The translations under genes and the position numbers were made by a program. 64,000 bases of DNA, taken from Euglena gracilis (lineage: Eukaryota). This document shows positions 1 to 64,000 of this stretch, piece by piece. The stretch spans positions 30,818,395-30,882,394 of the forward strand of contig CP154954.1 of NCBI GenBank assembly GCA_039621445.1, written 5' to 3'. How positions within the stretch are numbered: the stretch's first letter is position 1; each line of letters begins with the position of its first letter. A model generated the notes under the pieces. It was not told the DNA's origin and made no database searches. It saw only the letters and a list, made by a program, of their open reading frames with translations.

Positions 1-3000
1 AAAATCATCTGTTTCAGGCAGTTTTGACCGTGGTTTGAAGTAGAGACAGGGTATGGCTTTACCGTTTGGTGGAGTCAGCCAAAATTTTCCTCACCATTTT
101 CGGCCGATTTTGGCTGGATTTTGGGTTGGTGGGAGGGTGGTTGACTCCCCGGGGGGGTCGTGGGCACCTGGGTTTTTGAAAAAAGTGGGTGGGTGGGTTT
201 GGGCCAGGGAAAAAGCCCCCCCGGTTTTATATTTGGGCGGAAATTTCAAGACCCCGAGGGGGGGTTTTATATTTGGGGGGGTTTTATATTTGGTCGGAAA
301 AATCAACTTCCCGGCGGGCTCCGGTAGTCACTTTTTTGGTCCAAAATCACAAATATGCCCACCCTTGGGGGTGGGCATATTTGTCCCCAAATATGCCCAC
401 CCCCAAAAACTTCATTTTTCGGGTGAAGGAGCAATTTTGACATTTTTTGGTAAAAATTGTTCCCAATTCTGCCAAAAAATCACAATTTCGGGAGAGAATT
501 GTCGAAAAATTTTCCTTCCGGCGCTTTGCGCCGGAGGGGGGGGTTATATTTGGGCGGGATTTCAAGGTCCTCAGGGGGGGTTTTATATTTGGGGGGGTTT
601 TGTATTTGGGGGGGGGGGTTATATTTGGGGGGGTTATGTTCATCACAAAGACGATGCGTTCCCACATATTGCACATGTTTGTCCTGCCTCATTTTTCTTG
701 CCTCTGAAGTGAGAGGAGGTGCAATGTGCCTGAAATGACATCTTTGGAGCAAAGGCAGGGCAGTCCATAAGGGATGGGAAGTTTTTTTTTCCCTCAAGGA
801 CCACCCCTTGAGGACCGCCCTTAGGCCAAAGGGATGGCCAACTCTTTGGATATGATGCTGTTCAACAAGTGGGAAGAATTCTGTGACATTTGGCATTTGA
901 ATGTTTCAGAGAAGCCTTTTCTTTGTAAGTTGTTGGGATGAACACCATAAAATGGCTGAAAGTGCCAAAAATTCTGTTTACAAATGGCAACAGCCCCCAA
1001 AAACGGCCACAGATTGCCCAAAATGACCAAATTGATGGAAATGTCTAAGAGTTTGACAAACAGCTGATTAGTGCTCAATTTTTTTTGGTCAAAGATGACC
1101 AAAGGTGGCCAAAAGTGACCAAAATTGCCGAAAATGCCCCAAAATCATGGCAAAAGTGGCCAAAAATGCCAGAATGGCCAAAAATGACCAAAACAGCCAA
1201 AAACGGCCCCACACCCCTGCTAAAACCCTCAAAATTTTTTGAGTCAACCCTGAGACCCAAAAATTCTGCAGAATTTTTGCTGCCAATTTCGACATCTAAG
1301 TCCGGTCCGTCTAGTCAAACTTTTTGTTGGCAATTCCCGCAGCCCAAGTAAGCGGGGGGGGGGGTGGCTGGTTTTTTTTGTGGTTTTGTTTTGGTGGCAG
1401 ACCCCCCCCATGCCACACCCACTCTCCCAAACTCTGCCCCTTCTTGCGCCAAAGGTGCTGGAATTTTTTGGGGCTTTTGGTCCCAAAAATTGATTGATAT
1501 TGATGCATTTTGTCCCGAGTAGCCAGGAAGTGGGGGGGAGAATGCAGGAAGTGGATGGTGGAAAGTGACCCCCTTCCCCCCGGGCAGGGCAGAACGGGAA
1601 TTGGCCGAACAGCCAGGGTGGTGGGTGGGGGGTCGACCCCCCCCCCCACCACCCCTTCCCGTATTTCCGGGAACACCAATTTTTGGACCCGAAAAATTTT
1701 TCCGGGCAAAAACCACCCAAAACCCCATTTTTTCACACCTTCCAAAAAAATCAACATTTTCTCAAAATGTTGATTTTGAGAGGTTTTTGAAGCAAAAAAT
1801 GCCATTGAAAGTCCAAAAAATATCAACGAGAAAAAATGTCAGTAAAATTTGACTGTGCCAAAATTTTGTCCACTTTTTTTGACCTTCGTTTTTTTCACCC
1901 CCTCCCCACCCTAAAAAGTAGCACATTTTCCCGAAATCGGTGAAAATGCTCTGGTGGGTGGGTCGACCCCCCCCCACCTCCGGGCCGGGTCGGGGGTCGA
2001 CCCCCCCCACCAGGCCTTCCCGTTCTGCCCTGCCCCCCGGGGGGTCAGTGAGCAATAATGTGGTCCAACACGTTTTTATGAAAAACCCTGGATTGACATT
2101 TTAAATGGCCACCCGCTTTTCGACTGCAATGGTCCGCCTTGCAACCTCCACCCAATTGTTTGTAAGATAAACGCTTTCGCGAAATTGTCTTCGGCTCATC
2201 CACTGGTGGGCCAAATGGGTGCACCCTTGTTGTGGTGTGCTGCTGCGTGTGCAAAGAAAACCTTTTGAAACAAAAAATAAGCAGAATGTTTTGCCATCAA
2301 TGCCATCCATGTCGACCCACGAAAGAAAAAATACTCAGCGATTTTTTTTTGCTTTTTCTTCAGCTTCAAAGTCGACGCACAAAGCGAAGCCGCACCAGTC
2401 CCCGATGCCCCTCCCACAAAAGGAAATTTGTTCCAAAAGCCCTCAAAAGCCCTCGGTCAGCAGAAAATGGGGGCCAGCGCATGCAGGGTACAAAAGCGGC
2501 GACACACGCCGGCCGTTTGTTTTGTGGATTGCGATGCGTTGGGCTCGGTGTTGCCGCTTAGTGCCGCCTCGAAAAACGTTAGCTGCATTGTCTTCCAAGG
2601 GGCGGTCATCAGGCATGGCCTCACAAGATCTTTGCGTTCCGCCCCCGCTGCCCCTCCCTCCCTTGTCGTTTTCCACGAGGGTTTTTGAGTCACAGACGAG
2701 CACCATCGGCCAACGACGCGGAACGACAGGACCGCCGGCGAATAAGGAAAGGCTCCGAAGGTCTTTGTGCTCCGCCGTCGGCGTTCCTTCCTCGCTTGTG
2801 GTTTTCCTCGGTCGCCTTCCCATCTTCTTGTGCTCCTCCCCTCTTCCTCCCTGAGACGTGGGTGTCCGTGGTGACTTAAAGTGCCTTAAAAGGAAGTGGG
2901 GACGTCGGGCTGTGCACAGCACAAGCCCCTGCTTGCCTGCGGCCGGGCTACTCCCGCACTGGCCTTCGCACGCAAGAATCCGCGGTATCCAACCGCTGAG

Positions 3001-3699
3001 AGTCCAGAAGTCAGGGATAACTTGAAAACAAGACTGAGATCAAGTTCAGAGAGTAGGAGAGTACCTCAGCTACGTCCTCTGACTTCATTCATGTCAAAAT
3101 CTCATTTTTTCTGGTTTCGTCTTTGCAGGCAGTTTTGGAGTTTTGGCAGGCAACACAACCCACAGTTACTTTGCTTAAACCCCAGAACACACCTTATTTC
3201 AGCCAACTTTTTTCCAACAGGTTTTCTGCACGGGTGTTGAAAATCATCTGCAGATGGAGCAAATTGTTCAAGAACTTCAAAGAATGAGACAAGAATTTGA
3301 GAATCTGAAAACACATGTGGGGCAAAATGAAAAGCAAGGGCAACAACCAGCCCCCCCATGCCCCAAAGGACAATGAATTCGAAGAAGATGTTTCAATAGG
3401 AGCTGAAGAGGAGGCAACCCACACTGATTAGACTGCTGTCTTACCCCCCACACACGTTAACCCCACCCATACTGATGCCCTAGCCTTTAGCCAGAGGCTG
3501 GGCTCTCCTCCCCCCTTGACCTTTTGAAAATAATCTTCTGAGGATCTGAAAATGTATGTGAGGCTGAAAAAAAAATCAAAAACTGCAGATTTCACACCAG
3601 CCGCACAGGAAACCGTTACCGAGTACTTGAACACAGGTGCCATAGACCACTCACAAACGAGGAGTGGGCAAAAACCAGCCAGTGGACACTAAAATTTCC

Positions 3700-4300
3700 C
3701 GGAGAGAAAAAAATAAACCGGAAAAATCAGGTTGATCACAGACCTCAGGAACATAAACCAGTGCCAAAACATCGTACGACACAGTGCAGACGCCTGTAAG
3801 ACCCTGCCGCAGACTCCGAAGCAAAAAGATTTGCACTGGGGGATAGCTCTGGACATCCAATCATTTTTCCACCACTTGCAGGTGCACTCCCACATTCAGA
3901 GGTAGATGCGTTTCTAAATCGGCGAAAACGCTTTTCAGATCCAGGCCCTTCCATTTGGATGAGCTTTCAGACCCTGGTGGTCACAGAAACTGACAAAACC
4001 ACTGAGGGCCTCGCTGAACCAGAAAAACATACAACATGTGTGGTATGCGGACGACTTTCTTCTGCTGGGGAAGACATCATAATCCACCAGGTTGAGGGCA
4101 GCTTCCCTCATCGAGCAACTGATAAAGTGTGTGATCAGGCTGATTTGGAAAAGAAAATGAACGACCCAGCACAGACATTGACGTACCTTGGACACCGGAT
4201 CGCCCTGACAACCAACAAAATCAGGCCCCTGGAGCACAAGAACCAATTGAAATTGACTCAGATAAAACACAAACTGACGGGACAGTGGTTCCAACCCTGG
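3700..4300 (+). pseudogene. Second, decayed DIRS-like reverse transcriptase
   Basis: Translation from 3837: WGIALDIQSFFHHLQVHSHIQR*MRF*IGENAFQIQALPFG*...WYADDFLLLG. Flanked by GKIRLITDLRNIN upstream and PAQTLTYLGHRI downstream. Contains in-frame stops. Confidence 0.8.
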
Positions 4301-6151
4301 CGGAGAGGAGGCCAGCAGCCAGCCTGATCGAGGACCCCAGCCACCCCCCCACCACATGAACCAGCGTGAAGGACAGTGCGGGCGCAGCCCAGCCACAGGC
4401 AAGCAGCGGCTTGCGCTATGCACTCCTCGCCCCCCTCAACCTTCCTATGTCGGTTTCGGTGAGGCACCCTGTCCTGGGTGGGGCTGGCTTGGGCGTCAGC
4501 CTGGCCGTAAGGGGGGGACGGTTCAATCGCAGCGACACCTCGGGCTCCGCACTTTGCCATTGTGAGGCCATGCCTTGCTCGCCTTGTTCGCTGCGCTGGG
4601 TTAGGAGGTCCCGCTTAGTGCCATTTTTCGCCGGAGTTGGCTGATTCCTAACTTGCCCTTCGACACCCAGAAGAAAGGAAAAGAGTTCACGAACGAAGAA
4701 GAACCGAGAAAAGAAGTCAATATCATTCAATATCCAGAAGGACACGATCCAGACGAACAGCAATTGAGAATTCAATTAACAATTTTCAATTTTGACTTCA
4801 ATGAGCAATGCAGTGGAGAAGAAATTGGGAAGTCATGGCCACGGACGTCCTGGAGCAGTTGCCGCAGAAACAGGAGAACTTGGAGATGCGGTCGACACGC
4901 GACGAACCGTGGCCGTTTTTCCCCCCTAGACCCCCACCCCAGAAATTTGCCAGCCCAAACCCCCCCCCCCCCAGTGACGGCCACGGTCCTTGGACCACTG
5001 TGGCCGGAAGGCCCAGAAGGCAAAAGTCTGCCCCAGCCCTTGATGGGCAAAAGATGGGCCAGGGGGGCCCAAATTGCTCCACAATTGAACAATCACAACC
5101 CACACATGTGGGGCATCTCCCCCAAAGGCGCCCAGTCGCCTACACAACAATTGGCCAAAGGATGGCGAGATGGAATCAAGGCCAAGGAGGGCAACACTAC
5201 AGGGGCCATGGGGGCCAGTTTTACAAACAAATCCCCTCATGAAGGGGCAGAAAAGGTCTGTCCAACCCCCCCCAATTCATCCATCACAAGAGCCCCTCTC
5301 AAGGGGAAAAGGGGGGGCCACAGCAGCCCCCCCAGATTTCAAGTGGGGTTGGAGGCCAAATCAAGGCCTGAAGGATTATGGAAGAAAATTTACACATGGA
5401 GACCTTGGAGACCAGCAGGGTGGACCCACAGTGGCCACCAAGAAGCTAAGGGGCATCATGCCCAACCAGCAGGGTGGACCCACAGTGGCCACCAAGAAGC
5501 TAAGACAGCTGCTGGAGAAATCCCCCGAGGGACCCACAGAGGCCCTCTGCCAAAAATTGGGGAAAAGGGGACCCACAGTGGTCCCTTTGATGACCCAGCC
5601 TCAGGAGGAAAAGGGACCCACAGTGGCCCTTTTGGAGGGAGGGGCAGATACCCATCCAACATTTATTTCTCAATTCCCGATCAATCAATCAAGGGGGGGA
5701 CCCACAGAGGCCCCCCTATGGTATGGCAACCAACCACATCAACATGGAGAAGACCAGATAGGCCAAACAGGGGCATTAAGCCCTATGGTATGTCTTCCAA
5801 CAACAAGATCATCCAGAGAGGTGAGCAGAGAGGGAGAGAGTGCATGCACATCCCCCCAGAAAACATTTCATTTTCCAAGGGCACAAGCCCTAGGGGACCT
5901 AGGGGTGCAATGTCCAACACCCCCAACCCAGCCCCCCCAGCATCATCTCACCCAGAAAATAAATTCAATGGAGGAGGTATGGGGAGACACCCCCCTCCAT
6001 CAAAGGTTACAAAAAAGCCTAAAATGTCCAACATCTCCACCCCGGCCCCCCCTAAATCATCTTATCCAGGAAATAAATTCAATGGGAGAAAAATGGGGAG
6101 ACACCCCCCTCCATCAAAGGCTGCAAAAAAGCTTGAAATGGTGGGCAAAAA

Positions 6152-7500
6152 ATGCCCCCCCCCCCAACAACATGTCAACTCATCAGGGATGGCATTCAAC
6201 CCCCCTGGGTAAACCCACCAAAACTGTCCACCCACCCAAAACCCAGAGCAAATTTGAACCTACCCCAAGCAGAAAAAATACTGCTGGATTACGAAAAATC
6301 TGGATCCGTAAGGAGGGTGAGGGATTCAACCACCCAGCACCTCATCCCCTGGTTTTTGATTTCAAAGCCAGAGGGGGGACAGACAAAATGGAGATTAATA
6401 AGCGATTGCAGGGAAATAAATCAAAGGTTCCAAGTGAAACCTTTCAAGCTGGATCACATCCAGCACATTTTTCCAGTTTTGGAAAAGGCCACTGGGCAGC
6501 AAAAATAGACCTGAAGGATGCCTATTTTCATATTCCAGTAAGTCCAGGCCTAAGGCCATTTTTAAGGCATCAGGTGGGGGGCAGACCTGGGAATTCCAGG
6601 CAGGCTGTTTTGGCCTGAACATAATGCCCCAAATTTTCATGTCAGTCATGAAGACATTCGAAAAGCTGTGGAGGAAAAGGGGCATCCAGGTATTTATTTA
6701 CCTGGACGACATTTTACTGGTGGCCCCAACACAAAACATCTTACAAAATCACCTGAACACAGTCGTCAGGGATTTAATCAAATCAGGGTTCAAAATCAAT
6801 GTAAAAAAGTCCACCCTGCAGCCCACCCAAATCGTAAATCATCTTGGATTTCAACTAAACTTCCAAGAGGGAAAATTACAGGTGCCCCCCCAGAAAATAA
6901 AAACAGTAAAAAATGAGCTGGGAAAAATGGTGAAAAAAGATTACATGTCAAAAAGGCAACTGGCTGCCATTTTGGGCCAAATAAGATGCAACCTTATGGC
7001 CCTGCCCTTTCTAAGGGCCTTTACGGATGCCCTGGCAGATTTTTTGGTAAAAAATTCCACAGCCCCCTGGGACTCAAAACATCCCATTTCCCAAAGAATA
7101 AAGGACCAATTAAGAGAAATAAAAATTCTGCTGGACACCTGGGGGGGCAGACCCTTCCCCCAAAGTGCAACCAGAGAGTTGCACTCAGACAGCAGTACTC
7201 ATGCCTGGGGGGGGCTGGACATCCGAACAGGCAAAATTGTGCAAGAATTTTGGAGGGAAAACTCCATTTTGCGCATAAATGTCAAAGAATTAAGTGCAGC
7301 AATAAGCACAGTTCAAAGCCTCAGCCAGCCAGGGGAAACTGTGTCCCTATCTGTGGACAATCAAGTAATTTACTATTACCTAACAAAAGGGGGGGGGGCA
7401 GAAAAGACCCTTTCAATTCCATGCTAAGACCCTTCTTCAAATGGTGCATGGAACACAACATAAACCTGCAAGTAAGATGGTCCCCTCAAAAGAATGCCTG
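6152..7500 (+). CDS. DIRS pol: reverse transcriptase + RNase H (frameshifted at homopolymers)
   Basis: Motifs WRLISDCREIN, WAAKIDLKDAYFHIPV, FGLNIMPQIF, IYLDDILL, HLGFQLN and LHSDSSTHAWGG are spread over ORFs 6152-6508, 5170-6618 and 6624-7427. Confidence 0.9.
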
Positions 7501-7824
7501 GCAGACCCCATAAGCAGATGGGAAATGGACAGGGGGGATTACTCACTGGACCCCCAACTTTTTCAATGGCTGAGGCAGCAGTTCAAAAAGTACATCAGTC
7601 TAAAAACAGACCTTTTTGCCTCACCAGGCAACAAAAAACTGCCACAATTTGTGGCCAGGTGGCCCCACTGGGGAGCCACAGCAGTGGATGCATTACAATG
7701 TCCACTGGACAACATGGGGGATCTTTATGCAAACCCCCCCTGGTCTGTAATCCAAAAGTTTCTCCCCAGATTGAAAATGTTTCCACAGACCAAAGTTTTG
7801 ATGGTCACCCCCTACTGGGACTGA
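7500..7824 (+). CDS. DIRS-type N6-adenine methyltransferase-like domain at the pol C-terminus
   Basis: TDLFASPGNKKLPQF...VDAL...LYANPPWSVI; a DLFA motif plus NPPW is typical of the MT-like domain of DIRS1 elements. Confidence 0.8.
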
Positions 7825-7929
7825 GCCACATGGTGGCCCCAGTTAATAAAAATGAAAGTTCCAGGGACCCCCTGCCTGAAAATCACCCCCTACATGGGTA
7901 TGTTCACCAATTGCAGGGGGGAAGAAATG

Positions 7930-8640
7930 CCACCCCCCAGGTGGCCCCTCCTTTGCATGATTTGCTCAGGCAAATTTTGGAGGGGAAACAAGTAAAAAAT
8001 TCATCCATTAAAGATTTCCTGGGAAGAAACCCCAGTTTGAAAAGGTACCAAAGTGCCTTTACGCTTTTATGGGTAATTTTGGACAAAATGGGGGTACCCC
8101 CCCCTGAAGCCACCACTGACCAAGTGGTTGACGCTTTAATCCAACTGTTTCAATTTTCAAAGGCCCAAGCACGCAATGCATACAGCGCTATGCTATTGAT
8201 TCCTGGCTTTGGAGGCCTAAAGTTCCATGCCATGTTGGCACCTTATAAAAGGCTTTGGAACCAAAACCTGGAGAAATATGGGGCATTCTGGGAGCGAGTT
8301 GTCTCCATTCCCCAGTGCCCACAAATCAGTCCCTTTCATTTAATGTTGTCTTATGTGGCAGCAACACGTTTCTTTATGAAACCTGGGGGCCCCCTTTTAA
8401 TTACGTTAAAACCCCCTACAGAGCCATTAAGGCAGACACCATTGCTTCTATCACCAAAGAATTTTTGACCAAACAGGGGGTACCCCCCCAGGTTTGCGGA
8501 CCCCACTCCACCAGAGGGGCAGGGGTTGGATTGCTCAAAAAATTGGGTCTTTCTGCCCAAGAAGTTTGTGAAATTGGTCAATGGAAGGGGGTGGAGGCTT
8601 TTACAGCCCATTATCAAAGACTTGGTGCCCAAGGTTCTTT
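7930..8640 (+). pseudogene. DIRS tyrosine recombinase, frameshifted and apparently internally deleted
   Basis: C-terminal catalytic boxes are present (GPHSTRGAG...IGQWKGVEAFTAHYQR). No box-I Arg region is visible between YGAFW and ERVV. Frameshift near 8418. Confidence 0.8.
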
Positions 8641-8678
8641 GGAGAATGCCCTGGCCCCCCTTTTTTCAGTGCACAATC

Positions 8679-8785
8679 TGGCCTCACAATGGCAAAGTGC
8701 GGAGCCCGAGGTGTCTCGTACTCCCTCGAGGCAGACCGAGAAGGGAGGAAGGGACACCGAGGGCGAAGCACAAAGACATTGTGAG
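8679..8785. repeat. Internal complementary region (ICR) of the DIRS element
   Basis: Its reverse complement reads ...gggagtacgag-acacctcggg..., i.e. the right terminus joined to the left terminus (circle-junction sequence). Confidence 0.85.
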
Positions 8786-11700
8786 CCCGACCCCCCCACC
8801 CATTTAAGAAAGTTTGTCTTCAAACGCCCTCTGTCAGAAGATGGGGGCCAGGGGGGGGGAGGTGGGGGGGGGACCCCCCCAGGCAAAGAAACAGCGCCAC
8901 GGTCGCCACGTCGGAGACAAAGCAGCCAACTCCGGCGAGGCGGCACTAAGCGGGACCTCCTAACCCAGCGCAGCGAACAATCACACAGCACCGCCGGCGA
9001 GCAAGGCATGGCCTCACAATGTCTTTGTGCTTCGCCCTCGGTGTCCCTTCCTCCCTTCTCGGTCTGCCTCGAGGGAGTACGAGTCCTGCCCCAGGGTTTT
9101 TCTTCGAGGGGTTCGATTCTTTTTTTTGTGGGGTCGTCAACCTGTTGCGTGGTGCGTCGTTTGAACCGGTTTCATCTCCAGATTGCGTTTCTTGTTTGTT
9201 GAAGTCTGGGTTCAAAATTGAAATTTCTCGGAAGTTTGCTGATGAGTTTCTCGTTTAGTGAGCGTGAAAAAGAAGTGAGAATGGACCGCTTAAAAAAAAA
9301 CAATCGCCAGTAGGTCCGATCTTGGGACAGTCCTGTGCAAGGAAGGCCCGATTTCTCACAAACGTGCCTCTGCTTTAGGGACTCCAGGGGCCGAGGGCAC
9401 ATTTCTGGTTGGCAAAGACACAAAACAATTCCAGCAAACCCCAAAAAATCAACTAAGAAAGACAGAAATAGGAGTTATGGCACAGCCCTCATCGATGGAT
9501 ATGTCGTCATGCATAACTGGATAAAAGGTTGGAAAAAATTTGTTTGGGTGGTCAGAGAAAGGTGATAGGGAGAGGACAGCATAGCATACAGGATGCGCGA
9601 AAGATGCGATACGGACAGGAAAGAGCGCTACTCTTCCAGAATGTCCCGAAAAAGGCACAGGAGCGCGCAAACGGCGGGTGTGGGTCGAAAAAATGGAAAT
9701 TAATCCCTTTGCCATCCACCCGCAAATACCCGTTCACTTGGAGAAAATGGGACCAAGGCGCAGAATTTCCTTGGTTGGGGTACCCAACGGGGTCCCACCC
9801 ACGCGAACGCAACGCTCAACAATCCGGCACAGGCAATCACCCACACCGCTGGGCAAACCAGCACATCGCTTGTTGGTCCCCCAAAGACGTACCAATTTCA
9901 GCACATGGGCATTTTCACAGATTTTTCGGTGCCCACTTTTTGTTTGGATTTTCCCCAAACATCCCGTCCCTGCAGGTTGCGCGGCCTAATCAACCGTCCA
10001 CGTTGAGGCACAGGACCCCTGCCGACTGGAAGAACGCTCGCTGGGCATCGAACTGCTGGCAGCGGCCGACTGAAGCCATCGGTCCACAGGTTACTTTGTC
10101 TGGGCACAACCCCGCCCCACCTCCTCCTGATTGACAACTGCCCACGACCCCCCCCCCCTCCCAGCCAGGTTATTGCTTGTTATGGCTGGCCAGTGGACCC
10201 CGAGGGGGTCGGGTCCACTGGCTGGCCATTTTACAACACATATAAAAAAAATGGACCAGACCCCCCCCTCCTGGCTCGAGGGAAGAGGACACCTCCGGGG
10301 TCCCCTCCTGACTGGAAAAAAAATTGCCACCCAAAAGAGAGGGACCTGCATCATTTGTCGATGTTGTGACCCAGGGAATAGGCCCAATTTTGATGATTTT
10401 TCAGGCTGTGCACTAGGCTTGAAAAAAAGTTCAAACCTCTGGGTTTCAACTCTGGGAGACGCGAATTTCCCCCCAAAAAGGGCCAAAACCCCCGTTGTGA
10501 ATGGAACAGGCTTCTTTTTACCAACCCGGGGGGAGGGGGGTGCCTTGCGCTCTGGGGTGCCTGCCCATAGTAGGCACCCCATGGGGGGGGGGTCGGTTTC
10601 GGCCCCCGGTGCCTGTTGACCCAGCCAAATTTTCCTTTGAAAATGGCCCATTTCCGGGCCCCGGTGCCTTCGGATTGCACCACCCACCCAAAATCCTCCC
10701 CCCCCCCCCCCCCCGCTGGGACCTCGGGGGGTCGAAAATACCCCCCCCCCGCCTGCCCATAGCCCCCCCAGAGGGGGGGGGGGAGGGTGCGCATTTCCTA
10801 AAAAAGAAGCCTGGATTTTTGAAACCCAACAAACCTCCACCCTTCTCATCGAATACATCAAAAAACTCCCCGAATAGTTCGTAATTGTTCAGGGGGCAAA
10901 TGTGGTTCCGCCCCCCGACGAAAGAACATCGGAAATGCCAGTGTGTTCCCTCCACAGGCGGCCACATGGTCGGGTCTGGGAGCTGCTGGCACAGGCCGGG
11001 TTGCCCACCACGGCGCAGAGGTCATACCGGGCAGGCCGGGGAATGGGCCAGTGCTCCACCGCCCAGCCGCTGTGCAGAACTGTGGGTTCGCCGTCCAATG
11101 CAACACGGAATGCACACAGGCACTGCATGGACGAAAGGACACACGTTTGGGCAGAGGTGCCTTCGGAGACGGCCAAGATGCATCACGTTGATCCCTTTGA
11201 CCATAATTCGGGCTTGGGCGAATGACACGTGTATTACAAAGGGATCGGACGTTTCCGAATGCTGATCATGCCGCTCTTCCTGGAATCGAAGCATCATTGT
11301 TATTCCGTTTGGGCAGTCGGCACAACTCCGCAAAAGTGGAAACACGCAGACCGGGACGCCAAATTGGGTTCTTGTGGCCTAAATTCCAAAGTGGTGCCTC
11401 TTCCACCTTGTCCAAGACACGCCAATTTTCAGGGAATGGGTCGTTGATATGGGGGGGGGGGTGCCAACACCACCGCAATTAAATAAAAAAACCTCAGGTG
11501 GATTTCCAGAAAATTGTTGACACAGGGGGTGTCTCAACGACACGGTGTGTCTTGGACAATACCGAAAGGTGACTTGGGGGTCTCTCACACTTTTTTCTCA
11601 AAGGACAATTGAAAGCCGAGAAGGAAACTCCTTGAGCACTGCCCCAGCCCAAAATCTTCCAGCGAAAGCCCAAGGTCACTGAGGACGCTGTCAGGGTGGG

Positions 11701-12459
11701 ACAAACCACCTTGAGCCAGAACCACCAACCACCTTTTGGCAGAAATTCTGATGAAATCATTCTTCAATACAAAAATTGGTGAATTGATGTTCTCAAGAGA
11801 TAAATCACACAAAAATGATATCACCCGTTTAAAGAATACCGAACAATGATGCTGAAAAGCACAAATCAACAGAAAAATAGCAGAAGAAATCCTTCATGTG
11901 GCTTCTAATCAGAACATCTAAAAAATCAGACTTTTGGCACTTTGTCTTGGTGGCGGTTGTGGTTTCTTTTGTCGACATCTGGAAAGGCATCGATGAGAGC
12001 TTAAAAAGCAGAATCCGCAACATCACAAACCCACGTCCTCCCCAAATAGTTGTGGTGGCAAGTTGGGCAGAATGCGAGGGGGTGACAACCAGAGGGGTGG
12101 GGGTGAGCCCCATTCATTTCTGAGGGGTGCAGACTCAACTAGAGGCAAAATCATCAACATGTATCCACATGCAAAGAACCGTCTCTGTGTTGGGGTCCAA
12201 CAACACAGAGTCAATTCTTTGCCTCTGGATACACATTGTTGAATTTATGCTGACATCCCCCAATGGAAACGCAGAGCCGCTACAGGCTTAGTGCCAATAC
12301 AAAGCCGCACGCTTCCGATGCCCAAAGCACGCCCGCACTTCAATTAAGTTAGGGGGTGGGGCCTGCGCAACCTCCTCAAAGGCGCTGGCTTCCAATGCCC
12401 CAAAATACAGCGATTTGATGGGACACCGCAGCACGGGTCTGGGGTGGTGGCGCAGTCCC

Positions 12460-12955
12460 GCCCTGGGGGCGGGAGAGGTCTGGCGTGGGGCCGGCGCTGC
12501 TGGGGCACAGCAGGGCCGGGTCCGCCCCCGTCAACTCTGCCACGGCGCGCGCGTAGCGGAAGAGGCAATTCTCAGCGAGGTAGCGGTGCCGCCACCAGGC
12601 TTCTTTTTAAGGCCCCAGGGGGGGGGGGTCCCCCCCACCCACCCCGGGGGGCGCGGGGCCCCCCCCCGGGGGGGGGGGGGGGGGCGGGACCCCCCCCAAA
12701 ATCGGGCCCGCTAAAGGCAATTTCCAAAAAATTTCGGCGCTTCGCGCCGAAAAGGTATACCCAGCGCCTCCGGCGCGGGACCCCCCCCCCCCAGGGGGGG
12801 GGTCCGGCCCGGACCCCCCCCCCCACCCCCCCCCCCCCCCCCCCCCGGGGGGGGGGGGGGGTCTGCTGACTTAAAAAGAAGCCTGGCCGCCACCGCCCCA
12901 CCGCCCACAGCTGCTGCAGCGCCGGGCGACCCGACACTGGCCGAAGGGGCCCCAG
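12460..12955 (-). CDS. Putative exon pair split by a MITE-intron (…ALQQLWAVGRWR|HRYLAENCLFRYARAVAELTGADPALLC…)
   Basis: GC3-rich open frame that becomes continuous after removing 12591-12888. Outer exon boundaries are approximate. Confidence 0.6.
12596..12885. mobile_element. hAT-type MITE (perfect 16-bp TIR, 8-bp TSD) that matches a nonconventional intron
   Basis: TIR CAGGCTTCTTTTTAAG / CTTAAAAAGAAGCCTG; TSD gccgccac at 12588-12595 and 12886-12893. Confidence 0.92.
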
Positions 12956-13053
12956 ATCACACCCGCCCTGCCCCCAGCCACCCACCAAAACCCACTTCCC
13001 CCCTCATCTGACAGGTTGCAAGTACTGGGGACCCCTGACAAGCTCTCAAATGT

Positions 13054-13113
<60 letters not shown>
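13054..13113. repeat. (CA)n microsatellite
   Basis: About 30 CA units. Confidence 0.95.
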
Positions 13114-13119
<6 letters not shown>

Positions 13120-14499
13120 TAATTGGGATTGGTGTTGGGCCACGCCTCAGGCGAAGGAGTCGCGGAGGCTTCACGACGTGCCATCCGGGGGCACAGGGCA
13201 CTTGAAAACGGAGAACAACCGCAAATACGGCGCGAAGACTGCCACATTCACACTTTGAAACGGGCCAAGCATGCAGCAAAAGTGGCCGGTACCAACCCTG
13301 GGAGCCTTCGGCGGCCCTTAAGGAAATCAAAAAAAAAAAAGGGTCAACTTCGGGATAAAAAGTGATTTCTGGCATCCTTGGACTGTCACCCATTCGCCCA
13401 AAACGTCAACAAAATGTGTTTTTTTTTGGCCTCTCCCATCCCGGCGGACCACCCTGCCCGGGAGAGGCTGGAACTGTTGGGCTGGGGGAGAATCGGTGTT
13501 GGATCCCTGCTGCAGATTGAGTCCCGAAGGACCTTGCAAGCGAACCAGGGGGTCTGACGGATCAAGAAGGCAATCCCCACCAAAAAAAGTTACGACAGGA
13601 AAACCTGATTGCAACACACCTTAGCGCTTGGGTGGTCCCTCTGTCTGTATGTGAAATATTCTCCCTGCTTTGGAGCTGGGCGGGACTCACGGGTGGATGG
13701 GAAGACCCTTGCGAAGCGCCGGCGGCTGGCTGCACATCCGTTCAAATCCATTCACTGGCTGGGACAACGCAAACACGCAGGTCCACACGCTTGAGTCTTC
13801 GCGTGCCACGCACATGCGGTCCGGCGTGTGCACACATGCACATGGGAGTGTGGCGTCAGCCACTGCCGGGCCGGGGAGATGGGTGGGGGGCCCGCGTCTG
13901 TCAGCCAGTCATCGGCGCAAACGAAGACGGAGGGCGCGTCGCCCGATGGCCGGATGGAGTTGACGACGGCTCGACAGCCCCTGGCTGTCGTGCAGGACGA
14001 CTCCCCCTCACGTCGACGTTCCCAAAAATGTGAATTCCGGCGCCGAGCCCGACAGTGTCAACTTTGGTGGGGAGGAGAGGGGACAGAGGTTGGCAGCCCC
14101 CGCGATGTGGAATGGGATGGAGGTCGGGATGCAGACAGGGGCCGCGCGGCGTGGGGGTCAAAAAGCCCGTTGGCGAGCACCACCACCCGCTGCAGCGGGG
14201 AGGACGTTGCCGTGGGGGCTCCGGCTGGGTTGGAGTGTAGGGGTGGCACTGCGATTCTGGAATGGCCCCGACCACAACCTTGGGAACTGGACACTGCTCC
14301 TCAACTTGCTCAAGGCGAAGGCCAGAGGATGCAGGACGGACTAAGCCAGTCCGTGAACGGCTTGCACAGATATCAAATTGTCAGCCCTCTGAAACACACA
14401 AAAAAAACTGGTTTCAAATGTCCTGCTGGCACCAACAAGGAAAAGCGAAAAGCGAAGGCGAACACAGACTGCACCGGAGATCCCGACCCCCAGGAACAG

Positions 14500-17400
14500 G
14501 GTGTTGGTCTTCGGCCCCTTCGCGGGGCCCCCAGCGCTGCCCGCGGGATGGCGAGGCGCTCCGCCTCCGGGATGCGGGCCAGGATGTGGCGGGCCTTCGT
14601 GGGGCTGGTGGACACCGCCTGGCCGATGCCGTGGTGGCCGAGCAGCGCCGCCCCGACGTCCCGCAGCTTCGTCAACACGGGGCCCGCCGTGGCCTGCACG
14701 TGCAGCACGGGGGCAGGCCAGCTCCGGGCCGGGTGGCAGGGCTGGGCCTTGCGGGGTCCTTGCCCGGGGGGGGGGGGGTGGAATTACACCAGAGTTGCTC
14801 ACCCGGCCAGGCGGAGCAACAAAAGAGTACTGGTGTAAGGGGTGCCTGGCCACTCACCACACAGCAATTTGGGCAGAAGCGAAGATAGCGCCGGCCATAA
14901 ACAGACAAGAAGTTTTAGTGCGACTGAGGGGGGAAGTTGGTGCGGCAGGGGCGCCACCTCGGCACGGGGTGTGGCAGGGCTCCCTCCTCCTCCTGGGTCG
15001 GTCTCCGCACTGCTGCTTCCCGCTGTGGGGATGCCTGGCATGGAAACGCCTGTCACGGATCCCCCCCCCCCGGCTGTATCGGTAATGGGTCCTGAGGCAC
15101 CACCACCTGGCGCGCAGGGTCCTGATGCGGGGGCCGTACGGCATATTGCTGGCCTGGGCGTAGGGGAAATGGGCCCACGCCGTGCGGATGGCGACGTTCT
15201 GGGCGATGGCCTCCTCTGGAGGGGGTTGGCGCAGAGACCAGCAGGCTCCGGTCCGGTCGCCCCCCCCCCCCAACTGCACTGCACCCGCCCAGAGGTTGTT
15301 TTTTTAAGACCCACACCCTGCCTCCGGTGGCATACCCACTCGGCCTGACTTCCGCTGTGGGTGGGCTCAGCCGGGCACCCACCCACCCCCCCGGGTCACA
15401 AAACATAAAAAAAAAATCACTGCGCCCACCCTGCTGTGCTGTCCAGAAGGGGGGGGGGGGCTCGACGGCCCCAACCCCGGCGGCAGTCTCCCGGCGGGCG
15501 GCGTTGGTGCCCTTCAGGCGGTCGTAGAGCTCCTTCGACTGCAGCGCCACCGTGTCGAGGTGGATGACGCACGAGTACCGGTTGCTGCCGGAGGCCGGCG
15601 GACGTTCTGCGGAGGACCACAGCGGAGTCACGTTCGGACAAATTTGTTTTTACCGACCCCCTTTTTACCGACCGAGGGGGGTCTCAAGCCAGTCAGTCAC
15701 CCTCCTGGGTTAGCCATTGACTAGGTGATTGTTTGGTCATGTTCAATTGGGAGGCGCACGTCCACCACAACCAATCCAAAAGGATACAATCGCTTGCATC
15801 ACCCGTGGGGCGTGCGAAAATTCCACTGAACGGTGTGCTCTCTCTCCCATCGACCCCCTCCTGGCAACAATGGTCCCGACCACTTCCCACCGGGGGGGGG
15901 GGGTCGGAGGGGGGGCACCCCCGGCCCCCGCCCTTTGCCAACGTCGTCCCACGTCATGTCGGCGGAGCGCAGCAGCGCCTCGTACTCCGCCTCGGAGATG
16001 AACGCGCGGGGGTCCAGCAGGCCGCGGTCGAACAGCACCACGACGGGCCGCCCGGTGGCGCGGGCGAACTGCTCCGCGTAGCGGATGAGGCTGTCCTCCG
16101 AGTGGGGGCACGGCGGCGGCGGGGGAGATGGACGGGTCCAGGAATTGGTCGGGGGAAACACATACATGGAACAAGCGCAAAAATGCACTGTCTTCACATC
16201 TTTTTGCTACAAATCGGGATAATGTATGATGTACATGATATGATGATATCGGGGACTTGCTGACATACGGAAATATGGACAGGGGTCCAGGCATACCATA
16301 TCATCACGCATCAACGAAGCCAGCCGCCACACCACCCTGGTTGCCGCAAAAAATGGAACATCTCTCGCTGCCACACCACTCTGCAGGAGGGCAGTCCTCC
16401 GCAACAGGAGCCTGACAAGAATCGGGCGGATGCAATGTGCCAGTGGCACCCTGTTGCCATGCTGAGGCAGAGGCGAAGGGAATCCACCTGGACTTGTGCA
16501 TTGGCGCCGAATGCCCATCCCCGCCCCAATCCCTGGGGTGGTGAGGCGTCCAGCAGAACCAGAACAAGCAAAGAAAAAAAAAACGGTGCAGGTGGGGAGG
16601 AATTGAGAAACACTCTGCTCTTGGTTGGGCGAGTCTATGCGAAGGGCTCCCCTCGACGCAGGGCCTCGTTGTTGGCGGGGAACTCAGTCCCCTGGCGAGA
16701 CCACGAGGTGGCCTTCTCGGTGCAATGGGCGGCCTCGCTGCCTGTGCGCCACGAGCCCACTGGTTGCTTGTGGGATCGAAAATGGACGTGTGCCGAATTG
16801 CCCGAAAACGAATGCCCAATGCAACTCAGCCTTGGTAAAGGGAGCGACACAAAGAGGCTGTTAAGGGCAGCGGGAACCAAACCACCCTGCATAAGGAAAA
16901 CCTCCCGCACGCTGAAGGAATTGAACCGAAAATATCAGCACCCCGAGAAACACCGGAAAGGTGGTGTGCGGGAGGGTGATCGGACCCCCCATACCCACCA
17001 GGGTAGGGATTTCGACCCCCCGCAATCCATATGGTCCACACAGCCTGGCCAGGGGGAGGATGGAAAAAGTATTCCTCGGAGCCGGGGTTATTTCTCAGTT
17101 TCGTTTCCAGGCTTCCAGTGTCATGTGAAGCTTCTCCTTCCAGAGGAGCTGACTGCGCGGGCGGCCCCACCCCGGAGGCAGCGGGGCGGCGGAACACGGC
17201 GTAGCCGTTCTCCTCCAACAGGGTCCGCAGGTACTGCAGGCTGGAGCTCTTGCCCGCTGCGGGCCCCCCGGTCGGGGGCGGCGGACCACATCGCCGGGAC
17301 ACACTGCCGGGGGGGGGGGGCACTCGCACGGTCGAGGAACCCTCTGGCCCGGGTTGACGCCGGGGCAGAGAGGCGTCATTGTTTCGCATGGATGGGTCCG

Positions 17401-17915
17401 CGTCAGGCACGCCTGGTCCGCATCTGTCGCGGACCCCGTTTGAAACGTCCGCCAACAGACACGAAGCAGGGAGGCAGCCACTGTCCCCAGACACAGCACC
17501 TGGGCACTGGCATGGAAGGGGTGTCTTCAGCGGCTGGGGTTGCTTACGCGCACGTGCATACAATTAGGGGTCTTTGAGGAAAGGTGTCCGTGTTGTGCAG
17601 GGGGGTGTTCAAACCTCATTGTGCCTCCACCCTCGATTTTGAAAACGCCCAGCTTTATGAAAATGGCACTGCAGTCAGTCGGTCTGATTTTGTGAGAAAA
17701 CGAGAAATGAGTATTCGCACACAAACACACCACACACACCATACACACGTCGAACTGCATGTACAAGTGGTTGTGTTGGGTATTATAACAAAAGACTGAA
17801 AGAGAATAAGCATCCTGAGATAAGATTGTGGCCCGCCGCTCAAAACCACCAAATGTAGCCGACCAGTGCAGCTGCTGTTTGATTCTGGCCGCTCCAGCAC
17901 GGTCACCAGGCTTGC
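14500..17915 (-). CDS. Multi-exon AAA_28 / TTD14-like P-loop NTPase domain
   Basis: Exons in order: LHLVVLSGG (~17832-17915), PAAGKSSSLQYLRTLLEENGYAVF (~17195-17263), TEKATSWSRQGTEFP (~16660-16725), QVDSLRLCLSM (~16457-16490), EDSLIRYAEQ…VLFDRGLLDPRAF (~15940-16098), NRYSCVIHLDTVA…NAARRETA (~15481-15590), EEAIAQNVAIRTAWAHFPY (~15155-15216), LHVQATAGPVLTKL (~14510-14710). The motif order matches the GGP-x-xGK / PExAT / DRGxxD / RYxxVxHL / AWxxHP family pattern. Confidence 0.75.
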
Positions 17916-18249
17916 ATGCTGACAAGGCCACTGGGCGGCTTGGGGGAAGGGGGCTCTCGTTTCGTTTGTCCTGTGTCCCAACCATGGAGGTATGGAGGTG
18001 AGGTCATGCCAATCTCCCCAAGAACCAACACCTCTAAGCAACAAAATTCTCTTTGAGGATCTGGCTTGGCTGGGAGGGGGCCACCCGACCCGACCTCAGG
18101 GGGATCAGGGGGACCAAATTATTTAAAGGGGCCTTTTTGGTTCCAACTGTTTTCAAAATTGATGAACAGAAAGACTGGAAATGAAACGACACGCCAAATA
18201 AGAATACCAATACCATCAGATAAACTCAATCGACAATATCGCGGAATTC

Positions 18250-21200
18250 CCACGTATGAAGCGGCAGTGATGCCGACACTTTTTGTTGACTTCGAAGCGG
18301 CGGATTCCTCGGCTGCCCTCTTCGCTTCGACCTCCCCTGCCGGAAGGGAGGCAGCTTCACCCAGCCCCCCCCCCCCCAAGGCGCCTTGCGGGCGGGAGAG
18401 CCCCGCGGTGCCGCGGGCCGCCCGGCCAGCGGCCGGCGCGGGGGCCAGGCATCGCCAGGGGCAGCGCAGGCCCATCAGGGCGCATGGGCCCCACCGCGTA
18501 GGGGGGCGGCAGGCACCGCGTCACGGGGCCATGGGGCTGGGGCTGGGCGCGAAAGCAACGTGTCCCCGTCTGCCGTCGGCCAACAGCAATGGAAGGGGGG
18601 CAAAAAAAACCAAACAAAAGTGTGCGAGAAGAAATTTTTTTCAACGAGCAACTGTGTGGGGCGACAGGCATTCATTGCATTTGACGCACTGTACTTTTGC
18701 TTGTCGGGTGGCGGCAAATTATTCAAAAATAATAACAAGATTTAATTATTCTGGAACTGAGCCTTTCCCCTGTGACGTTTTTGCAAGCATGCAACGTTGG
18801 AAAGCACCTCTGAAAAAAAAAATAACGAAAATCCCGTGTCTGAGGACCGGAAAAGATGGATAAGGACCAAGGGGGGGTTGCTTTGACAAAGGAAAAAACC
18901 TTACTCCAAAAAAATCCAGCGCTTCGCGGCGAAAAATATCTGGTTTCTGGGGCTCACTGTTGAACTTACTGGCACGTGGATGGAAAAAAAATCAACAATA
19001 TCTCACCAAATCAGACACCAGAAATTTCTGAAATATATAAATTTTCGAGGAATTTATCTTAAAAATGCAAACAAAATAATAAGCCTCCTGAGAAGATGAC
19101 CTTCAAATCAGGGTAAAGACCGGGGTGGTGGTGTTTTGACAAGGGTGGTGCTTATTTCCTTGCTTTAGACAAGAGGCAGGGGGGGGGGAAATGCGCCGGA
19201 CGGCCCACGGAAAAAATGCGCAAAAATGCGCAAAAAAATGCGCAAAAAATGCGCTGAGTTTGTGACATTCCTAAGGGAAAAAGGACTTGGAAAAATTTCC
19301 AACAATAAACCCAAAATTAAACCAAAATCACCAAAAAGAGCTGAAATGAAGGCATTTTGGCCAAAAAATGCATGACCAAGGTGTCACTCTCCGTTCACCA
19401 TAACCAACAATGTCAGCCATGGTGCCCCTTACTTGTGACCAGGGGAGTGGGAGTCCCGCCTTGGTTACGTGTCAATGTGGGGTCTCTGAAACCCCTAGTG
19501 TCCTCATCGTCATTGGATGAGTACCCACACCTCATCACCCAAGGGTTTTCTCTTGAGGCCGGTCCCTTGGGTGGAAAAAAAGTGCGAAAATGGGTTCGTT
19601 GGTTACAGAAATGGGCCAGTTGATCGTGGGCAAAATTCGGTGAGCATGTGATTTGGGTGGAAAATGTGCAAAAATGGCAAAATGTGCAAAATTGGGCAAA
19701 AAAATGCGCAAAAATGCGCAAAAATGGAAAATGTGCAAAATTGGGCAAAAAAAATGCCCAAAAAATGCCCCAAAAATGGAAAATGTGCAAAAATGGGGGG
19801 GGGGGAAATGTGCAAAAAATGCGCAAAAATGCGCATTTTTGAAAAATTGACAAAAATGCGCAAAAATGCGCAAAAATGCGGAAAAATGCGCAGCGCATTC
19901 CCCCCCCCCCTGCAAGAGGGAACACAAAAAAAATCGTGCTTGACGGCTTGAGCCCACCCCTACTTGCATGTCCTCTGCAAGCTGGAGTCCACCAAAATTG
20001 ACATATTGGCCTCCCCCAGGGATGTATGGGAAGCGAGGGGTCTGGACCCCCCACCCAAGATGGAGTTGGACCCCCCCTCCCACCTCAAAACTGAAGAGGG
20101 CCAGGAAAATTTTCGGTTTTGCGGACGGGCAAACGCCCGGAAACTAGACCGAAATTGTTGCTGAATTTTTCTTCAAAAATGAATACAAAAATGCTTTTTT
20201 GACACATTCTTTTTGTGGAAAACAACAGAAATCAAAAAATGTGCATGCAATATGCTCAAAAATGAGGAAAAAAAGACTTTTTTTTTAAAATCCACTTTCA
20301 TTGCGCGCTGGAAGAAAATCTTCGCTAATTTTTTTATTTTTGGAATCTGTCAAGAAGAGGGGGCACCCCCTCCCAGCATCTAGGGAGAGGGTGGTCTGGA
20401 CGTCCCCCCCCCCCCTACCACCTTACCCCTCCCAGAGGGGGGGGGGGTTGGGACAGGTTTTGTGTACTGCTGAGCTCTTTACGTGCCTGATGGTGCCATG
20501 CCGTAGCAGATGTCTGAGGCATGTAACTGCCAGGGCGGACCTTCGGCCCAACCTGGCAGCCCGGCCCAGCCCACCTCAATGTGGCAAACCGGAGGAAGCG
20601 GCCCATCCCAGCAATGGCGGCCCAGCGGCCCGGCGGCTCGGCCCAGCCCGTTTCCAAAACATCTCAGAAATGAAGCAAAATTAAAGGAAATGTCCTACGA
20701 CCTAAAATAAAGCCCTTGTTGGTCCTATCCAATGGTACTTTGATTTCCCCGCAACTCCAAGGTGAGCCCGAGTTCTGGCCATTTTGAAGCCGTTTGGCTC
20801 CACATCTGTACTGTTTTGGGTTCTACCCCCCCCCCTTTTCCCCAGTGGTAAACTTTGCTCTTGCTCTAAAAATGTAAAAGCTCAGTGAACCCCCCCAACC
20901 CCCACTAACACCAACCTCAAAACCGAAGTGCTTCCCATCTGTCTGAGTCCTCCCCTTATTGACCAGAGTTCATGGCACATTTTAAAAGAAAATTAACTTT
21001 ATTGGCAGCAAACAGGGATGATGGCCTCATTGGGCCGCACAATTTTGGAGCGGGAATTGATTTGCTGCCCATACTCCTGTGTCCTCATCGCAGTGCAGTC
21101 GCTGCAGCCCTCTCCCCAGACAATATGGCACCGTGGGACAAGAATTATATACAAAGTAAAATGACTTTTGCAACAAGAACCACCCATGAAAATGATTGCA

Positions 21201-24200
21201 ATATGGGGTGATTTTGGTCATTTTACCTGTTATTTGGCCAAATTTGAGTAGTTTTGCCACTACATCTCATCGCGTCTATGCCAATGACCACATCATCTGT
21301 CCAAAAAAAAAAGCTAAACGTAGCCGCAATACATCAAATGCCAGACCATTGTGCCAATGGCGCACACATTGATTCACGACGTCCGATGATTCACAGCGTC
21401 TGGAGCACTTCCTCCCCATGCATACATAAGAGAGCGGGCCACCTCGTGCTGCAGGTGTGCCACCCAGTCGAACGTTACCGGCAAAACTGGTCACGGTCCT
21501 CGCGGATGGTGTGAGTGTGTGGGCCAAGGATGACTATCCGATCCCCTTCCCGGACACGTAGCGCACCACGGCTGCATCGTCGTCGGGCGAGACGAAGATC
21601 AACCTTTCTGTGGCGCAGAGGAAGAGACACAATAGGATGCAAAGCCGTACGCCCCTCAGCTGAAATGAGTGACCCCACCCAATAGACTTCGGCTGCCCAA
21701 ATAATATCCCCCCCCCCACACTGCCGTGAAAGGGAAAAAGCACAAGGAGAAAAATAACAAACATCGATGAAATTTGGTCAGAAATTATAACAAAAATCTT
21801 TTCAAAAAATCATTGTTTTCAAAAATATGACTTGTGCAAAAATCACCGAAATTGCTTGTAGACCAATCTTTGACTTTTTGAAAATTTGCCCAGATGATAA
21901 GTTTTTTTTTTTAATTAACCCCCCCCCTTCAGCAGGTGTGTATGAAAAAGTCTCGTTGGGGGTTCAGACCCCCCACCCGGGAGGTGGGGAGTAACCCCCC
22001 ACCCATTACAGAACCACACAAGGAAAATATCCTTCGGCACCGAAAAAATAAAATTTTGTCCTAAAGATCGACGCCCCGGAAATACGGGAAGGCCTGGTGG
22101 GGGGGGAGCCTCCTGAGGGTGGGGTCCCACCCACCACCCATTTTGGGGTTTGGGGATTCCCATAAAGCCCTGTCCCCTGGACCCTGACTTTGGGTGTCCA
22201 AACAATTTACTGTACTGGGGGGCTTTGGACCATTGCACTGACTGGGACCCCAGAGCGGCGGACTTGTGGTTTTAACACCAGAACAATTCCATTTTTCTTT
22301 GAGCCGTGTGGTCTTTTGTGACTGGCTCAGACAGGGCCGAGAGCCATTTTTTTTTGCTGAACAACGTCGCGGCAATTTTGAGCAGCACAAAACACACGTT
22401 CCCCCCCCCTTTGTTTGTGTACCCTCTTCTGAAACATTGTGGAGGTCAGCCAGGGGGAGCCATGAAGAATTAAAACTGGTCAAAATTCAGTTATGGCTCA
22501 ATTGCAACGCACCCATGTCGCATATTCATGTTGCAAAAATGGGGCCAGAGGCGGCCAGAAAGTAGCAAACCCTTGTCGCACACCATATGGGACACCCAAC
22601 TGCAATGCATACAAAAATCTGTGCAACGAATCAGCACGGGTTGTTTCAACAATTGGGAATTAAAAATGGCTCCAAAAACTGGACGGTTTTGGGGGGGATG
22701 GAGGGATTTGGGCACTTCCGCCAGAATCAACAAAAAGTGGTATTGCGTCTCTTGAAAATCATCAATTCAAAAAATGGCAGACAAATTTGCATGGTTTCTT
22801 TGGCCAGGAAATAGTTGGGCATTTTTTGGCCGAACCAATTTTGTACTCGACGCCCACCCACCGTACCCCAGAGAGTGACCCAACTATTTTGCTTAATACA
22901 AAATGCACTTAAGGCGGTGCCCTTCTGGGATCTCCATGACTTTGGCCCTAAACCCAGCTGCTTTGGTTTCACTGGCTCCAACCCAAAGCTCAAATATAAA
23001 ACATCCATGCTCTTTTGTGATGGCATTGATAAGACGTTGCTTCAGCTTTTGTTACAGTTGCGTGCTTGCAGCTGCACACCGTTTCTACCTTCTCTTTCAA
23101 ATCTGGTTGTGTTGCAACCAACCATCCAGACCCGATTGCAACCAAAACAGGTTGGCGTTGTTGTCTGGTTCCCACTGTGGCCTGCTTTTGACGGGAGCAC
23201 GGGGCGTTTGGTGGGTTATGGTCCGTTTTTTTTGGGTTATGGCTTGGTGGGTTGGCCTGTGGTAGGTTTGCGACCACTTCCTTATATGAGAAATAGAACG
23301 GCCGCAAAAACACCAGTTCCCCCCCCCCCCCGAGAAAACTTAATTGCCTGAAAAGATCAACCCAACACGACACTTGCTAACCCCCCCCCAATATAAAGCC
23401 CCCCCCCCCAATGTAAAGCCCCCCGGGGGTTTGGTTTTGCCGCCCAAATATAAAGCCCCCCCCCCCCCAAATATAAAGCCCCCCCGGGGGGTTTGGTTTT
23501 GCCGCCCAAATATAAAGCCCCCCCCCTGACGCGGAGCCAGACGCTGGTGTCATTCAGGAAAAAGTGGAAAAATTTTGGGCAGATACACCATTTTTTTTTC
23601 ACCAAAAATGCTCCATTTTGGATTAAAAAAATGCACATTTTGTGAAAAATAGGAGGCAAACAGCGAAAATTTGGCAAAAATTGGTGTTTGGCCACAATTG
23701 ATGGCCGCTGAAAGTCATAGAGGCCACCCCAAAAAGTTTGATCCCCCCCCCAAATATAAAGCCCCCCCCCTGAGGGTGTTGAAATCCCGTCCGAATATAA
23801 AGCCGGGGGGGGGGGCTTTATATTTGGGGGGGTTTATCACGCAGCCTTTATGACTGCCTATTTTGCCTGCGGTGGGCACCCACCGAAGCCGCGCATGGCC
23901 CAGGCCATGATTGAAGGTGAGGCCGGGGGGCCAACCTTGGGGGGGGGAGCAAATTTGCAAGTCAAGAATTTTGGCGGCCATGTGCAAAAGGGCAAAGGCC
24001 AACTTCAGGGGGGCCAAGTTTGTGCTTAAGGAGGAGGGAGGCCAAGCGTCAGGGGGGGGCCAAGCGGTGCAAGTATGCCCCTCTGTCTGTCGGAATCCAC
24101 TTGACCCTCCCCCCCAAGAACGTCAGGGCCAACCCCCCGCCCCCTCAAGGGGAGGCGACAGCAAGAGGACAACGGCACACTTCGACAGGCGAGCCGGTCC

Positions 24201-27200
24201 TCCAGGCTGAGGAGGTGGGCCGCGTCGTGCAGCTCGACCACCACCAGCGTGTCCACGTCCACCGTGGCCGCCGACCCTTCCGCCAGCACTGCGACGCGGG
24301 CGGGAGCGGGAACGGGTCAGCAATGTCCCTCACCCAAGCCCGGTTGGAACACCTCTGTGTGCCTCTCTGGGACACAATCTGGGGTCTGGAGGCGTGAGGC
24401 GGGGAGTGAGGCCGGGCATTGAAGCAAAAACAATGACGTTCTGCACGTCTTGGGTCTCTCAGAATTATGATGAAATATACCGATTGTTTTGACCCCCACT
24501 GACCCAGAAATACAAAAAGGCGACTATTTCACATTTTGTGGTCAAAATTCGAAAATGAGGACCCTCAAATTTCATCTTCAAAAAATCATTTTTGGTGAGA
24601 AACAGCGAAATTTTCGAGAAACATTTGTCAGGTGACAGGTCAGCGAGTACGTAGGTTGGTGACAGGCCCCCTAGTGTCAAATCCCTCAGGTCAATGAGGA
24701 CAGGGCTTAGATGACAGTTTCCCGAGGATTATAGTTTCCTGGGGGTAGGTAGGTATGAAATGGTTTAACATCAAGGCATTAGGGCCTAACCCCTTCCAAA
24801 TAAAATCACCCTGCACCGACTGGCAAAATATCCAAAATAAGACCCCCAATAGAACCCCCCCGTGACGGCGGAAATTGCTGGAGACGGTGAAAGAATCCCC
24901 TGAAAAATTACCAAAAAAGACCCAATTTCAGCTGCAAAAAAATGATGGAATTTGAAAATTGGGGTTTTGAAATCAAAAAAAATTACAAAAAATATCAACC
25001 GGTCATATTTTTGGGTCCGTTGCTGGAAACTTCCAGGGGAGTCTAATTTTGGGGGGAGATCTTATTTTTGATTTTTTTTTGAAAAACACTGAAAAATTCC
25101 TTTGGCTCTTCGCGCCGGGGACCAAAATCATCGAAAATGTGAAAAAAGCGAAAAAAGTTGCCAATTGTGCAAAAAAAAATCACCAAAACTTTGAACCCCC
25201 AATTCCGCCCATTTTAAACCTTTTTCGCCCCTCAAAATCCGGAATCTGTTACCATCCAGCAGCCCTTTGGGAGATTGCAAAATAAATAAAATTCGGGGGA
25301 GAGGGGGATCAAATTTGAAGATCAAATCTGATCCAGGATGAAGGGGACGCCGTAAACTCCTTGGCCCAAAAGAAAATGCTCCATTTCACCAAAAATTTGC
25401 AAAAAAAGGGCAACAGTTCAAGGGGCAGAGAGGGGGGGGGAATAATGGGGGCAAAGCAAAAAAAATAATACGAGTTCGCTGGCACACACCGCAGCGCAGG
25501 GAATCGTCCACCAGCAAGACTGCCCACTCATCACCACCGCCGTCGGCGTCTCCTACACTGCACTTCACGAAGCTGTCCACCTCGAACTGCCTGTTGAGAA
25601 AGAATGGACAATTTGCAATTATTTGCAATTGCAAATTGTGTATGAATCACGCATTGACGCTGTGTGAATTAAAATGTGTGTGTCTGAAAACAATGAAAGA
25701 AATTGAAGATAGCTTCGCAACACACGCTTGTGAAACCACCAGATTTAATTGGCCACCAATTGACCATATTGAGGTTTAATTTGTTCCAATTTTTCAATAT
25801 TTTGGTGACATATAATTTTTATTACTCTTTGCTGTTCCAGTAAAGGTCAAACTTTTCTCACATGTCATCATCGTCGTAATTTTTTTTGTAAACCCATGCT
25901 GCAGTGTGAGGCAACTGTTGATTCATTCACCGTTGGGTGCCGCGTCCAAAACGTGCGTGCGGCGGCATCGGCATGGCTGCCGCGGGGCCACACCGGTCCT
26001 CCACGGAGCCAGCCGCCCTCGTGGCCTGGAACCAGTGGCAGCCCCGGCCCTGCACGTCGGCCAGCAGGAGGGCGTGGACGGCGGCGGACCGGGCGTACCA
26101 CGCCATGTGGAACGCGCTGTCCAGCAGCCCGTCCCGGGAGGGCGGTGGCTGGACTGGGGAAATGGGCCGGGGGGGGGATGAGTGCGGCAGTCCCCAGGGG
26201 TATGGAATGGTGGCACGCAAGGCAAACGAGAATCTCGCTTCCACCAGCCATAATGAGGCGATGAGTGAGAAGGTGGACACCCCAAACGTACCATGCAGGG
26301 AAAATTAAAAGATTGGCAAAAGGATGGAAAAAATCCTTTTCTGGGGTGAAATTAAAAAAATCACAGGCAAATCACATATGAAATATTTTTTTTTAAAAAA
26401 AAATCCCAGCGAAGTCGAAACTAACAAGACTAAGAGTCATTGCAAAACGTGTGCAGGAAGACCATAAACGTATGGGCGTGCCTTGACAAACTGCAAGAGC
26501 TGGACCAAGAACTGCTGCGACCAAGATTGACGAACACTCCGGAGACCATCGCAAAAGCAAATGCTCAGAAAATGTGCCATTTGTGCCGGGGGGGGGTCCA
26601 CCGCCGCCCTGCCGGCCAACAGCTGCGCCAGGGCAGCCAGCCGAGCCCGGGGCCCGGCGTCCGCCAGCACCACCAGCTCGTACCGGCGCCGGGGCGTCCC
26701 CCCGCGCTGGAGCCGGTACGGTGGGGCAGGGCCGGGGCTTGGGCCGGCGACTCAGACGCCCCCGTCAACACCTGGTGTGCTGGGGGGGGATAATAGAATA
26801 AATTATAATTGAATTCAAAAATTAAACAAACAATAATATAAACAAATTATAATATAAATATAAACAATACAAATACAAACATAAACATAAAATAATAATA
26901 TAAACATAAATATAAATATAACATAACATAAATAACACAAACATATAAACATAAACATAAACAATAATACAAATATAAACAATAATATAAATGATGTAAC
27001 ATACATATATATATATATGTATATATATGTATACGACATGAATTAGCATATAATATAATGTATGATAATATAATAGATGATGCATCAATATGGAAAATAG
27101 ACCTAATTATTTGCCGGGGGCTAAGGTGCGCGAAGGGTTGGGCCGGAAGCCGGTCGTTTCTGTTGCAGTTCCCCAGGGATGCTCACGCAAGGGTTTTGAT

Positions 27201-30200
27201 TTGTGGCTCCCGTCTGACACTTGGAGACGCACGCATCGTGGGAAGCAGGGTTCCCACAGAGAGCAGAGCCAGGCTTCTTCTTCTTCTTACCAACCCCCGG
27301 GGGTGCCTTGTGCTTTGGGGTGCCTGCCCCAGGCCGTTTTTTGTATCAACCCCCAGGGGGGGGATCCGGAGTGCCTGTGAGTGCCTGCCCAGGCAGGCAC
27401 CCCCCCCCCCCCCCCGGGGGGGTCGGATTTCGGCCTGTGCCCAGGCGCATTCCTGTGAAAATACGCCATTTTTGGCTCCTTCGGCGCCGGGGTCTGTGCC
27501 AGGGCACTTTTGGCCGTGTGCCCTACCCCCCCACCCCGGGGGTACCCCCCGGGGGGGGGGTCAGATTGGGAGTGCCTTGGAGTGCCTGTCCAGGCAGGCC
27601 CCCCCTCCCCCCCTGGGGTGGGGTCGGCACCCGACTAAAATACAGCCCTGGTGCCTGCCCATAGCAGGCGCCCCTCCAGGGGGGTGCGACTTTCCTTAAA
27701 CAGAAGCCTGGGCAGAGCCCCTCGCTCGATAAACCTGAAGCGCACTTCCAAACCAGGCAAACCAGGGAAAATTGCATGCAGGTGTTGGTGAAAATGGGAG
27801 ACCCCCCCAGCAGCCACCCGACGTGGCGAGGCGAAGATCCCAAGGCATGGCGACTTGGAGCATTGTCATCCTGCTGTGCGAAATTGGACAATGGCAAGCG
27901 GACAGAAAAGAAACCACGACGCCGTATCTGCTTGGGAGAGGCAACTGGGGAAGCCACACATATAAAACCCCTTTCAACCCGAACACTTCACACTGTGCCA
28001 AAAAAAGTCAAAAAATCTGACCCCACACTGATGCAGCCAATTATGTTCCGCATTGAGTGTTTTGAACTTATGCCCCTTTGGCAGGATGATTATGGGAGGT
28101 GCCTTCCACAGCCGATTTCTTAACCGAGGTGTAACGATGGGGATGGATCGTAAGCCCCGGCCACTCCTTGGGAGGGCCCCGGACGTGGGGCGGTGGGGGC
28201 TCCAGTGGACCCCGCGGGCTCGCGCCCCCAGAGTTGGTCCACACAGCGCTCCTCTCCTTCTGGCCAGGGGATGACTTTAGGGCCCCCGGGGGGGGGGTCC
28301 AGCCTCCGGCTGGCAAAAAGGCTGCTGGCTGGACCCCCCGGGGTATAGGGGGGGGGGGAGGGGGGCTGGAGGGGGCTGGGCTGGGTCGACGAAAAACAAA
28401 AAAAATTTAAATCATTTTGTCTTTTGACATTTTGGTGGATGGAGCTAGATGAAGGCTGGGGGCTGTGATGGAGGAGGCTATGATCAGGCACCTATGGTCA
28501 CTTCCCATTTTGGTGCTCTGGTCGGCCCTGGTCGGCCCTGGTCGGCCCTGGTTGGCAAATAGTCGGCCATAGGTGGGGGTATCCTGCACAGAAAAAATGT
28601 GAGGGATGGAATGATTTTCTGAATTGTCTCGCCAAGATCAAAAGGAAGTGCCCCATAAGGCCTCCATTTGCACCCCAAAAGCAACCAAAAAGACCTAAAA
28701 TGGCTTGAAATAACCAAAAATTACCCAAAAACGCCAACAAAATCCACAAAAGATTGTGAAAAATGACCCAAAATTACCAAAAGGGCACAAAATGGCAAAA
28801 AAAATGCTCAGATTGACCCAAATTAGCCCAATATTTGCCAAATCAGTGACAAATAGCCCCCAAATTAGCAAAAACTGGTCCATAATGGCCAAAATGGGTG
28901 TAAAACTGGAGATTTGTGGGAAAATTATCCAAAAATGGGTTTATTTCTTCAAAATATACAAAAAAAAGCATCGCCCAGCAACACCCTGCATCGCCCAGCA
29001 TCGCCCAGCATCGGAACCCCACCTCTGGTCTCCAAAAATCCAGCATCACCCAGCATCGCCCAGCATCGCCCTGCATCGCCCAGCATCATCAGAGGTGCTT
29101 GTTCCAGAGGGAAAGCTGCCGAATTCCTTCATCCATTCCCCTTCGGTCGGCCAACCACATGCAAGTCGGCCCTGGTCGGCCCTGGTCGGCCCTGGTCGGA
29201 CCCCCCCCCTACGGGGGGGGGGGGGGGTCCTGAAAATCATAGTCGACCCTGGTCGGCCCTGGTCGGCCGTAGGTGCCTGGCTATGATGAGGGAAAAAAAT
29301 GCAGGGATGGGTGAGCTGGGCAGCTCAGTTGGCTGGCCCGGCCTTCGGCCGGCTGGCCCGACCTCCGGCCGGGCTGGACCCGACTTTATTTCACTCGACC
29401 CCCCCGGGGGATCCCAGCCCGAATTTGGGCTGCTGGCTGGATTTGAGCTGCTGGCTGGCTGGACCCCCCTGGGGGTAGGGTACCCTCCGGCTTAAGAAAT
29501 CCCCTGCTTCTGGCACCTCCCGTCCGCCGGTTCACTGTTGGCATTGGTGCCGCTGGCGGTTGGTTTCCGTTTGTTTGCGGCGGTCGGGCCAGTTTCACAG
29601 TCGACTGCGAAATAGGCATTGCCGAACCGGACGACATTCGGGGACCTCTCAGGAGTGGGCCACCGGAGGCCATGGGCAAGGGAGGCTGCGCGGAGGAGGC
29701 CTGTGGTTGTGGCTGAGAGGCCGTTGAGCGGCGGCCACATTGCTGGAGGTGGTGGCAGCCCTTCCCCGAAACGAGGCCCTCCACAGCGCTCAAGGTGTCA
29801 AAATCCACAGGAAGCAGGGGTTTTCTTAAGGACGCCCGGGGGGGGGGTGCTGCAGGGAGGCTGGAAAAAGGTGCTGGCTGGACACCCCCCCCCCCCATGG
29901 TTGGACCCGGGGTGGGGGGTCCAGGGGGGGGGTTTGGCCGGTTGGGAGCTGGCCCCGGCGGATACCCCAAAAATGCCCAAAGGAGGTGAAGACCCAAAAA
30001 CCATCCCAAAATGTCATTTTTGGCCATTCTTTACATCCCTTTTCAAAAAAGTTTCGGTTTGCACGAAACTTGTTTTTCGGTCCAGCCCGGCTTTGCCGGG
30101 CTGGCCCGACCTTTATTTCAGTGGACCCCCCCGGGGGGGAGGGGGTCCGCAAGCGTGGCTGGGAGGCTGGCTGGCTGGAACCCCCCGGCCGGCTTAAGAA

Positions 30201-33200
30201 AACCCCGATGGGAACTGTGCCCTTCCACCACAGACTACAGCGGATATTGAGGCACCTCAAGGATTTCTTGGAGGACCCATTCTCCTCAAATTGGGGAAAT
30301 ATCATTGGCATGCATCACCGCTGCACTGTATTTAGAGACTGCCATCCATTCAAAGCCGCTGAATGCACCACAAAGCATCGGGCATTGACATCTGCACACT
30401 GATAACTCGTCAGCCGATGTGGGGAAGGGCTGCGCAGCGGTGGGCGGCTTCGTCGTCTCATCGTCCGTTGGCTGACAGCAGACGCTTCAGGTCAACCCAG
30501 CTCAGGCATACTTACACCGGCGGCTGACGTCAAACTTGGTGACATTGAACCATTTGTGCACACGTTTGGGAGGCAATGGCAACCCGCTCGCTTATCTGCT
30601 CTCGACCCGTACAAATGTGCGGGGCGGAGACCTTCCACTTTTAATGAACGGGCGAGGCTCGCTGAAATGGCAGGGGTCCCCCGGCCACATGGCTGTGGCC
30701 TGGGGAAACGGGTTGGCCGCAGGAGGAGCTGTTTGGGTGTGCCTGGTCCGTTGCCGTGGGGCCAACCTGGACCTCGTCCTGGAAGCGCAGGCGGCGCTGG
30801 GGACCCGCCCCACCCCCCTGCCGCGCGGAGGCCGCCCGCTGGAGGCAGCCGCGGCTGCTGCGAAGGAGGACCTGCAGTGCCACCGGAGGGGGACCGCATT
30901 GACACGGCCCATGGAGTGTGTGGCAGCGGGTACCACGGACACGCGGGGGACGTGCACCACACCAACACGAAGCCTGGCGGGAAAAAGTGGCAGAGGGCTT
31001 TTTGGGACTGCCACGGACATGGGAGGCTCATTCAGGACGCAAAGGAAACATTTTGGGTTCCCTCCAGTAGGAAGAGCAACGCAAACACGAGGCGGGAGTT
31101 GGGTGGAGTCCGCCATGCAGGGCACGGTACTGGACAATGGATGAGTTTTTGGGCCCGGAAATCGATTCTCATAACACCCAGAAAATGACCCGCCCCCAAA
31201 CCTAAACACCCTGAGAGTATTGATCAATGATATTCGCCCAAATATGAAACCCGGGCAGGTTGAAGTTTGAGGGAGGGGGTAGGAAGCAGATGGACAATGA
31301 ACAGAATACACGGATGGGATGGACACATACGGGGATTCAGGTGGGGAGAAGATGGAAAATATTATTAATCAACCTTATTAGAAACACCCACGTGGCCTGC
31401 TGCAAGCACATCTAGATGATACTATTTTCTTTACCGACCCCTGGGGGGTCACTCCACTCTTCGAAAAACCAGTCGGTCACTTTTTTTTTGGAAAACCAGT
31501 CAGTCACTACCCTGGGCTGGGGGGGGGGTTGGTCACTCTGGAACCTGAAGGAAACTTGACCAAAAAATATGAAAAAAAAGGCCAAAGAAATTTATCTGCG
31601 CCTTCGGAGCCGGGTCGCTTTAGTGGTTTTTTGCCGACCCCCCCCCCCCGCGGGAGGAAGGCCGGGCCAAAAACCGGTCACCCACCCCCCTGGGGGGGGG
31701 TCGGCCAGTGACTAAGTGATTGTATGATCTAGATATGATCTAGATACTGGCAAAGGCCTCCCCTGTCCTATGGGCAGGCAGCCGCCGGCTGGTCGGTTGT
31801 GCACAGTGATCTCCAGCGGCCCCACCCGGAGGGGGAAGGGCGGGTGGAGCGCCTCGAACCGCCGATGCAGCAGCACGCCCGTCCAATCCGGCCTCGGCGG
31901 GGCATCTGCCAAGAGGGGAGGGACAGGGGAGGCTGGGGACCACTGCCGGCGGCTGTGGGACTCGGCTGCACTCGACTGCGTCCGTGACGGGGGAGGGGGG
32001 GCCGGGGGAGGGGGCATACCGCTCACCATCCGCCTCAAGGATGCCGCCCCCGCCGGCTGGGGAGGACGGAGGGGCGCAGTGGGGCGGACTAGCCAGGGTT
32101 TCCATCGGGGCCCATTCTTTATGGGCATTTTGGAAACCTCCAGAAACCTTGCCTTTTCTGGCCAAAATGCCTTGAAAACCCTGAAAGCGCCTTAAAAGCC
32201 AGAAGAAATCATTCTGGCAATTTCTCTGACTGACGGAAAAATTGGCCAAAACTGGCGGACTCCAGGAAGAGACTTTGGAGCACGGTGACGTCTTTCTGAA
32301 CATTGTGTCTATCCACCCTGAACTCGGAGAAGATGTGTTCTTCGACGCTTTGATTTCCAACCCCGGTCGCCGCCTGGAATGCTCTTCGACTGCCCTTAAA
32401 AAAGTACAACGAATAAGAAACAAACGGAAATAATAGGATCTTTCATGAACTGTGCAAAAAAATGCCTCAAAACTCAATTATAATGACTTCCGCCCAAAAA
32501 AATGGGCCTGGTTTCTATCGGCTGCAGTCAAAATGCCACTGCTGGCGACCCAGACTGAGTGGCCCGCCACTCCCCCCCCCTAGATGGAAACCTTAATGCA
32601 GACTGCTGCCGGCAGGGGTATTCTTGAGGACCCCGGAAGGGGTGGGTCCCACAGGGAGGCTGGAAAAAAGGTGCTGGCTGGAAAAAAAGGTGGTGGCCAC
32701 TCCCCCCCCCCCCCAATGGCTGGACCTGGGGTGGGGGGTCCGGGGGTGGGGGGGGGGGAGGGTCCGGCTGGCTGGCAGCTGGACCCAGCTGGAACCCGAA
32801 AACAGGCAAAAAAAAGCCCAAATCCAGCTGGGTTGGCATTTTCAGCCAAAATTGGGAGGTGAAAGCCCAAAACCACCCCCAAAATGCCATTTTTGGTCAT
32901 TTTGACCCCCCCCTTTCAAAAAAAATGGCCTGGCCCCACCGGCCCCCACCAGAAATTTATATCAGCGGACCCTGTGGGGGGGGGGGGGGTTCGCAGCCCG
33001 TTGGCTGGGAAAAATGCTGGTTGGCTGGACCTCCTCTGTGTCCCCTCCAGCTTAAGAAAATCCCGGGCTGCCGGACTGGATTTTATTGCAGTGTTCTCAG
33101 ACGGATGAGATGGGGGTGGGGGGAGTGGCCAAGGGTCCCCGGCTGGAACTGGGCCTGACTGGGGGTCGAACCGGGTGACAAAAATCGAAACTGCAAAATG

Positions 33201-35783
33201 CTTTTTTTCAAAAAAAACTGTCAAAAATTATAATTATACCGACCCATTATCGTCCATTCTGGAAGGAACGCCCTGTGTGGGACACACACCTGGGGCATGG
33301 CGACAGCCGCGGCGACGGAAATGGTCACAAAACAGTTGCAGTGGGTGACACTGGGGCCATTGGGGTCTGAGGAGGTCACCGCAGGAGAATTGTTGCCCCG
33401 GATTGGGGATGCTCGTATTTTGCACCGCATCCAGCATGTGCACCGCGTGCACCGTGTCCACTGCACCGTGCACACCGCGTGGCATTGCGTGACAAAAATT
33501 AGGTACAGACCTTTTTTTTTTTTTCGAAATCCAGTAGCCAAAAAATCAATTGTCAACTTTTGAACTTTTCTTAACCAATTCAACGATGGTTGGCTCTTCT
33601 TGAAACATTCAGCGGGGTGTTCTTTTGGTCATCTCCAGCCTTTTTTGGCCACTTCAGCATTTTGGCCAAATGGAACAGACCCGCTGGATCGAAAATGCCA
33701 AGACCCATCAATTTAATACTGGATTCAACAAAATTGCATCTTCACTGATGCCCAAAATCTTCAAGAAAATAAAGATCCATGAGATTGAAGGTAACCCCCC
33801 CCAAGGATAAGACCCGGGCCTAATTTTCGAGTCCGTTGCTGAAAATATCCAGAGGGTCTTACTTTTTAGGGGGAGGTCTTATTTTTGGATTATTTCTTGA
33901 CCGACGCGGGCTTCTGGGGTCCTTTTGGAAACTCAAATTCTGTTTGCGGTGATTCACGCCGAAAATAGTGGAAAGCCCTTCGAGGGGCACCTCCTCAGCC
34001 TGAACCCATCCTGGGGAGGTCCATGCCATGCACCTAACCCCTGAGCCATGAGGACCATGCACCTAACCCCTACACCCAACCTACACTCAAGGTCAATAAC
34101 CTTAAAAAAAATCTCTGGATGAAGGTTGGCATGGCCAAAAGGGGGGAGCCCAACATTCGCCCCCTCCCCCCTCCTGAGTGTCGTCTGCCCTGACCTGCCG
34201 AGGAAGGCGTTTAATTTTGCCCCAGGGCAAGGAGATGTTCAGTGGGAAGGAACCCGCCAAACCAAACGGACCTTATCTTGGATTCAATGGCTATCCAGAG
34301 CCTCGACACCAGAATGTCTGGACGCAGTGCACTTGGTCGTCATGGCATGGGGAAAATCATTAAATTAAATCATTGGATAAATAATGGTGTAAAGAAAAAA
34401 GAATTTAAAGAAACAAATCAGAAACAAGCAATTGAGAACAAATGAGGCGGACAAAAAATCCAAAGGTGCAGATCGGCTGGCATTGACTGAATGGTTTATG
34501 AGGGGGGAGGCGGGCTATTCAGAATCACCCAGACATCGGACATGGTCAAATACAAATAACTAGAAAGATATGGTCGGATGGGATCACAGAAGGAAATCCT
34601 GCTCTCCTGACCAACTCCACATTCAGAGGGCATCCCGGAGGTCAGGGTGCTATAAATAGACCAGGGGGGCACAGGCATGAATGCGAAGGTCAGACAATAC
34701 AAGGGGACTTTAGGGCAGAAAAGCTGTTGATGCTCAGGTGCCAGGGAAGAGACCACACAAAGAAAACAAGCAGTGCGCATCATCAGACGGAGGGAACGGG
34801 ACTCAGGTTAGGCAGAAATAATCCGACACCCCCCATTTTGCAGCAACAACCCCGAATGCGAGTGACCACCTGCGAGTGACACCGAGCGGGGGTTGACAGC
34901 GCCGGGGGCAGGGTTTTTTTTTTAAGACCGGGGGGGGGAGGGGGGGAGGGGGTCCGCACCCACCCACCCAACCCCTGGGGTGGGGCCCCCCCGGGGGACC
35001 CACCCACTTCTTGCCCGAAAATGGCCAAAATGCTAAAAATAGCACCTTTTCAAAATTTTCGGCGCCTTTGGTGCCGAAAAAGATATACCCACCAGCCCCC
35101 CCCCCCGGGGGGGCCAAGAGACCCCCCCCCCCCCCCCCAGGGGAGGGGGTCCAAGACTAAAAAAAACCCCTGGCCCGGGGCACAACACAAAGGGGACGCC
35201 CGGCCAGCCCCAGCGAGGGTGGCGAGGCGGGGCCAATATGGCAGAGGGCGGGCGTGGCGGCGGGGGTTCACTTCGCAACAGCAGGATTCACGGCGGGCTC
35301 CGCGGGCCCAGAGATGGGGCTGGCGGGGAGGGTGTGGGCCGCGGGCAGGGGGGAGAGGAGTGGCTTTGGGCAATCCATCCCCCCAAGCCGACTTCCGCGA
35401 AGAGGTCGACAGGCTGTGAAAATGACAGGCCGCACCCCACGGCGGGGGAGTGCTTCTGCGATGGCGGCGGTTTGCCTCAGAGATGGAGGGGGTGTTCTTC
35501 TGAGACCGGCGATGCGCAGAAAATGCATACGGCACTGGTGGCCGATGGCGCCGTACGCTGTTTGGGGGAGGCCCCAACGCCACAGTTTGCCACGGACGAA
35601 CGCAGAGGGAAGCCCCACAGACCCCTTGGGTGTGGCGCAGAGACGCTCTCCCCCCTGGCCGGGGGCCCGGAGGTGGGGCTGGTCGGGCGGTCCGACAGCC
35701 ACCGCACGAAGTCGCCGAGCTTCGAGCCCTCCCGGCCGTTGGTGGGGCTGAGCGGGTACGTGCTGAGGTGCGACAGCGGCACC
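18250..35783 (-). CDS. Scattered exons of a large protein of unknown function, probably continuous with the AAA_28 exons
   Basis: GC3-rich open segments: VPLSHLSTYP…DFVRWLSDRP (35690-35783), TGVLLHRRFEAL… (31800-31910), ALQVLLRSSRG…RLRFQDEVQ (30760-30885), RYELVVLADAG (26600-26700), RDGLLDSAFHMAWY (26010-26140), QFEVDSFVKCSVG (25500-25591), VLAEGSAATVDVD (24190-24290), RLIFVSPDDDAAV (21545-21605), EVEAKRAAEESAAS (18255-18420). Exact gene structure is not resolved. Confidence 0.5.
19177..19912. mobile_element. MITE with CAGGGG… TIRs, 7-bp TSD and AAAAATGCGC subterminal repeats (copy 1)
   Basis: CAG(G)nAAATGCGC … GCGCATT(C)nTG, flanked by caagagg on both sides. Shares its internal sequence with 62892-63629. 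Confidence 0.85.
23378..23840. repeat. MITE-like dispersed repeat with CCCCCCCAAATATAAAGCC subterminal arrays (relatives at ~219-640, ~33790-33890 and 58048-58516)
   Basis: Same motif family (variant CCCCCCAAAAATAAGACC), with an inverted copy at the distal end of the element. Confidence 0.65.
26795..27075. repeat. AT-rich low-complexity tract (ATAAAC-like and AT repeats)
   Basis: Seen directly in the sequence. Confidence 0.9.
27270..27710. mobile_element. hAT-type MITE, 8-bp TSD (7/8 match); candidate intron
   Basis: CAGGCTTCT … AGAAGCCTG; flanks agcagagc / ggcagagc. Confidence 0.8.
28265..29506. mobile_element. hAT-type MITE with a perfect 8-bp TSD, containing a nested MITE; candidate intron
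   Basis: CAGGGGAT … ATCCCCTG; TSD cttctggc at 28257-28264 and 29507-29514. Confidence 0.88.
28485..29279. mobile_element. Nested hAT-type MITE with GGTCGGCCCT and GCATCGCCCA decamer repeats
   Basis: TIR CAGGCACCTA / TAGGTGCCTG; perfect TSD gctatgat. Confidence 0.9.
29815..30207. mobile_element. hAT-type MITE with a decayed TSD; candidate intron 29810-30210
   Basis: CAGGGGTTTTCTTAAG / CTTAAGAAAACCCCG; flanks acaggaag / atgggaac. Confidence 0.75.
32613..33066. mobile_element. hAT-type MITE, perfect 8-bp TSD
   Basis: CAGGGGTATTCTTGAG … CTTAAGAAAATCCCGG; TSD gctgccgg. Internal sequence is similar to 29815-30207. Confidence 0.85.
34909..35172. mobile_element. hAT-type MITE, 8-bp TSD (7/8 match)
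   Basis: CAGGGTTTTTT … AAAAAACCCCTG; flanks gccggggg / gcccgggg. Confidence 0.8.
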
Positions 35784-35838
35784 TGTGGGAGAGCGATGGG
35801 GGGTGCTGGCAGGGCTGCACGGGGGTCGGAGTCCCCCA

Positions 35839-36096
35839 CAGGCTTCTTTTCCTTTTAAACCTCTGGGGGTCCCCCACCCACCCAGGCCGGCCCCCTCCCC
35901 CTCCCAGGACCCCCTCCCCCCCGGGGCAAGACCCCCCCCAGAAATCGGGCCATCTGAAGGCATTTCCCCAAAAAATTTTTGCCCTCTGCGCCAAAACCCA
36001 TACCCTGGCCTCTGGCCCAGGACTCCCCTCCCCACAGGGGGTCCGGCCCACCCTCCCGGGGGGGGGGGGGTCTTTTGACTAAACAAAATAATCCTG
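35839..36096. mobile_element. hAT-type MITE whose right flank was hit by a second insertion
   Basis: CAGGCTTCTTTT … AATAATCCTG; internal motifs are shared with 12596-12885. Confidence 0.6.
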
Positions 36097-36101
36097 CCCC
36101 C

Positions 36102-37330
36102 CAGGGCGGTCCTTAAGCAAAAAAAAAAGTCCCGTCCCCATACACTTCAACCAAAAAAATAAGGAAAAGGGGATTTTGGCCAGGGAAAATCTTTTTAAAT
36201 TGTTTTTGAAAAATGAACCCGAAATACACGGTTTTTTGATGGAAAATCACATTTTTTCCCAAAAAAATCACCAAAATTTTAGGGTTGAAAATTGTTAGTT
36301 TTTAGGAGGGGGGTCAAAAAAAATGCAGGTCAAAAAAATGGGACCAAATTTTGGAACATTCAAATTTTACTGACATTTTTTCCCTTGGAAATTTTTGGAT
36401 TTTCAGTGGCATTTTTTTGCTTCCAAAATCCCTCAAAATCAAAATTTTGAGAAATGTTGAAATTTTAGAAGTTGTGAAAAATGGGGTTTGGGGGGGGGGG
36501 TTATTTTCACCAATTTCGGGAAAACGGGGGATTTGGGCTGAAAAAAAAATAAAAATTTTGAAAAATGAACTCAAAATACTGGGGGGGGGGAGGAAATTGG
36601 GGCTAGATAAAATTAGAACCGACAAAATTGGAAGCCGAAAAAATTTGTGATTTTTTGATGGAAAACCACATTTTTTTTCACAAAAAATCTCAAAGATTTC
36701 AAGGTTAAATTTGGTAGTTTTAGGAGGGGGTGGAAAATAACGAAAGTCAAAAAAAGTGGACCAAATTTTGGAACAGTCAAATTTTACTGACATTTTTTTT
36801 CCTTGGAAATTTTTTGGATTTTCAGTGGCATTTTTTTGCTTCAAAAACCTCTCAAAATCAAAATTTTGAGAAAATGTTGATTTTTTTGGAAGGTGTGAAA
36901 AATGGGGTTTTGAGGGAGGTTTCCTTGCGAAATGGCCATTTATTGAGGAAAAAGTTCTAGATTCATTTTTTTGGTCATCAAAAAGTGACGTTTTTTTGTT
37001 GTGTTTTTTTTTTGAAACAAAAAAGCATGTTCTTTTTTTTTAAAAAAGTTTTTTTTAAAAAACAACCTTTTTTTTAAAAAAAACCTTGTTTTTAAAAAAA
37101 AGAACACGTTTTTTGTGTTTCAAAAAAAAAACAAGCAGTCAACCTTGGCAAGCACCTACATTTTTGCTATGGGTGCCTGCATATGGGTCCCAAAATGGGG
37201 TAAAAAAACATCCGGTGCCGAAAGCATCGGAAAATTTTTTTCGGGTTCAAAACTGCCCTGGGGGGGGGGCGTGGTCCTTAAGAGGCGGTCCTAAACTAAA
37301 AAAAAATCCCGTCCCTTATGGACCGCCCTG
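36102..37330. mobile_element. hAT-type non-autonomous element, perfect 8-bp TSD
   Basis: TIR CAGGGCGGTCCTTAAG / CTTATGGACCGCCCTG; TSD ctgccccc. Internal ~200-bp duplication, also present inverted at ~1720-1900. Confidence 0.88.
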
Positions 37331-38526
37331 CTGCCCCCCCACCACCCATACGGTTTCGGGGGCTCCTGTGCAGCCTTGGGTGCCTTTGAGGAAGGGGGGG
37401 CGGGTGGCCACTGAAAGCCATACCAAACCCAAGGAGGCCGTTTCCCTCCCAAATCGCCTCCAAAATGCCAGAAAAGTTGCGGTTGCCTCTGCCCAGAAGT
37501 GGGGCAGGAATGACGGATGGGGGGGTCCTCATGTTATCTCCATCCTTTTACGTGCATAAACTGAGAAAAAATACAGGGTGGTTATAAGATTTGCAAATCC
37601 TCCCGGGGTGATTAGAATACAATACCAAGTCAATTAGAATGGCCACGTTCATATTACTGATTGGGATTAGGTTTTTTTTTACAAAAAAATATTTGGGGTT
37701 CACCTGCAGGCTGATAAAAGTGCTCGCTGGAGTGGTGTGGCGTTGTTGTGTTGGGCTGTTGTGTTGGGTTTTTTAATGACTGCCTACAGCTACAGCCTAA
37801 AATCTTTAATATCTGCCTGCAAAGCCTGGAAAGATTCTGCAATGCGAGCCACGTCATTCACATGTGAGGGTTCCGTGTTGGAAAAGCTGGCAGGAACAGC
37901 AATGCATCCCGCAGAATACCATAAATGGAAAAATTAGGATTCCGTTTCAAATGCATGCACACAGCATTTCTGGGATCAGCCAAAAAAAGAACCGAAATAG
38001 CCAGTCCGACTTGAGTAGCTGATCCAAATTAACTTTTCTGGCAGGAATACTTTATTTTTCATATTTATTAATATTACATATATATTTATACTTATTTATA
38101 ATAAATATTTTTTATTTATTAATATTATATATATTTTATATTTATTAATATCTTTCTTTAAGAAGCAGTCGGATGCGTTGAACAAATTGCACTTTTGAAT
38201 AAAAAATATGAAAATTACAAGCCCTAGAGCCCAAGCTGGGGCACCAAAAATGACACCCCCCCTTTTTAAAAAAAAAAGCTAGTGAAAAAAGTGGTAGGTA
38301 ACAAGTTAGGTTGAGGATTTTGGAATTTCAAAAGAAGAGGACATTGAAAAATGACTGCCTCTGGCTCCAGGGCTTGGTCCACTGAGCATCAAAAACTATT
38401 TTTAAAAAGTTGAAATGCCTTCTGGCACCAAAATTCAGATCTAAAACTGCTCTGTATCTCTCATCCCAGGCCTAAGAAAAAGAGAAAAGCCTGTCCAAAC
38501 TTTATTCAGTAACCCTCTGCCCCCCC

Positions 38527-41500
38527 CACCATGCCCTGTCAGTCGGTGTGGGCGGTGTGTTGTCAGTCTGTGTTGCGGTTTCGCCCCAGGCTGGCAGGTG
38601 GGGCATCGTCAGGGGTGACGACCCTGCCAACCCTCGTCCCCGACCGCTCTTGTCTGTGTGGTGCAGACCGTTACAAACGAGCTCTGCGTCACCCTCCCGG
38701 GGGTGCGGAGGGGGGGGGGGGCTGAAAAAAACCGGCCCCAAAAACAAGGCAGCGCGGGACGGAAAAATGGTCCACTACCTACGGGGCACCCTCCGGGACA
38801 GCACCCTTTGGGGAGGGCGAGACAAGGCCCTTTCGGTGTGGAAAGAGGCAAAAATTGCCGAAAAATACGGACGGCACCCGAAGGCTTGGGGCGCGAGTAC
38901 CCAAATTAAGCCGCCGGTCCTGGGGTCGCAGCACCAACCCCTGGGGGAGGGGGTGGCCTGAGCCGCCGGTTGCTCAGTAGAACTGCCGCGGGTTTAGCCC
39001 ACAAAATGGGGCGCTGGGGGCGAGGCATGGGGGTGCGAAACAACCGCGCCATGCAATTCTGGGAAAAATGCCATGGAAAGCTCCATGGGACGCAGGGTCA
39101 CTGCGTAAATCTCTCTTCTGAATCGGTGTTGCTGGGGGAACTCCTTGGGGGGAACTCCTTGCCGACCCGAGAGTGTGTGCTTGTGGGGGAAGTGTGTTGT
39201 CAGTCGGTGTGGGCGCGTGTGTTGTCAGTCTGTGTTGCGGTTTCGCCCCAGGCTGGCAGGTGGGGCATCGTCAGGGGTGACGACCCTGCCAACCCTCGTC
39301 CCCGACCGCTCTTGTCTGTGTGGTGCAGACCGTTACAAACGAGCTCTGCGTCACCCTCCCGGGGGTGGGGGAGGGGGGGGGGCTGAAAAAAACCGGCCCC
39401 AAAAACAAGGCAGCGCGGGACGGAAAAATGGTCCACTACCTACGGGGCACCCTCCGGGACAGCACCCTTTGGGGAGGGCGAGACAAGGCCCTTTCGGTGT
39501 GGAAAGAGGCAAAAATTGCCGAAAAATACGGACGGCACCCGAAGGCTTGGGGCGCGAGTACCCAAATTAAGCCGCCGGTCCTGGGGTCGCAGCACCAACC
39601 CCTGGGGGAGGGGGTGGCCTGAGCCGCCGGTTGCTCAGTAGAACTGCCGCGGGTTTAGCCCACAAAATGGGGCGCTGGGGGCGAGGCATGGGGGTGCGAA
39701 ACAACCGCGCCATGCAATTCTGGGAAAAATGCCATGGAAAGCTCCATGGGACGCAGGGTCACTGCGTAAATCTCTCTTCTGAATCGGTGTTGCTGGGGGA
39801 ACTCCTTGGGGGGAACTCCTTGCCGACCCGAGAGTGTGTGCTTGTGGGGGAAGTGTGTTGTCAGTCGGTGTGGGCGCGTGTGTTGTCAGTCTGTGTTGCG
39901 GTTTCGCCCCAGGCTGGCAGGTGGGGCATCGTCAGGGGTGACGACCCTGCCAACCCTCGTCCCCGACCGCTCTTGTCTGTGTGGTGCAGACCGTTACAAA
40001 CGAGCTCTGCGTCACCCTCCCGGGGGTGGGGGAGGGGGGGGGGCTGAAAAAAACCGGCCCCAAAAACAAGGCAGCGCGGGACGGAAAAATGGTCCACTAC
40101 CTACGGGGCACCCTCCGGGACAGCACCCTTTGGGGAGGGCGAGACAAGGCCCTTTCGGTGTGGAAAGAGGCAAAAATTGCCGAAAAATACGGACGGCACC
40201 CGAAGGCTTGGGGCGCGAGTACCCAAATTAAGCCGCCGGTCCTGGGGTCGCAGCACCAACCCCTGGGGGAGGGGGTGGCCTGAGCCGCCGGTTGCTCAGT
40301 AGAACTGCCGCGGGTTTAGCCCACAAAATGGGGCGCTGGGGGCGAGGCATGGGGGTGCGAAACAACCGCGCCATGCAATTCTGGGAAAAATGCCATGGAA
40401 AGCTCCATGGGACGCAGGGTCACTGCGTAAATCTCTCTTCTGAATCGGTGTTGCTGGGGGAACTCCGTGGGGGAACTCCTTGCCGACCCGAGAGTGTGTG
40501 CTTGTGGGGGAAGTGTGTTGTCAGTCGGTGTGGGCGCGTGTGTTGTCAGTCTGTGTTGCGGTTTCGCCCCAGGCTGGCAGGTGGGGCATCGTCAGGGGTG
40601 ACGACCCTGCCAACCCTCGTCCCCGACCGCTCTTGTCTGTGTGGTGCAGACCGTTACAAACGAGCTCTGCGTCACCCTCCCGGGGGTGGGGGAGGGGGGG
40701 GGGCTGAAAAAAACCGGCCCCAAAAACAAGGCAGCGCGGGACGGAAAAATGGTCCACTACCTACGGGGCACCCTCCGGGACAGCACCCTTTGGGGAGGGC
40801 GAGACAAGGCCCTTTCGGTGTGGAAAGAGGCAAAAATTGCCGAAAAATACGGACGGCACCCGAAGGCTTGGGGCGCGAGTACCCAAATTAAGCCGCCGGT
40901 CCTGGGGTCGCAGCACCAACCCCTGGGGGAGGGGGTGGCCTGAGCCGCCGGTTGCTCAGTAGAACTGCCGCGGGTTTAGCCCACAAAATGGGGCGCTGGG
41001 GGCGAGGCATGGGGGTGCGAAACAACCGCGCCATGCAATTCTGGGAAAAATGCCATGGAAAGCTCCATGGGACGCAGGGTCACTGCGTAAATCTCTCTTC
41101 TGAATCGGTGTTGCTGGGGGAACTCCTTGGGGGGAACTCCTTGCCGACCCGAGAGTGTGTGCTTGTGGGGGAAGTGTGTTGTCAGTCGGTGTGGGCGCGT
41201 GTGTTGTCAGTCTGTGTTGCGGTTTCGCCCCAGGCTGGCAGGTGGGGCATCGTCAGGGGTGACGACCCTGCCAACCCTCGTCCCCGACCGCTCTTGTCTG
41301 TGTGGTGCAGACCGTTACAAACGAGCTCTGCGTCACCCTCCCGGGGGTGGGGGAGGGGGGGGGGCTGAAAAAAACCGGCCCCAAAAACAAGGCAGCGCGG
41401 GACGGAAAAATGGTCCACTACCTACGGGGCACCCTCCGGGACAGCACCCTTTGGGGAGGGCGAGACAAGGCCCTTTCGGTGTGGAAAGAGGCAAAAATTG

Positions 41501-44500
41501 CCGAAAAATACGGACGGCACCCGAAGGCTTGGGGCGCGAGTACCCAAATTAAGCCGCCGGTCCTGGGGTCGCAGCACCAACCCCTGGGGGAGGGGGTGGC
41601 CTGAGCCGCCGGTTGCTCAGTAGAACTGCCGCGGGTTTAGCCCACAAAATGGGGCGCTGGGGGCGAGGCATGGGGGTGCGAAACAACCGCGCCATGCAAT
41701 TCTGGGAAAAATGCCATGGAAAGCTCCATGGGACGCAGGGTCACTGCGTAAATCTCTCTTCTGAATCGGTGTTGCTGGGGGAACTCCTTGGGGGGAACTC
41801 CTTGCCGACCCGAGAGTGTGTGCTTGTGGGGGAAGTGTGTTGTCAGTCGGTGTGGGCGCGTGTGTTGTCAGTCTGTGTTGCGGTTTCGCCCCAGGCTGGC
41901 AGGTGGGGCATCGTCAGGGGTGACGACCCTGCCAACCCTCGTCCCCGACCGCTCTTGTCTGTGTGGTGCAGACCGTTACAAACGAGCTCTGCGTCACCCT
42001 CCCGGGGGTGGGGGAGGGGGGGGGCTGAAAAAAACCGGCCCCAAAAACAAGGCAGCGCGGGACGGAAAAATGGTCCACTACCTACGGGGCACCCTCCGGG
42101 ACAGCACCCTTTGGGGAGGGCGAGACAAGGCCCTTTCGGTGTGGAAAGAGGCAAAAATTGCCGAAAAATACGGACGGCACCCGAAGGCTTGGGGCGCGAG
42201 TACCCAAATTAAGCCGCCGGTCCTGGGGTCGCAGCACCAACCCCTGGGGGAGGGGGTGGCCTGAGCCGCCGGTTGCTCAGTAGAACTGCCGCGGGTTTAG
42301 CCCACAAAATGGGGCGCTGGGGGCGAGGCATGGGGGTGCGAAACAACCGCGCCATGCAATTCTGGGAAAAATGCCATGGAAAGCTCCATGGGACGCAGGG
42401 TCACTGCGTAAATCTCTCTTCTGAATCGGTGTTGCTGGGGGAACTCCTTGGGGGGAACTCCTTGCCGACCCGAGAGTGTGTGCTTGTGGGGGAAGTGTGT
42501 TGTCAGTCGGTGTGGGCGCGTGTGTTGTCAGTCTGTGTTGCGGTTTCGCCCCAGGCTGGCAGGTGGGGCATCGTCAGGGGTGACGACCCTGCCAACCCTC
42601 GTCCCCGACCGCTCTTGTCTGTGTGGTGCAGACCGTTACAAACGAGCTCTGCGTCACCCTCCCGGGGGTGGGGGAGGGGGGGGGGGCTGAAAAAAACCGG
42701 CCCCAAAAACAAGGCAGCGCGGGACGGAAAAATGGTCCACTACCTACGGGGCACCCTCCGGGACAGCACCCTTTGGGGAGGGCGAGACAAGGCCCTTTCG
42801 GTGTGGAAAGAGGCAAAAATTGCCGAAAAATACGGACGGCACCCGAAGGCTTGGGGCGCGAGTACCCAAATTAAGCCGCCGGTCCTGGGGTCGCAGCACC
42901 AACCCCTGGGGGAGGGGGTGGCCTGAGCCGCCGGTTGCTCAGTAGAACTGCCGCGGGTTTAGCCCACAAAATGGGGCGCTGGGGGCGAGGCATGGGGGTG
43001 CGAAACAACCGCGCCATGCAATTCTGGGAAAAATGCCATGGAAAGCTCCATGGGACGCAGGGTCACTGCGTAAATCTCTCTTCTGAATCGGTGTTGCTGG
43101 GGGAACTCCTTGGGGGGAACTCCTTGCCGACCCGAGAGTGTGTGCTTGTGGGGGAAGTGTGTTGTCAGTCGGTGTGGGCGCGTGTGTTGTCAGTCTGTGT
43201 TGCGGTTTCGCCCCAGGCTGGCAGGTGGGGCATCGTCAGGGGTGACGACCCTGCCAACCCTCGTCCCCGACCGCTCTTGTCTGTGTGGTGCAGACCGTTA
43301 CAAACGAGCTCTGCGTCACCCTCCCGGGGGTGGGAGGGGGGGGGGCTGAAAAAAACCGGCCCCAAAAACAAGGCAGCGCGGGACGGAAAAATGGTCCACT
43401 ACCTACGGGGCACCCTCCGGGACAGCACCCTTTGGGGAGGGCGAGACAAGGCCCTTTCGGTGTGGAAAGAGGCAAAAATTGCCGAAAAATACGGACGGCA
43501 CCCGAAGGCTTGGGGCGCGAGTACCCAAATTAAGCCGCCGGTCCTGGGGTCGCAGCACCAACCCCTGGGGGAGGGGGTGGCCTGAGCCGCCGGTTGCTCA
43601 GTAGAACTGCCGCGGGTTTAGCCCACAAAATGGGGCGCTGGGGGCGAGGCATGGGGGTGCGAAACAACCGCGCCATGCAATTCTGGGAAAAATGCCATGG
43701 AAAGCTCCATGGGACGCAGGGTCACTGCGTAAATCTCTCTTCTGAATCGGTGTTGCTGGGGGAACTCCTTGGGGGGAACTCCTTGCCGACCCGAGAGTGT
43801 GTGCTTGTGGGGGAAGTGTGTTGTCAGTCGGTGTGGGCGCGTGTGTTGTCAGTCTGTGTTGCGGTTTCGCCCCAGGCTGGCAGGTGGGGCATCGTCAGGG
43901 GTGACGACCCTGCCAACCCTCGTCCCCGACCGCTCTTGTCTGTGTGGTGCAGACCGTTACAAACGAGCTCTGCGTCACCCTCCCGGGGGTGGGGGAGGGG
44001 GGGGGGCTGAAAAAAACCGGCCCCAAAAACAAGGCAGCGCGGGACGGAAAAATGGTCCACTACCTACGGGGCACCCTCCGGGACAGCACCCTTTGGGGAG
44101 GGCGAGACAAGGCCCTTTCGGTGTGGAAAGAGGCAAAAATTGCCGAAAAATACGGACGGCACCCGAAGGCTTGGGGCGCGAGTACCCAAATTAAGCCGCC
44201 GGTCCTGGGGTCGCAGCACCAACCCCTGGGGGAGGGGGTGGCCTGAGCCGCCGGTTGCTCAGTAGAACTGCCGCGGGTTTAGCCCACAAAATGGGGCGCT
44301 GGGGGCGAGGCATGGGGGTGCGAAACAACCGCGCCATGCAATTCTGGGAAAAATGCCATGGAAAGCTCCATGGGACGCAGGGTCACTGCGTAAATCTCTC
44401 TTCTGAATCGGTGTTGCTGGGGGAACTCCTTGGGGGGAACTCCTTGCCGACCCGAGAGTGTGTGCTTGTGGGGGAAGTGTGTTGTCAGTCGGTGTGGGCG

Positions 44501-47313
44501 CGTGTGTTGTCAGTCTGTGTTGCGGTTTCGCCCCAGGCTGGCAGGTGGGGCATCGTCAGGGGTGACGACCCTGCCAACCCTCGTCCCCGACCGCTCTTGT
44601 CTGTGTGGTGCAGACCGTTACAAACGAGCTCTGCGTCACCCTCCCGGGGGTGGGGGAGGGGGGGGGGGGCTGAAAAAAACCGGCCCCAAAAACAAGGCAG
44701 CGCGGGACGGAAAAATGGTCCACTACCTACGGGGCACCCTCCGGGACAGCACCCTTTGGGGAGGGCGAGACAAGGCCCTTTCGGTGTGGAAAGAGGCAAA
44801 AATTGCCGAAAATACGGACGGCACCCGAAGGCTTGGGGCGCGAGTACCCAAATTAAGCCGCCGGTCCTGGGGTCGCAGCACCAACCCCTGGGGGAGGGGG
44901 TGGCCTGAGCCGCCGGTTGCTCAGTAGAACTGCCGCGGGTTTAGCCCACAAAATGGGGCGCTGGGGGCGAGGCATGGGGGTGCGAAACAACCGCGCCATG
45001 CAATTCTGGGAAAAATGCCATGGAAAGCTCCATGGGACGCAGGGTCACTGCGTAAATCTCTCTTCTGAATCGGTGTTGCTGGGGGAACTCCTTGGGGGGA
45101 ACTCCTTGCCGACCCGAGAGTGTGTGCTTGTGGGGGAAGTGTGTTGTCAGTCGGTGTGGGCGCGTGTGTTGTCAGTCTGTGTTGCGGTTTCGCCCCAGGC
45201 TGGCAGGTGGGGCATCGTCAGGGGTGACGACCCTGCCAACCCTCGTCCCCGACCGCTCTTGTCTGTGTGGTGCAGACCGTTACAAACGAGCTCTGCGTCA
45301 CCCTCCCGGGGGTGGGGGAGGGGGGGGGGGCTGAAAAAAACCGGCCCCAAAAACAAGGCAGCGCGGGACGGAAAAATGGTCCACTACCTACGGGGCACCC
45401 TCCGGGACAGCACCCTTTGGGGAGGGCGAGACAAGGCCCTTTCGGTGTGGAAAGAGGCAAAAATTGCCGAAAAATACGGACGGCACCCGAAGGCTTGGGG
45501 CGCGAGTACCCAAATTAAGCCGCCGGTCCTGGGGTCGCAGCACCAACCCCTGGGGGAGGGGGTGGCCTGAGCCGCCGGTTGCTCAGTAGAACTGCCGCGG
45601 GTTTAGCCCACAAAATGGGGCGCTGGGGGCGAGGCATGGGGGTGCGAAACAACCGCGCCATGCAATTCTGGGAAAAATGCCATGGAAAGCTCCATGGGAC
45701 GCAGGGTCACTGCGTAAATCTCTCTTCTGAATCGGTGTTGCTGGGGGAACTCCTTGGGGGGAACTCCTTGCCGACCCGAGAGTGTGTGCTTGTGGGGGAA
45801 GTGTGTTGTCAGTCGGTGTGGGCGCGTGTGTTGTCAGTCTGTGTTGCGGTTTCGCCCCAGGCTGGCAGGTGGGGCATCGTCAGGGGTGACGACCCTGCCA
45901 ACCCTCGTCCCCGACCGCTCTTGTCTGTGTGGTGCAGACCGTTACAAACGAGCTCTGCGTCACCCTCCCGGGGGTGGGGGAGGGGGGGGGGCTGAAAAAA
46001 ACCGGCCCCAAAAACAAGGCAGCGCGGGACGGAAAAATGGTCCACTACCTACGGGGCACCCTCCGGGACAGCACCCTTTGGGGAGGGCGAGACAAGGCCC
46101 TTTCGGTGTGGAAAGAGGCAAAAATTGCCGAAAAATACGGACGGCACCCGAAGGCTTGGGGCGCGAGTACCCAAATTAAGCCACCGGTCCTGGGGTCGCA
46201 GCACCAACCCCTGGGGGAGGGGGTGGCCTGAGCCGCCGGTTGCTCAGTAGAACTGCCGCGGGTTTAGCCCACAAAATGGGGCGCTGGGGGCGAGGCATGG
46301 GGGTGCGAAACAACCGCGCCATGCAATTCTGGGAAAAATGCCATGGAAAGCTCCATGGGACGCAGGGTCACTGCGTAAATCTCTCTTCTGAATCGGTGTT
46401 GCTGGGGGAACTCCTTGGGGGGAACTCCTTGCCGACCCGAGAGTGTGTGCTTGTGGGGGAACCGTGTTGTCAGTCGGTGTGGGCGCGTGTGTTGTCAGTC
46501 TGTGTTGCGGTTTCGCCCCAGGCTGGCAGGTGGGGCATCGTCAGGGGTGACGACCCTGCCAACCCTCGTCCCCGACCGCTCTTGTCTGTGTGGTGCAGAC
46601 CGTTACAAACGAGCTCTGCGTCACCCTCCCGGGGGTGGGGGAGGGGGGGGCTGAAAAAAACCGGCCCCAAAAACAAGGCAGCGCGGGACGGAAAAATGGT
46701 CCACTACCTACGGGGCACCCTCCGGGACAGCACCCTTTGGGGAGGGCGAGACAAGGCCCTTTCGGTGTGGAAAGAGGCAAAAATTGCCGAAAAATACGGA
46801 CGGCACCCGAAGGCTTGGGGCGCGAGTACCCAAATTAAGCCGCCGGTCCTGGGGTCGCAGCACCAACCCCTGGGGGAGGGGGTGGCCTGAGCCGCCGGTT
46901 GCTCAGTAGAACTGCCGCGGGTTTAGCCCACAAAATGGGGCGCTGGGGGCGAGGCATGGGGGTGCGAAACAACCGCGCCATGCAATTCTGGAAAAATTCC
47001 ATGGAAAGCTCCATGGGACGCAGGGTCACTGCGTAAATCTCTCTTCTGAATCGGTGTTGCTGGGGGAACTCCTTGGGGGGAACTCCTTGCCGACCCGAGA
47101 GTGTGTGCTTGTGGGGGAAGTGTGTTGTCAGTCGGTGTGGGCGCGTGTGTTGTCAGTCTGTGTTGCGGTTTCGCCCCAGGCTGGCAGGTGGGGCATCGTC
47201 AGGGGTGACGACCCTGCCAACCCTCGTCCCCGACCGCTCTTGTCTGTGTGGTGCAGACCGTTACAAACGAGCTCTGCGTCACCCTCCCGGGGGTGGGGGG
47301 GGGGCTGAAAAAA
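38527..47313. repeat. Tandem array of ~661-bp near-identical units (~13.3 copies)
   Basis: Identical ORFs recur every 659-662 bp; the differences are mostly homopolymer length. Confidence 0.98.
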
Positions 47314-48542
47314 ACTCTCTCTCTCTCTCTCTCTCACATCACATCACATCGCATCGCATCGCATCACATCAAATCACATCACACCACATCACATCACACA
47401 CACATGCACACAAGCACGCATGCGCACACCCACCCACCCTCCACACACATCATACACATGCACACACACACACATCGCGCGCACACACCATATTGACGAA
47501 GCGGATCTGGAAGCCGGTCTCGCCACCAAGCTCTTGTCCCCGCTCGCTGGAGATGTACTCCGGGATGGTGATGGCGGAGATGCGGCGCGGCTGTGTCGCC
47601 CACAGCACCCCCTCAGGGCTGACCCACACCGCGAACAGGGTCGAGAGGGTGCCTTGCCCAACCGGCTTCACCATCCAGGCCTGCCCCCCCCCAACCCCAC
47701 ATGTCCCAACAACGCCGAGGCCGGCCTGAGCACAATGATCTGGCGGTCTCCGGGGACGATGTTCGCATCCAGGAGGAACTGCGGGATGAGGGTGGTCTTC
47801 CCTGTGAGTTGGAAGGACCGGGGAAGATACCCGACACACAACGCTTTCCCAAACAGAAATTGATGCCACAGGAAAAGCACTTCGGCGGGGTCACAATGTG
47901 AGTATTACACAGTTGTAATATTGTTGGAGGAATTTCGACTCGACTAATTTTCTTAGTTATTCAAACACACACACAAAGAATCAAATCGTTCTATTGAAGG
48001 TTGAAGACTTCAAAGGAAATGCTTCCAATTATGACACAGCAGGGTCGTTTTGCAGAGGCCCTTTACCGTTCGACAAATGATCTGAAAAAAAAACTTGCAA
48101 AACGTATGTGAGAAATGGTCGCCAGGAATTAAAGTTTCAAACCAAGGGTCAGAGCTGAGGCTTGTAAACCCTGTTCTGTCAAGGCTCTGTGAAGGGCAGA
48201 CAGAAGGTGTCATACCACACCCCGTCCCGCCTGAGATGACGGTCACCTTGTTGTCCGCCACCGCCCGCACCAGCTGCAGGTTTTCTTTGTCCATTGGAGA
48301 CCAGGGGCTGAGAAGGGAGGGGGGAGGTTGAGCAGATGCCTGGGACCCCGAGTTGGCGCTCCACCTCCCAGGCAGAACAAACGCCCGGATATAGAAACCC
48401 TGGCCACCTCCTCGCGGACGAAGTACGACGGCATCGCCTTGCTCCGGGCGGAGTACTTCTGCTCGTTGCGCCGCAGGCACTCCACGGCAAAGTCCGCCGG
48501 GCTCATGGCCGGCGGGCGGCGCTGCTCCGCGGGCTTGGGGGG
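47245..48542 (-). CDS. DEAH/RHA-family RNA helicase, N-terminal RecA1 exons (motifs I, Ia and start of Ib)
   Basis: Exons 48542-48408, 48273-48216, 47801-47732, 47597-47489 and ~47283-47245 give MPSYFVREE-LVRAVADNKVTVISGGTGCG-KTTLIPQFLLD…IIV-TQPRRISAITIPEYISSERGQELGGETGFQIRFVNM-VTQSSFVTVCTT. Confidence 0.9.
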
Positions 48543-51500
48543 CTGCGTACAGACACAGCGATGCTGGCGGGGAAAAAAATGCTGTTGGGCAGGGGGGGGT
48601 GACAGGGGGGGTGTCAGCAACACGTGGTGGCAACGGAACGGTGAACTGACGAACAACACCAGGAAGTGGCTCTAAACACAACAACTGCAGGAGTCAAATT
48701 AATAATTTACCACGGAAAACAGGCTCTTCTGCTGGGTCTTCGGAAAATGCGTACCTCGTCCAACCCAAGATGATATTTGCGGCGCACCAGGAAACTCACA
48801 AACAGAAAACTTGAGGGGTCCAACAAAGACGCCCAGGGGGGCTCCAGGGTGTGCCACACAGCTGGGACGAGCCCCACACCGCCGGGGCGGGGGCGGGGGC
48901 GGGGGCGGGGGCGGGGGCGGGGGCGGGGGCGGGGGCGGGGGCGGGGGCCAGGGCCGGAGCGGGGGGTGACGATGCGGCCGGGGCAGCCGCTGCGGTCTCC
49001 GCCGGGGGGGCAGTGGGTGGGGCCACCGCCTCCTCCTTGACCCAGAACGGGATGAACGGCTGCGGGCGACGCCAGCCCCGGGGGGGGGGGGTGGCCCACC
49101 TCCTCGGTTGCAAACCCTGTTCTTGGTTCTTGTTCTTGTTCTTGGTTGGGGTGGAAGGCGTTGCCTGCCGGCCCCCAGAGTTCTAGCTGGAGGGCAGGGG
49201 GGGGGGGCTGGCGTCGGAGGGGCATAGGGGTTCAGCTTGGAGTTGGTCGCCAACACACTCCTGCTGCCGGGCAGCCGCTGTGGGGGGGCAGGGGTGGGTG
49301 GAGGTGGAGGCAGGCAGGCAAGGACAGTCATCCCCTTTTTTTGGTCTCCGGTGGGATCCGGTGGGATCCGGTGGGATCCGGTGGGATCCGGTGGGATCCG
49401 GTGGGATCCGGTGGGGTTCCGGTGGGTTGCCTTGGGGGGGGGGCTGGGGAAAAAGCACACGCAGCAAGGTGGATTGACCGGATAATCTTGTTGCATCATG
49501 CAGTGGGTGCACAGCATAACCACATGCATGGCCCCCGGGGTCAGGGTCTTGGCCTCTATTTTTTTTGTCCCACATGAGTCACCTTTTGGCTTTGTTTAAT
49601 GGGCCCAGCCAGGTGCTCGGGATCTTTTGCCCCGTCGCCACGTGGGATCACCACATGACTATGCAGTAATAGTGAATAGGTCCTTGTTTATGTAACAGAA
49701 AGCCAAAGCCTGAAGAGTGGAGTCGTTCATATGCAAACGGTCAGAGGTTTGGATGGGTTGAGAAAGCACACATCCAGCAACCTCCTGGAAAGGGTTTTAA
49801 ATGTTAAGTGCTTTCTCAATCATGTCCAAGCAAGGAGAAAGACCGCTCGGCCTGTGCAGCAGACCGGGGGGCCAACAAATAGCCGATGGCTATGGGTGCT
49901 AAAATTGGAAATTGACTTGTAATCCAGCCATTTCAGAAATGCTCTCACTTGGCCCAGAGGGCGCCTGTCATAAAAATCTGGATTGAAATGAAAATTTTCT
50001 CTTTTGTTATTTTTAGCAAACCGTTTAATGTCTTTCACCAGTTGTTAGCCCCATTTAGATTTCCTCGGCGCCTTTCACTTGTCATTGGGCCGGAAATAAA
50101 AAAAAATAGAGATGAAATGGCTGTCCATGCGCGTCTTCCACCACTGCACCCTGCCAGCAGTGGAGGTTGGGGCAGGAATCTGGGGAGGAAGTGTGATGTA
50201 CTTCTCCCATTCTGAAGCATCCACAAGTGGGACAAGGCTCTTAAATGTTGCCACTGCTGAAAGCTTTGACAACGTCGCGACAGAACTCTTCCTGTTTGGA
50301 ACCCTTGAGCAAAAAAGATTCCATCGTTGCCCTCGCAGGTCGCTTGGGAGAGGGTTCTTCGCCATCGTTCTCTCGTTTCTTTGGAGAATCCAATGGGGCT
50401 TGCAACTGTGCAAGGAAAGAAACTGGGTAAATGCAAAAAAAAATCCTATGCACCTGGATGACTATCGGTGCCTGAGATTGTTGTACTGGTTGTGGTTGTT
50501 GTGATGCTTTCGCATCCCTCAGCTTGACTTTCCGACAATGTTCTGTCTCAAAGAATTTCTTCTCCCCATCCCCACCGGAGCGATAATAATAGCCATTGCA
50601 ATGTTGCTTCAAAGACGTGCTGCTGGGAACCAAGAATTTAGCACATAGGGTGCAATACACTTTCCCTGGAGCAAAGCAACGGACTTTTAACAAACTAATC
50701 CTTTGTGAAACAACACCTGGGAATGTGTTTCCTTCATGATCTGTGACTGTGATGTCAGTGAATCCTTCGCTTGCAGCCCAAGCAACCCATTGCTGTACAT
50801 CCCTCTTTGCAGCATGAGACCTTGGGGCCATAAATCCAGAAGAAAAATCTGTGCAGGGAAAAAATGCCCGGTGGGATCCGGTGGGATATCCCGTGGGATC
50901 CGGTGGGATCCGGTGGGATCCGGTGGGAACCCACTAGTCAAATGGTCAAGAAATCCCCGGTGGGATCCGGTGGGATCCGGTGGGATCCGGTGGGATCCGG
51001 TGGGATCCGGTGGCTGTCCTTGCCTGGAGGCAGGGCCTCAGAGCGAGGCGTTCCCCACTCTGATTCCCAAAAAGGGACCCCACCCACTGCCCATGTGGTC
51101 CAGCGTGAAGCAGCACACAAATGGAAAGTCCCAAATATTCAAGGCTTGTTCATTGCCATGTTATGTTCGGGGGAGCGGAGGGCGAACCACCGGGAGGGAA
51201 TCCACACACCTTCGTTGCGGGGGGCACACTCTCCTCTGGGGCGGGCACGACCTCCTCCGCGGCGGCCGAGGGAGAGGTGAGGCCGTCGCCAGCCACGGGG
51301 GTGGGCGCCTCCTTCTCCTCCAGGGCGGGCCGCTCCAGCCGCAGCTGCTTCATCGCCTTCCACGCCTCGTACCTGAGAGGGGACCAAAGGGGAGGCGGTC
51401 TGGGCGGGGGGAAGCGGCAGAGCCAAGCTGAAACCAGGCGGGGGTGCTTCTTCGGTGGCATGGCGTGGTGACGACGCAGCTGTTCCCTAAAACATGGTAT

Positions 51501-53824
51501 ATCCCCTCCGGTTTTGTTTTGATTTGCGAACATGCACATTTCAACCTATTCCCCAACGCCAATGTACAACATGTCCACTCGGTATCTGCCTTTTGGCGGA
51601 AGGGAGAGGCAACGAGCGGAACAGGCGTCGGGGGCTCACACCGGGTCACGAGGGAGGGGTGGTCACTCAGCCAGACGAAGCCCTTGAACAGCGTCGGGTT
51701 GACGCCGCCGGCCTTGTCCGCCGCCCAGTGCAGCGACAACACCGCGTCGCGCACCGTGATATGCGGGAAGAACGCCACGCCCTGCAGCTCCTTGGGCAGC
51801 CTGGGCAGCATGGGGCGGGGTCGGCACCGCCCATGATGTAGGCGGGCACATGCACGTGTGCGCACGTGTGTCAACGTCACATGCGTGCACACGTGTGCGC
51901 GCACGTGCCTGCGTGCACATGCACGCACGATGGGGAATGCCTGAAGGCAACAGAGTAAAATAATGCATTGATGGGATGGTTCTGGACAACCTGGAAAAAG
52001 CCTGAAAATTTGCCAAGAAATTTTTGCGGAAACCCACAAAAAGGCAAGGAAAAATTGAACAACATTTCTTCTAGAATCTGTCCCGTTCCCAGTGCACACA
52101 CTTCCATCGCGTTGCAGACTTTTCCCTGCACATCAGGTTCTGCAGCAGAACTTGAACAGACCACATCTCCTTGCGATTTGATTAAATTGATACAATGACT
52201 CACGTGTGAACACAGCAATGGATTCACCACCCTACAGCAAACAAAGGTCCAAAAACCCCCCCAAAAAGAACACAACGAAGAAATTAAATGCCACTGAACG
52301 GAGGAAGGAATGAGAGGAGTGCTGATGTGCCAATGTTCGTGTTCCAGCCCGTGGGGCCCTACGGGCTTCACAGACCGGAAGGCGAGCCCCAAGTCCTTGG
52401 CGTTCTTCTGGAAGCCGACCATGCCCCCCTGCAGGTGGATCATCGCCGTGATGACGTCACCCACGGCCCAGGGCTCAGTGTAGGCCTCCGACTTGTCCGC
52501 CGTCCGCTTCGTTCCTGTGGTAGAAGCACTCCAGGCGGGCCATCAATCCACCGGCAAATGCAAGAGACAATCTCACAGCTGAGAAAATTGCCGTTGTTTC
52601 GAATGAACATTAAGGCGTATGTCTGCACATTGTCAACTCCAAAAAAAATTCAGGGAATTATTTGAAAATAATTTTGGGAATGAGTCATCAGGCTGGCCAT
52701 AGCTCCTTTTTTCTTTCTTTGCGCGTTGATGTTTCTTCTCTCTCACCTTGTTTCTCTCCTGTTGTGAACCCTTTTGATTCAGCACTGCGGGCATTCCTTA
52801 AATGTCCACAGCTGGCATTTTGGGGGGGTGCCAACTCCTCAAAGCACTCAAAACACATTTTTCTTGCGGAAAGCATCAAATAAATCATAAAAATACCATG
52901 CTTGACCATTTCAAACAACTTTCTAATTATTCTCTGATAACATTTCTAAATATCACCTCTCTAACTTGGAACATTTCTGTTTAAATTTCAATCAACTCTC
53001 GGGGCAGGGGCAATCAACAGCGAAAGTTCTGGCAGGTGTCCCCACTGTGGGTGTGGTGCAAGGCGGGGGCTCGGCCACACCGTCGCTGTACAGGCCGAAG
53101 GATGTCAGCGTCCGGCCCAGCGTCATCTGCGAGTCCACCGCCCCCCAGCCCACCGCACACTCCCCTGCCTGCACCACCTTGACGGAGAACACCGCGCAGC
53201 CCTTGTCCAGGCCGTGGGTCGCCTGCGCTGCGGCCCACTGCGTCGGGTCGGCGGCGTGGCAGACGGAGGGGGCCACAAGGCGGAAGTTGTGCTGCATCCT
53301 GTGGGGGGGGGTACCCGTGAAAGATGGGGGGGGGGGCATCACTGAGGAAAGGGAGATTGTACAGAGATCCAGGCTGTGCGCTGCGGCAGAGGCAGGACAA
53401 ATTCTTCAGACGGCCCATTAAAATGACGTCCATACTGAACTGTGCATCTCAGGAATGGCAACGATACTCAATCAATGCAAGTAGATTTAGCTTGCTCGCA
53501 TTCAAGCAAAGCAAACTCAAATCACAATATTCCCTCCCTGGCAATTTGTCCCCTTCGGGAACTTTGTCCCAATGACGCCGCATCCCCGCAGTAATGCACC
53601 ACTTGAGCTGGGAAACGGCGGTGCCCTGCCTCGGTGGGATTATGAGGATGGGGAGGCAGCAGACCGGTCACTCAGGAAGTCAGGGTCCAGGCTGGAGACA
53701 TCTGGGACGTGCATTTGGATGGCCTTCTTGCCGGCCGGGGGGCCTGGGACAGCGGGGACGCCCCAGTCAGTCCTGTGTGAGGCGATTTGAGTGGGTTGCC
53801 ACAGAACTCCCCCCCCCCGCCCAC

Positions 53825-53857
<33 letters not shown>

Positions 53858-56800
53858 ACACACACACACACTCTCTCTCTCTCTCTCACTCACTCACTCA
53901 CTCAGACTCATCTACACATCCCCCCACAGTGTGTGTGTGTGTGTGTGCGCGCGCGCACACACACGCGCGCGTGTGGGTGGGGGGGGGCGCGTGCATGTAC
54001 AATACTTTACAGGCGGTGATGCTGGTCCCAACCGGTGTCTGACTTATATCTGTCTGGGGGGACCACCCCATGTGCAACCCCCCCCCCGCCCCCCTGTGCC
54101 AACACTCACTTAACGCCCTGGGGTTCAGCTCAGAGGCTGGAGCATTGGGTGGCTTGAAAAAAAACCTGCCAGCTGCCCCCCCCCATTGGGTTCCCTTGGA
54201 TGGAGCTACCTGAATTGGGGATATTCCCCAAAAAACTGTATACCCAAAAAAACAATTTTTGACCCGAAATTTACCCAGGCTAGCCCATTTTGCCCATTTT
54301 TGACGCATTTTTGCACCTCTGAAAGCGAAAAATTCTTTTCCATCCAGCCTCTGCATTAACAGGCATACACTCATATACATGCATTATTCCACATACACAT
54401 CTATTCATGTATATATGGATGCAGACATTTGCACAACAACACCACCGGCAAAAACAACATATGATGATGATGATAATGATAATGATAATGATAACGATAA
54501 TGATAATGACAATATAATCCATGCACTTGCACGCTACAAAATTATATATTTTTCCGCACATATACATCCACATGACAGCATCACTCTTAATCCCCCCCGC
54601 CCGAGGGGGGCCATTAAGAGTGATCAGGGGAGGGGTCTAAAGAACATTTTGAGTTATTGATGGAATAGGGTTAGGGTTACGAGTTCGGCCAAACTTTAGG
54701 CCTAACTTATAGACCAGTGTTCGGTGTACAAATCAGGCCTAAAACTACCCCCCCCCCCCTATGTCCAATGACCGGTAACCTCTGTCCTCTGACTGGGGGG
54801 GGTGGTCGTTGGACATGGGTTAGGGGCGAAAGGGGGGGCGGCGGAGGGGGGGGGGGGGTGGTCGTTGGACATGGGGTCAAAAGAAATTTGGTGGGTACCC
54901 AGGTCCCTACCCACCGAAAAATGCCCAAATTTTCCCTTCCGGCGCTTTGCGCCGAAAATTTTGGGCAATTTTGACAAATTTTTGTTCAAAAAGTGTCAAA
55001 AATGGCATTTTGGCCAAATTTTTGGCCAATTTTGGGGCAAAATTTTTCGTCCCGGCGCTAAGCGCCAGGACCAAAAATTTGGTCAAACCTCCGAAAAGGT
55101 GTCCTCTGACCGGGGGGGGGGGTGGTCATTGGACATAGGGGGGTCGTTGGACATAGGGGGGGGGGTAAGCCGAACTCCCAACCCTAGCCCTGTTCCATCA
55201 ATAACATAACAAAATTTGACCCCCCCCTGATCATTCTTTGTGCCCCCGGGGAGCCATTCAGAGTGATGCTGCCAGATATATTGTGTGACATATTTGGCAG
55301 CCAGTGACTTGACGACTCCCCCCCCCCAGGGGGGGGGGGTCGTTACATCCGTCCGGGGATCAAATTTTGGGGTTATCGATGGAATAGGGTCAGGATTGTG
55401 TGTGTGTGTGGCAGAGAGATTTACTTGCTCCCGGGGGGGGGGGCAAGAAAAATCTCCAGGAGGGGGTCAAAAATTTGTTACGTTGTTGATGGAATAAGGC
55501 TAGGGTTGGGGATTTGATCAAACTTTAGGCCTAATTTGTACGCCGAAGACCAATCTGTAAGTTAGGCCCGAAACTAGGCCTAACTCCTAACCCTAACCCA
55601 ACTCCATAGGCCTAATTTTACACGACCGCCCTGGATATACTAGCCACCCTGGGCAAATAAATCTTGTTGCCATATGTACACATATAGATACACATGATAA
55701 TATGCACATGCATACTCATTTAATATAAACACGTAGACTGGGAGTCAAACAACTTCAAAGCAGGTATTAATGCAAAAAAATGATCAGACCCGAAAAAATG
55801 TGCTCTACGACCTTGTCTCAGCCAGACACCATGAAACCTCAGAGACTGGCTGGATCCTGGGGGGATGGGATGGCAGTTGCTTGACAACCGGGGGGGGGGG
55901 GGTCCTTGAGCTCAGAGGCTGGAAAATCTGGCTGGAAAACCCACGGTAGAAAAGCGTCAGCTGGGATCGACAGGGTACAAAAAAAAACTGAAACTGTGAC
56001 AACTCCAGAGAATGATGCATAAAAAAATCAAATTTTGAGATTATTTCCAACCCATTTCTGCCACGTTCATCACACTTTGGCACTCAGCGAGGTAAACTTT
56101 AGGCGGGAAAGGAAATTAAGTTTTGTCGATGGGGCGAGAGGAGTCCAGGGCGGGGAACAGGCAGATGCCTGGCAGAACCCAATGGGATCCCCTGGGCTGA
56201 AGCGACCCACTGTTTGCCCCTGTTTAGCCGGCTCTGATCGAAACCGCAGAATTTGCGGACCCTGCGCTTTGCGACGGTCCCCACAACAAACCCCGGTCTT
56301 CCCCTTAGCCCCCCCCCGGCAAATCCTACAGCGAGAATGGTTCTGTGTCCCGCCACCGTTGGGGGGACAGAGGGGCACACCTCCCGCGACCGGAGTGGCA
56401 GAGGGAGCGGCGGGCTTCACCGCCACGTGCGTCACGGTCACCGCCGGGGCTGGCGCAGCGGCCGCCGGAGGCAGACGCCTCGGATGTCACTCCTCGGATG
56501 CCTCAGATGGACAGCACGTCATGGAAGCTCCAGTCCCCGGAAGCTCAAAGGCACGCGAAACCCCCTTTTGAATACTATTAATCTTTCGTTAACTAAAACT
56601 TTGCGTAAAAAATCTGCACACTAAAAAAAAACTAATATAATTGTAAGAATACAATATCTAAAATGTATAAACCCTTCTCCACAACCACTGATGTTTAATA
56701 AAAAAAATAATACGGGGGGGGACTTGGACTTAAATAAAATGGCTCAAAAAATTGAAGCTGCAAGAAAATTGGCTGCCTTGGCCAAAACAGTAGAAAAAAG

Positions 56801-59800
56801 TTAAAGCGTCAGACTTAGGCGGCCTATCTCGCACTTAGCTTTGAAACTGGCTGGGAAATTGTGCCGATGCGCAATGTCCCAAAAAAAAGTTCTGCATTTC
56901 AACACCGAGGCCTGACGTCCAGGACAATCCGAATTTGTCTGTCCCTACAGCCCCAAGGCCTGGGTGCAAAAGCAATGACTTAGAACTCTACAGTCTGCAG
57001 ACACAGGGCTCCCAGGCCAATGGGCACACTGGTGTTCAATGAAATTTAAGAGTTCCATTGCGCAAATGCGCATTGGACATACAAATTTTTTTGAATTTTA
57101 ACCAGCGCGCAAATGGCAATGTAACTGCTTGAAACGCATCGCACGACGCAGGGAGAGAACGGCCGTGGTTGAGTATGAACACAGAGTATAGAGCTATAAA
57201 ACCCCAAATTAGGAATCACCTCCAATCAGCATCAGTTTCATTAACACCATGGGAAAAAATGTTGGAATTGTTCGAAAAAATTGTGGGTGAATTTGGAGGC
57301 CTCGGTCAAAATTATAGGAAAAAATTGGAATGATTTTGTTCCGCCTGACGTGTCCATCCCAATGCAATCCATTCCCCTTCCCCCCGCACCGACCGTGGCC
57401 CCCAACAGGAGCGCCCCTTCCAGCAGCCCCTTTCCGATGCCGTTCCCCATCCCCCCCTGTACGGGCCTGGCCCACGGCGCCACTGTGCTACCAAGCCCCC
57501 CCCCCCATGTGGCGGCAGGACTCCGAGGCCGCCGAGGCGCCTGGGCGGCGGTGGGGCGGGGCCGGCGGCCTGCCCCTTCGGCTTCGGCTTTGGCTTCGGC
57601 TTCGGGGCGGCGTCCGGGGCGGGCGGGGCGGCGGGCGGCCCCACCTGCGCAGGGCCCCAAACTCCGTTGGCAGGAGCCCCCGACGGCACACGGCACACAG
57701 TTTGGGGGGTGGCCGGCGGAGGTGGCCACCCCACAGGCCTTGGGTCGGTGGCGTTGGGGGGACCATATGCGCCCCGCGCCTCAACGGACGGGCATCGCCC
57801 AGCGGCTGCTGAGAGGTGCGGCCATCCGTACATGGGGCTCGGGCTGGCGGGGGTGGCGGGGGAGTTCAAATCAAAATTCCATTAGATGGGGCATTTCAAG
57901 GGCTTCAATTTAGGTCTCCGGACTTTTTACTAAGTTTTGCTTCGTTTTCGAGCAATTTGGCATTTCGCGATTTTTGTGCCCCCCCCACACAACGGCCACC
58001 CAAAATGGCCGAAAAATGGCCGTTTCTCGTCTGCGGGCGGGGTACGCCGTAAAACCCCCCCCCAAAAATAAGACCCCCCCAAAAAATAAGACCCCCCCCA
58101 AAAATAAGACCCCCCCTGGGCCGATCGAGCAAAAATCCAAAAATAAGACCCCCCCCATAAATAAGACCCCCCCTGACGGCGCGAAGCGCCGGGGACGGTG
58201 AAAATTTTCCCTGAGAAATTGCCAAAAACCCAAATTTCACACACAAAAATGATGAAATTTCAAAAAATTTCAGATCCTTGAAGTGCAAAAAACATGCTAA
58301 ATGTCAACTGACACAAATTTACACATGGCGCGAAGCGCCGAAGGAAAATTTTTAATGTTTTTGGGAACCTGAAAAATGATGTTTTTTTCGGGCCCGGGTC
58401 GGTCAAGAAAAAATCCAAAAATAAGACCCCCCCCAAAAATAAGACCCCCCCTGGAGGTTTCCAGCAACGGACCCAAAAATAAGACCCGGGTCTTATTTTT
58501 GGGGGGGGGGTTTACGCCATCCGACACACAGCCCCAAGGCACACCGCAGGGGAGGGGCCAGTGGGGGACGAGCCGGTGGTCGGGGCGGGGGGCGGCGGCG
58601 TGCTCCCTGGCAGACCGCCCCTCCGGGGGTGTTCCGGCGGTCGTGCCTCGCACCTTCCAGTCCTGTGAACCCTGGCGGCGGGAATTCGAACATCTGACCC
58701 ACAGGGTGACGTGATGCATGGGCCAGCGATGCCGGGCAGAGTTCCATCCAAAAGAATCCAGAGAAACACAAAATAAAGCAAAGGACCAGGAGTAGCCAGC
58801 ATTTCCCTCCAAACCTTCAATCCTTTTTAAACAGAAAGAAACCAAATATGTATGTCACACAGCTGGACAAAACGTTCAAAAAAACTTCTTACCGCAAATA
58901 CGGAAACCTACTTATGGAGAAAAGGGCAAGAGCTGAGATATCTTTCTCCGAATTCCTATTTCAGTTGTTTCCAGTTTCCTCGGCAACTCACAACAATTTG
59001 GAACCCCCTATCTAATGACCACAATGTTCCTCACTGACTGGGGGGGGGGGGTGTTAACCCCCCCCAAATAATGCCCCTGGGATATTATTTTTTGCCCAAA
59101 GCCCAACGGGGGGATATTATTGGCATGGGTAATGGCTCCCCAAATTTTTTTCCGAAATTTTTCGATTTTACCCAGAATAGTACCCAAACCCCCCCTTTGG
59201 GGTCGTTGCATTTTTGGAGACCCTGAAAAATCGATTTTTGTGTAATTTATTGTCAGATATTATGATTTTAACCCACATTTTCAGGGCAAAAGCCAGGTAG
59301 TCAGCCCGAAATTGGAGGGGGGGGTGTATTAACTCAGCAAGCGAAGTCGGACCCCGAGGGGGGGGGATAATTTGGGGGGGGGGCGGGTGTATGGTATTAT
59401 TTGGGAGGAGGGTTTACACAAGGGAGGCGAGGGGACCCCCCCTTGTCAAAAGAGGCCTAAGGGGGTCAGCAAAGTTGGCCATAGGTGAGGGTATATGGCC
59501 ATTCAGGCTGCTTTTGGGCCTTTTTTTCGCTTTTTAAAAAAAATCATCACCTCTGCCACTTTTGGCCATTTTTTGAAATTCTTTGATTGGCAATTTATAG
59601 CCAACGTATACGCAGCTTTGGCCATCCACTTTATTGCAAACTTGCACAAAGCAGCCACTTTTGGGATTTGCACCAAGTTTAGCCATTTCGGTATTTTGTA
59701 ACAATTTTGGGGTATCATCCTGTCTCTCTCGTGAAAAAGCAAAAAGAATAAAAAAAATCACACAAATCTTCCCATACTCATGGAACCAATATTGCATCTA

Positions 59801-60641
59801 AAAGATCGCATCGTTGACCGGGGGCTGGGGGTTCTTTGGTCGCTGAATGACAGGGGGGCACAAAAATCAAACAGGATGACAGGTTCCTCATAATTTTTGT
59901 TCATTACCTCCGCACACCAAAAAAACAACAACAAGGCAAGGCGTTGGGTTGAAGAGGCGGCCTATCCGCGCCAGCCTCCGGTGCTGACACGTCCGCCTTC
60001 TTGCGCCGCTCCCGCTGGCCCTTCACCTCGTGCGCTTCTGTGGTGGGCTGTAAGGAGGAACCACGAGAGAGAGGGCGGTGGACACACCCGCACACACCCA
60101 CACACCGAGCTCGAGACACACCATAGATCCCTCTCCTCAAATAAGCCCCGGGTCATATTTCTGGGTCCGTTGGTGAGGGAACTTATAATTTGTGCGGACA
60201 AAAGAATCCCAAAAACACATAAGAAATATTGTGCCTGCACAAAATGATGTTAATTTGAGATTCACATGATTGTTCGTGTGAAATTTGAGATTTCACACGA
60301 GATTTCACATTTCGCATGATTTTTGGATCTGGAAAATACCAAGAAAGAAATTTCAGCATTTCGTGGCTAAAAATAAAGATTTTCAGCACTTCTTGAGGGG
60401 GTTTCACCGCCCTGGCACCTCGCGCCATCAGAGGGGGTCTTAAATGTTGGGGTCTCCTCCTTGCACTTTCTGCTGAGTTGGCAAGGGGGGTGTTGGAATT
60501 GGGGGTCACCTGTGGGGTGTCCGGCAGCGGCTGGGTTGGAGATGGCCCCGGCGGCGGCTCCGGCGGCGGCGTGGAGGCGTCCACCGGGGCCCCGCCGGCC
60601 TTCTTGCGCCGGTCCCGCTGCCCCTTCACCTCGTGGTCCAT
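47245..60641 (-). CDS. Multi-exon gene: Pro-rich N-terminus + SPRY + PAM2-like motif + DEAH helicase start
   Basis: In-frame spliceable exon chain from 53298 to 47489, including 51372-51210, 49277-49220 and 49061-48880. Upstream Pro-rich exons lie at ~56380-56500, ~57510-57844, 58544-58662, ~59940-60047 and 60510-60641 (candidate ATG at 60641); their linkage is less certain. Confidence 0.7.
47598..47731 (-). other. Euglenid nonconventional intron
   Basis: Starts GCT-CAG and ends CTG-TGGGC|G; removal gives the conserved IIVTQPRR. Confidence 0.85.
49062..49219 (-). other. Hairpin (nonconventional) intron splitting a PAM2-like motif
   Basis: 13-bp perfect terminal stem CGACGCCAGCCCC/GGGGCTGGCGTCG offset by 3 and 5 nt; removal gives SKLNPYAQPFIP. 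Confidence 0.65.
49315..51026 (-). mobile_element. Internally deleted hAT transposon (degenerate transposase) inside a GT-AG intron
   Basis: TIR CAGGCAAGGACAG / CTGTCCTTGCCTG; perfect TSD gaggcagg; GGTGGGATCC arrays at both ends. ORF 50831-50241 has a BED/CGGBP1-like finger (VYCTLC…LKQHC…EHC; FCRDVVKAF). A hAT dimerization motif FPILAPIAIGYLLAPRSAAQAERSFS lies at ~49910-49825. Confidence 0.92.
51642..53298 (-). CDS. SPRY domain (DDX1-like), three GT-AG-flanked exons
   Basis: Exons 53298-53081, 52514-52376 and 51800-51642: QWAAAQATHGLDKG…GECAVGWG…LGRTLTSFGLYSDG-TK…GDVITAMIHLQGGMVGFQKNAKDLGLAFR-LPKELQGVAFFPHITVRDA. The KNxKDLGLAF motif recalls the DDX1 SPRY domain. Confidence 0.85.
54576..55271. 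mobile_element. CAG…CTG element enclosing long inverted repeats with TTAGGG-like motifs
   Basis: CAGCATCACTCT / AGAGTGATGCTG. Inner inverted pair gttattgatggaatagggttagggtt…gagttcggc (54653-54689) vs 55169-55205; related copies at ~55370-55610. Confidence 0.6.
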
Positions 60642-62891
60642 GCCGGGGCGACGCTGCAAGCAACGCGGCGGAAAGGTCGCAGGCGGAGAACGATGCCGTG
60701 GCTGCACATGCTGCACGGAGGAGTTCACCGCGACAACCCGCGGCCGATGGGGAGAAGCAATCCGACGGGTTCGAGAAAGGGCAGGGGATCGCCCTCCGGT
60801 CCAGAAGGGGGGTGGGGAACACCCCCCCACCACCTAAACAATGGCAGTCTGAAAATTTTGCACCGGGCCGAAATTTTTGACCCCCAAACGGCCAAAAAAT
60901 GCCATTTTGGGAACTTTTTGGGCTAAAATTTGTCAAAATGCAAAAAAATTCGGCACGAAGTACTAAAAGGAAATTTTTGACGTTTGGGGGGTCCCTGCAC
61001 CCCCCGGGGTCGTTACGGGCCCCCTCTGGTCCAGGAGGGGGGCAGCCCCCCCACCTAAACCCCGTACACCCTGTTTATATCGAACCTGGGGAGGGGCACG
61101 GGCCAAGGTGCCTGGCGGGGCCGAACCACGGCGGCCCACCGCAGTGCTTCGGCAGTGCAGCACAGCAGACGCATTGTTGAACGGTGCAGGTTTTCTAAAC
61201 AGCGAACGATTCAGCAGCTGCTGGCTTTTTCTTGAAAAGGGCCAGGACCTCAAGCTACTTTCCTGGCAAGCTGAATCCATCCGGCATGACCTTCCAGATC
61301 AGCCAAGGTGTAAAATTGAGCCTGGTTTTGACAGGGAGGGGGGGTCGCTCGGTGTCGCAGTTCGACATGAACAATGACCGGAAATGAAACTGATCTCCCG
61401 TTGGAGTGACGGCGGGGAGTGTGGTAGAATGGCGTCGGGGCCATTGGGCACACTACTTCAATGAAACAGGGCACGGTCTCGTTGTGTGTAACTCCACCCT
61501 GACAGCCCATATTTGCTGCGGAACAGGGAGAGTTGACCAACCCTGGGGGGCCTCGGACTGCCCTGGGGTGCCTGCCCAAGCAGGGACCAACCCCCCCTCC
61601 CCCCGGTTGTACCTGCCTGTGGCCAAAAAAAAAAAAACAGAGCGAATTGGCCATTTTCTGAGCTTCTAGCACCTTTGGTAGGGTGCATGGCCGAGTGCCT
61701 GGAGCACCAGCTTAAATTTTTTTTAAAAAATGAAAATAAACAATAATTTTCAAAAATTTGGGTGACATTTTTTCATTTCATCTTATGTCAGGTTGGCAAA
61801 CCTGTTTGAAGGTGAAATGTAATTGTGCAGTCAAAAATAAAATATTTTTGAAAAGAATTCGCCGGAAGGAAAAAGGGCTCAATTTGTGCGTGTTTCAGCT
61901 CTCGATGCTAAACCCTCCCTGTGTTATTTACCCAAGCCAAGCGGACCCAACAGCCCGGGGGGGGTCAAATCCCATGCTTGGGATCACTTGCCACGTAACT
62001 GGATGAATTCTCGAGACACTCTATCATCATTGGACATCGCCTCGAGAATTGTGTGTTTTCGACATGTCCCAACCACTTTGTCAGATGAAGAAGACATTTT
62101 TTGTGGGGAAAGCATTCCTCATGATAATGCATTTTTGAACCCAGAAAAAATTCCTGGGGGGTCAGGATGGCCCAGCAGAGGAGGTGGTCAACTTTGGAGG
62201 GGTCAAGTTGGGCCGAACAGCCCGGGGGGTTAATAATCGGGAGGGTCAATAACATGGGGGGGGGGGTAACTATGGTTGAATTCTACAGCGACGAGTCAAA
62301 ACGCCACAGCTGCCGCTTATTGTGGCGTTTCTGGTATTTGCAGTTTGAGACACACCAAGAAATGGGCAAAAGCTGCCAAGTGGATCAGCAGCGGAGCATT
62401 GTGCCAAGTGTCAGCGGCGGTCAGGCACAAAAGCACACTCGTCCAAAAATACGTCGCCGGCGCCCTGCAGTTCAGTGCGAAGCTTTCCGGGCTGAACATG
62501 GGCTGAACCGATGGGGAAACGCTTCTTCCGGACACCGGGAAAATTTTGGCTGTAACTGTTAACCCATTTGAATTTCAGGTGATTTGTTGACATGAAATTC
62601 TGGATGGTTACCAGCCCCCATTGTGCTCAAGGACTACTTCAGCATCTCCTCTGGACATTTTCCCAGTTTCTTGTGTACGGGTTCAATTTCATCGATTTCT
62701 GTGATTGCGAGGTGGGATCCGTTGCATTGTGATTTTCAAAAGCCCTGTCTCTGAGCCCTTTCTTCCAGAAACTGTGTATTACGCCTCGTGGATCGGGGCT
62801 CATTGAGGAGCTTCATGTATGTATTAGGGTATCCATCTCAAAACACGCACTGGTTTCTGAAGGAGAAGCTGTGATTCTTTTCCCTTGAACC

Positions 62892-63629
62892 CAGGGGGGG
62901 GGAAATGCGCTGGGCGGCCCTCGGAAAAAATGCGCAAAAATGCGCAAAAAAATGCGCCGAGTTTGAACATTCCTAAGGGAAAAAGGACTTAGAAAAATTT
63001 CCAACAATGAGCCCAAAATTAAACCAAAATCACCAAAAACAGCTGAAATGAAGGCATTTTTGGTCAAAAAAAAAATGCATGAGCAAGGCGTCACTCTCTG
63101 TTCACCATAACCAACAATGTCAGCCCTCGTGCCCCGTACTTGTGACCAGGGGAGAAGGATTTGATGCGGGGTCTCTGAAAACCCTAGTGTCCTCATCATC
63201 ATTGGATGAGTACCCACACCTCATCACCCAAAGGTTTTTTCTTGAATATGGACAAAATGCCTCCAAAAAGTGTAAAAAAAGGTGGGGAAATGGGAAAAAA
63301 GCACAAAAAAATGCGCAAAAAAATTCTTTCAAAAAGGGGCAGAATAGAGCACAAATCAAACAACATAACTCAGTGTCAATGCAACGTTGGTCAAGGAGCA
63401 ATTTGATAATATACAATCAAAATAAAATAAAAACCAAAATGAAACTGCAACGTATAAAAAAAGTCGTAAATTCTTAAGACGCAAAAAATGCGCGAAAAAA
63501 AATCGAAAAAAATGCGCAAAAAATGCGAAAAAAATGCGCAAACATGCGCATTTCCCCAAAATCCGGAAAATGCGCAAAAAATGTGCAAAAATGCGAAAAA
63601 ATGCGAAACGCATTCCCCCCCCCCCCCTG
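62892..63629. mobile_element. MITE with CAGGGG… TIRs and 7-bp TSD (copy 2)
   Basis: Flanked by ttgaacc on both sides; homologous to 19177-19912. Confidence 0.85.
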
Positions 63630-64000
63630 TTGAACCTGAACACCTCTCAACTGTGTTGACAGTTGGAAAAGAATTTAGGGGTTAGTCATTGTCCCCTTTT
63701 TCTCCATCTCCGGATTGCAGAACCCTAGGGAGACTTGTTTGCCAGAAAATCTGGATGAAATTTCAGCCTTCCAATATTTTTCCCCAGCGAGTTTGTGTCC
63801 GACTTCTTATAATAAATGTCCAAAATCTCTTTCTTTGGTTTACACCGATTCTTGATACAAAGACAAAGAAACTAAAGCAGAAAACCACCGGATGCATCTG
63901 CAAACCAGCGAGAGACAAGGGGGTGGCGATGAGAACCATGGAGGGAAGGGAGGCGATTGGAGAAATCTGACCAACAACAGCAGGCAGCAGGCCAGTCCCA

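Follow-up and report, generated by a model that had tools for sequence, protein, structure and literature searches.

A MITE in exon 12 of an expressed AAA_28 gene of Euglena gracilis, a probable newborn nonconventional intron

In this study, we analysed a window of 64,000 nucleotides of Euglena gracilis DNA (the whole stretch under examination, to which all coordinates refer) and found coding exon 12 of a gene for an AAA_28 protein to be split by a small non-autonomous transposable element. Together with its target-site duplication, the element displays the full set of cis features of Euglena nonconventional introns. The reading that we favour, and hold to be probable, is that a MITE recently inserted into exon 12 of this expressed gene and constitutes a newborn nonconventional intron, whose removal from the transcript is predicted to leave no scar. 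How euglenid nonconventional introns arose and how they are removed are questions that have awaited an answer since the 1990s; as late as 2025 the origin was described as unclear, a MITE source being no more than suspected (PMC12501133). To these questions the locus contributes an identifiable transposon family, a dated and polymorphic exon insertion, an expressed host gene, and the rule that intron spacers of 3 and 5 nt add up to the length of the duplication.

The focal MITE, 290 bp long and unstranded, occupies positions 12596-12885. Its composition is 76% G+C, with many homopolymer runs of G and of C that reach up to 21 nt. It starts with CAG, finishes with CTG and is bounded by perfect 16-bp terminal inverted repeats: the 5′ repeat CAGGCTTCTTTTTAAG (12596-12611, plus strand) is complementary at 16/16 positions to 12870-12885, where the 3′ repeat CTTAAAAAGAAGCCTG (plus strand) is its exact reverse complement. 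Outside these lies the duplicated target site GCCGCCAC, the left copy (12588-12595) and the right copy (12886-12893), both unstranded, being identical at 8/8 positions; with one duplicate, the element measures 298 bp. Direct reading thus upholds the perfect CAG...CTG inverted repeats and the 8-bp duplication described in the initial annotation. These repeats and this duplication, along with the small size and the lack of coding capacity (no protein families were found in the ORFs overlapping the element), are the hallmarks of a MITE. At up to 2 mismatches, the focal 16-mer occurs 5 times in the 64-kb window against 0.02 expected, a number reached by 0/100 shuffles. The terminal repeat is not among the 25 longest inverted repeats listed for the window, because internal poly-G/poly-C runs crowd that list. 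As minus-strand RNA, the element folds with a minimum free energy of -264.7 kcal/mol (z -5.9), and its two ends are paired in both the minimum-free-energy and the centroid fold.

Long homopolymers are error-prone, and a contig of the DNA run X14, described below, is without the element; both would fit an assembly artefact of the source genome at this site. We regard such an artefact as extremely improbable, as it would not yield perfect inverted repeats enclosed by an equally perfect duplication of 8 bp. Moreover, 14 DNA runs contain 0.69-0.82 of the words sampled from 12300-13100, which exceeds the share that the flanks alone would provide, although other copies of the family could supply some of these words.

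The family is represented in the window by three copies with differing flanks, as expected of a multi-copy MITE. The second copy (10507-10813, 307 bp, unstranded) lies in intron 14 of the same host gene; its terminal repeats depart from the focal 16-mer at 2 positions and 1 position, respectively, and its flanking 8-mers agree at 3/8 positions. The third (27270-27710, 441 bp, unstranded) is situated outside the host gene, between AGCAGAGC and GGCAGAGC, which agree at 7/8. In their interiors the second and third copies are alike, the focal copy being more divergent. Sixteen contigs of X14 break exactly at 10507, the end of the second copy, and there are therefore many family copies with other flanks. 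When the whole window was scanned for inverted ends of 12 nt, without prescribing a motif and with low-complexity sequence filtered out, 1154 pairs were left, 5 of them with 8/8 flanking repeats. One of these (8732-9066) was dropped, its 8-mer CCTCGAGG being palindromic and inside a longer inverted repeat. The remaining elements with an 8/8 duplication (4/4) all start with CAG and end with CTG: the focal element and three others with clean 8/8 duplications, at 28485-29279 (GCTATGAT), 36102-37330 (CTGCCCCC) and 49315-51026 (1712 bp; GAGGCAGG). The terminal inverted repeats differ in sequence among these four, which therefore represent several families of one build, such that a single 64-kb window holds at least four element families of this kind. 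Two more CAG...CTG elements have 7/8 flanks (35346-35657 and 1585-2032), and overall the window contains about one CAG...CTG element per 10-15 kb.

Repeats of 8 nt might also arise without transposition, through repair of a double-strand break that captures filler DNA, which is how those at a newly gained gapC intron of E. agilis were explained (PMC4770533). For the present locus, we consider this route very unlikely. The perfect 16-bp inverted ends of the insert are shared with two other copies at unrelated sites, one of them with 7/8 flanks, and three unrelated CAG...CTG elements carry clean 8/8 duplications, a uniformity of length that is the mark of a transposase.

As to the class of transposon, the focal element is probably hAT-like, judging by the length of its duplication (8 bp), its CAG/CTG termini and a weak lead to a BED finger. 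Duplications of 8 bp, the length found in hAT elements, are intact (8/8) at the focal element and three others and stand at 7/8 at one family copy. The hAT terminal motif is YARNG; the focal terminus CAGGC fits it at 4/5 positions, and other elements of the window begin with CAGGG. The hAT target preference, nTnnnnAn, was not seen: of the 10 half-sites in the five duplications that were read, 3 conform to it. Among the 232 ORFs of at least 110 aa in the window, Pfam detected no hAT domain, returning one reverse transcriptase, one SPRY domain and one weak match. Within the 1712-bp element, a minus-strand ORF of 230 aa (50244-50933) has a C-x2-C...H-C stretch, and its nearest protein-atlas clusters are BED zinc-finger (score 0.91, with recognition below threshold and hence weak); it may be the transposase remnant of an autonomous relative. 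The designation "hAT-type" given at the outset is thus backed by the duplication length and the termini, while the transposase was not found among these ORFs and the target preference does not agree.

The host gene (9990-18475, minus strand) encodes an AAA_28 (PF13521) P-loop protein in 15 transcript exons, separated by 14 non-GT-AG introns. A protein search with a segment of the window identified the E. gracilis protein EG_transcript_8976 of eukprot (445 aa, PF13521; hereafter P0004), and tblastn with P0004 placed the start codon at 18475, the end of the last codon at 9993 and the stop at 9990-9992. P0004 crosses the insertion site uninterrupted, as ...WAVGRW|RHRYLAENCLF..., the wider junction reading ...WAVGRWRHRYLAENCLF... 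/ ...LQQLWAVGRWRHRYLAENCLFRYARAV... The upstream half of exon 12 (12889-12919, minus strand; ...LQQLWAVGRW) corresponds to about residues 340-350, with a start that slides over 9 protein-equivalent positions, and the downstream half (12469-12590, minus strand; RHRYLAENCLF...PDLSR) to about residues 350-390. After removal of the 14 introns and of the 298 nt, the window gives a 1338-nt open frame of 445 codons, identical to P0004 at 439/445 residues, as expected of DNA from E. gracilis or an extremely close relative. None of the 6 differences falls in residues 340-390; at 6/445, they point to P0004 coming from another allele or strain than the window. Thus, the element does sit inside a coding exon, as the initial annotation had proposed: the transcript protein spans the site and the frame is intact once the insert is taken out. 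Were the element retained, by our computation the transcript would gain 298 nt, the frame would shift and the native last 95 residues would be replaced.

Base composition agrees with this placement. The exon part 12505-12603 has GC1/2/3 of 0.70/0.55/0.88, in keeping with the minus-strand GC3-rich frame noted initially, and the whole coding sequence has 0.69/0.52/0.88; the other exons of the window (SPRY, DEAH helicase) lie near 0.9 for GC3 and near 0.5 for GC2. A scan for this signature returned a chain of minus-strand segments at 17.3-14.5 kb, plus 12505-12603 beside the element. Non-coding flanks had been suggested by flat GC1/2/3 values (0.73/0.64/0.75), low RNA depth and a 19-bp indel of X14 at 12447, and were ruled out by the mapping of P0004 across the site and by the open frame identical to it at 439/445 residues. 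The flat values belong to the whole stop-to-stop frame and result from its taking in intron sequence, while the indel lies within intron 12.

Expression was assessed by mapping reads of three RNA runs and the one DNA run X14, all from one species, over 9116-17815. Across 16 single-copy bins of 290 nt, RNA depth in the three RNA runs correlates with exon content (rho 0.80-0.82, p ~1e-4), and host-gene bins without exons have zero or near-zero RNA depth. In the run X21, the bins of the two exon 12 halves are ~4 and 0.9 reads deep, with ~6-10 reads over exon parts. Just beyond the stop codon, RNA also covers 9406-9695, probably a portion of the 3′ untranslated region.

The initial annotation had called the insertion young and had proposed a search for an empty-site allele. 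Such an allele is present in the DNA of X14, where a contig of 2170 nt (depth 75.9) runs through 10741-12587 and then directly into 12886-13042. Exactly 298 nt are missing, one GCCGCCAC is kept and there are no extra letters, which amounts to an insertion polymorphism with a precise empty site, as is characteristic of MITEs. Four introns nearby are present in the contig, and X14 has an even depth of ~80-120 over unique sequence; the contig therefore represents genomic DNA, not spliced RNA. As X14 contigs drop alternative alleles, it has no bearing on the filled allele in that run; several X14 sites look heterozygous, at about one third to two thirds of depth. A multi-copy family and an exact empty site within the same species together make the insertion young and polymorphic, which supports the age first assigned to it.

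To place the element among euglenid introns, we compared it with the code 5′-N3CDG...CH'GN5-6|R, which was defined in E. gracilis by mutagenesis and synthetic introns, fully synthetic 50-bp sequences that follow it being spliced (PMC12501133). For each intron, all donor/acceptor pairs that reproduce P0004 were enumerated. Because of the 8-bp duplication, the element has 10 protein-equivalent registers, and only one of them, 12888..12591, has CAG at +4..+6 and CTG at -8..-6, followed by a purine. This register defines a predicted nonconventional intron of 298 nt (12591-12888, minus strand), GGC-CAG...CTG-GTGGC, in which a 3-nt spacer (GGC) precedes CAG, a 5-nt spacer (GTGGC) follows CTG, and the first downstream exon base is G, at 12590 on the minus strand. 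GT/GC-AG borders are found in 0/10 registers, so that the way in which introners are removed, through GT/GC-AG by the spliceosome, does not apply here. The stem of the element is paired at 16/16 positions, as compared with 10-13/16 in older code-fitting introns. In addition, the element stands between the coding halves of an exon in a transcribed gene, both of which are covered by RNA, and its host is a euglenid that possesses such introns, with 0/14 introns of the host gene being GT/GC-AG in any register. The splice coordinates proposed in the initial annotation, 12888 to 12591, are thus the sole code-fitting choice among the 10, and the pre-insertion sequence that it expected removal to restore matches the transcript protein. 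Its arithmetic, 3 + 5 = 8, accounts for why the spacers sum to 8, but not for why they are split 3/5 and not, for example, 4/4.

The code itself is not the whole story, since only 4/14 introns of the host gene fit it fully in one register (two as CGG-CCG, two as CAG-CTG), the others fitting in part. The long G and C runs of the element are also unlike the cassettes tested in PMC12501133. In the six older code-fitting introns of the window, traces of former duplications were not significant, as the flanking 8-mers match at 20/48 positions versus 76/240 in cross-intron controls (p = 0.093).

Other introns of the host gene have features of their own. The junction of intron 11 (13876-12918) slides over 9 protein-equivalent positions because two 8-nt sequences, CCCGGCCC and CCCGGCGC, form a direct repeat that agrees at 7/8, and the CAG/CTG code is out of register there; this intron may be an older or different insertion. 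Intron 8, with the ends CAGGCCAG...CTGGCCTG, contains at 14779-14915 a very high-copy repeat (X14 word depth ~455,000 versus ~90 in unique DNA), which has a sharp left boundary at 14779 in DNA contigs and RNA reads alike. Intron 12 includes a near-palindromic hairpin (12149-12247) that on either strand matches microRNA precursors weakly and below threshold (best score 30.5 bits, the gathering threshold being 97), probably another small inverted-repeat element.

Whether the filled allele is spliced bears on the main competing explanation, in which the insertion is a null allele: the element would be poorly or not at all removed, intact transcripts would come from empty alleles or other copies, and the loss would be tolerated thanks to those copies. 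The empty-site allele in DNA is in line with this account, as are the differences between P0004 and the window allele (6/445 residues) and the heterozygous-looking sites of X14, which suggest several haplotypes. Further, the 298-nt RNA joint, 12889>12590, is not among the best 15 of 197 joints by support. That absence is uninformative, the list being filled by poly-G artefacts and DNA contigs; within the element, most of the RNA depth comes from homopolymer reads and says nothing about retention. Against a null allele, the element has all the cis requirements that were sufficient for synthetic splicing in E. gracilis (PMC12501133), and the window allele, the insertion aside, keeps a fully open frame of 445 codons. 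On balance we judge a null allele unlikely, though clearly more plausible than break repair or an assembly artefact. The claim that the element is a nonconventional intron stands for all cis features of N3-CAG...CTG-N5|R, with the RNA joint not among the best 15 of 197. Scar-free mRNA, including that behind P0004, is no proof of splicing, because an empty DNA allele yields identical mRNA. This also carries a practical warning, in that a 298-nt "spliced" RT-PCR product proves splicing only if the empty allele has been excluded.

On the favoured reading, that of a newborn intron, a non-autonomous transposon with CAG...CTG ends and 8-bp duplications recently inserted into exon 12, where it is still polymorphic. 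In the transcript of the filled allele, the inverted-repeat stem would bring the two copies of the duplicate together, and the nonconventional splicing machinery would then cut at a distance of 3 nt upstream of CAG and of 5 nt downstream of CTG. Loss of 290 + 8 = 298 nt would restore the reading frame without a scar; with the frame restored, the insertion would be nearly neutral, and a newborn intron. Given that 3 + 5 equals the duplication length, it follows that the mRNA would be freed of every such transposon lying in a transcribed exon, provided that the purine condition holds: in the sense strand, base six of the duplication would have to be a purine, and not every site would qualify. With its symmetric ends, the element should be removable in either orientation. 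If true, such erasure from mRNA would explain the spread of these introns.

From here, a broader proposal can be made: that euglenid nonconventional introns as a class derive from CAG...CTG transposons with 8-bp duplications, that their splicing is an RNA-level eraser, and that their gain is ongoing in E. gracilis. We put this forward tentatively, as a possibility in which we have distinctly less confidence than in the reading of the single locus. The eraser would measure 3 nt and 5 nt from the stem, such that exactly one duplicate would leave with the element, and the exon 12 insertion would be a newborn intron still segregating. The rule makes a genome-wide prediction for several hundred thousand annotated nonconventional introns, and the hypothesis of a transposon origin is now open to direct experiments.

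A MITE origin of nonconventional introns has been proposed since 2013 (PMC3935182) and the proposal has been repeated (PMC6221363, PMC11170887, PMC12621601); in a review of 2024 the introns are depicted as carrying inverted repeats plus repeats that resemble duplications (PMC11282704), while the E. gracilis genome papers, as far as their accounts extend, give bulk repeat classes only (PMC6366073, PMC11252322, PMC12455990). The present locus, which the initial annotation took to be a direct and recent example, is not the first. Intron 4 of gapC in E. agilis ACOI 323, which is nonconventional, occurs in one strain, is absent in others and is flanked by 8-nt direct repeats, precedes it (Milanowski et al. 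2016, PMC4770533). The two cases resemble each other in their strain-variable presence and their 8-nt direct repeats; the gapC intron was explained by double-strand-break repair and tied to no transposon family (PMC4770533). Unlike gapC intron 4, the focal insert has perfect 16-bp terminal inverted repeats, sister copies and an empty site in DNA, and its removal from RNA is predicted. In the literature outside supplements, we came upon no link between nonconventional introns and either hAT, the rule 3 + 5 = 8 or an identified transposon family; an 8-nt limit may be visible in the sliding-distance data of PMC12501133 and in PMC4770533 (Table S3). A strain-specific intron with 8-nt repeats having already been reported in 2016, what is new here is a clear case tied to an identifiable transposon family.

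With the nonconventional introns of Euglena, the element shares the absence of GT-AG, CAG at +4..+6, CTG at -8..-6, the stem and the purine (PMC12501133). Those published are old and were annotated from RNA (PMC12501133), whereas the focal one is a dated, polymorphic insertion with an intact duplication. Introners, known from Micromonas, dinoflagellates and others, are also MITE-like: their inverted repeats and duplications supply splice signals, and insertions in exons are spliced out (PMC11282704), as we propose here. They depend, however, on the spliceosome and GT/GC-AG, with duplications of 3-5 nt in the cases described (PMC11282704). The MITE-derived introns of Fritillaria borealis come close in their non-GT-AG ends, inverted repeats, duplications and species-specific positions, but differ in that a modified spliceosome removes them and that they end in AG-AC or AG-AT (PMC11282704). 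The focal element, in contrast to introners, lacks GT-AG and would be removed through the separate euglenid pathway, its 8-bp duplication being divided 3/5. It would behave like an introner without belonging to that class. An older parallel is maize Ds (hAT), reportedly described by Giroux et al. 1994 as a de novo intron, an exon insertion removed from RNA. Its removal is said to proceed through cryptic spliceosomal sites, imprecisely and not scar-free. The likeness lies in the insertion of a hAT element, probable for the focal case, into an exon, with removal from RNA being predicted for the focal element.

The remainder of the window contains parts of two further genes. Four short exons at 47498-48506 (minus strand) make up the 5′ portion of a DEAH-box helicase gene, with PDB matches to DHX35, DHX9 and MLE; a PDB search with exon 3 gave no match. 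In intron 3 of this gene (47731-47598), which fits the nonconventional code, any GT-AG reading would break the usual spacing of the motifs. The code also suits intron 1 (48405-48272), for which a GT-AG reading is possible too; its flanking 8-mers agree at 5/8 and its ends are paired at 13/16, resembling the focal inverted repeat. Intron 2 is GT-AG. Further helicase exons, from motif II onward, were not found downstream, where a satellite begins. Two exons of a SPRY protein (53297-53075 and ~52530-52366, minus strand; nearest solved structure the DDX1 SPRY domain, E 7.7e-4) are separated by a GT-AG intron, and both acceptors have cytosine-rich pyrimidine tracts. A DEAD-box motif scan and a scan for downstream SPRY exons were without matches, and no helicase exons were found near the SPRY exons.

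Repetitive sequence accounts for other features of the window. From ~38476 to 47300, ORF coordinates repeat every 661 nt over ~9 kb, in sequence of 62% G+C with a strong skew of G over C; this looks like a long tandem array, missed by Tandem Repeats Finder because its period exceeds 500. No Rfam family reached its gathering threshold in the window, and 9000-18000 gave only 5 sub-threshold matches. Homopolymer runs of at least 9 nt number 151; those of G (70) and of C (45) together make up 115 of them. Many of these G/C runs lie inside MITE-like elements, as hairpins of adjacent G and C runs, and they draw many poly-G reads in the RNA runs, which mask true coverage. At 4605-9202 (plus strand), there is a decayed LINE-like retroelement with RVT_1 in 6438-7424 (E 1.3e-14); the protein-atlas neighbours of its reverse-transcriptase ORF are generic RVT_1 clusters, mostly molluscan. 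The ratio of observed to expected CpG is 0.10 in 6001-8000, as compared with 0.5-0.8 across most of the remaining window.

Follow-up and report, generated by a model that had tools for sequence, protein, structure and literature searches.

Do two transposon-like insertions in a Euglena gracilis contig act as introns of a protein-coding gene, or do they sit in sequence that happens to be open on either side of them? The question is raised by three open frames on the minus strand of the analysed window (the whole 64,000-nucleotide stretch, to which all coordinates refer): e1 (30211-30311, with an ATG at 30311-30309 and an upstream stop at 30317-30315), e2 (29510-29809, open in two of the three minus-strand frames) and e3 (27977-28259, with its stop at 27974-27976). 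The preliminary description held that removal of two MITE-introns, one carrying a nested MITE, unites these frames, that the flanking duplications form an age series from perfect to decayed, and that the DNA is open in more than one frame. Removing 29810-30210 and 28260-29509 does leave a single minus-strand frame of 229 codons from stop to stop, or 228 codons if the ATG at 30311-30309 is taken as the start, the stop being at 27976-27974. The MITE structure, the duplications and the code-fitting borders were borne out, whereas the coding status of the joined frames was not. We favour, with a probability of roughly 0.6, the reading that these are intron-ready hAT-type MITEs lying downstream of a genuine gene, in non-coding sequence that is only weakly transcribed.

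The first of the two elements, MITE A (28265-29506, 1242 bp including a nested element; like the other transposable elements below, annotated without strand), has CAGGGG...CCCCTG ends and lies between two identical copies (28257-28264 and 29507-29514) of the 8-bp target-site duplication CTTCTGGC. It shares 75-79% identity with elements B and C, which belong to the same family, and DNA-run depth over its arms lies thousands-fold above the single-copy level of ~30-50, this being a summed depth and not a copy number. MITE B (29815-30207, 393 bp) begins with CAGGGGTTTTCTTAAG, has lost one base of its right terminal CTG, and retains 26-nt arms that are 85% complementary; the fold of the whole element pairs the two ends (z = -3.47). 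Its duplication is decayed, the flanks ACAGGAAG (29807-29814) and ATGGGAAC (30208-30215) matching at 5/8 positions. Judged from these sequences, A appears to be a recent insertion and B an older, decayed relative. Inside A lies MITE N (28485-29279, 795 bp), of another family, with CAGGCA...TGCCTG termini (CAGGCACCTA...GGTGCCTG), 10-bp subterminal repeats (GTCGGCCCTG units) at each end and a perfect 8/8 duplication, GCTATGAT, at 28477-28484 and 29280-29287. Copies of the A family without N exist elsewhere in the genome, as seen from a joint 28475->29287 in DNA contigs (X20), in the contig set X1 and in two RNA reads, the letters between the joined positions differing in those copies; reads of other N copies diverge or show loose ends exactly from 28485. 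The insertion of N would thus be later than that of A.

Such structures exceed chance by far. A census that required CAG...CTG ends, 11 or more of 14 pairs in the terminal inverted repeats and no more than one mismatch in the 8-bp duplication recovered 10 elements in the window, six of them with perfect 8/8 duplications, compared with none in 29 of 30 composition-matched shuffles and one in the remaining shuffle; the terminal inverted repeat motif was matched six times against 0.07 expected. MITE C (32613-33066), of the A/B family, carries the perfect 8-bp duplication GCTGCCGG, and MITE D (27270-27710, 441 bp, ends CAGGCTTC...GAAGCCTG, duplication 7/8) shares its family with an element at 12596-12885. 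Hallmarks of hAT MITEs are 8-bp target-site duplications, short terminal inverted repeats with a CAG-like terminus, and subterminal repeats. The class is tied to the hAT superfamily by a 1.7-kb CAG...CTG element (49315-51026; perfect 8-bp duplication GAGGCAGG, GGTGGGATCC subterminal repeats), because a decayed remnant of a hAT-transposase C-terminus lies in it on the minus strand, at 49819-49932. The remnant matches Pfam Dimer_Tnp_hAT at E=0.0024 and 18.1 bits, under the 21.4 cutoff, and of its five PDB matches four are to chains of the Hermes transposase, with E 0.26-0.32 and the alignment falling on the C-terminal signature; no intact transposase was found within the 64-kb window.

The ends of A and B acquire a specific meaning when set against nonconventional nuclear introns of euglenids, of which earlier accounts were given by Milanowski et al. 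(PMC3935182, PMC4770533) and for which Nomura et al. 2025 (PMC12501133) experimentally defined the Euglena code 5'-N3-CDG...CH'G-N5-6|R. The borders given in the preliminary description are not arbitrary, as they coincide with where this code places its N3 and N5 spacers. The 1250-nt minus-strand candidate 28260-29509, which comprises A and one duplication copy, reads AAG-CAG...CTG-GCCAG|A and matches the code completely. The 401-nt minus-strand candidate 29810-30210, comprising B and eight flank bases, reads CAT-CGG...CTG-CTTCC|T and matches it except at the acceptor, which is T and not a purine; the CGG-CTG variant is among those demonstrated to splice, and a pyrimidine at the acceptor was compatible with splicing in one intron backbone tested, though not in another (PMC12501133). 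A and N both have a purine at the acceptor. Terminal folding of 28260-29509 leaves 3 nt unpaired, then a stem, then 5 nt unpaired, and its 10-nt ends fold at -10.5 kcal/mol, beyond the random 1st percentile of -10.2; its 25-nt ends reach -21.7 kcal/mol, beyond the 5th percentile (-20.8) and short of the 1st (-25.4). The 25-nt ends of 29810-30210 likewise fold at -21.7 kcal/mol. Ends, terminal pairing and flanking duplication thus reproduce the published code. Since the two spacers sum to 8 nt (3+5), the length of the duplication, excision would restore the pre-insertion sequence, and the MITEs are intron-competent by construction.

That this architecture is in use nearby is indicated by an RNA-supported intron of the neighbouring gene, 600 nt upstream on the same strand. 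A 319-nt contig of X1, a contig set guessed to be RNA, links 30772-30840 to 31795-31905 with 0 mismatches at depth 56.8, the depth inside the 954-nt minus-strand intron 30841-31794 being 4.4; among the X20 DNA contigs listed, both borders are crossed unjoined. The borders, GAC-CAG...CTG-CCTCC|A, agree exactly with N3-CAG...CTG-N5|A, the terminal fold energies are -8.8 and -28.3 kcal/mol, and a fold in which the stem is bordered by 3 and by 5 unpaired nt recurs in this intron, A, B and N. Its flank 8-mers match at 4/8 positions, and it contains a repeat element (31418-31726) flanked by ATCTAGAT. The last coding exon of this gene, 30641-30840 on the minus strand, ends in a stop codon at 30643-30641, and together with 31795-31905 shows strong periodicity (GC by codon position 0.79/0.58/0.81, p=0.00015). 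The frames e1-e3 lie downstream of this stop.

For the favoured intron-ready MITEs the following course can be proposed. Non-autonomous hAT-type DNA transposons (MITEs) would have inserted in a euglenid-type nuclear genome, and cuts at the code positions would take out the element with one duplication copy and give the pre-insertion sequence back. A minus-strand transcript crossing A should lose A (the plus strand also fits), B probably likewise, and N would be removed along with A. Splicing of A and B is predicted here from the published code, under which synthetic introns with the code features only are spliced and changes of intron-centre length had no effect in the assay (PMC12501133). Among the 15 listed joints of a set with 606 more, none spans a 401-nt or 1250-nt gap; with ~5-6% of each run read, the unique flanks had a raw RNA depth of 0 to 1.15, at which missing junction reads carry no information.

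This low depth is also what would be seen if the MITEs were inert in intergenic DNA and never excised from functional RNA, the flank signal being read-through noise or DNA carry-over, a view that we consider unlikely. The identification of X1 as RNA is only a guess, and its depth, 12-28 down to ~30400, then falls to 2.2, as expected for the end of the upstream gene's transcript. The family also occupies a site not requiring splicing: C, 2.4 kb away in the interval upstream of exon 31795-31905, an interval without X1 coverage at 32201-32600, has a perfect duplication and yet, with CGG and not CTG as its right terminal triplet, fails the code on both strands. However, X1 depth is 2.2 on e1 and rises to 7.2 on e2 and 8.2 on e3, with a contig at 28018-28195 in e3 (depth 3.3), as opposed to zero on three unique stretches (27001-27200, 27801-28000 and 32201-32600), which is unlike even DNA carry-over. 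X24 contributes few reads to e2 and e3 (depth 1.0 on e3), all of them first-mate-on-plus, as on the verified minus-strand exons. The flanks of A and B thus appear to be transcribed at low level from the minus strand, and given the splicing of synthetic code-only introns, transcripts through A should be processed. Against the favoured reading, e3 reaches in the two raw RNA runs a depth of 1.0-1.15, above the 0.2-0.5 of the verified exon, so that it may belong to a distinct, functional transcription unit.

A protein-coding minus-strand gene (ATG 30311, stop 27974) invaded twice by MITEs that now serve as noncanonical introns between three exons, as the preliminary description proposed, is doubtful at best. 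The code is matched completely by the borders of A and almost so by those of B, low-level minus-strand RNA is present on the flanks, and many such introns are reported in Euglena genes, 71.8% of 649,158 introns in E. agilis being of the noncanonical kind; but any MITE of the CAG...CTG class is bound by its construction to agree with the code on either strand, and the fit is therefore uninformative about coding. No other of the six frames is as long as the joined one, although the length of the latter is not beyond chance, because ~9% of random sequences reach it: among 1000 first-order Markov sequences of equal length and composition, the longest ORF had at least 231 codons in 92 and at least 200 in 223. 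A second minus-strand frame runs through the A junction without a stop for 159 codons. Period-3 GC is flat in e2 (p=0.95) and e3 (p=0.84), which account for 583 nt of the 684-nt coding length, against the strong signal of the neighbouring verified exons; e1, 101 nt only, has its highest GC3 in the noted frame (p=0.066). This test has limited power at 300 nt, the two Pfam-supported ORFs of the window giving only p=0.02-0.03. Pfam returned no match in the e1-e3 frames, and over 150+82 window ORFs yielded only RVT_1 and sub-cutoff SPRY and Trans_reg_dom, all outside this region. No homologue was found for the three frames, the search for e2 covering proteins of 54-174 aa, and since the RNA-verified coding exon used as a positive control likewise matched nothing, the homology search does not discriminate. 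The 229-codon frame most plausibly stays open by chance and encodes no protein, the sequence around it belonging to a 3' UTR, to a read-through transcript or to a non-coding RNA.

Removal by the ordinary spliceosome, with the MITEs supplying or co-opting GT/GC-AG sites as in Micromonas and dinoflagellates, is very improbable: other protists do have MITE-type introners that carry terminal inverted repeats and duplications (PMC11282704), but no GY...AG pair allows exact or in-frame removal at any sliding position of A or B, and the three equivalent positions of the 30841-31794 intron end in GA..CC, CG..TC or CC..CT (minus strand), none canonical.

Set beside known hAT MITEs, the elements described here agree in the 8/8 duplications of A, N and C, in terminal inverted repeats starting with CAG, in the 10-bp subterminal repeats of N and the 1.7-kb element, and in the decayed hAT transposase C-terminus found in the class. 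The assignment of A, B, C and N to the superfamily is qualified by their sharing only the type of ends with the 1.7-kb element, whose transposase match is below the cutoff in Pfam and reaches E ~0.3 in PDB. Twintrons are introns inside introns, for example in Euglena chloroplast genes. N within A resembles them as a nested pair of predicted excisable units; unlike them, A and N are nuclear and transposon-derived, N is central in A, and nothing implies that one has to be removed before the other.

Introners, transposons that give rise to introns, are reported from Micromonas, Aureococcus, dinoflagellates and others (PMC9860276, PMC11282704). They too are DNA transposons with terminal inverted repeats and duplications, the duplication forming part of the splice borders and insertions of several ages occurring together, but the spliceosome excises them at GT/GC-AG sites, in contrast to the euglenid noncanonical-type ends seen here. 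The euglenid noncanonical pathway is reported to yield full-length circles. With the introns of this pathway A, B and N share CAG or CGG at +4 to +6, CTG at -8 to -6, spacers of 3 and 5 nt, pairing just inside both triplets, direct repeats at the junctions that make them 'slidable', and ends other than GT-AG. The intron 30841-31794 is a straightforward member of this class, whereas A, B and N are candidate members predicted from their sequence, with flanks that do not look coding and, in B, an acceptor T. The published code was derived from introns without junction repeats, and their origin was left open, with MITE-like elements named as a possible source; the present locus differs in presenting recognisable multi-copy MITEs, exact 8-bp duplications and a link to hAT transposons.

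The locus at 28000-30330 is best explained, with a probability of about 0.6, by intron-ready hAT-type MITEs sitting in weakly transcribed non-coding sequence, where their splicing is predicted. Reading of 27400-31000 together with repeat scans places three transposon-like elements in the interval for which the preliminary description had proposed two consecutive MITE-introns, one with a nested MITE. Element A (28265-29506) has CAGGGG...CCCCTG ends and carries the 8-bp duplication CTTCTGGC on both sides (8/8). Element N (28485-29279), which belongs to a different family and lies within A, has CAGGCA...TGCCTG ends, the 8-bp duplication GCTATGAT (8/8) and 10-bp subterminal repeats of GTCGGCCCTG units at both ends. 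Element B (29815-30207), a 75-79% relative of A, has flanks that match at 5/8 positions and a right terminal triplet short by one base. A third relative of this group, C (32613-33066), retains a perfect 8-bp duplication GCTGCCGG (8/8), while the duplication of element D (27270-27710) matches at 7/8. Ends, duplications and N-less copies of A thus bear out the proposed MITEs and their coordinates, and the perfect duplications of A and N beside the decayed one of B agree with the proposed difference in age. A Pfam search inside A, N and B gave no match.

The nesting of N in A is real, since other A-family copies, in DNA contigs as well as RNA reads, skip 28476-29286 and have other letters between, and 28485 is exactly the point at which reads of other N copies part from this sequence. 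The minus-strand open frames e1 (30211-30311), e2 (29510-29809) and e3 (27977-28259) adjoin the elements; contigs of the DNA run X20, possibly the source of the assembly, span the A-right/e2/B-left and B-right/e1 borders, so that the A/e2/B/e1 arrangement is not a mis-join. Summed DNA depth on the elements exceeds that on the unique flanks by hundreds-fold (B) to tens of thousands-fold (A, N), a ratio that does not represent copy number. In the stranded RNA run X24, first-mate-on-plus depth over N (28401-29200) is 5.3-8.2 versus 0-0.65 for minus, which suggests that transcription of N-family copies across the genome is mostly in a single orientation, or that one orientation predominates among excised or retained copies that accumulate. 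A window-wide census based on CAG...CTG ends, at least 11/14 terminal inverted repeat (TIR) pairs and an 8-bp duplication with no more than one mismatch recovered 10 elements, with TIRs of 11-14/14, against none in 29 of 30 shuffles and one in the remaining shuffle.

hAT transposons are typified by 8-bp duplications, termini of the CAG type and subterminal repeats. Another CAG...CTG element of the window, 1.7 kb long (49315-51026), combines a perfect 8-bp duplication GAGGCAGG with GGTGGGATCC subterminal repeats, and a 38-residue frame on its minus strand resembles Dimer_Tnp_hAT, the dimerisation domain at the C-terminus of hAT transposases (18.1 bits, short of the 21.4 cutoff; E=0.0024). Four of the five PDB matches of this frame are Hermes transposase chains, with the same signature aligned at E values of 0.26-0.32. 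The putative C-terminal remnant of a hAT transposase in this element is frameshifted and occupies approximately 49730-49932 on the minus strand. A tblastn comparison of the fragment with plasmids, a search ill suited to the question, gave no match. The putative hAT link of the CAG...CTG class runs through the shared end class only, families A and N having no direct connection with the 49315-51026 element, and is weak but consistent.

Upstream on the minus strand, 30641-31905 is a real spliced gene fragment. A single 319-nt contig (depth 56.8) of X1, a run guessed to be RNA that, like the others used here, is public and bears the species label of the window, joins 30772-30840 to 31795-31905 without mismatch; its first 139 nt fall outside 27001-33000. 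The skipped 954 nt, the intron 30841-31794 (-), have an X1 depth of 4.4, and both intron borders are crossed unjoined by the X20 contigs listed. The two exons, 30641-30840 and 31795-31905, show GC by codon position of 0.79/0.58/0.81 (p=0.00015), and the frame terminates at a minus-strand stop codon at 30643-30641. GT-AG is absent from this intron at all three equivalent positions. The sequence up to 31906, a C-rich tract and then AG, resembles a conventional 3' splice site. Inside the intron, a high-copy repeat (31418-31726) lacking CAG...CTG ends is bordered by the 8-bp direct repeat ATCTAGAT (31410-31417 and 31727-31734); it represents a further MITE family whose duplication is 8 bp long.

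Knock-in genetics has established the Euglena noncanonical splicing code as 5'-N3-CDG...CH'G-N5-6|R, in which the stretch after CAG pairs with the stretch before CTG (PMC12501133), and for E. gracilis an identical consensus is found in PMC11170887. Read on the minus strand, with a CDG triplet 3 nt past the donor junction and a CH'G triplet followed by a 5-nt spacer, A (AAG-CAG...CTG-GCCAG|A) and N (AGC-CAG...CTG-ATCAT|A) match the code in full, and the RNA-supported intron reads GAC-CAG...CTG-CCTCC|A, likewise as the code prescribes. On the strength of this splice architecture the window is taken to be euglenid-like. B reads CAT-CGG...CTG-CTTCC|T, its first exon base on the acceptor side being T where the other three have A. 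According to PMC12501133, CGG-CTG introns do splice, and of two backbones tested with an acceptor T, one tolerated it and the other did not. The intron borders selected in the preliminary description are those of the code, with a full code match for A and an acceptor T for B. Element C fails the CH'G rule, its right-end triplet being CGG.

Folding of the 25-nt ends yields -21.7 kcal/mol for each of A, B and N and -28.3 kcal/mol for the RNA-supported intron (random pairs: mean -11.0, 5th percentile -20.8), and all four share a pattern of 3 unpaired nt, a stem and 5 unpaired nt; a fold of B as a whole also brings its two ends together (z = -3.47). Of the 10 census elements, 7 obey the purine rule on the plus strand and 8 on the minus strand. 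Since the ends read CAG...CTG whichever strand is taken, any element of the class fits the code by construction in either orientation. At the level of sequence, then, the code fit shows the MITEs to be putatively intron-competent and is silent on whether a gene surrounds them. By every sequence feature testable, the class of A, N and B would be what Euglena removes as noncanonical introns. A loose scan (the code plus 10/12 pairs, G-U allowed) returned hundreds of candidates and was too permissive; it served only to spot the duplication of N. An initial reading of the elements as dinoflagellate-style spliceosomal introners was discarded, as no GY...AG borders fit and the neighbouring intron with RNA support is itself non-canonical; no GT/GC...AG borders give the observed or an in-frame junction at any sliding position of A, B or that intron.

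RNA at the locus bears on whether the elements are inert MITE insertions in intergenic DNA. In the raw RNA runs X21 and X24, sampled to approximately 5-6%, 596 of 621 and 305 of 319 reads, respectively, fit only partly and originate from repeat copies elsewhere, and depth on the unique flanks is 0 to 1.15. The 401-nt and 1250-nt joints expected for removal of the two proposed introns are not among the 15 joints listed (606 further exist), a result that is uninformative on splicing, not negative. X1 depth is 3.3 at 28018-28195, 7.2 at 29601-29800 and 2.5 at 30285-30435, and zero over 27001-27200, 27801-28000 and 32201-32600; this pattern suggests transcription of the flanks of A and B at roughly the pre-mRNA level of the neighbouring intron. 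The few reads that X24 has over e2 and e3 are all first-mate-on-plus, as on the exons of the neighbouring minus-strand gene, which at 1-2 reads per bin suggests minus-strand RNA. Because the frame of that gene stops at 30643-30641 and X1 depth falls near 30400 from 17-28 to 2.2, e1-e3 lie downstream of its coding end. Inert insertion in intergenic DNA, which sits easily with this fall in depth and less easily with the contrast between the covered flanks and the stretches of zero depth, is judged unlikely. A short protein-like frame with weak periodicity (p=0.03) is present at 32230-32400 (+), in a stretch without X1 coverage.

The preliminary description had further proposed that the MITEs separate coding exons. 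Removal of 29810-30210 and 28260-29509 does join the frames on the minus strand, producing one frame that spans 229 codons between stops and 228 when counted from the ATG at 30311. Across the A junction, a second frame also runs for 159 codons without a stop. The length of the 229-codon frame is not significant, since the longest ORF reaches at least 231 codons in 92 of 1000 random sequences of equal composition. GC by codon position is flat in e2 (0.65/0.63/0.65, p=0.95) and e3 (0.55/0.57/0.60, p=0.84), and the periodicity of e1, which spans only 101 nt, is borderline (p=0.066); the test is itself imperfect, as the two Pfam-supported ORFs of the window reach only p=0.02-0.03. A Pfam search of the 150 longest ORFs of the window found RVT_1, two sub-cutoff matches (SPRY and Trans_reg_dom, the latter at 48246-48671(-) with E=0.00054 and 20.7 bits versus a cutoff of 23.8) and no other family, and among 82 ORFs measuring 45-119 aa near the elements there was no family match. 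Comparison of the e2 frame with proteins of 54-174 aa gave no match from 7 candidates. The exon of the neighbouring gene, compared with proteins of 115-2000 aa, is equally without a match from 110 candidates, so that homology cannot separate coding from non-coding sequence here. With periodicity lacking in e2 and e3, no Pfam match and an unremarkable ORF length, e1, e2 and e3 are probably not coding, and a 228-codon minus-strand gene interrupted by MITEs is, in spite of the joined frame, improbable.

Other parts of the window provide a broader setting. The strongest codon periodicity (p down to 2e-5) occurs at 13500-17600 and 51300-53400, which are likely real genes; a weak SPRY match, below cutoff, lies at 51880-52542(-). 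The CAG...CTG elements at 12596-12885 and 49315-51026 adjoin these stretches. A retrotransposon remnant at 4605-9199 (+) consists of overlapping long ORFs in shifting frames, with RVT_1 at 6438-7424 (E=1.3e-14). At approximately 38600-46900, units of about 661 bp are repeated in tandem and broken up by indels (identity peaks at shifts of 661 and 1321). The array is rich in G, with a GC skew of about +0.16, and neither Rfam nor a Pfam search of its ORFs gave a match. Rfam returned no match in the window as a whole.

The 3-nt and 5-nt spacers of the splicing code sum to 8, the length of the duplication, so that a cut at these positions would remove the element together with one duplication copy and restore the pre-insertion sequence. 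It is intriguing, and on balance rather probable, that the noncanonical code is an RNA-level mirror image of hAT transposition, in which the spacer sum corresponds to the duplication of CAG...CTG MITEs and A, N and B form an age series at one locus. Each CAG...CTG element would accordingly be born a precisely excisable intron in either orientation, and young families, recognisable by perfect duplications, very high depth and nesting, would continue to give rise to new introns and to enlarge existing ones. The "slidable" junction repeats of most Euglena introns would, under the same mirror-image relationship, be 8-bp duplications.

The gene model of the preliminary description adds little to this picture, as it is probably not a gene. 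What the locus does offer is a set of multi-copy MITEs with exact 8-bp duplications and code-matching ends and flanks, located beside an RNA-supported intron of like build, and another element of the CAG...CTG class contains the putative hAT-transposase remnant. The MITE hypothesis thereby becomes a countable prediction: a spacer sum equal to duplication length, a hAT source, and function in either orientation.

In one Euglena genome, 71.8% of introns are noncanonical (PMC12501133). In PMC12501133, PMC3935182 and PMC12621601, the origin of euglenid noncanonical introns is called unclear and a MITE source is given as a hypothesis only; PMC11282704 formulates a MITE-origin hypothesis in which TIRs occupy positions +4 to +6 and -8 to -6, together with "TSD-like" junction repeats. 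Excision of these introns as full-length circular RNA is reported in PMC12501133 and PMC11282704. Within the article texts searched on euglenid introns, no actual MITE families, no equality of the 8-bp duplication with the spacer sum and no hAT link were found. The general MITE origin of these introns is already published as a hypothesis.
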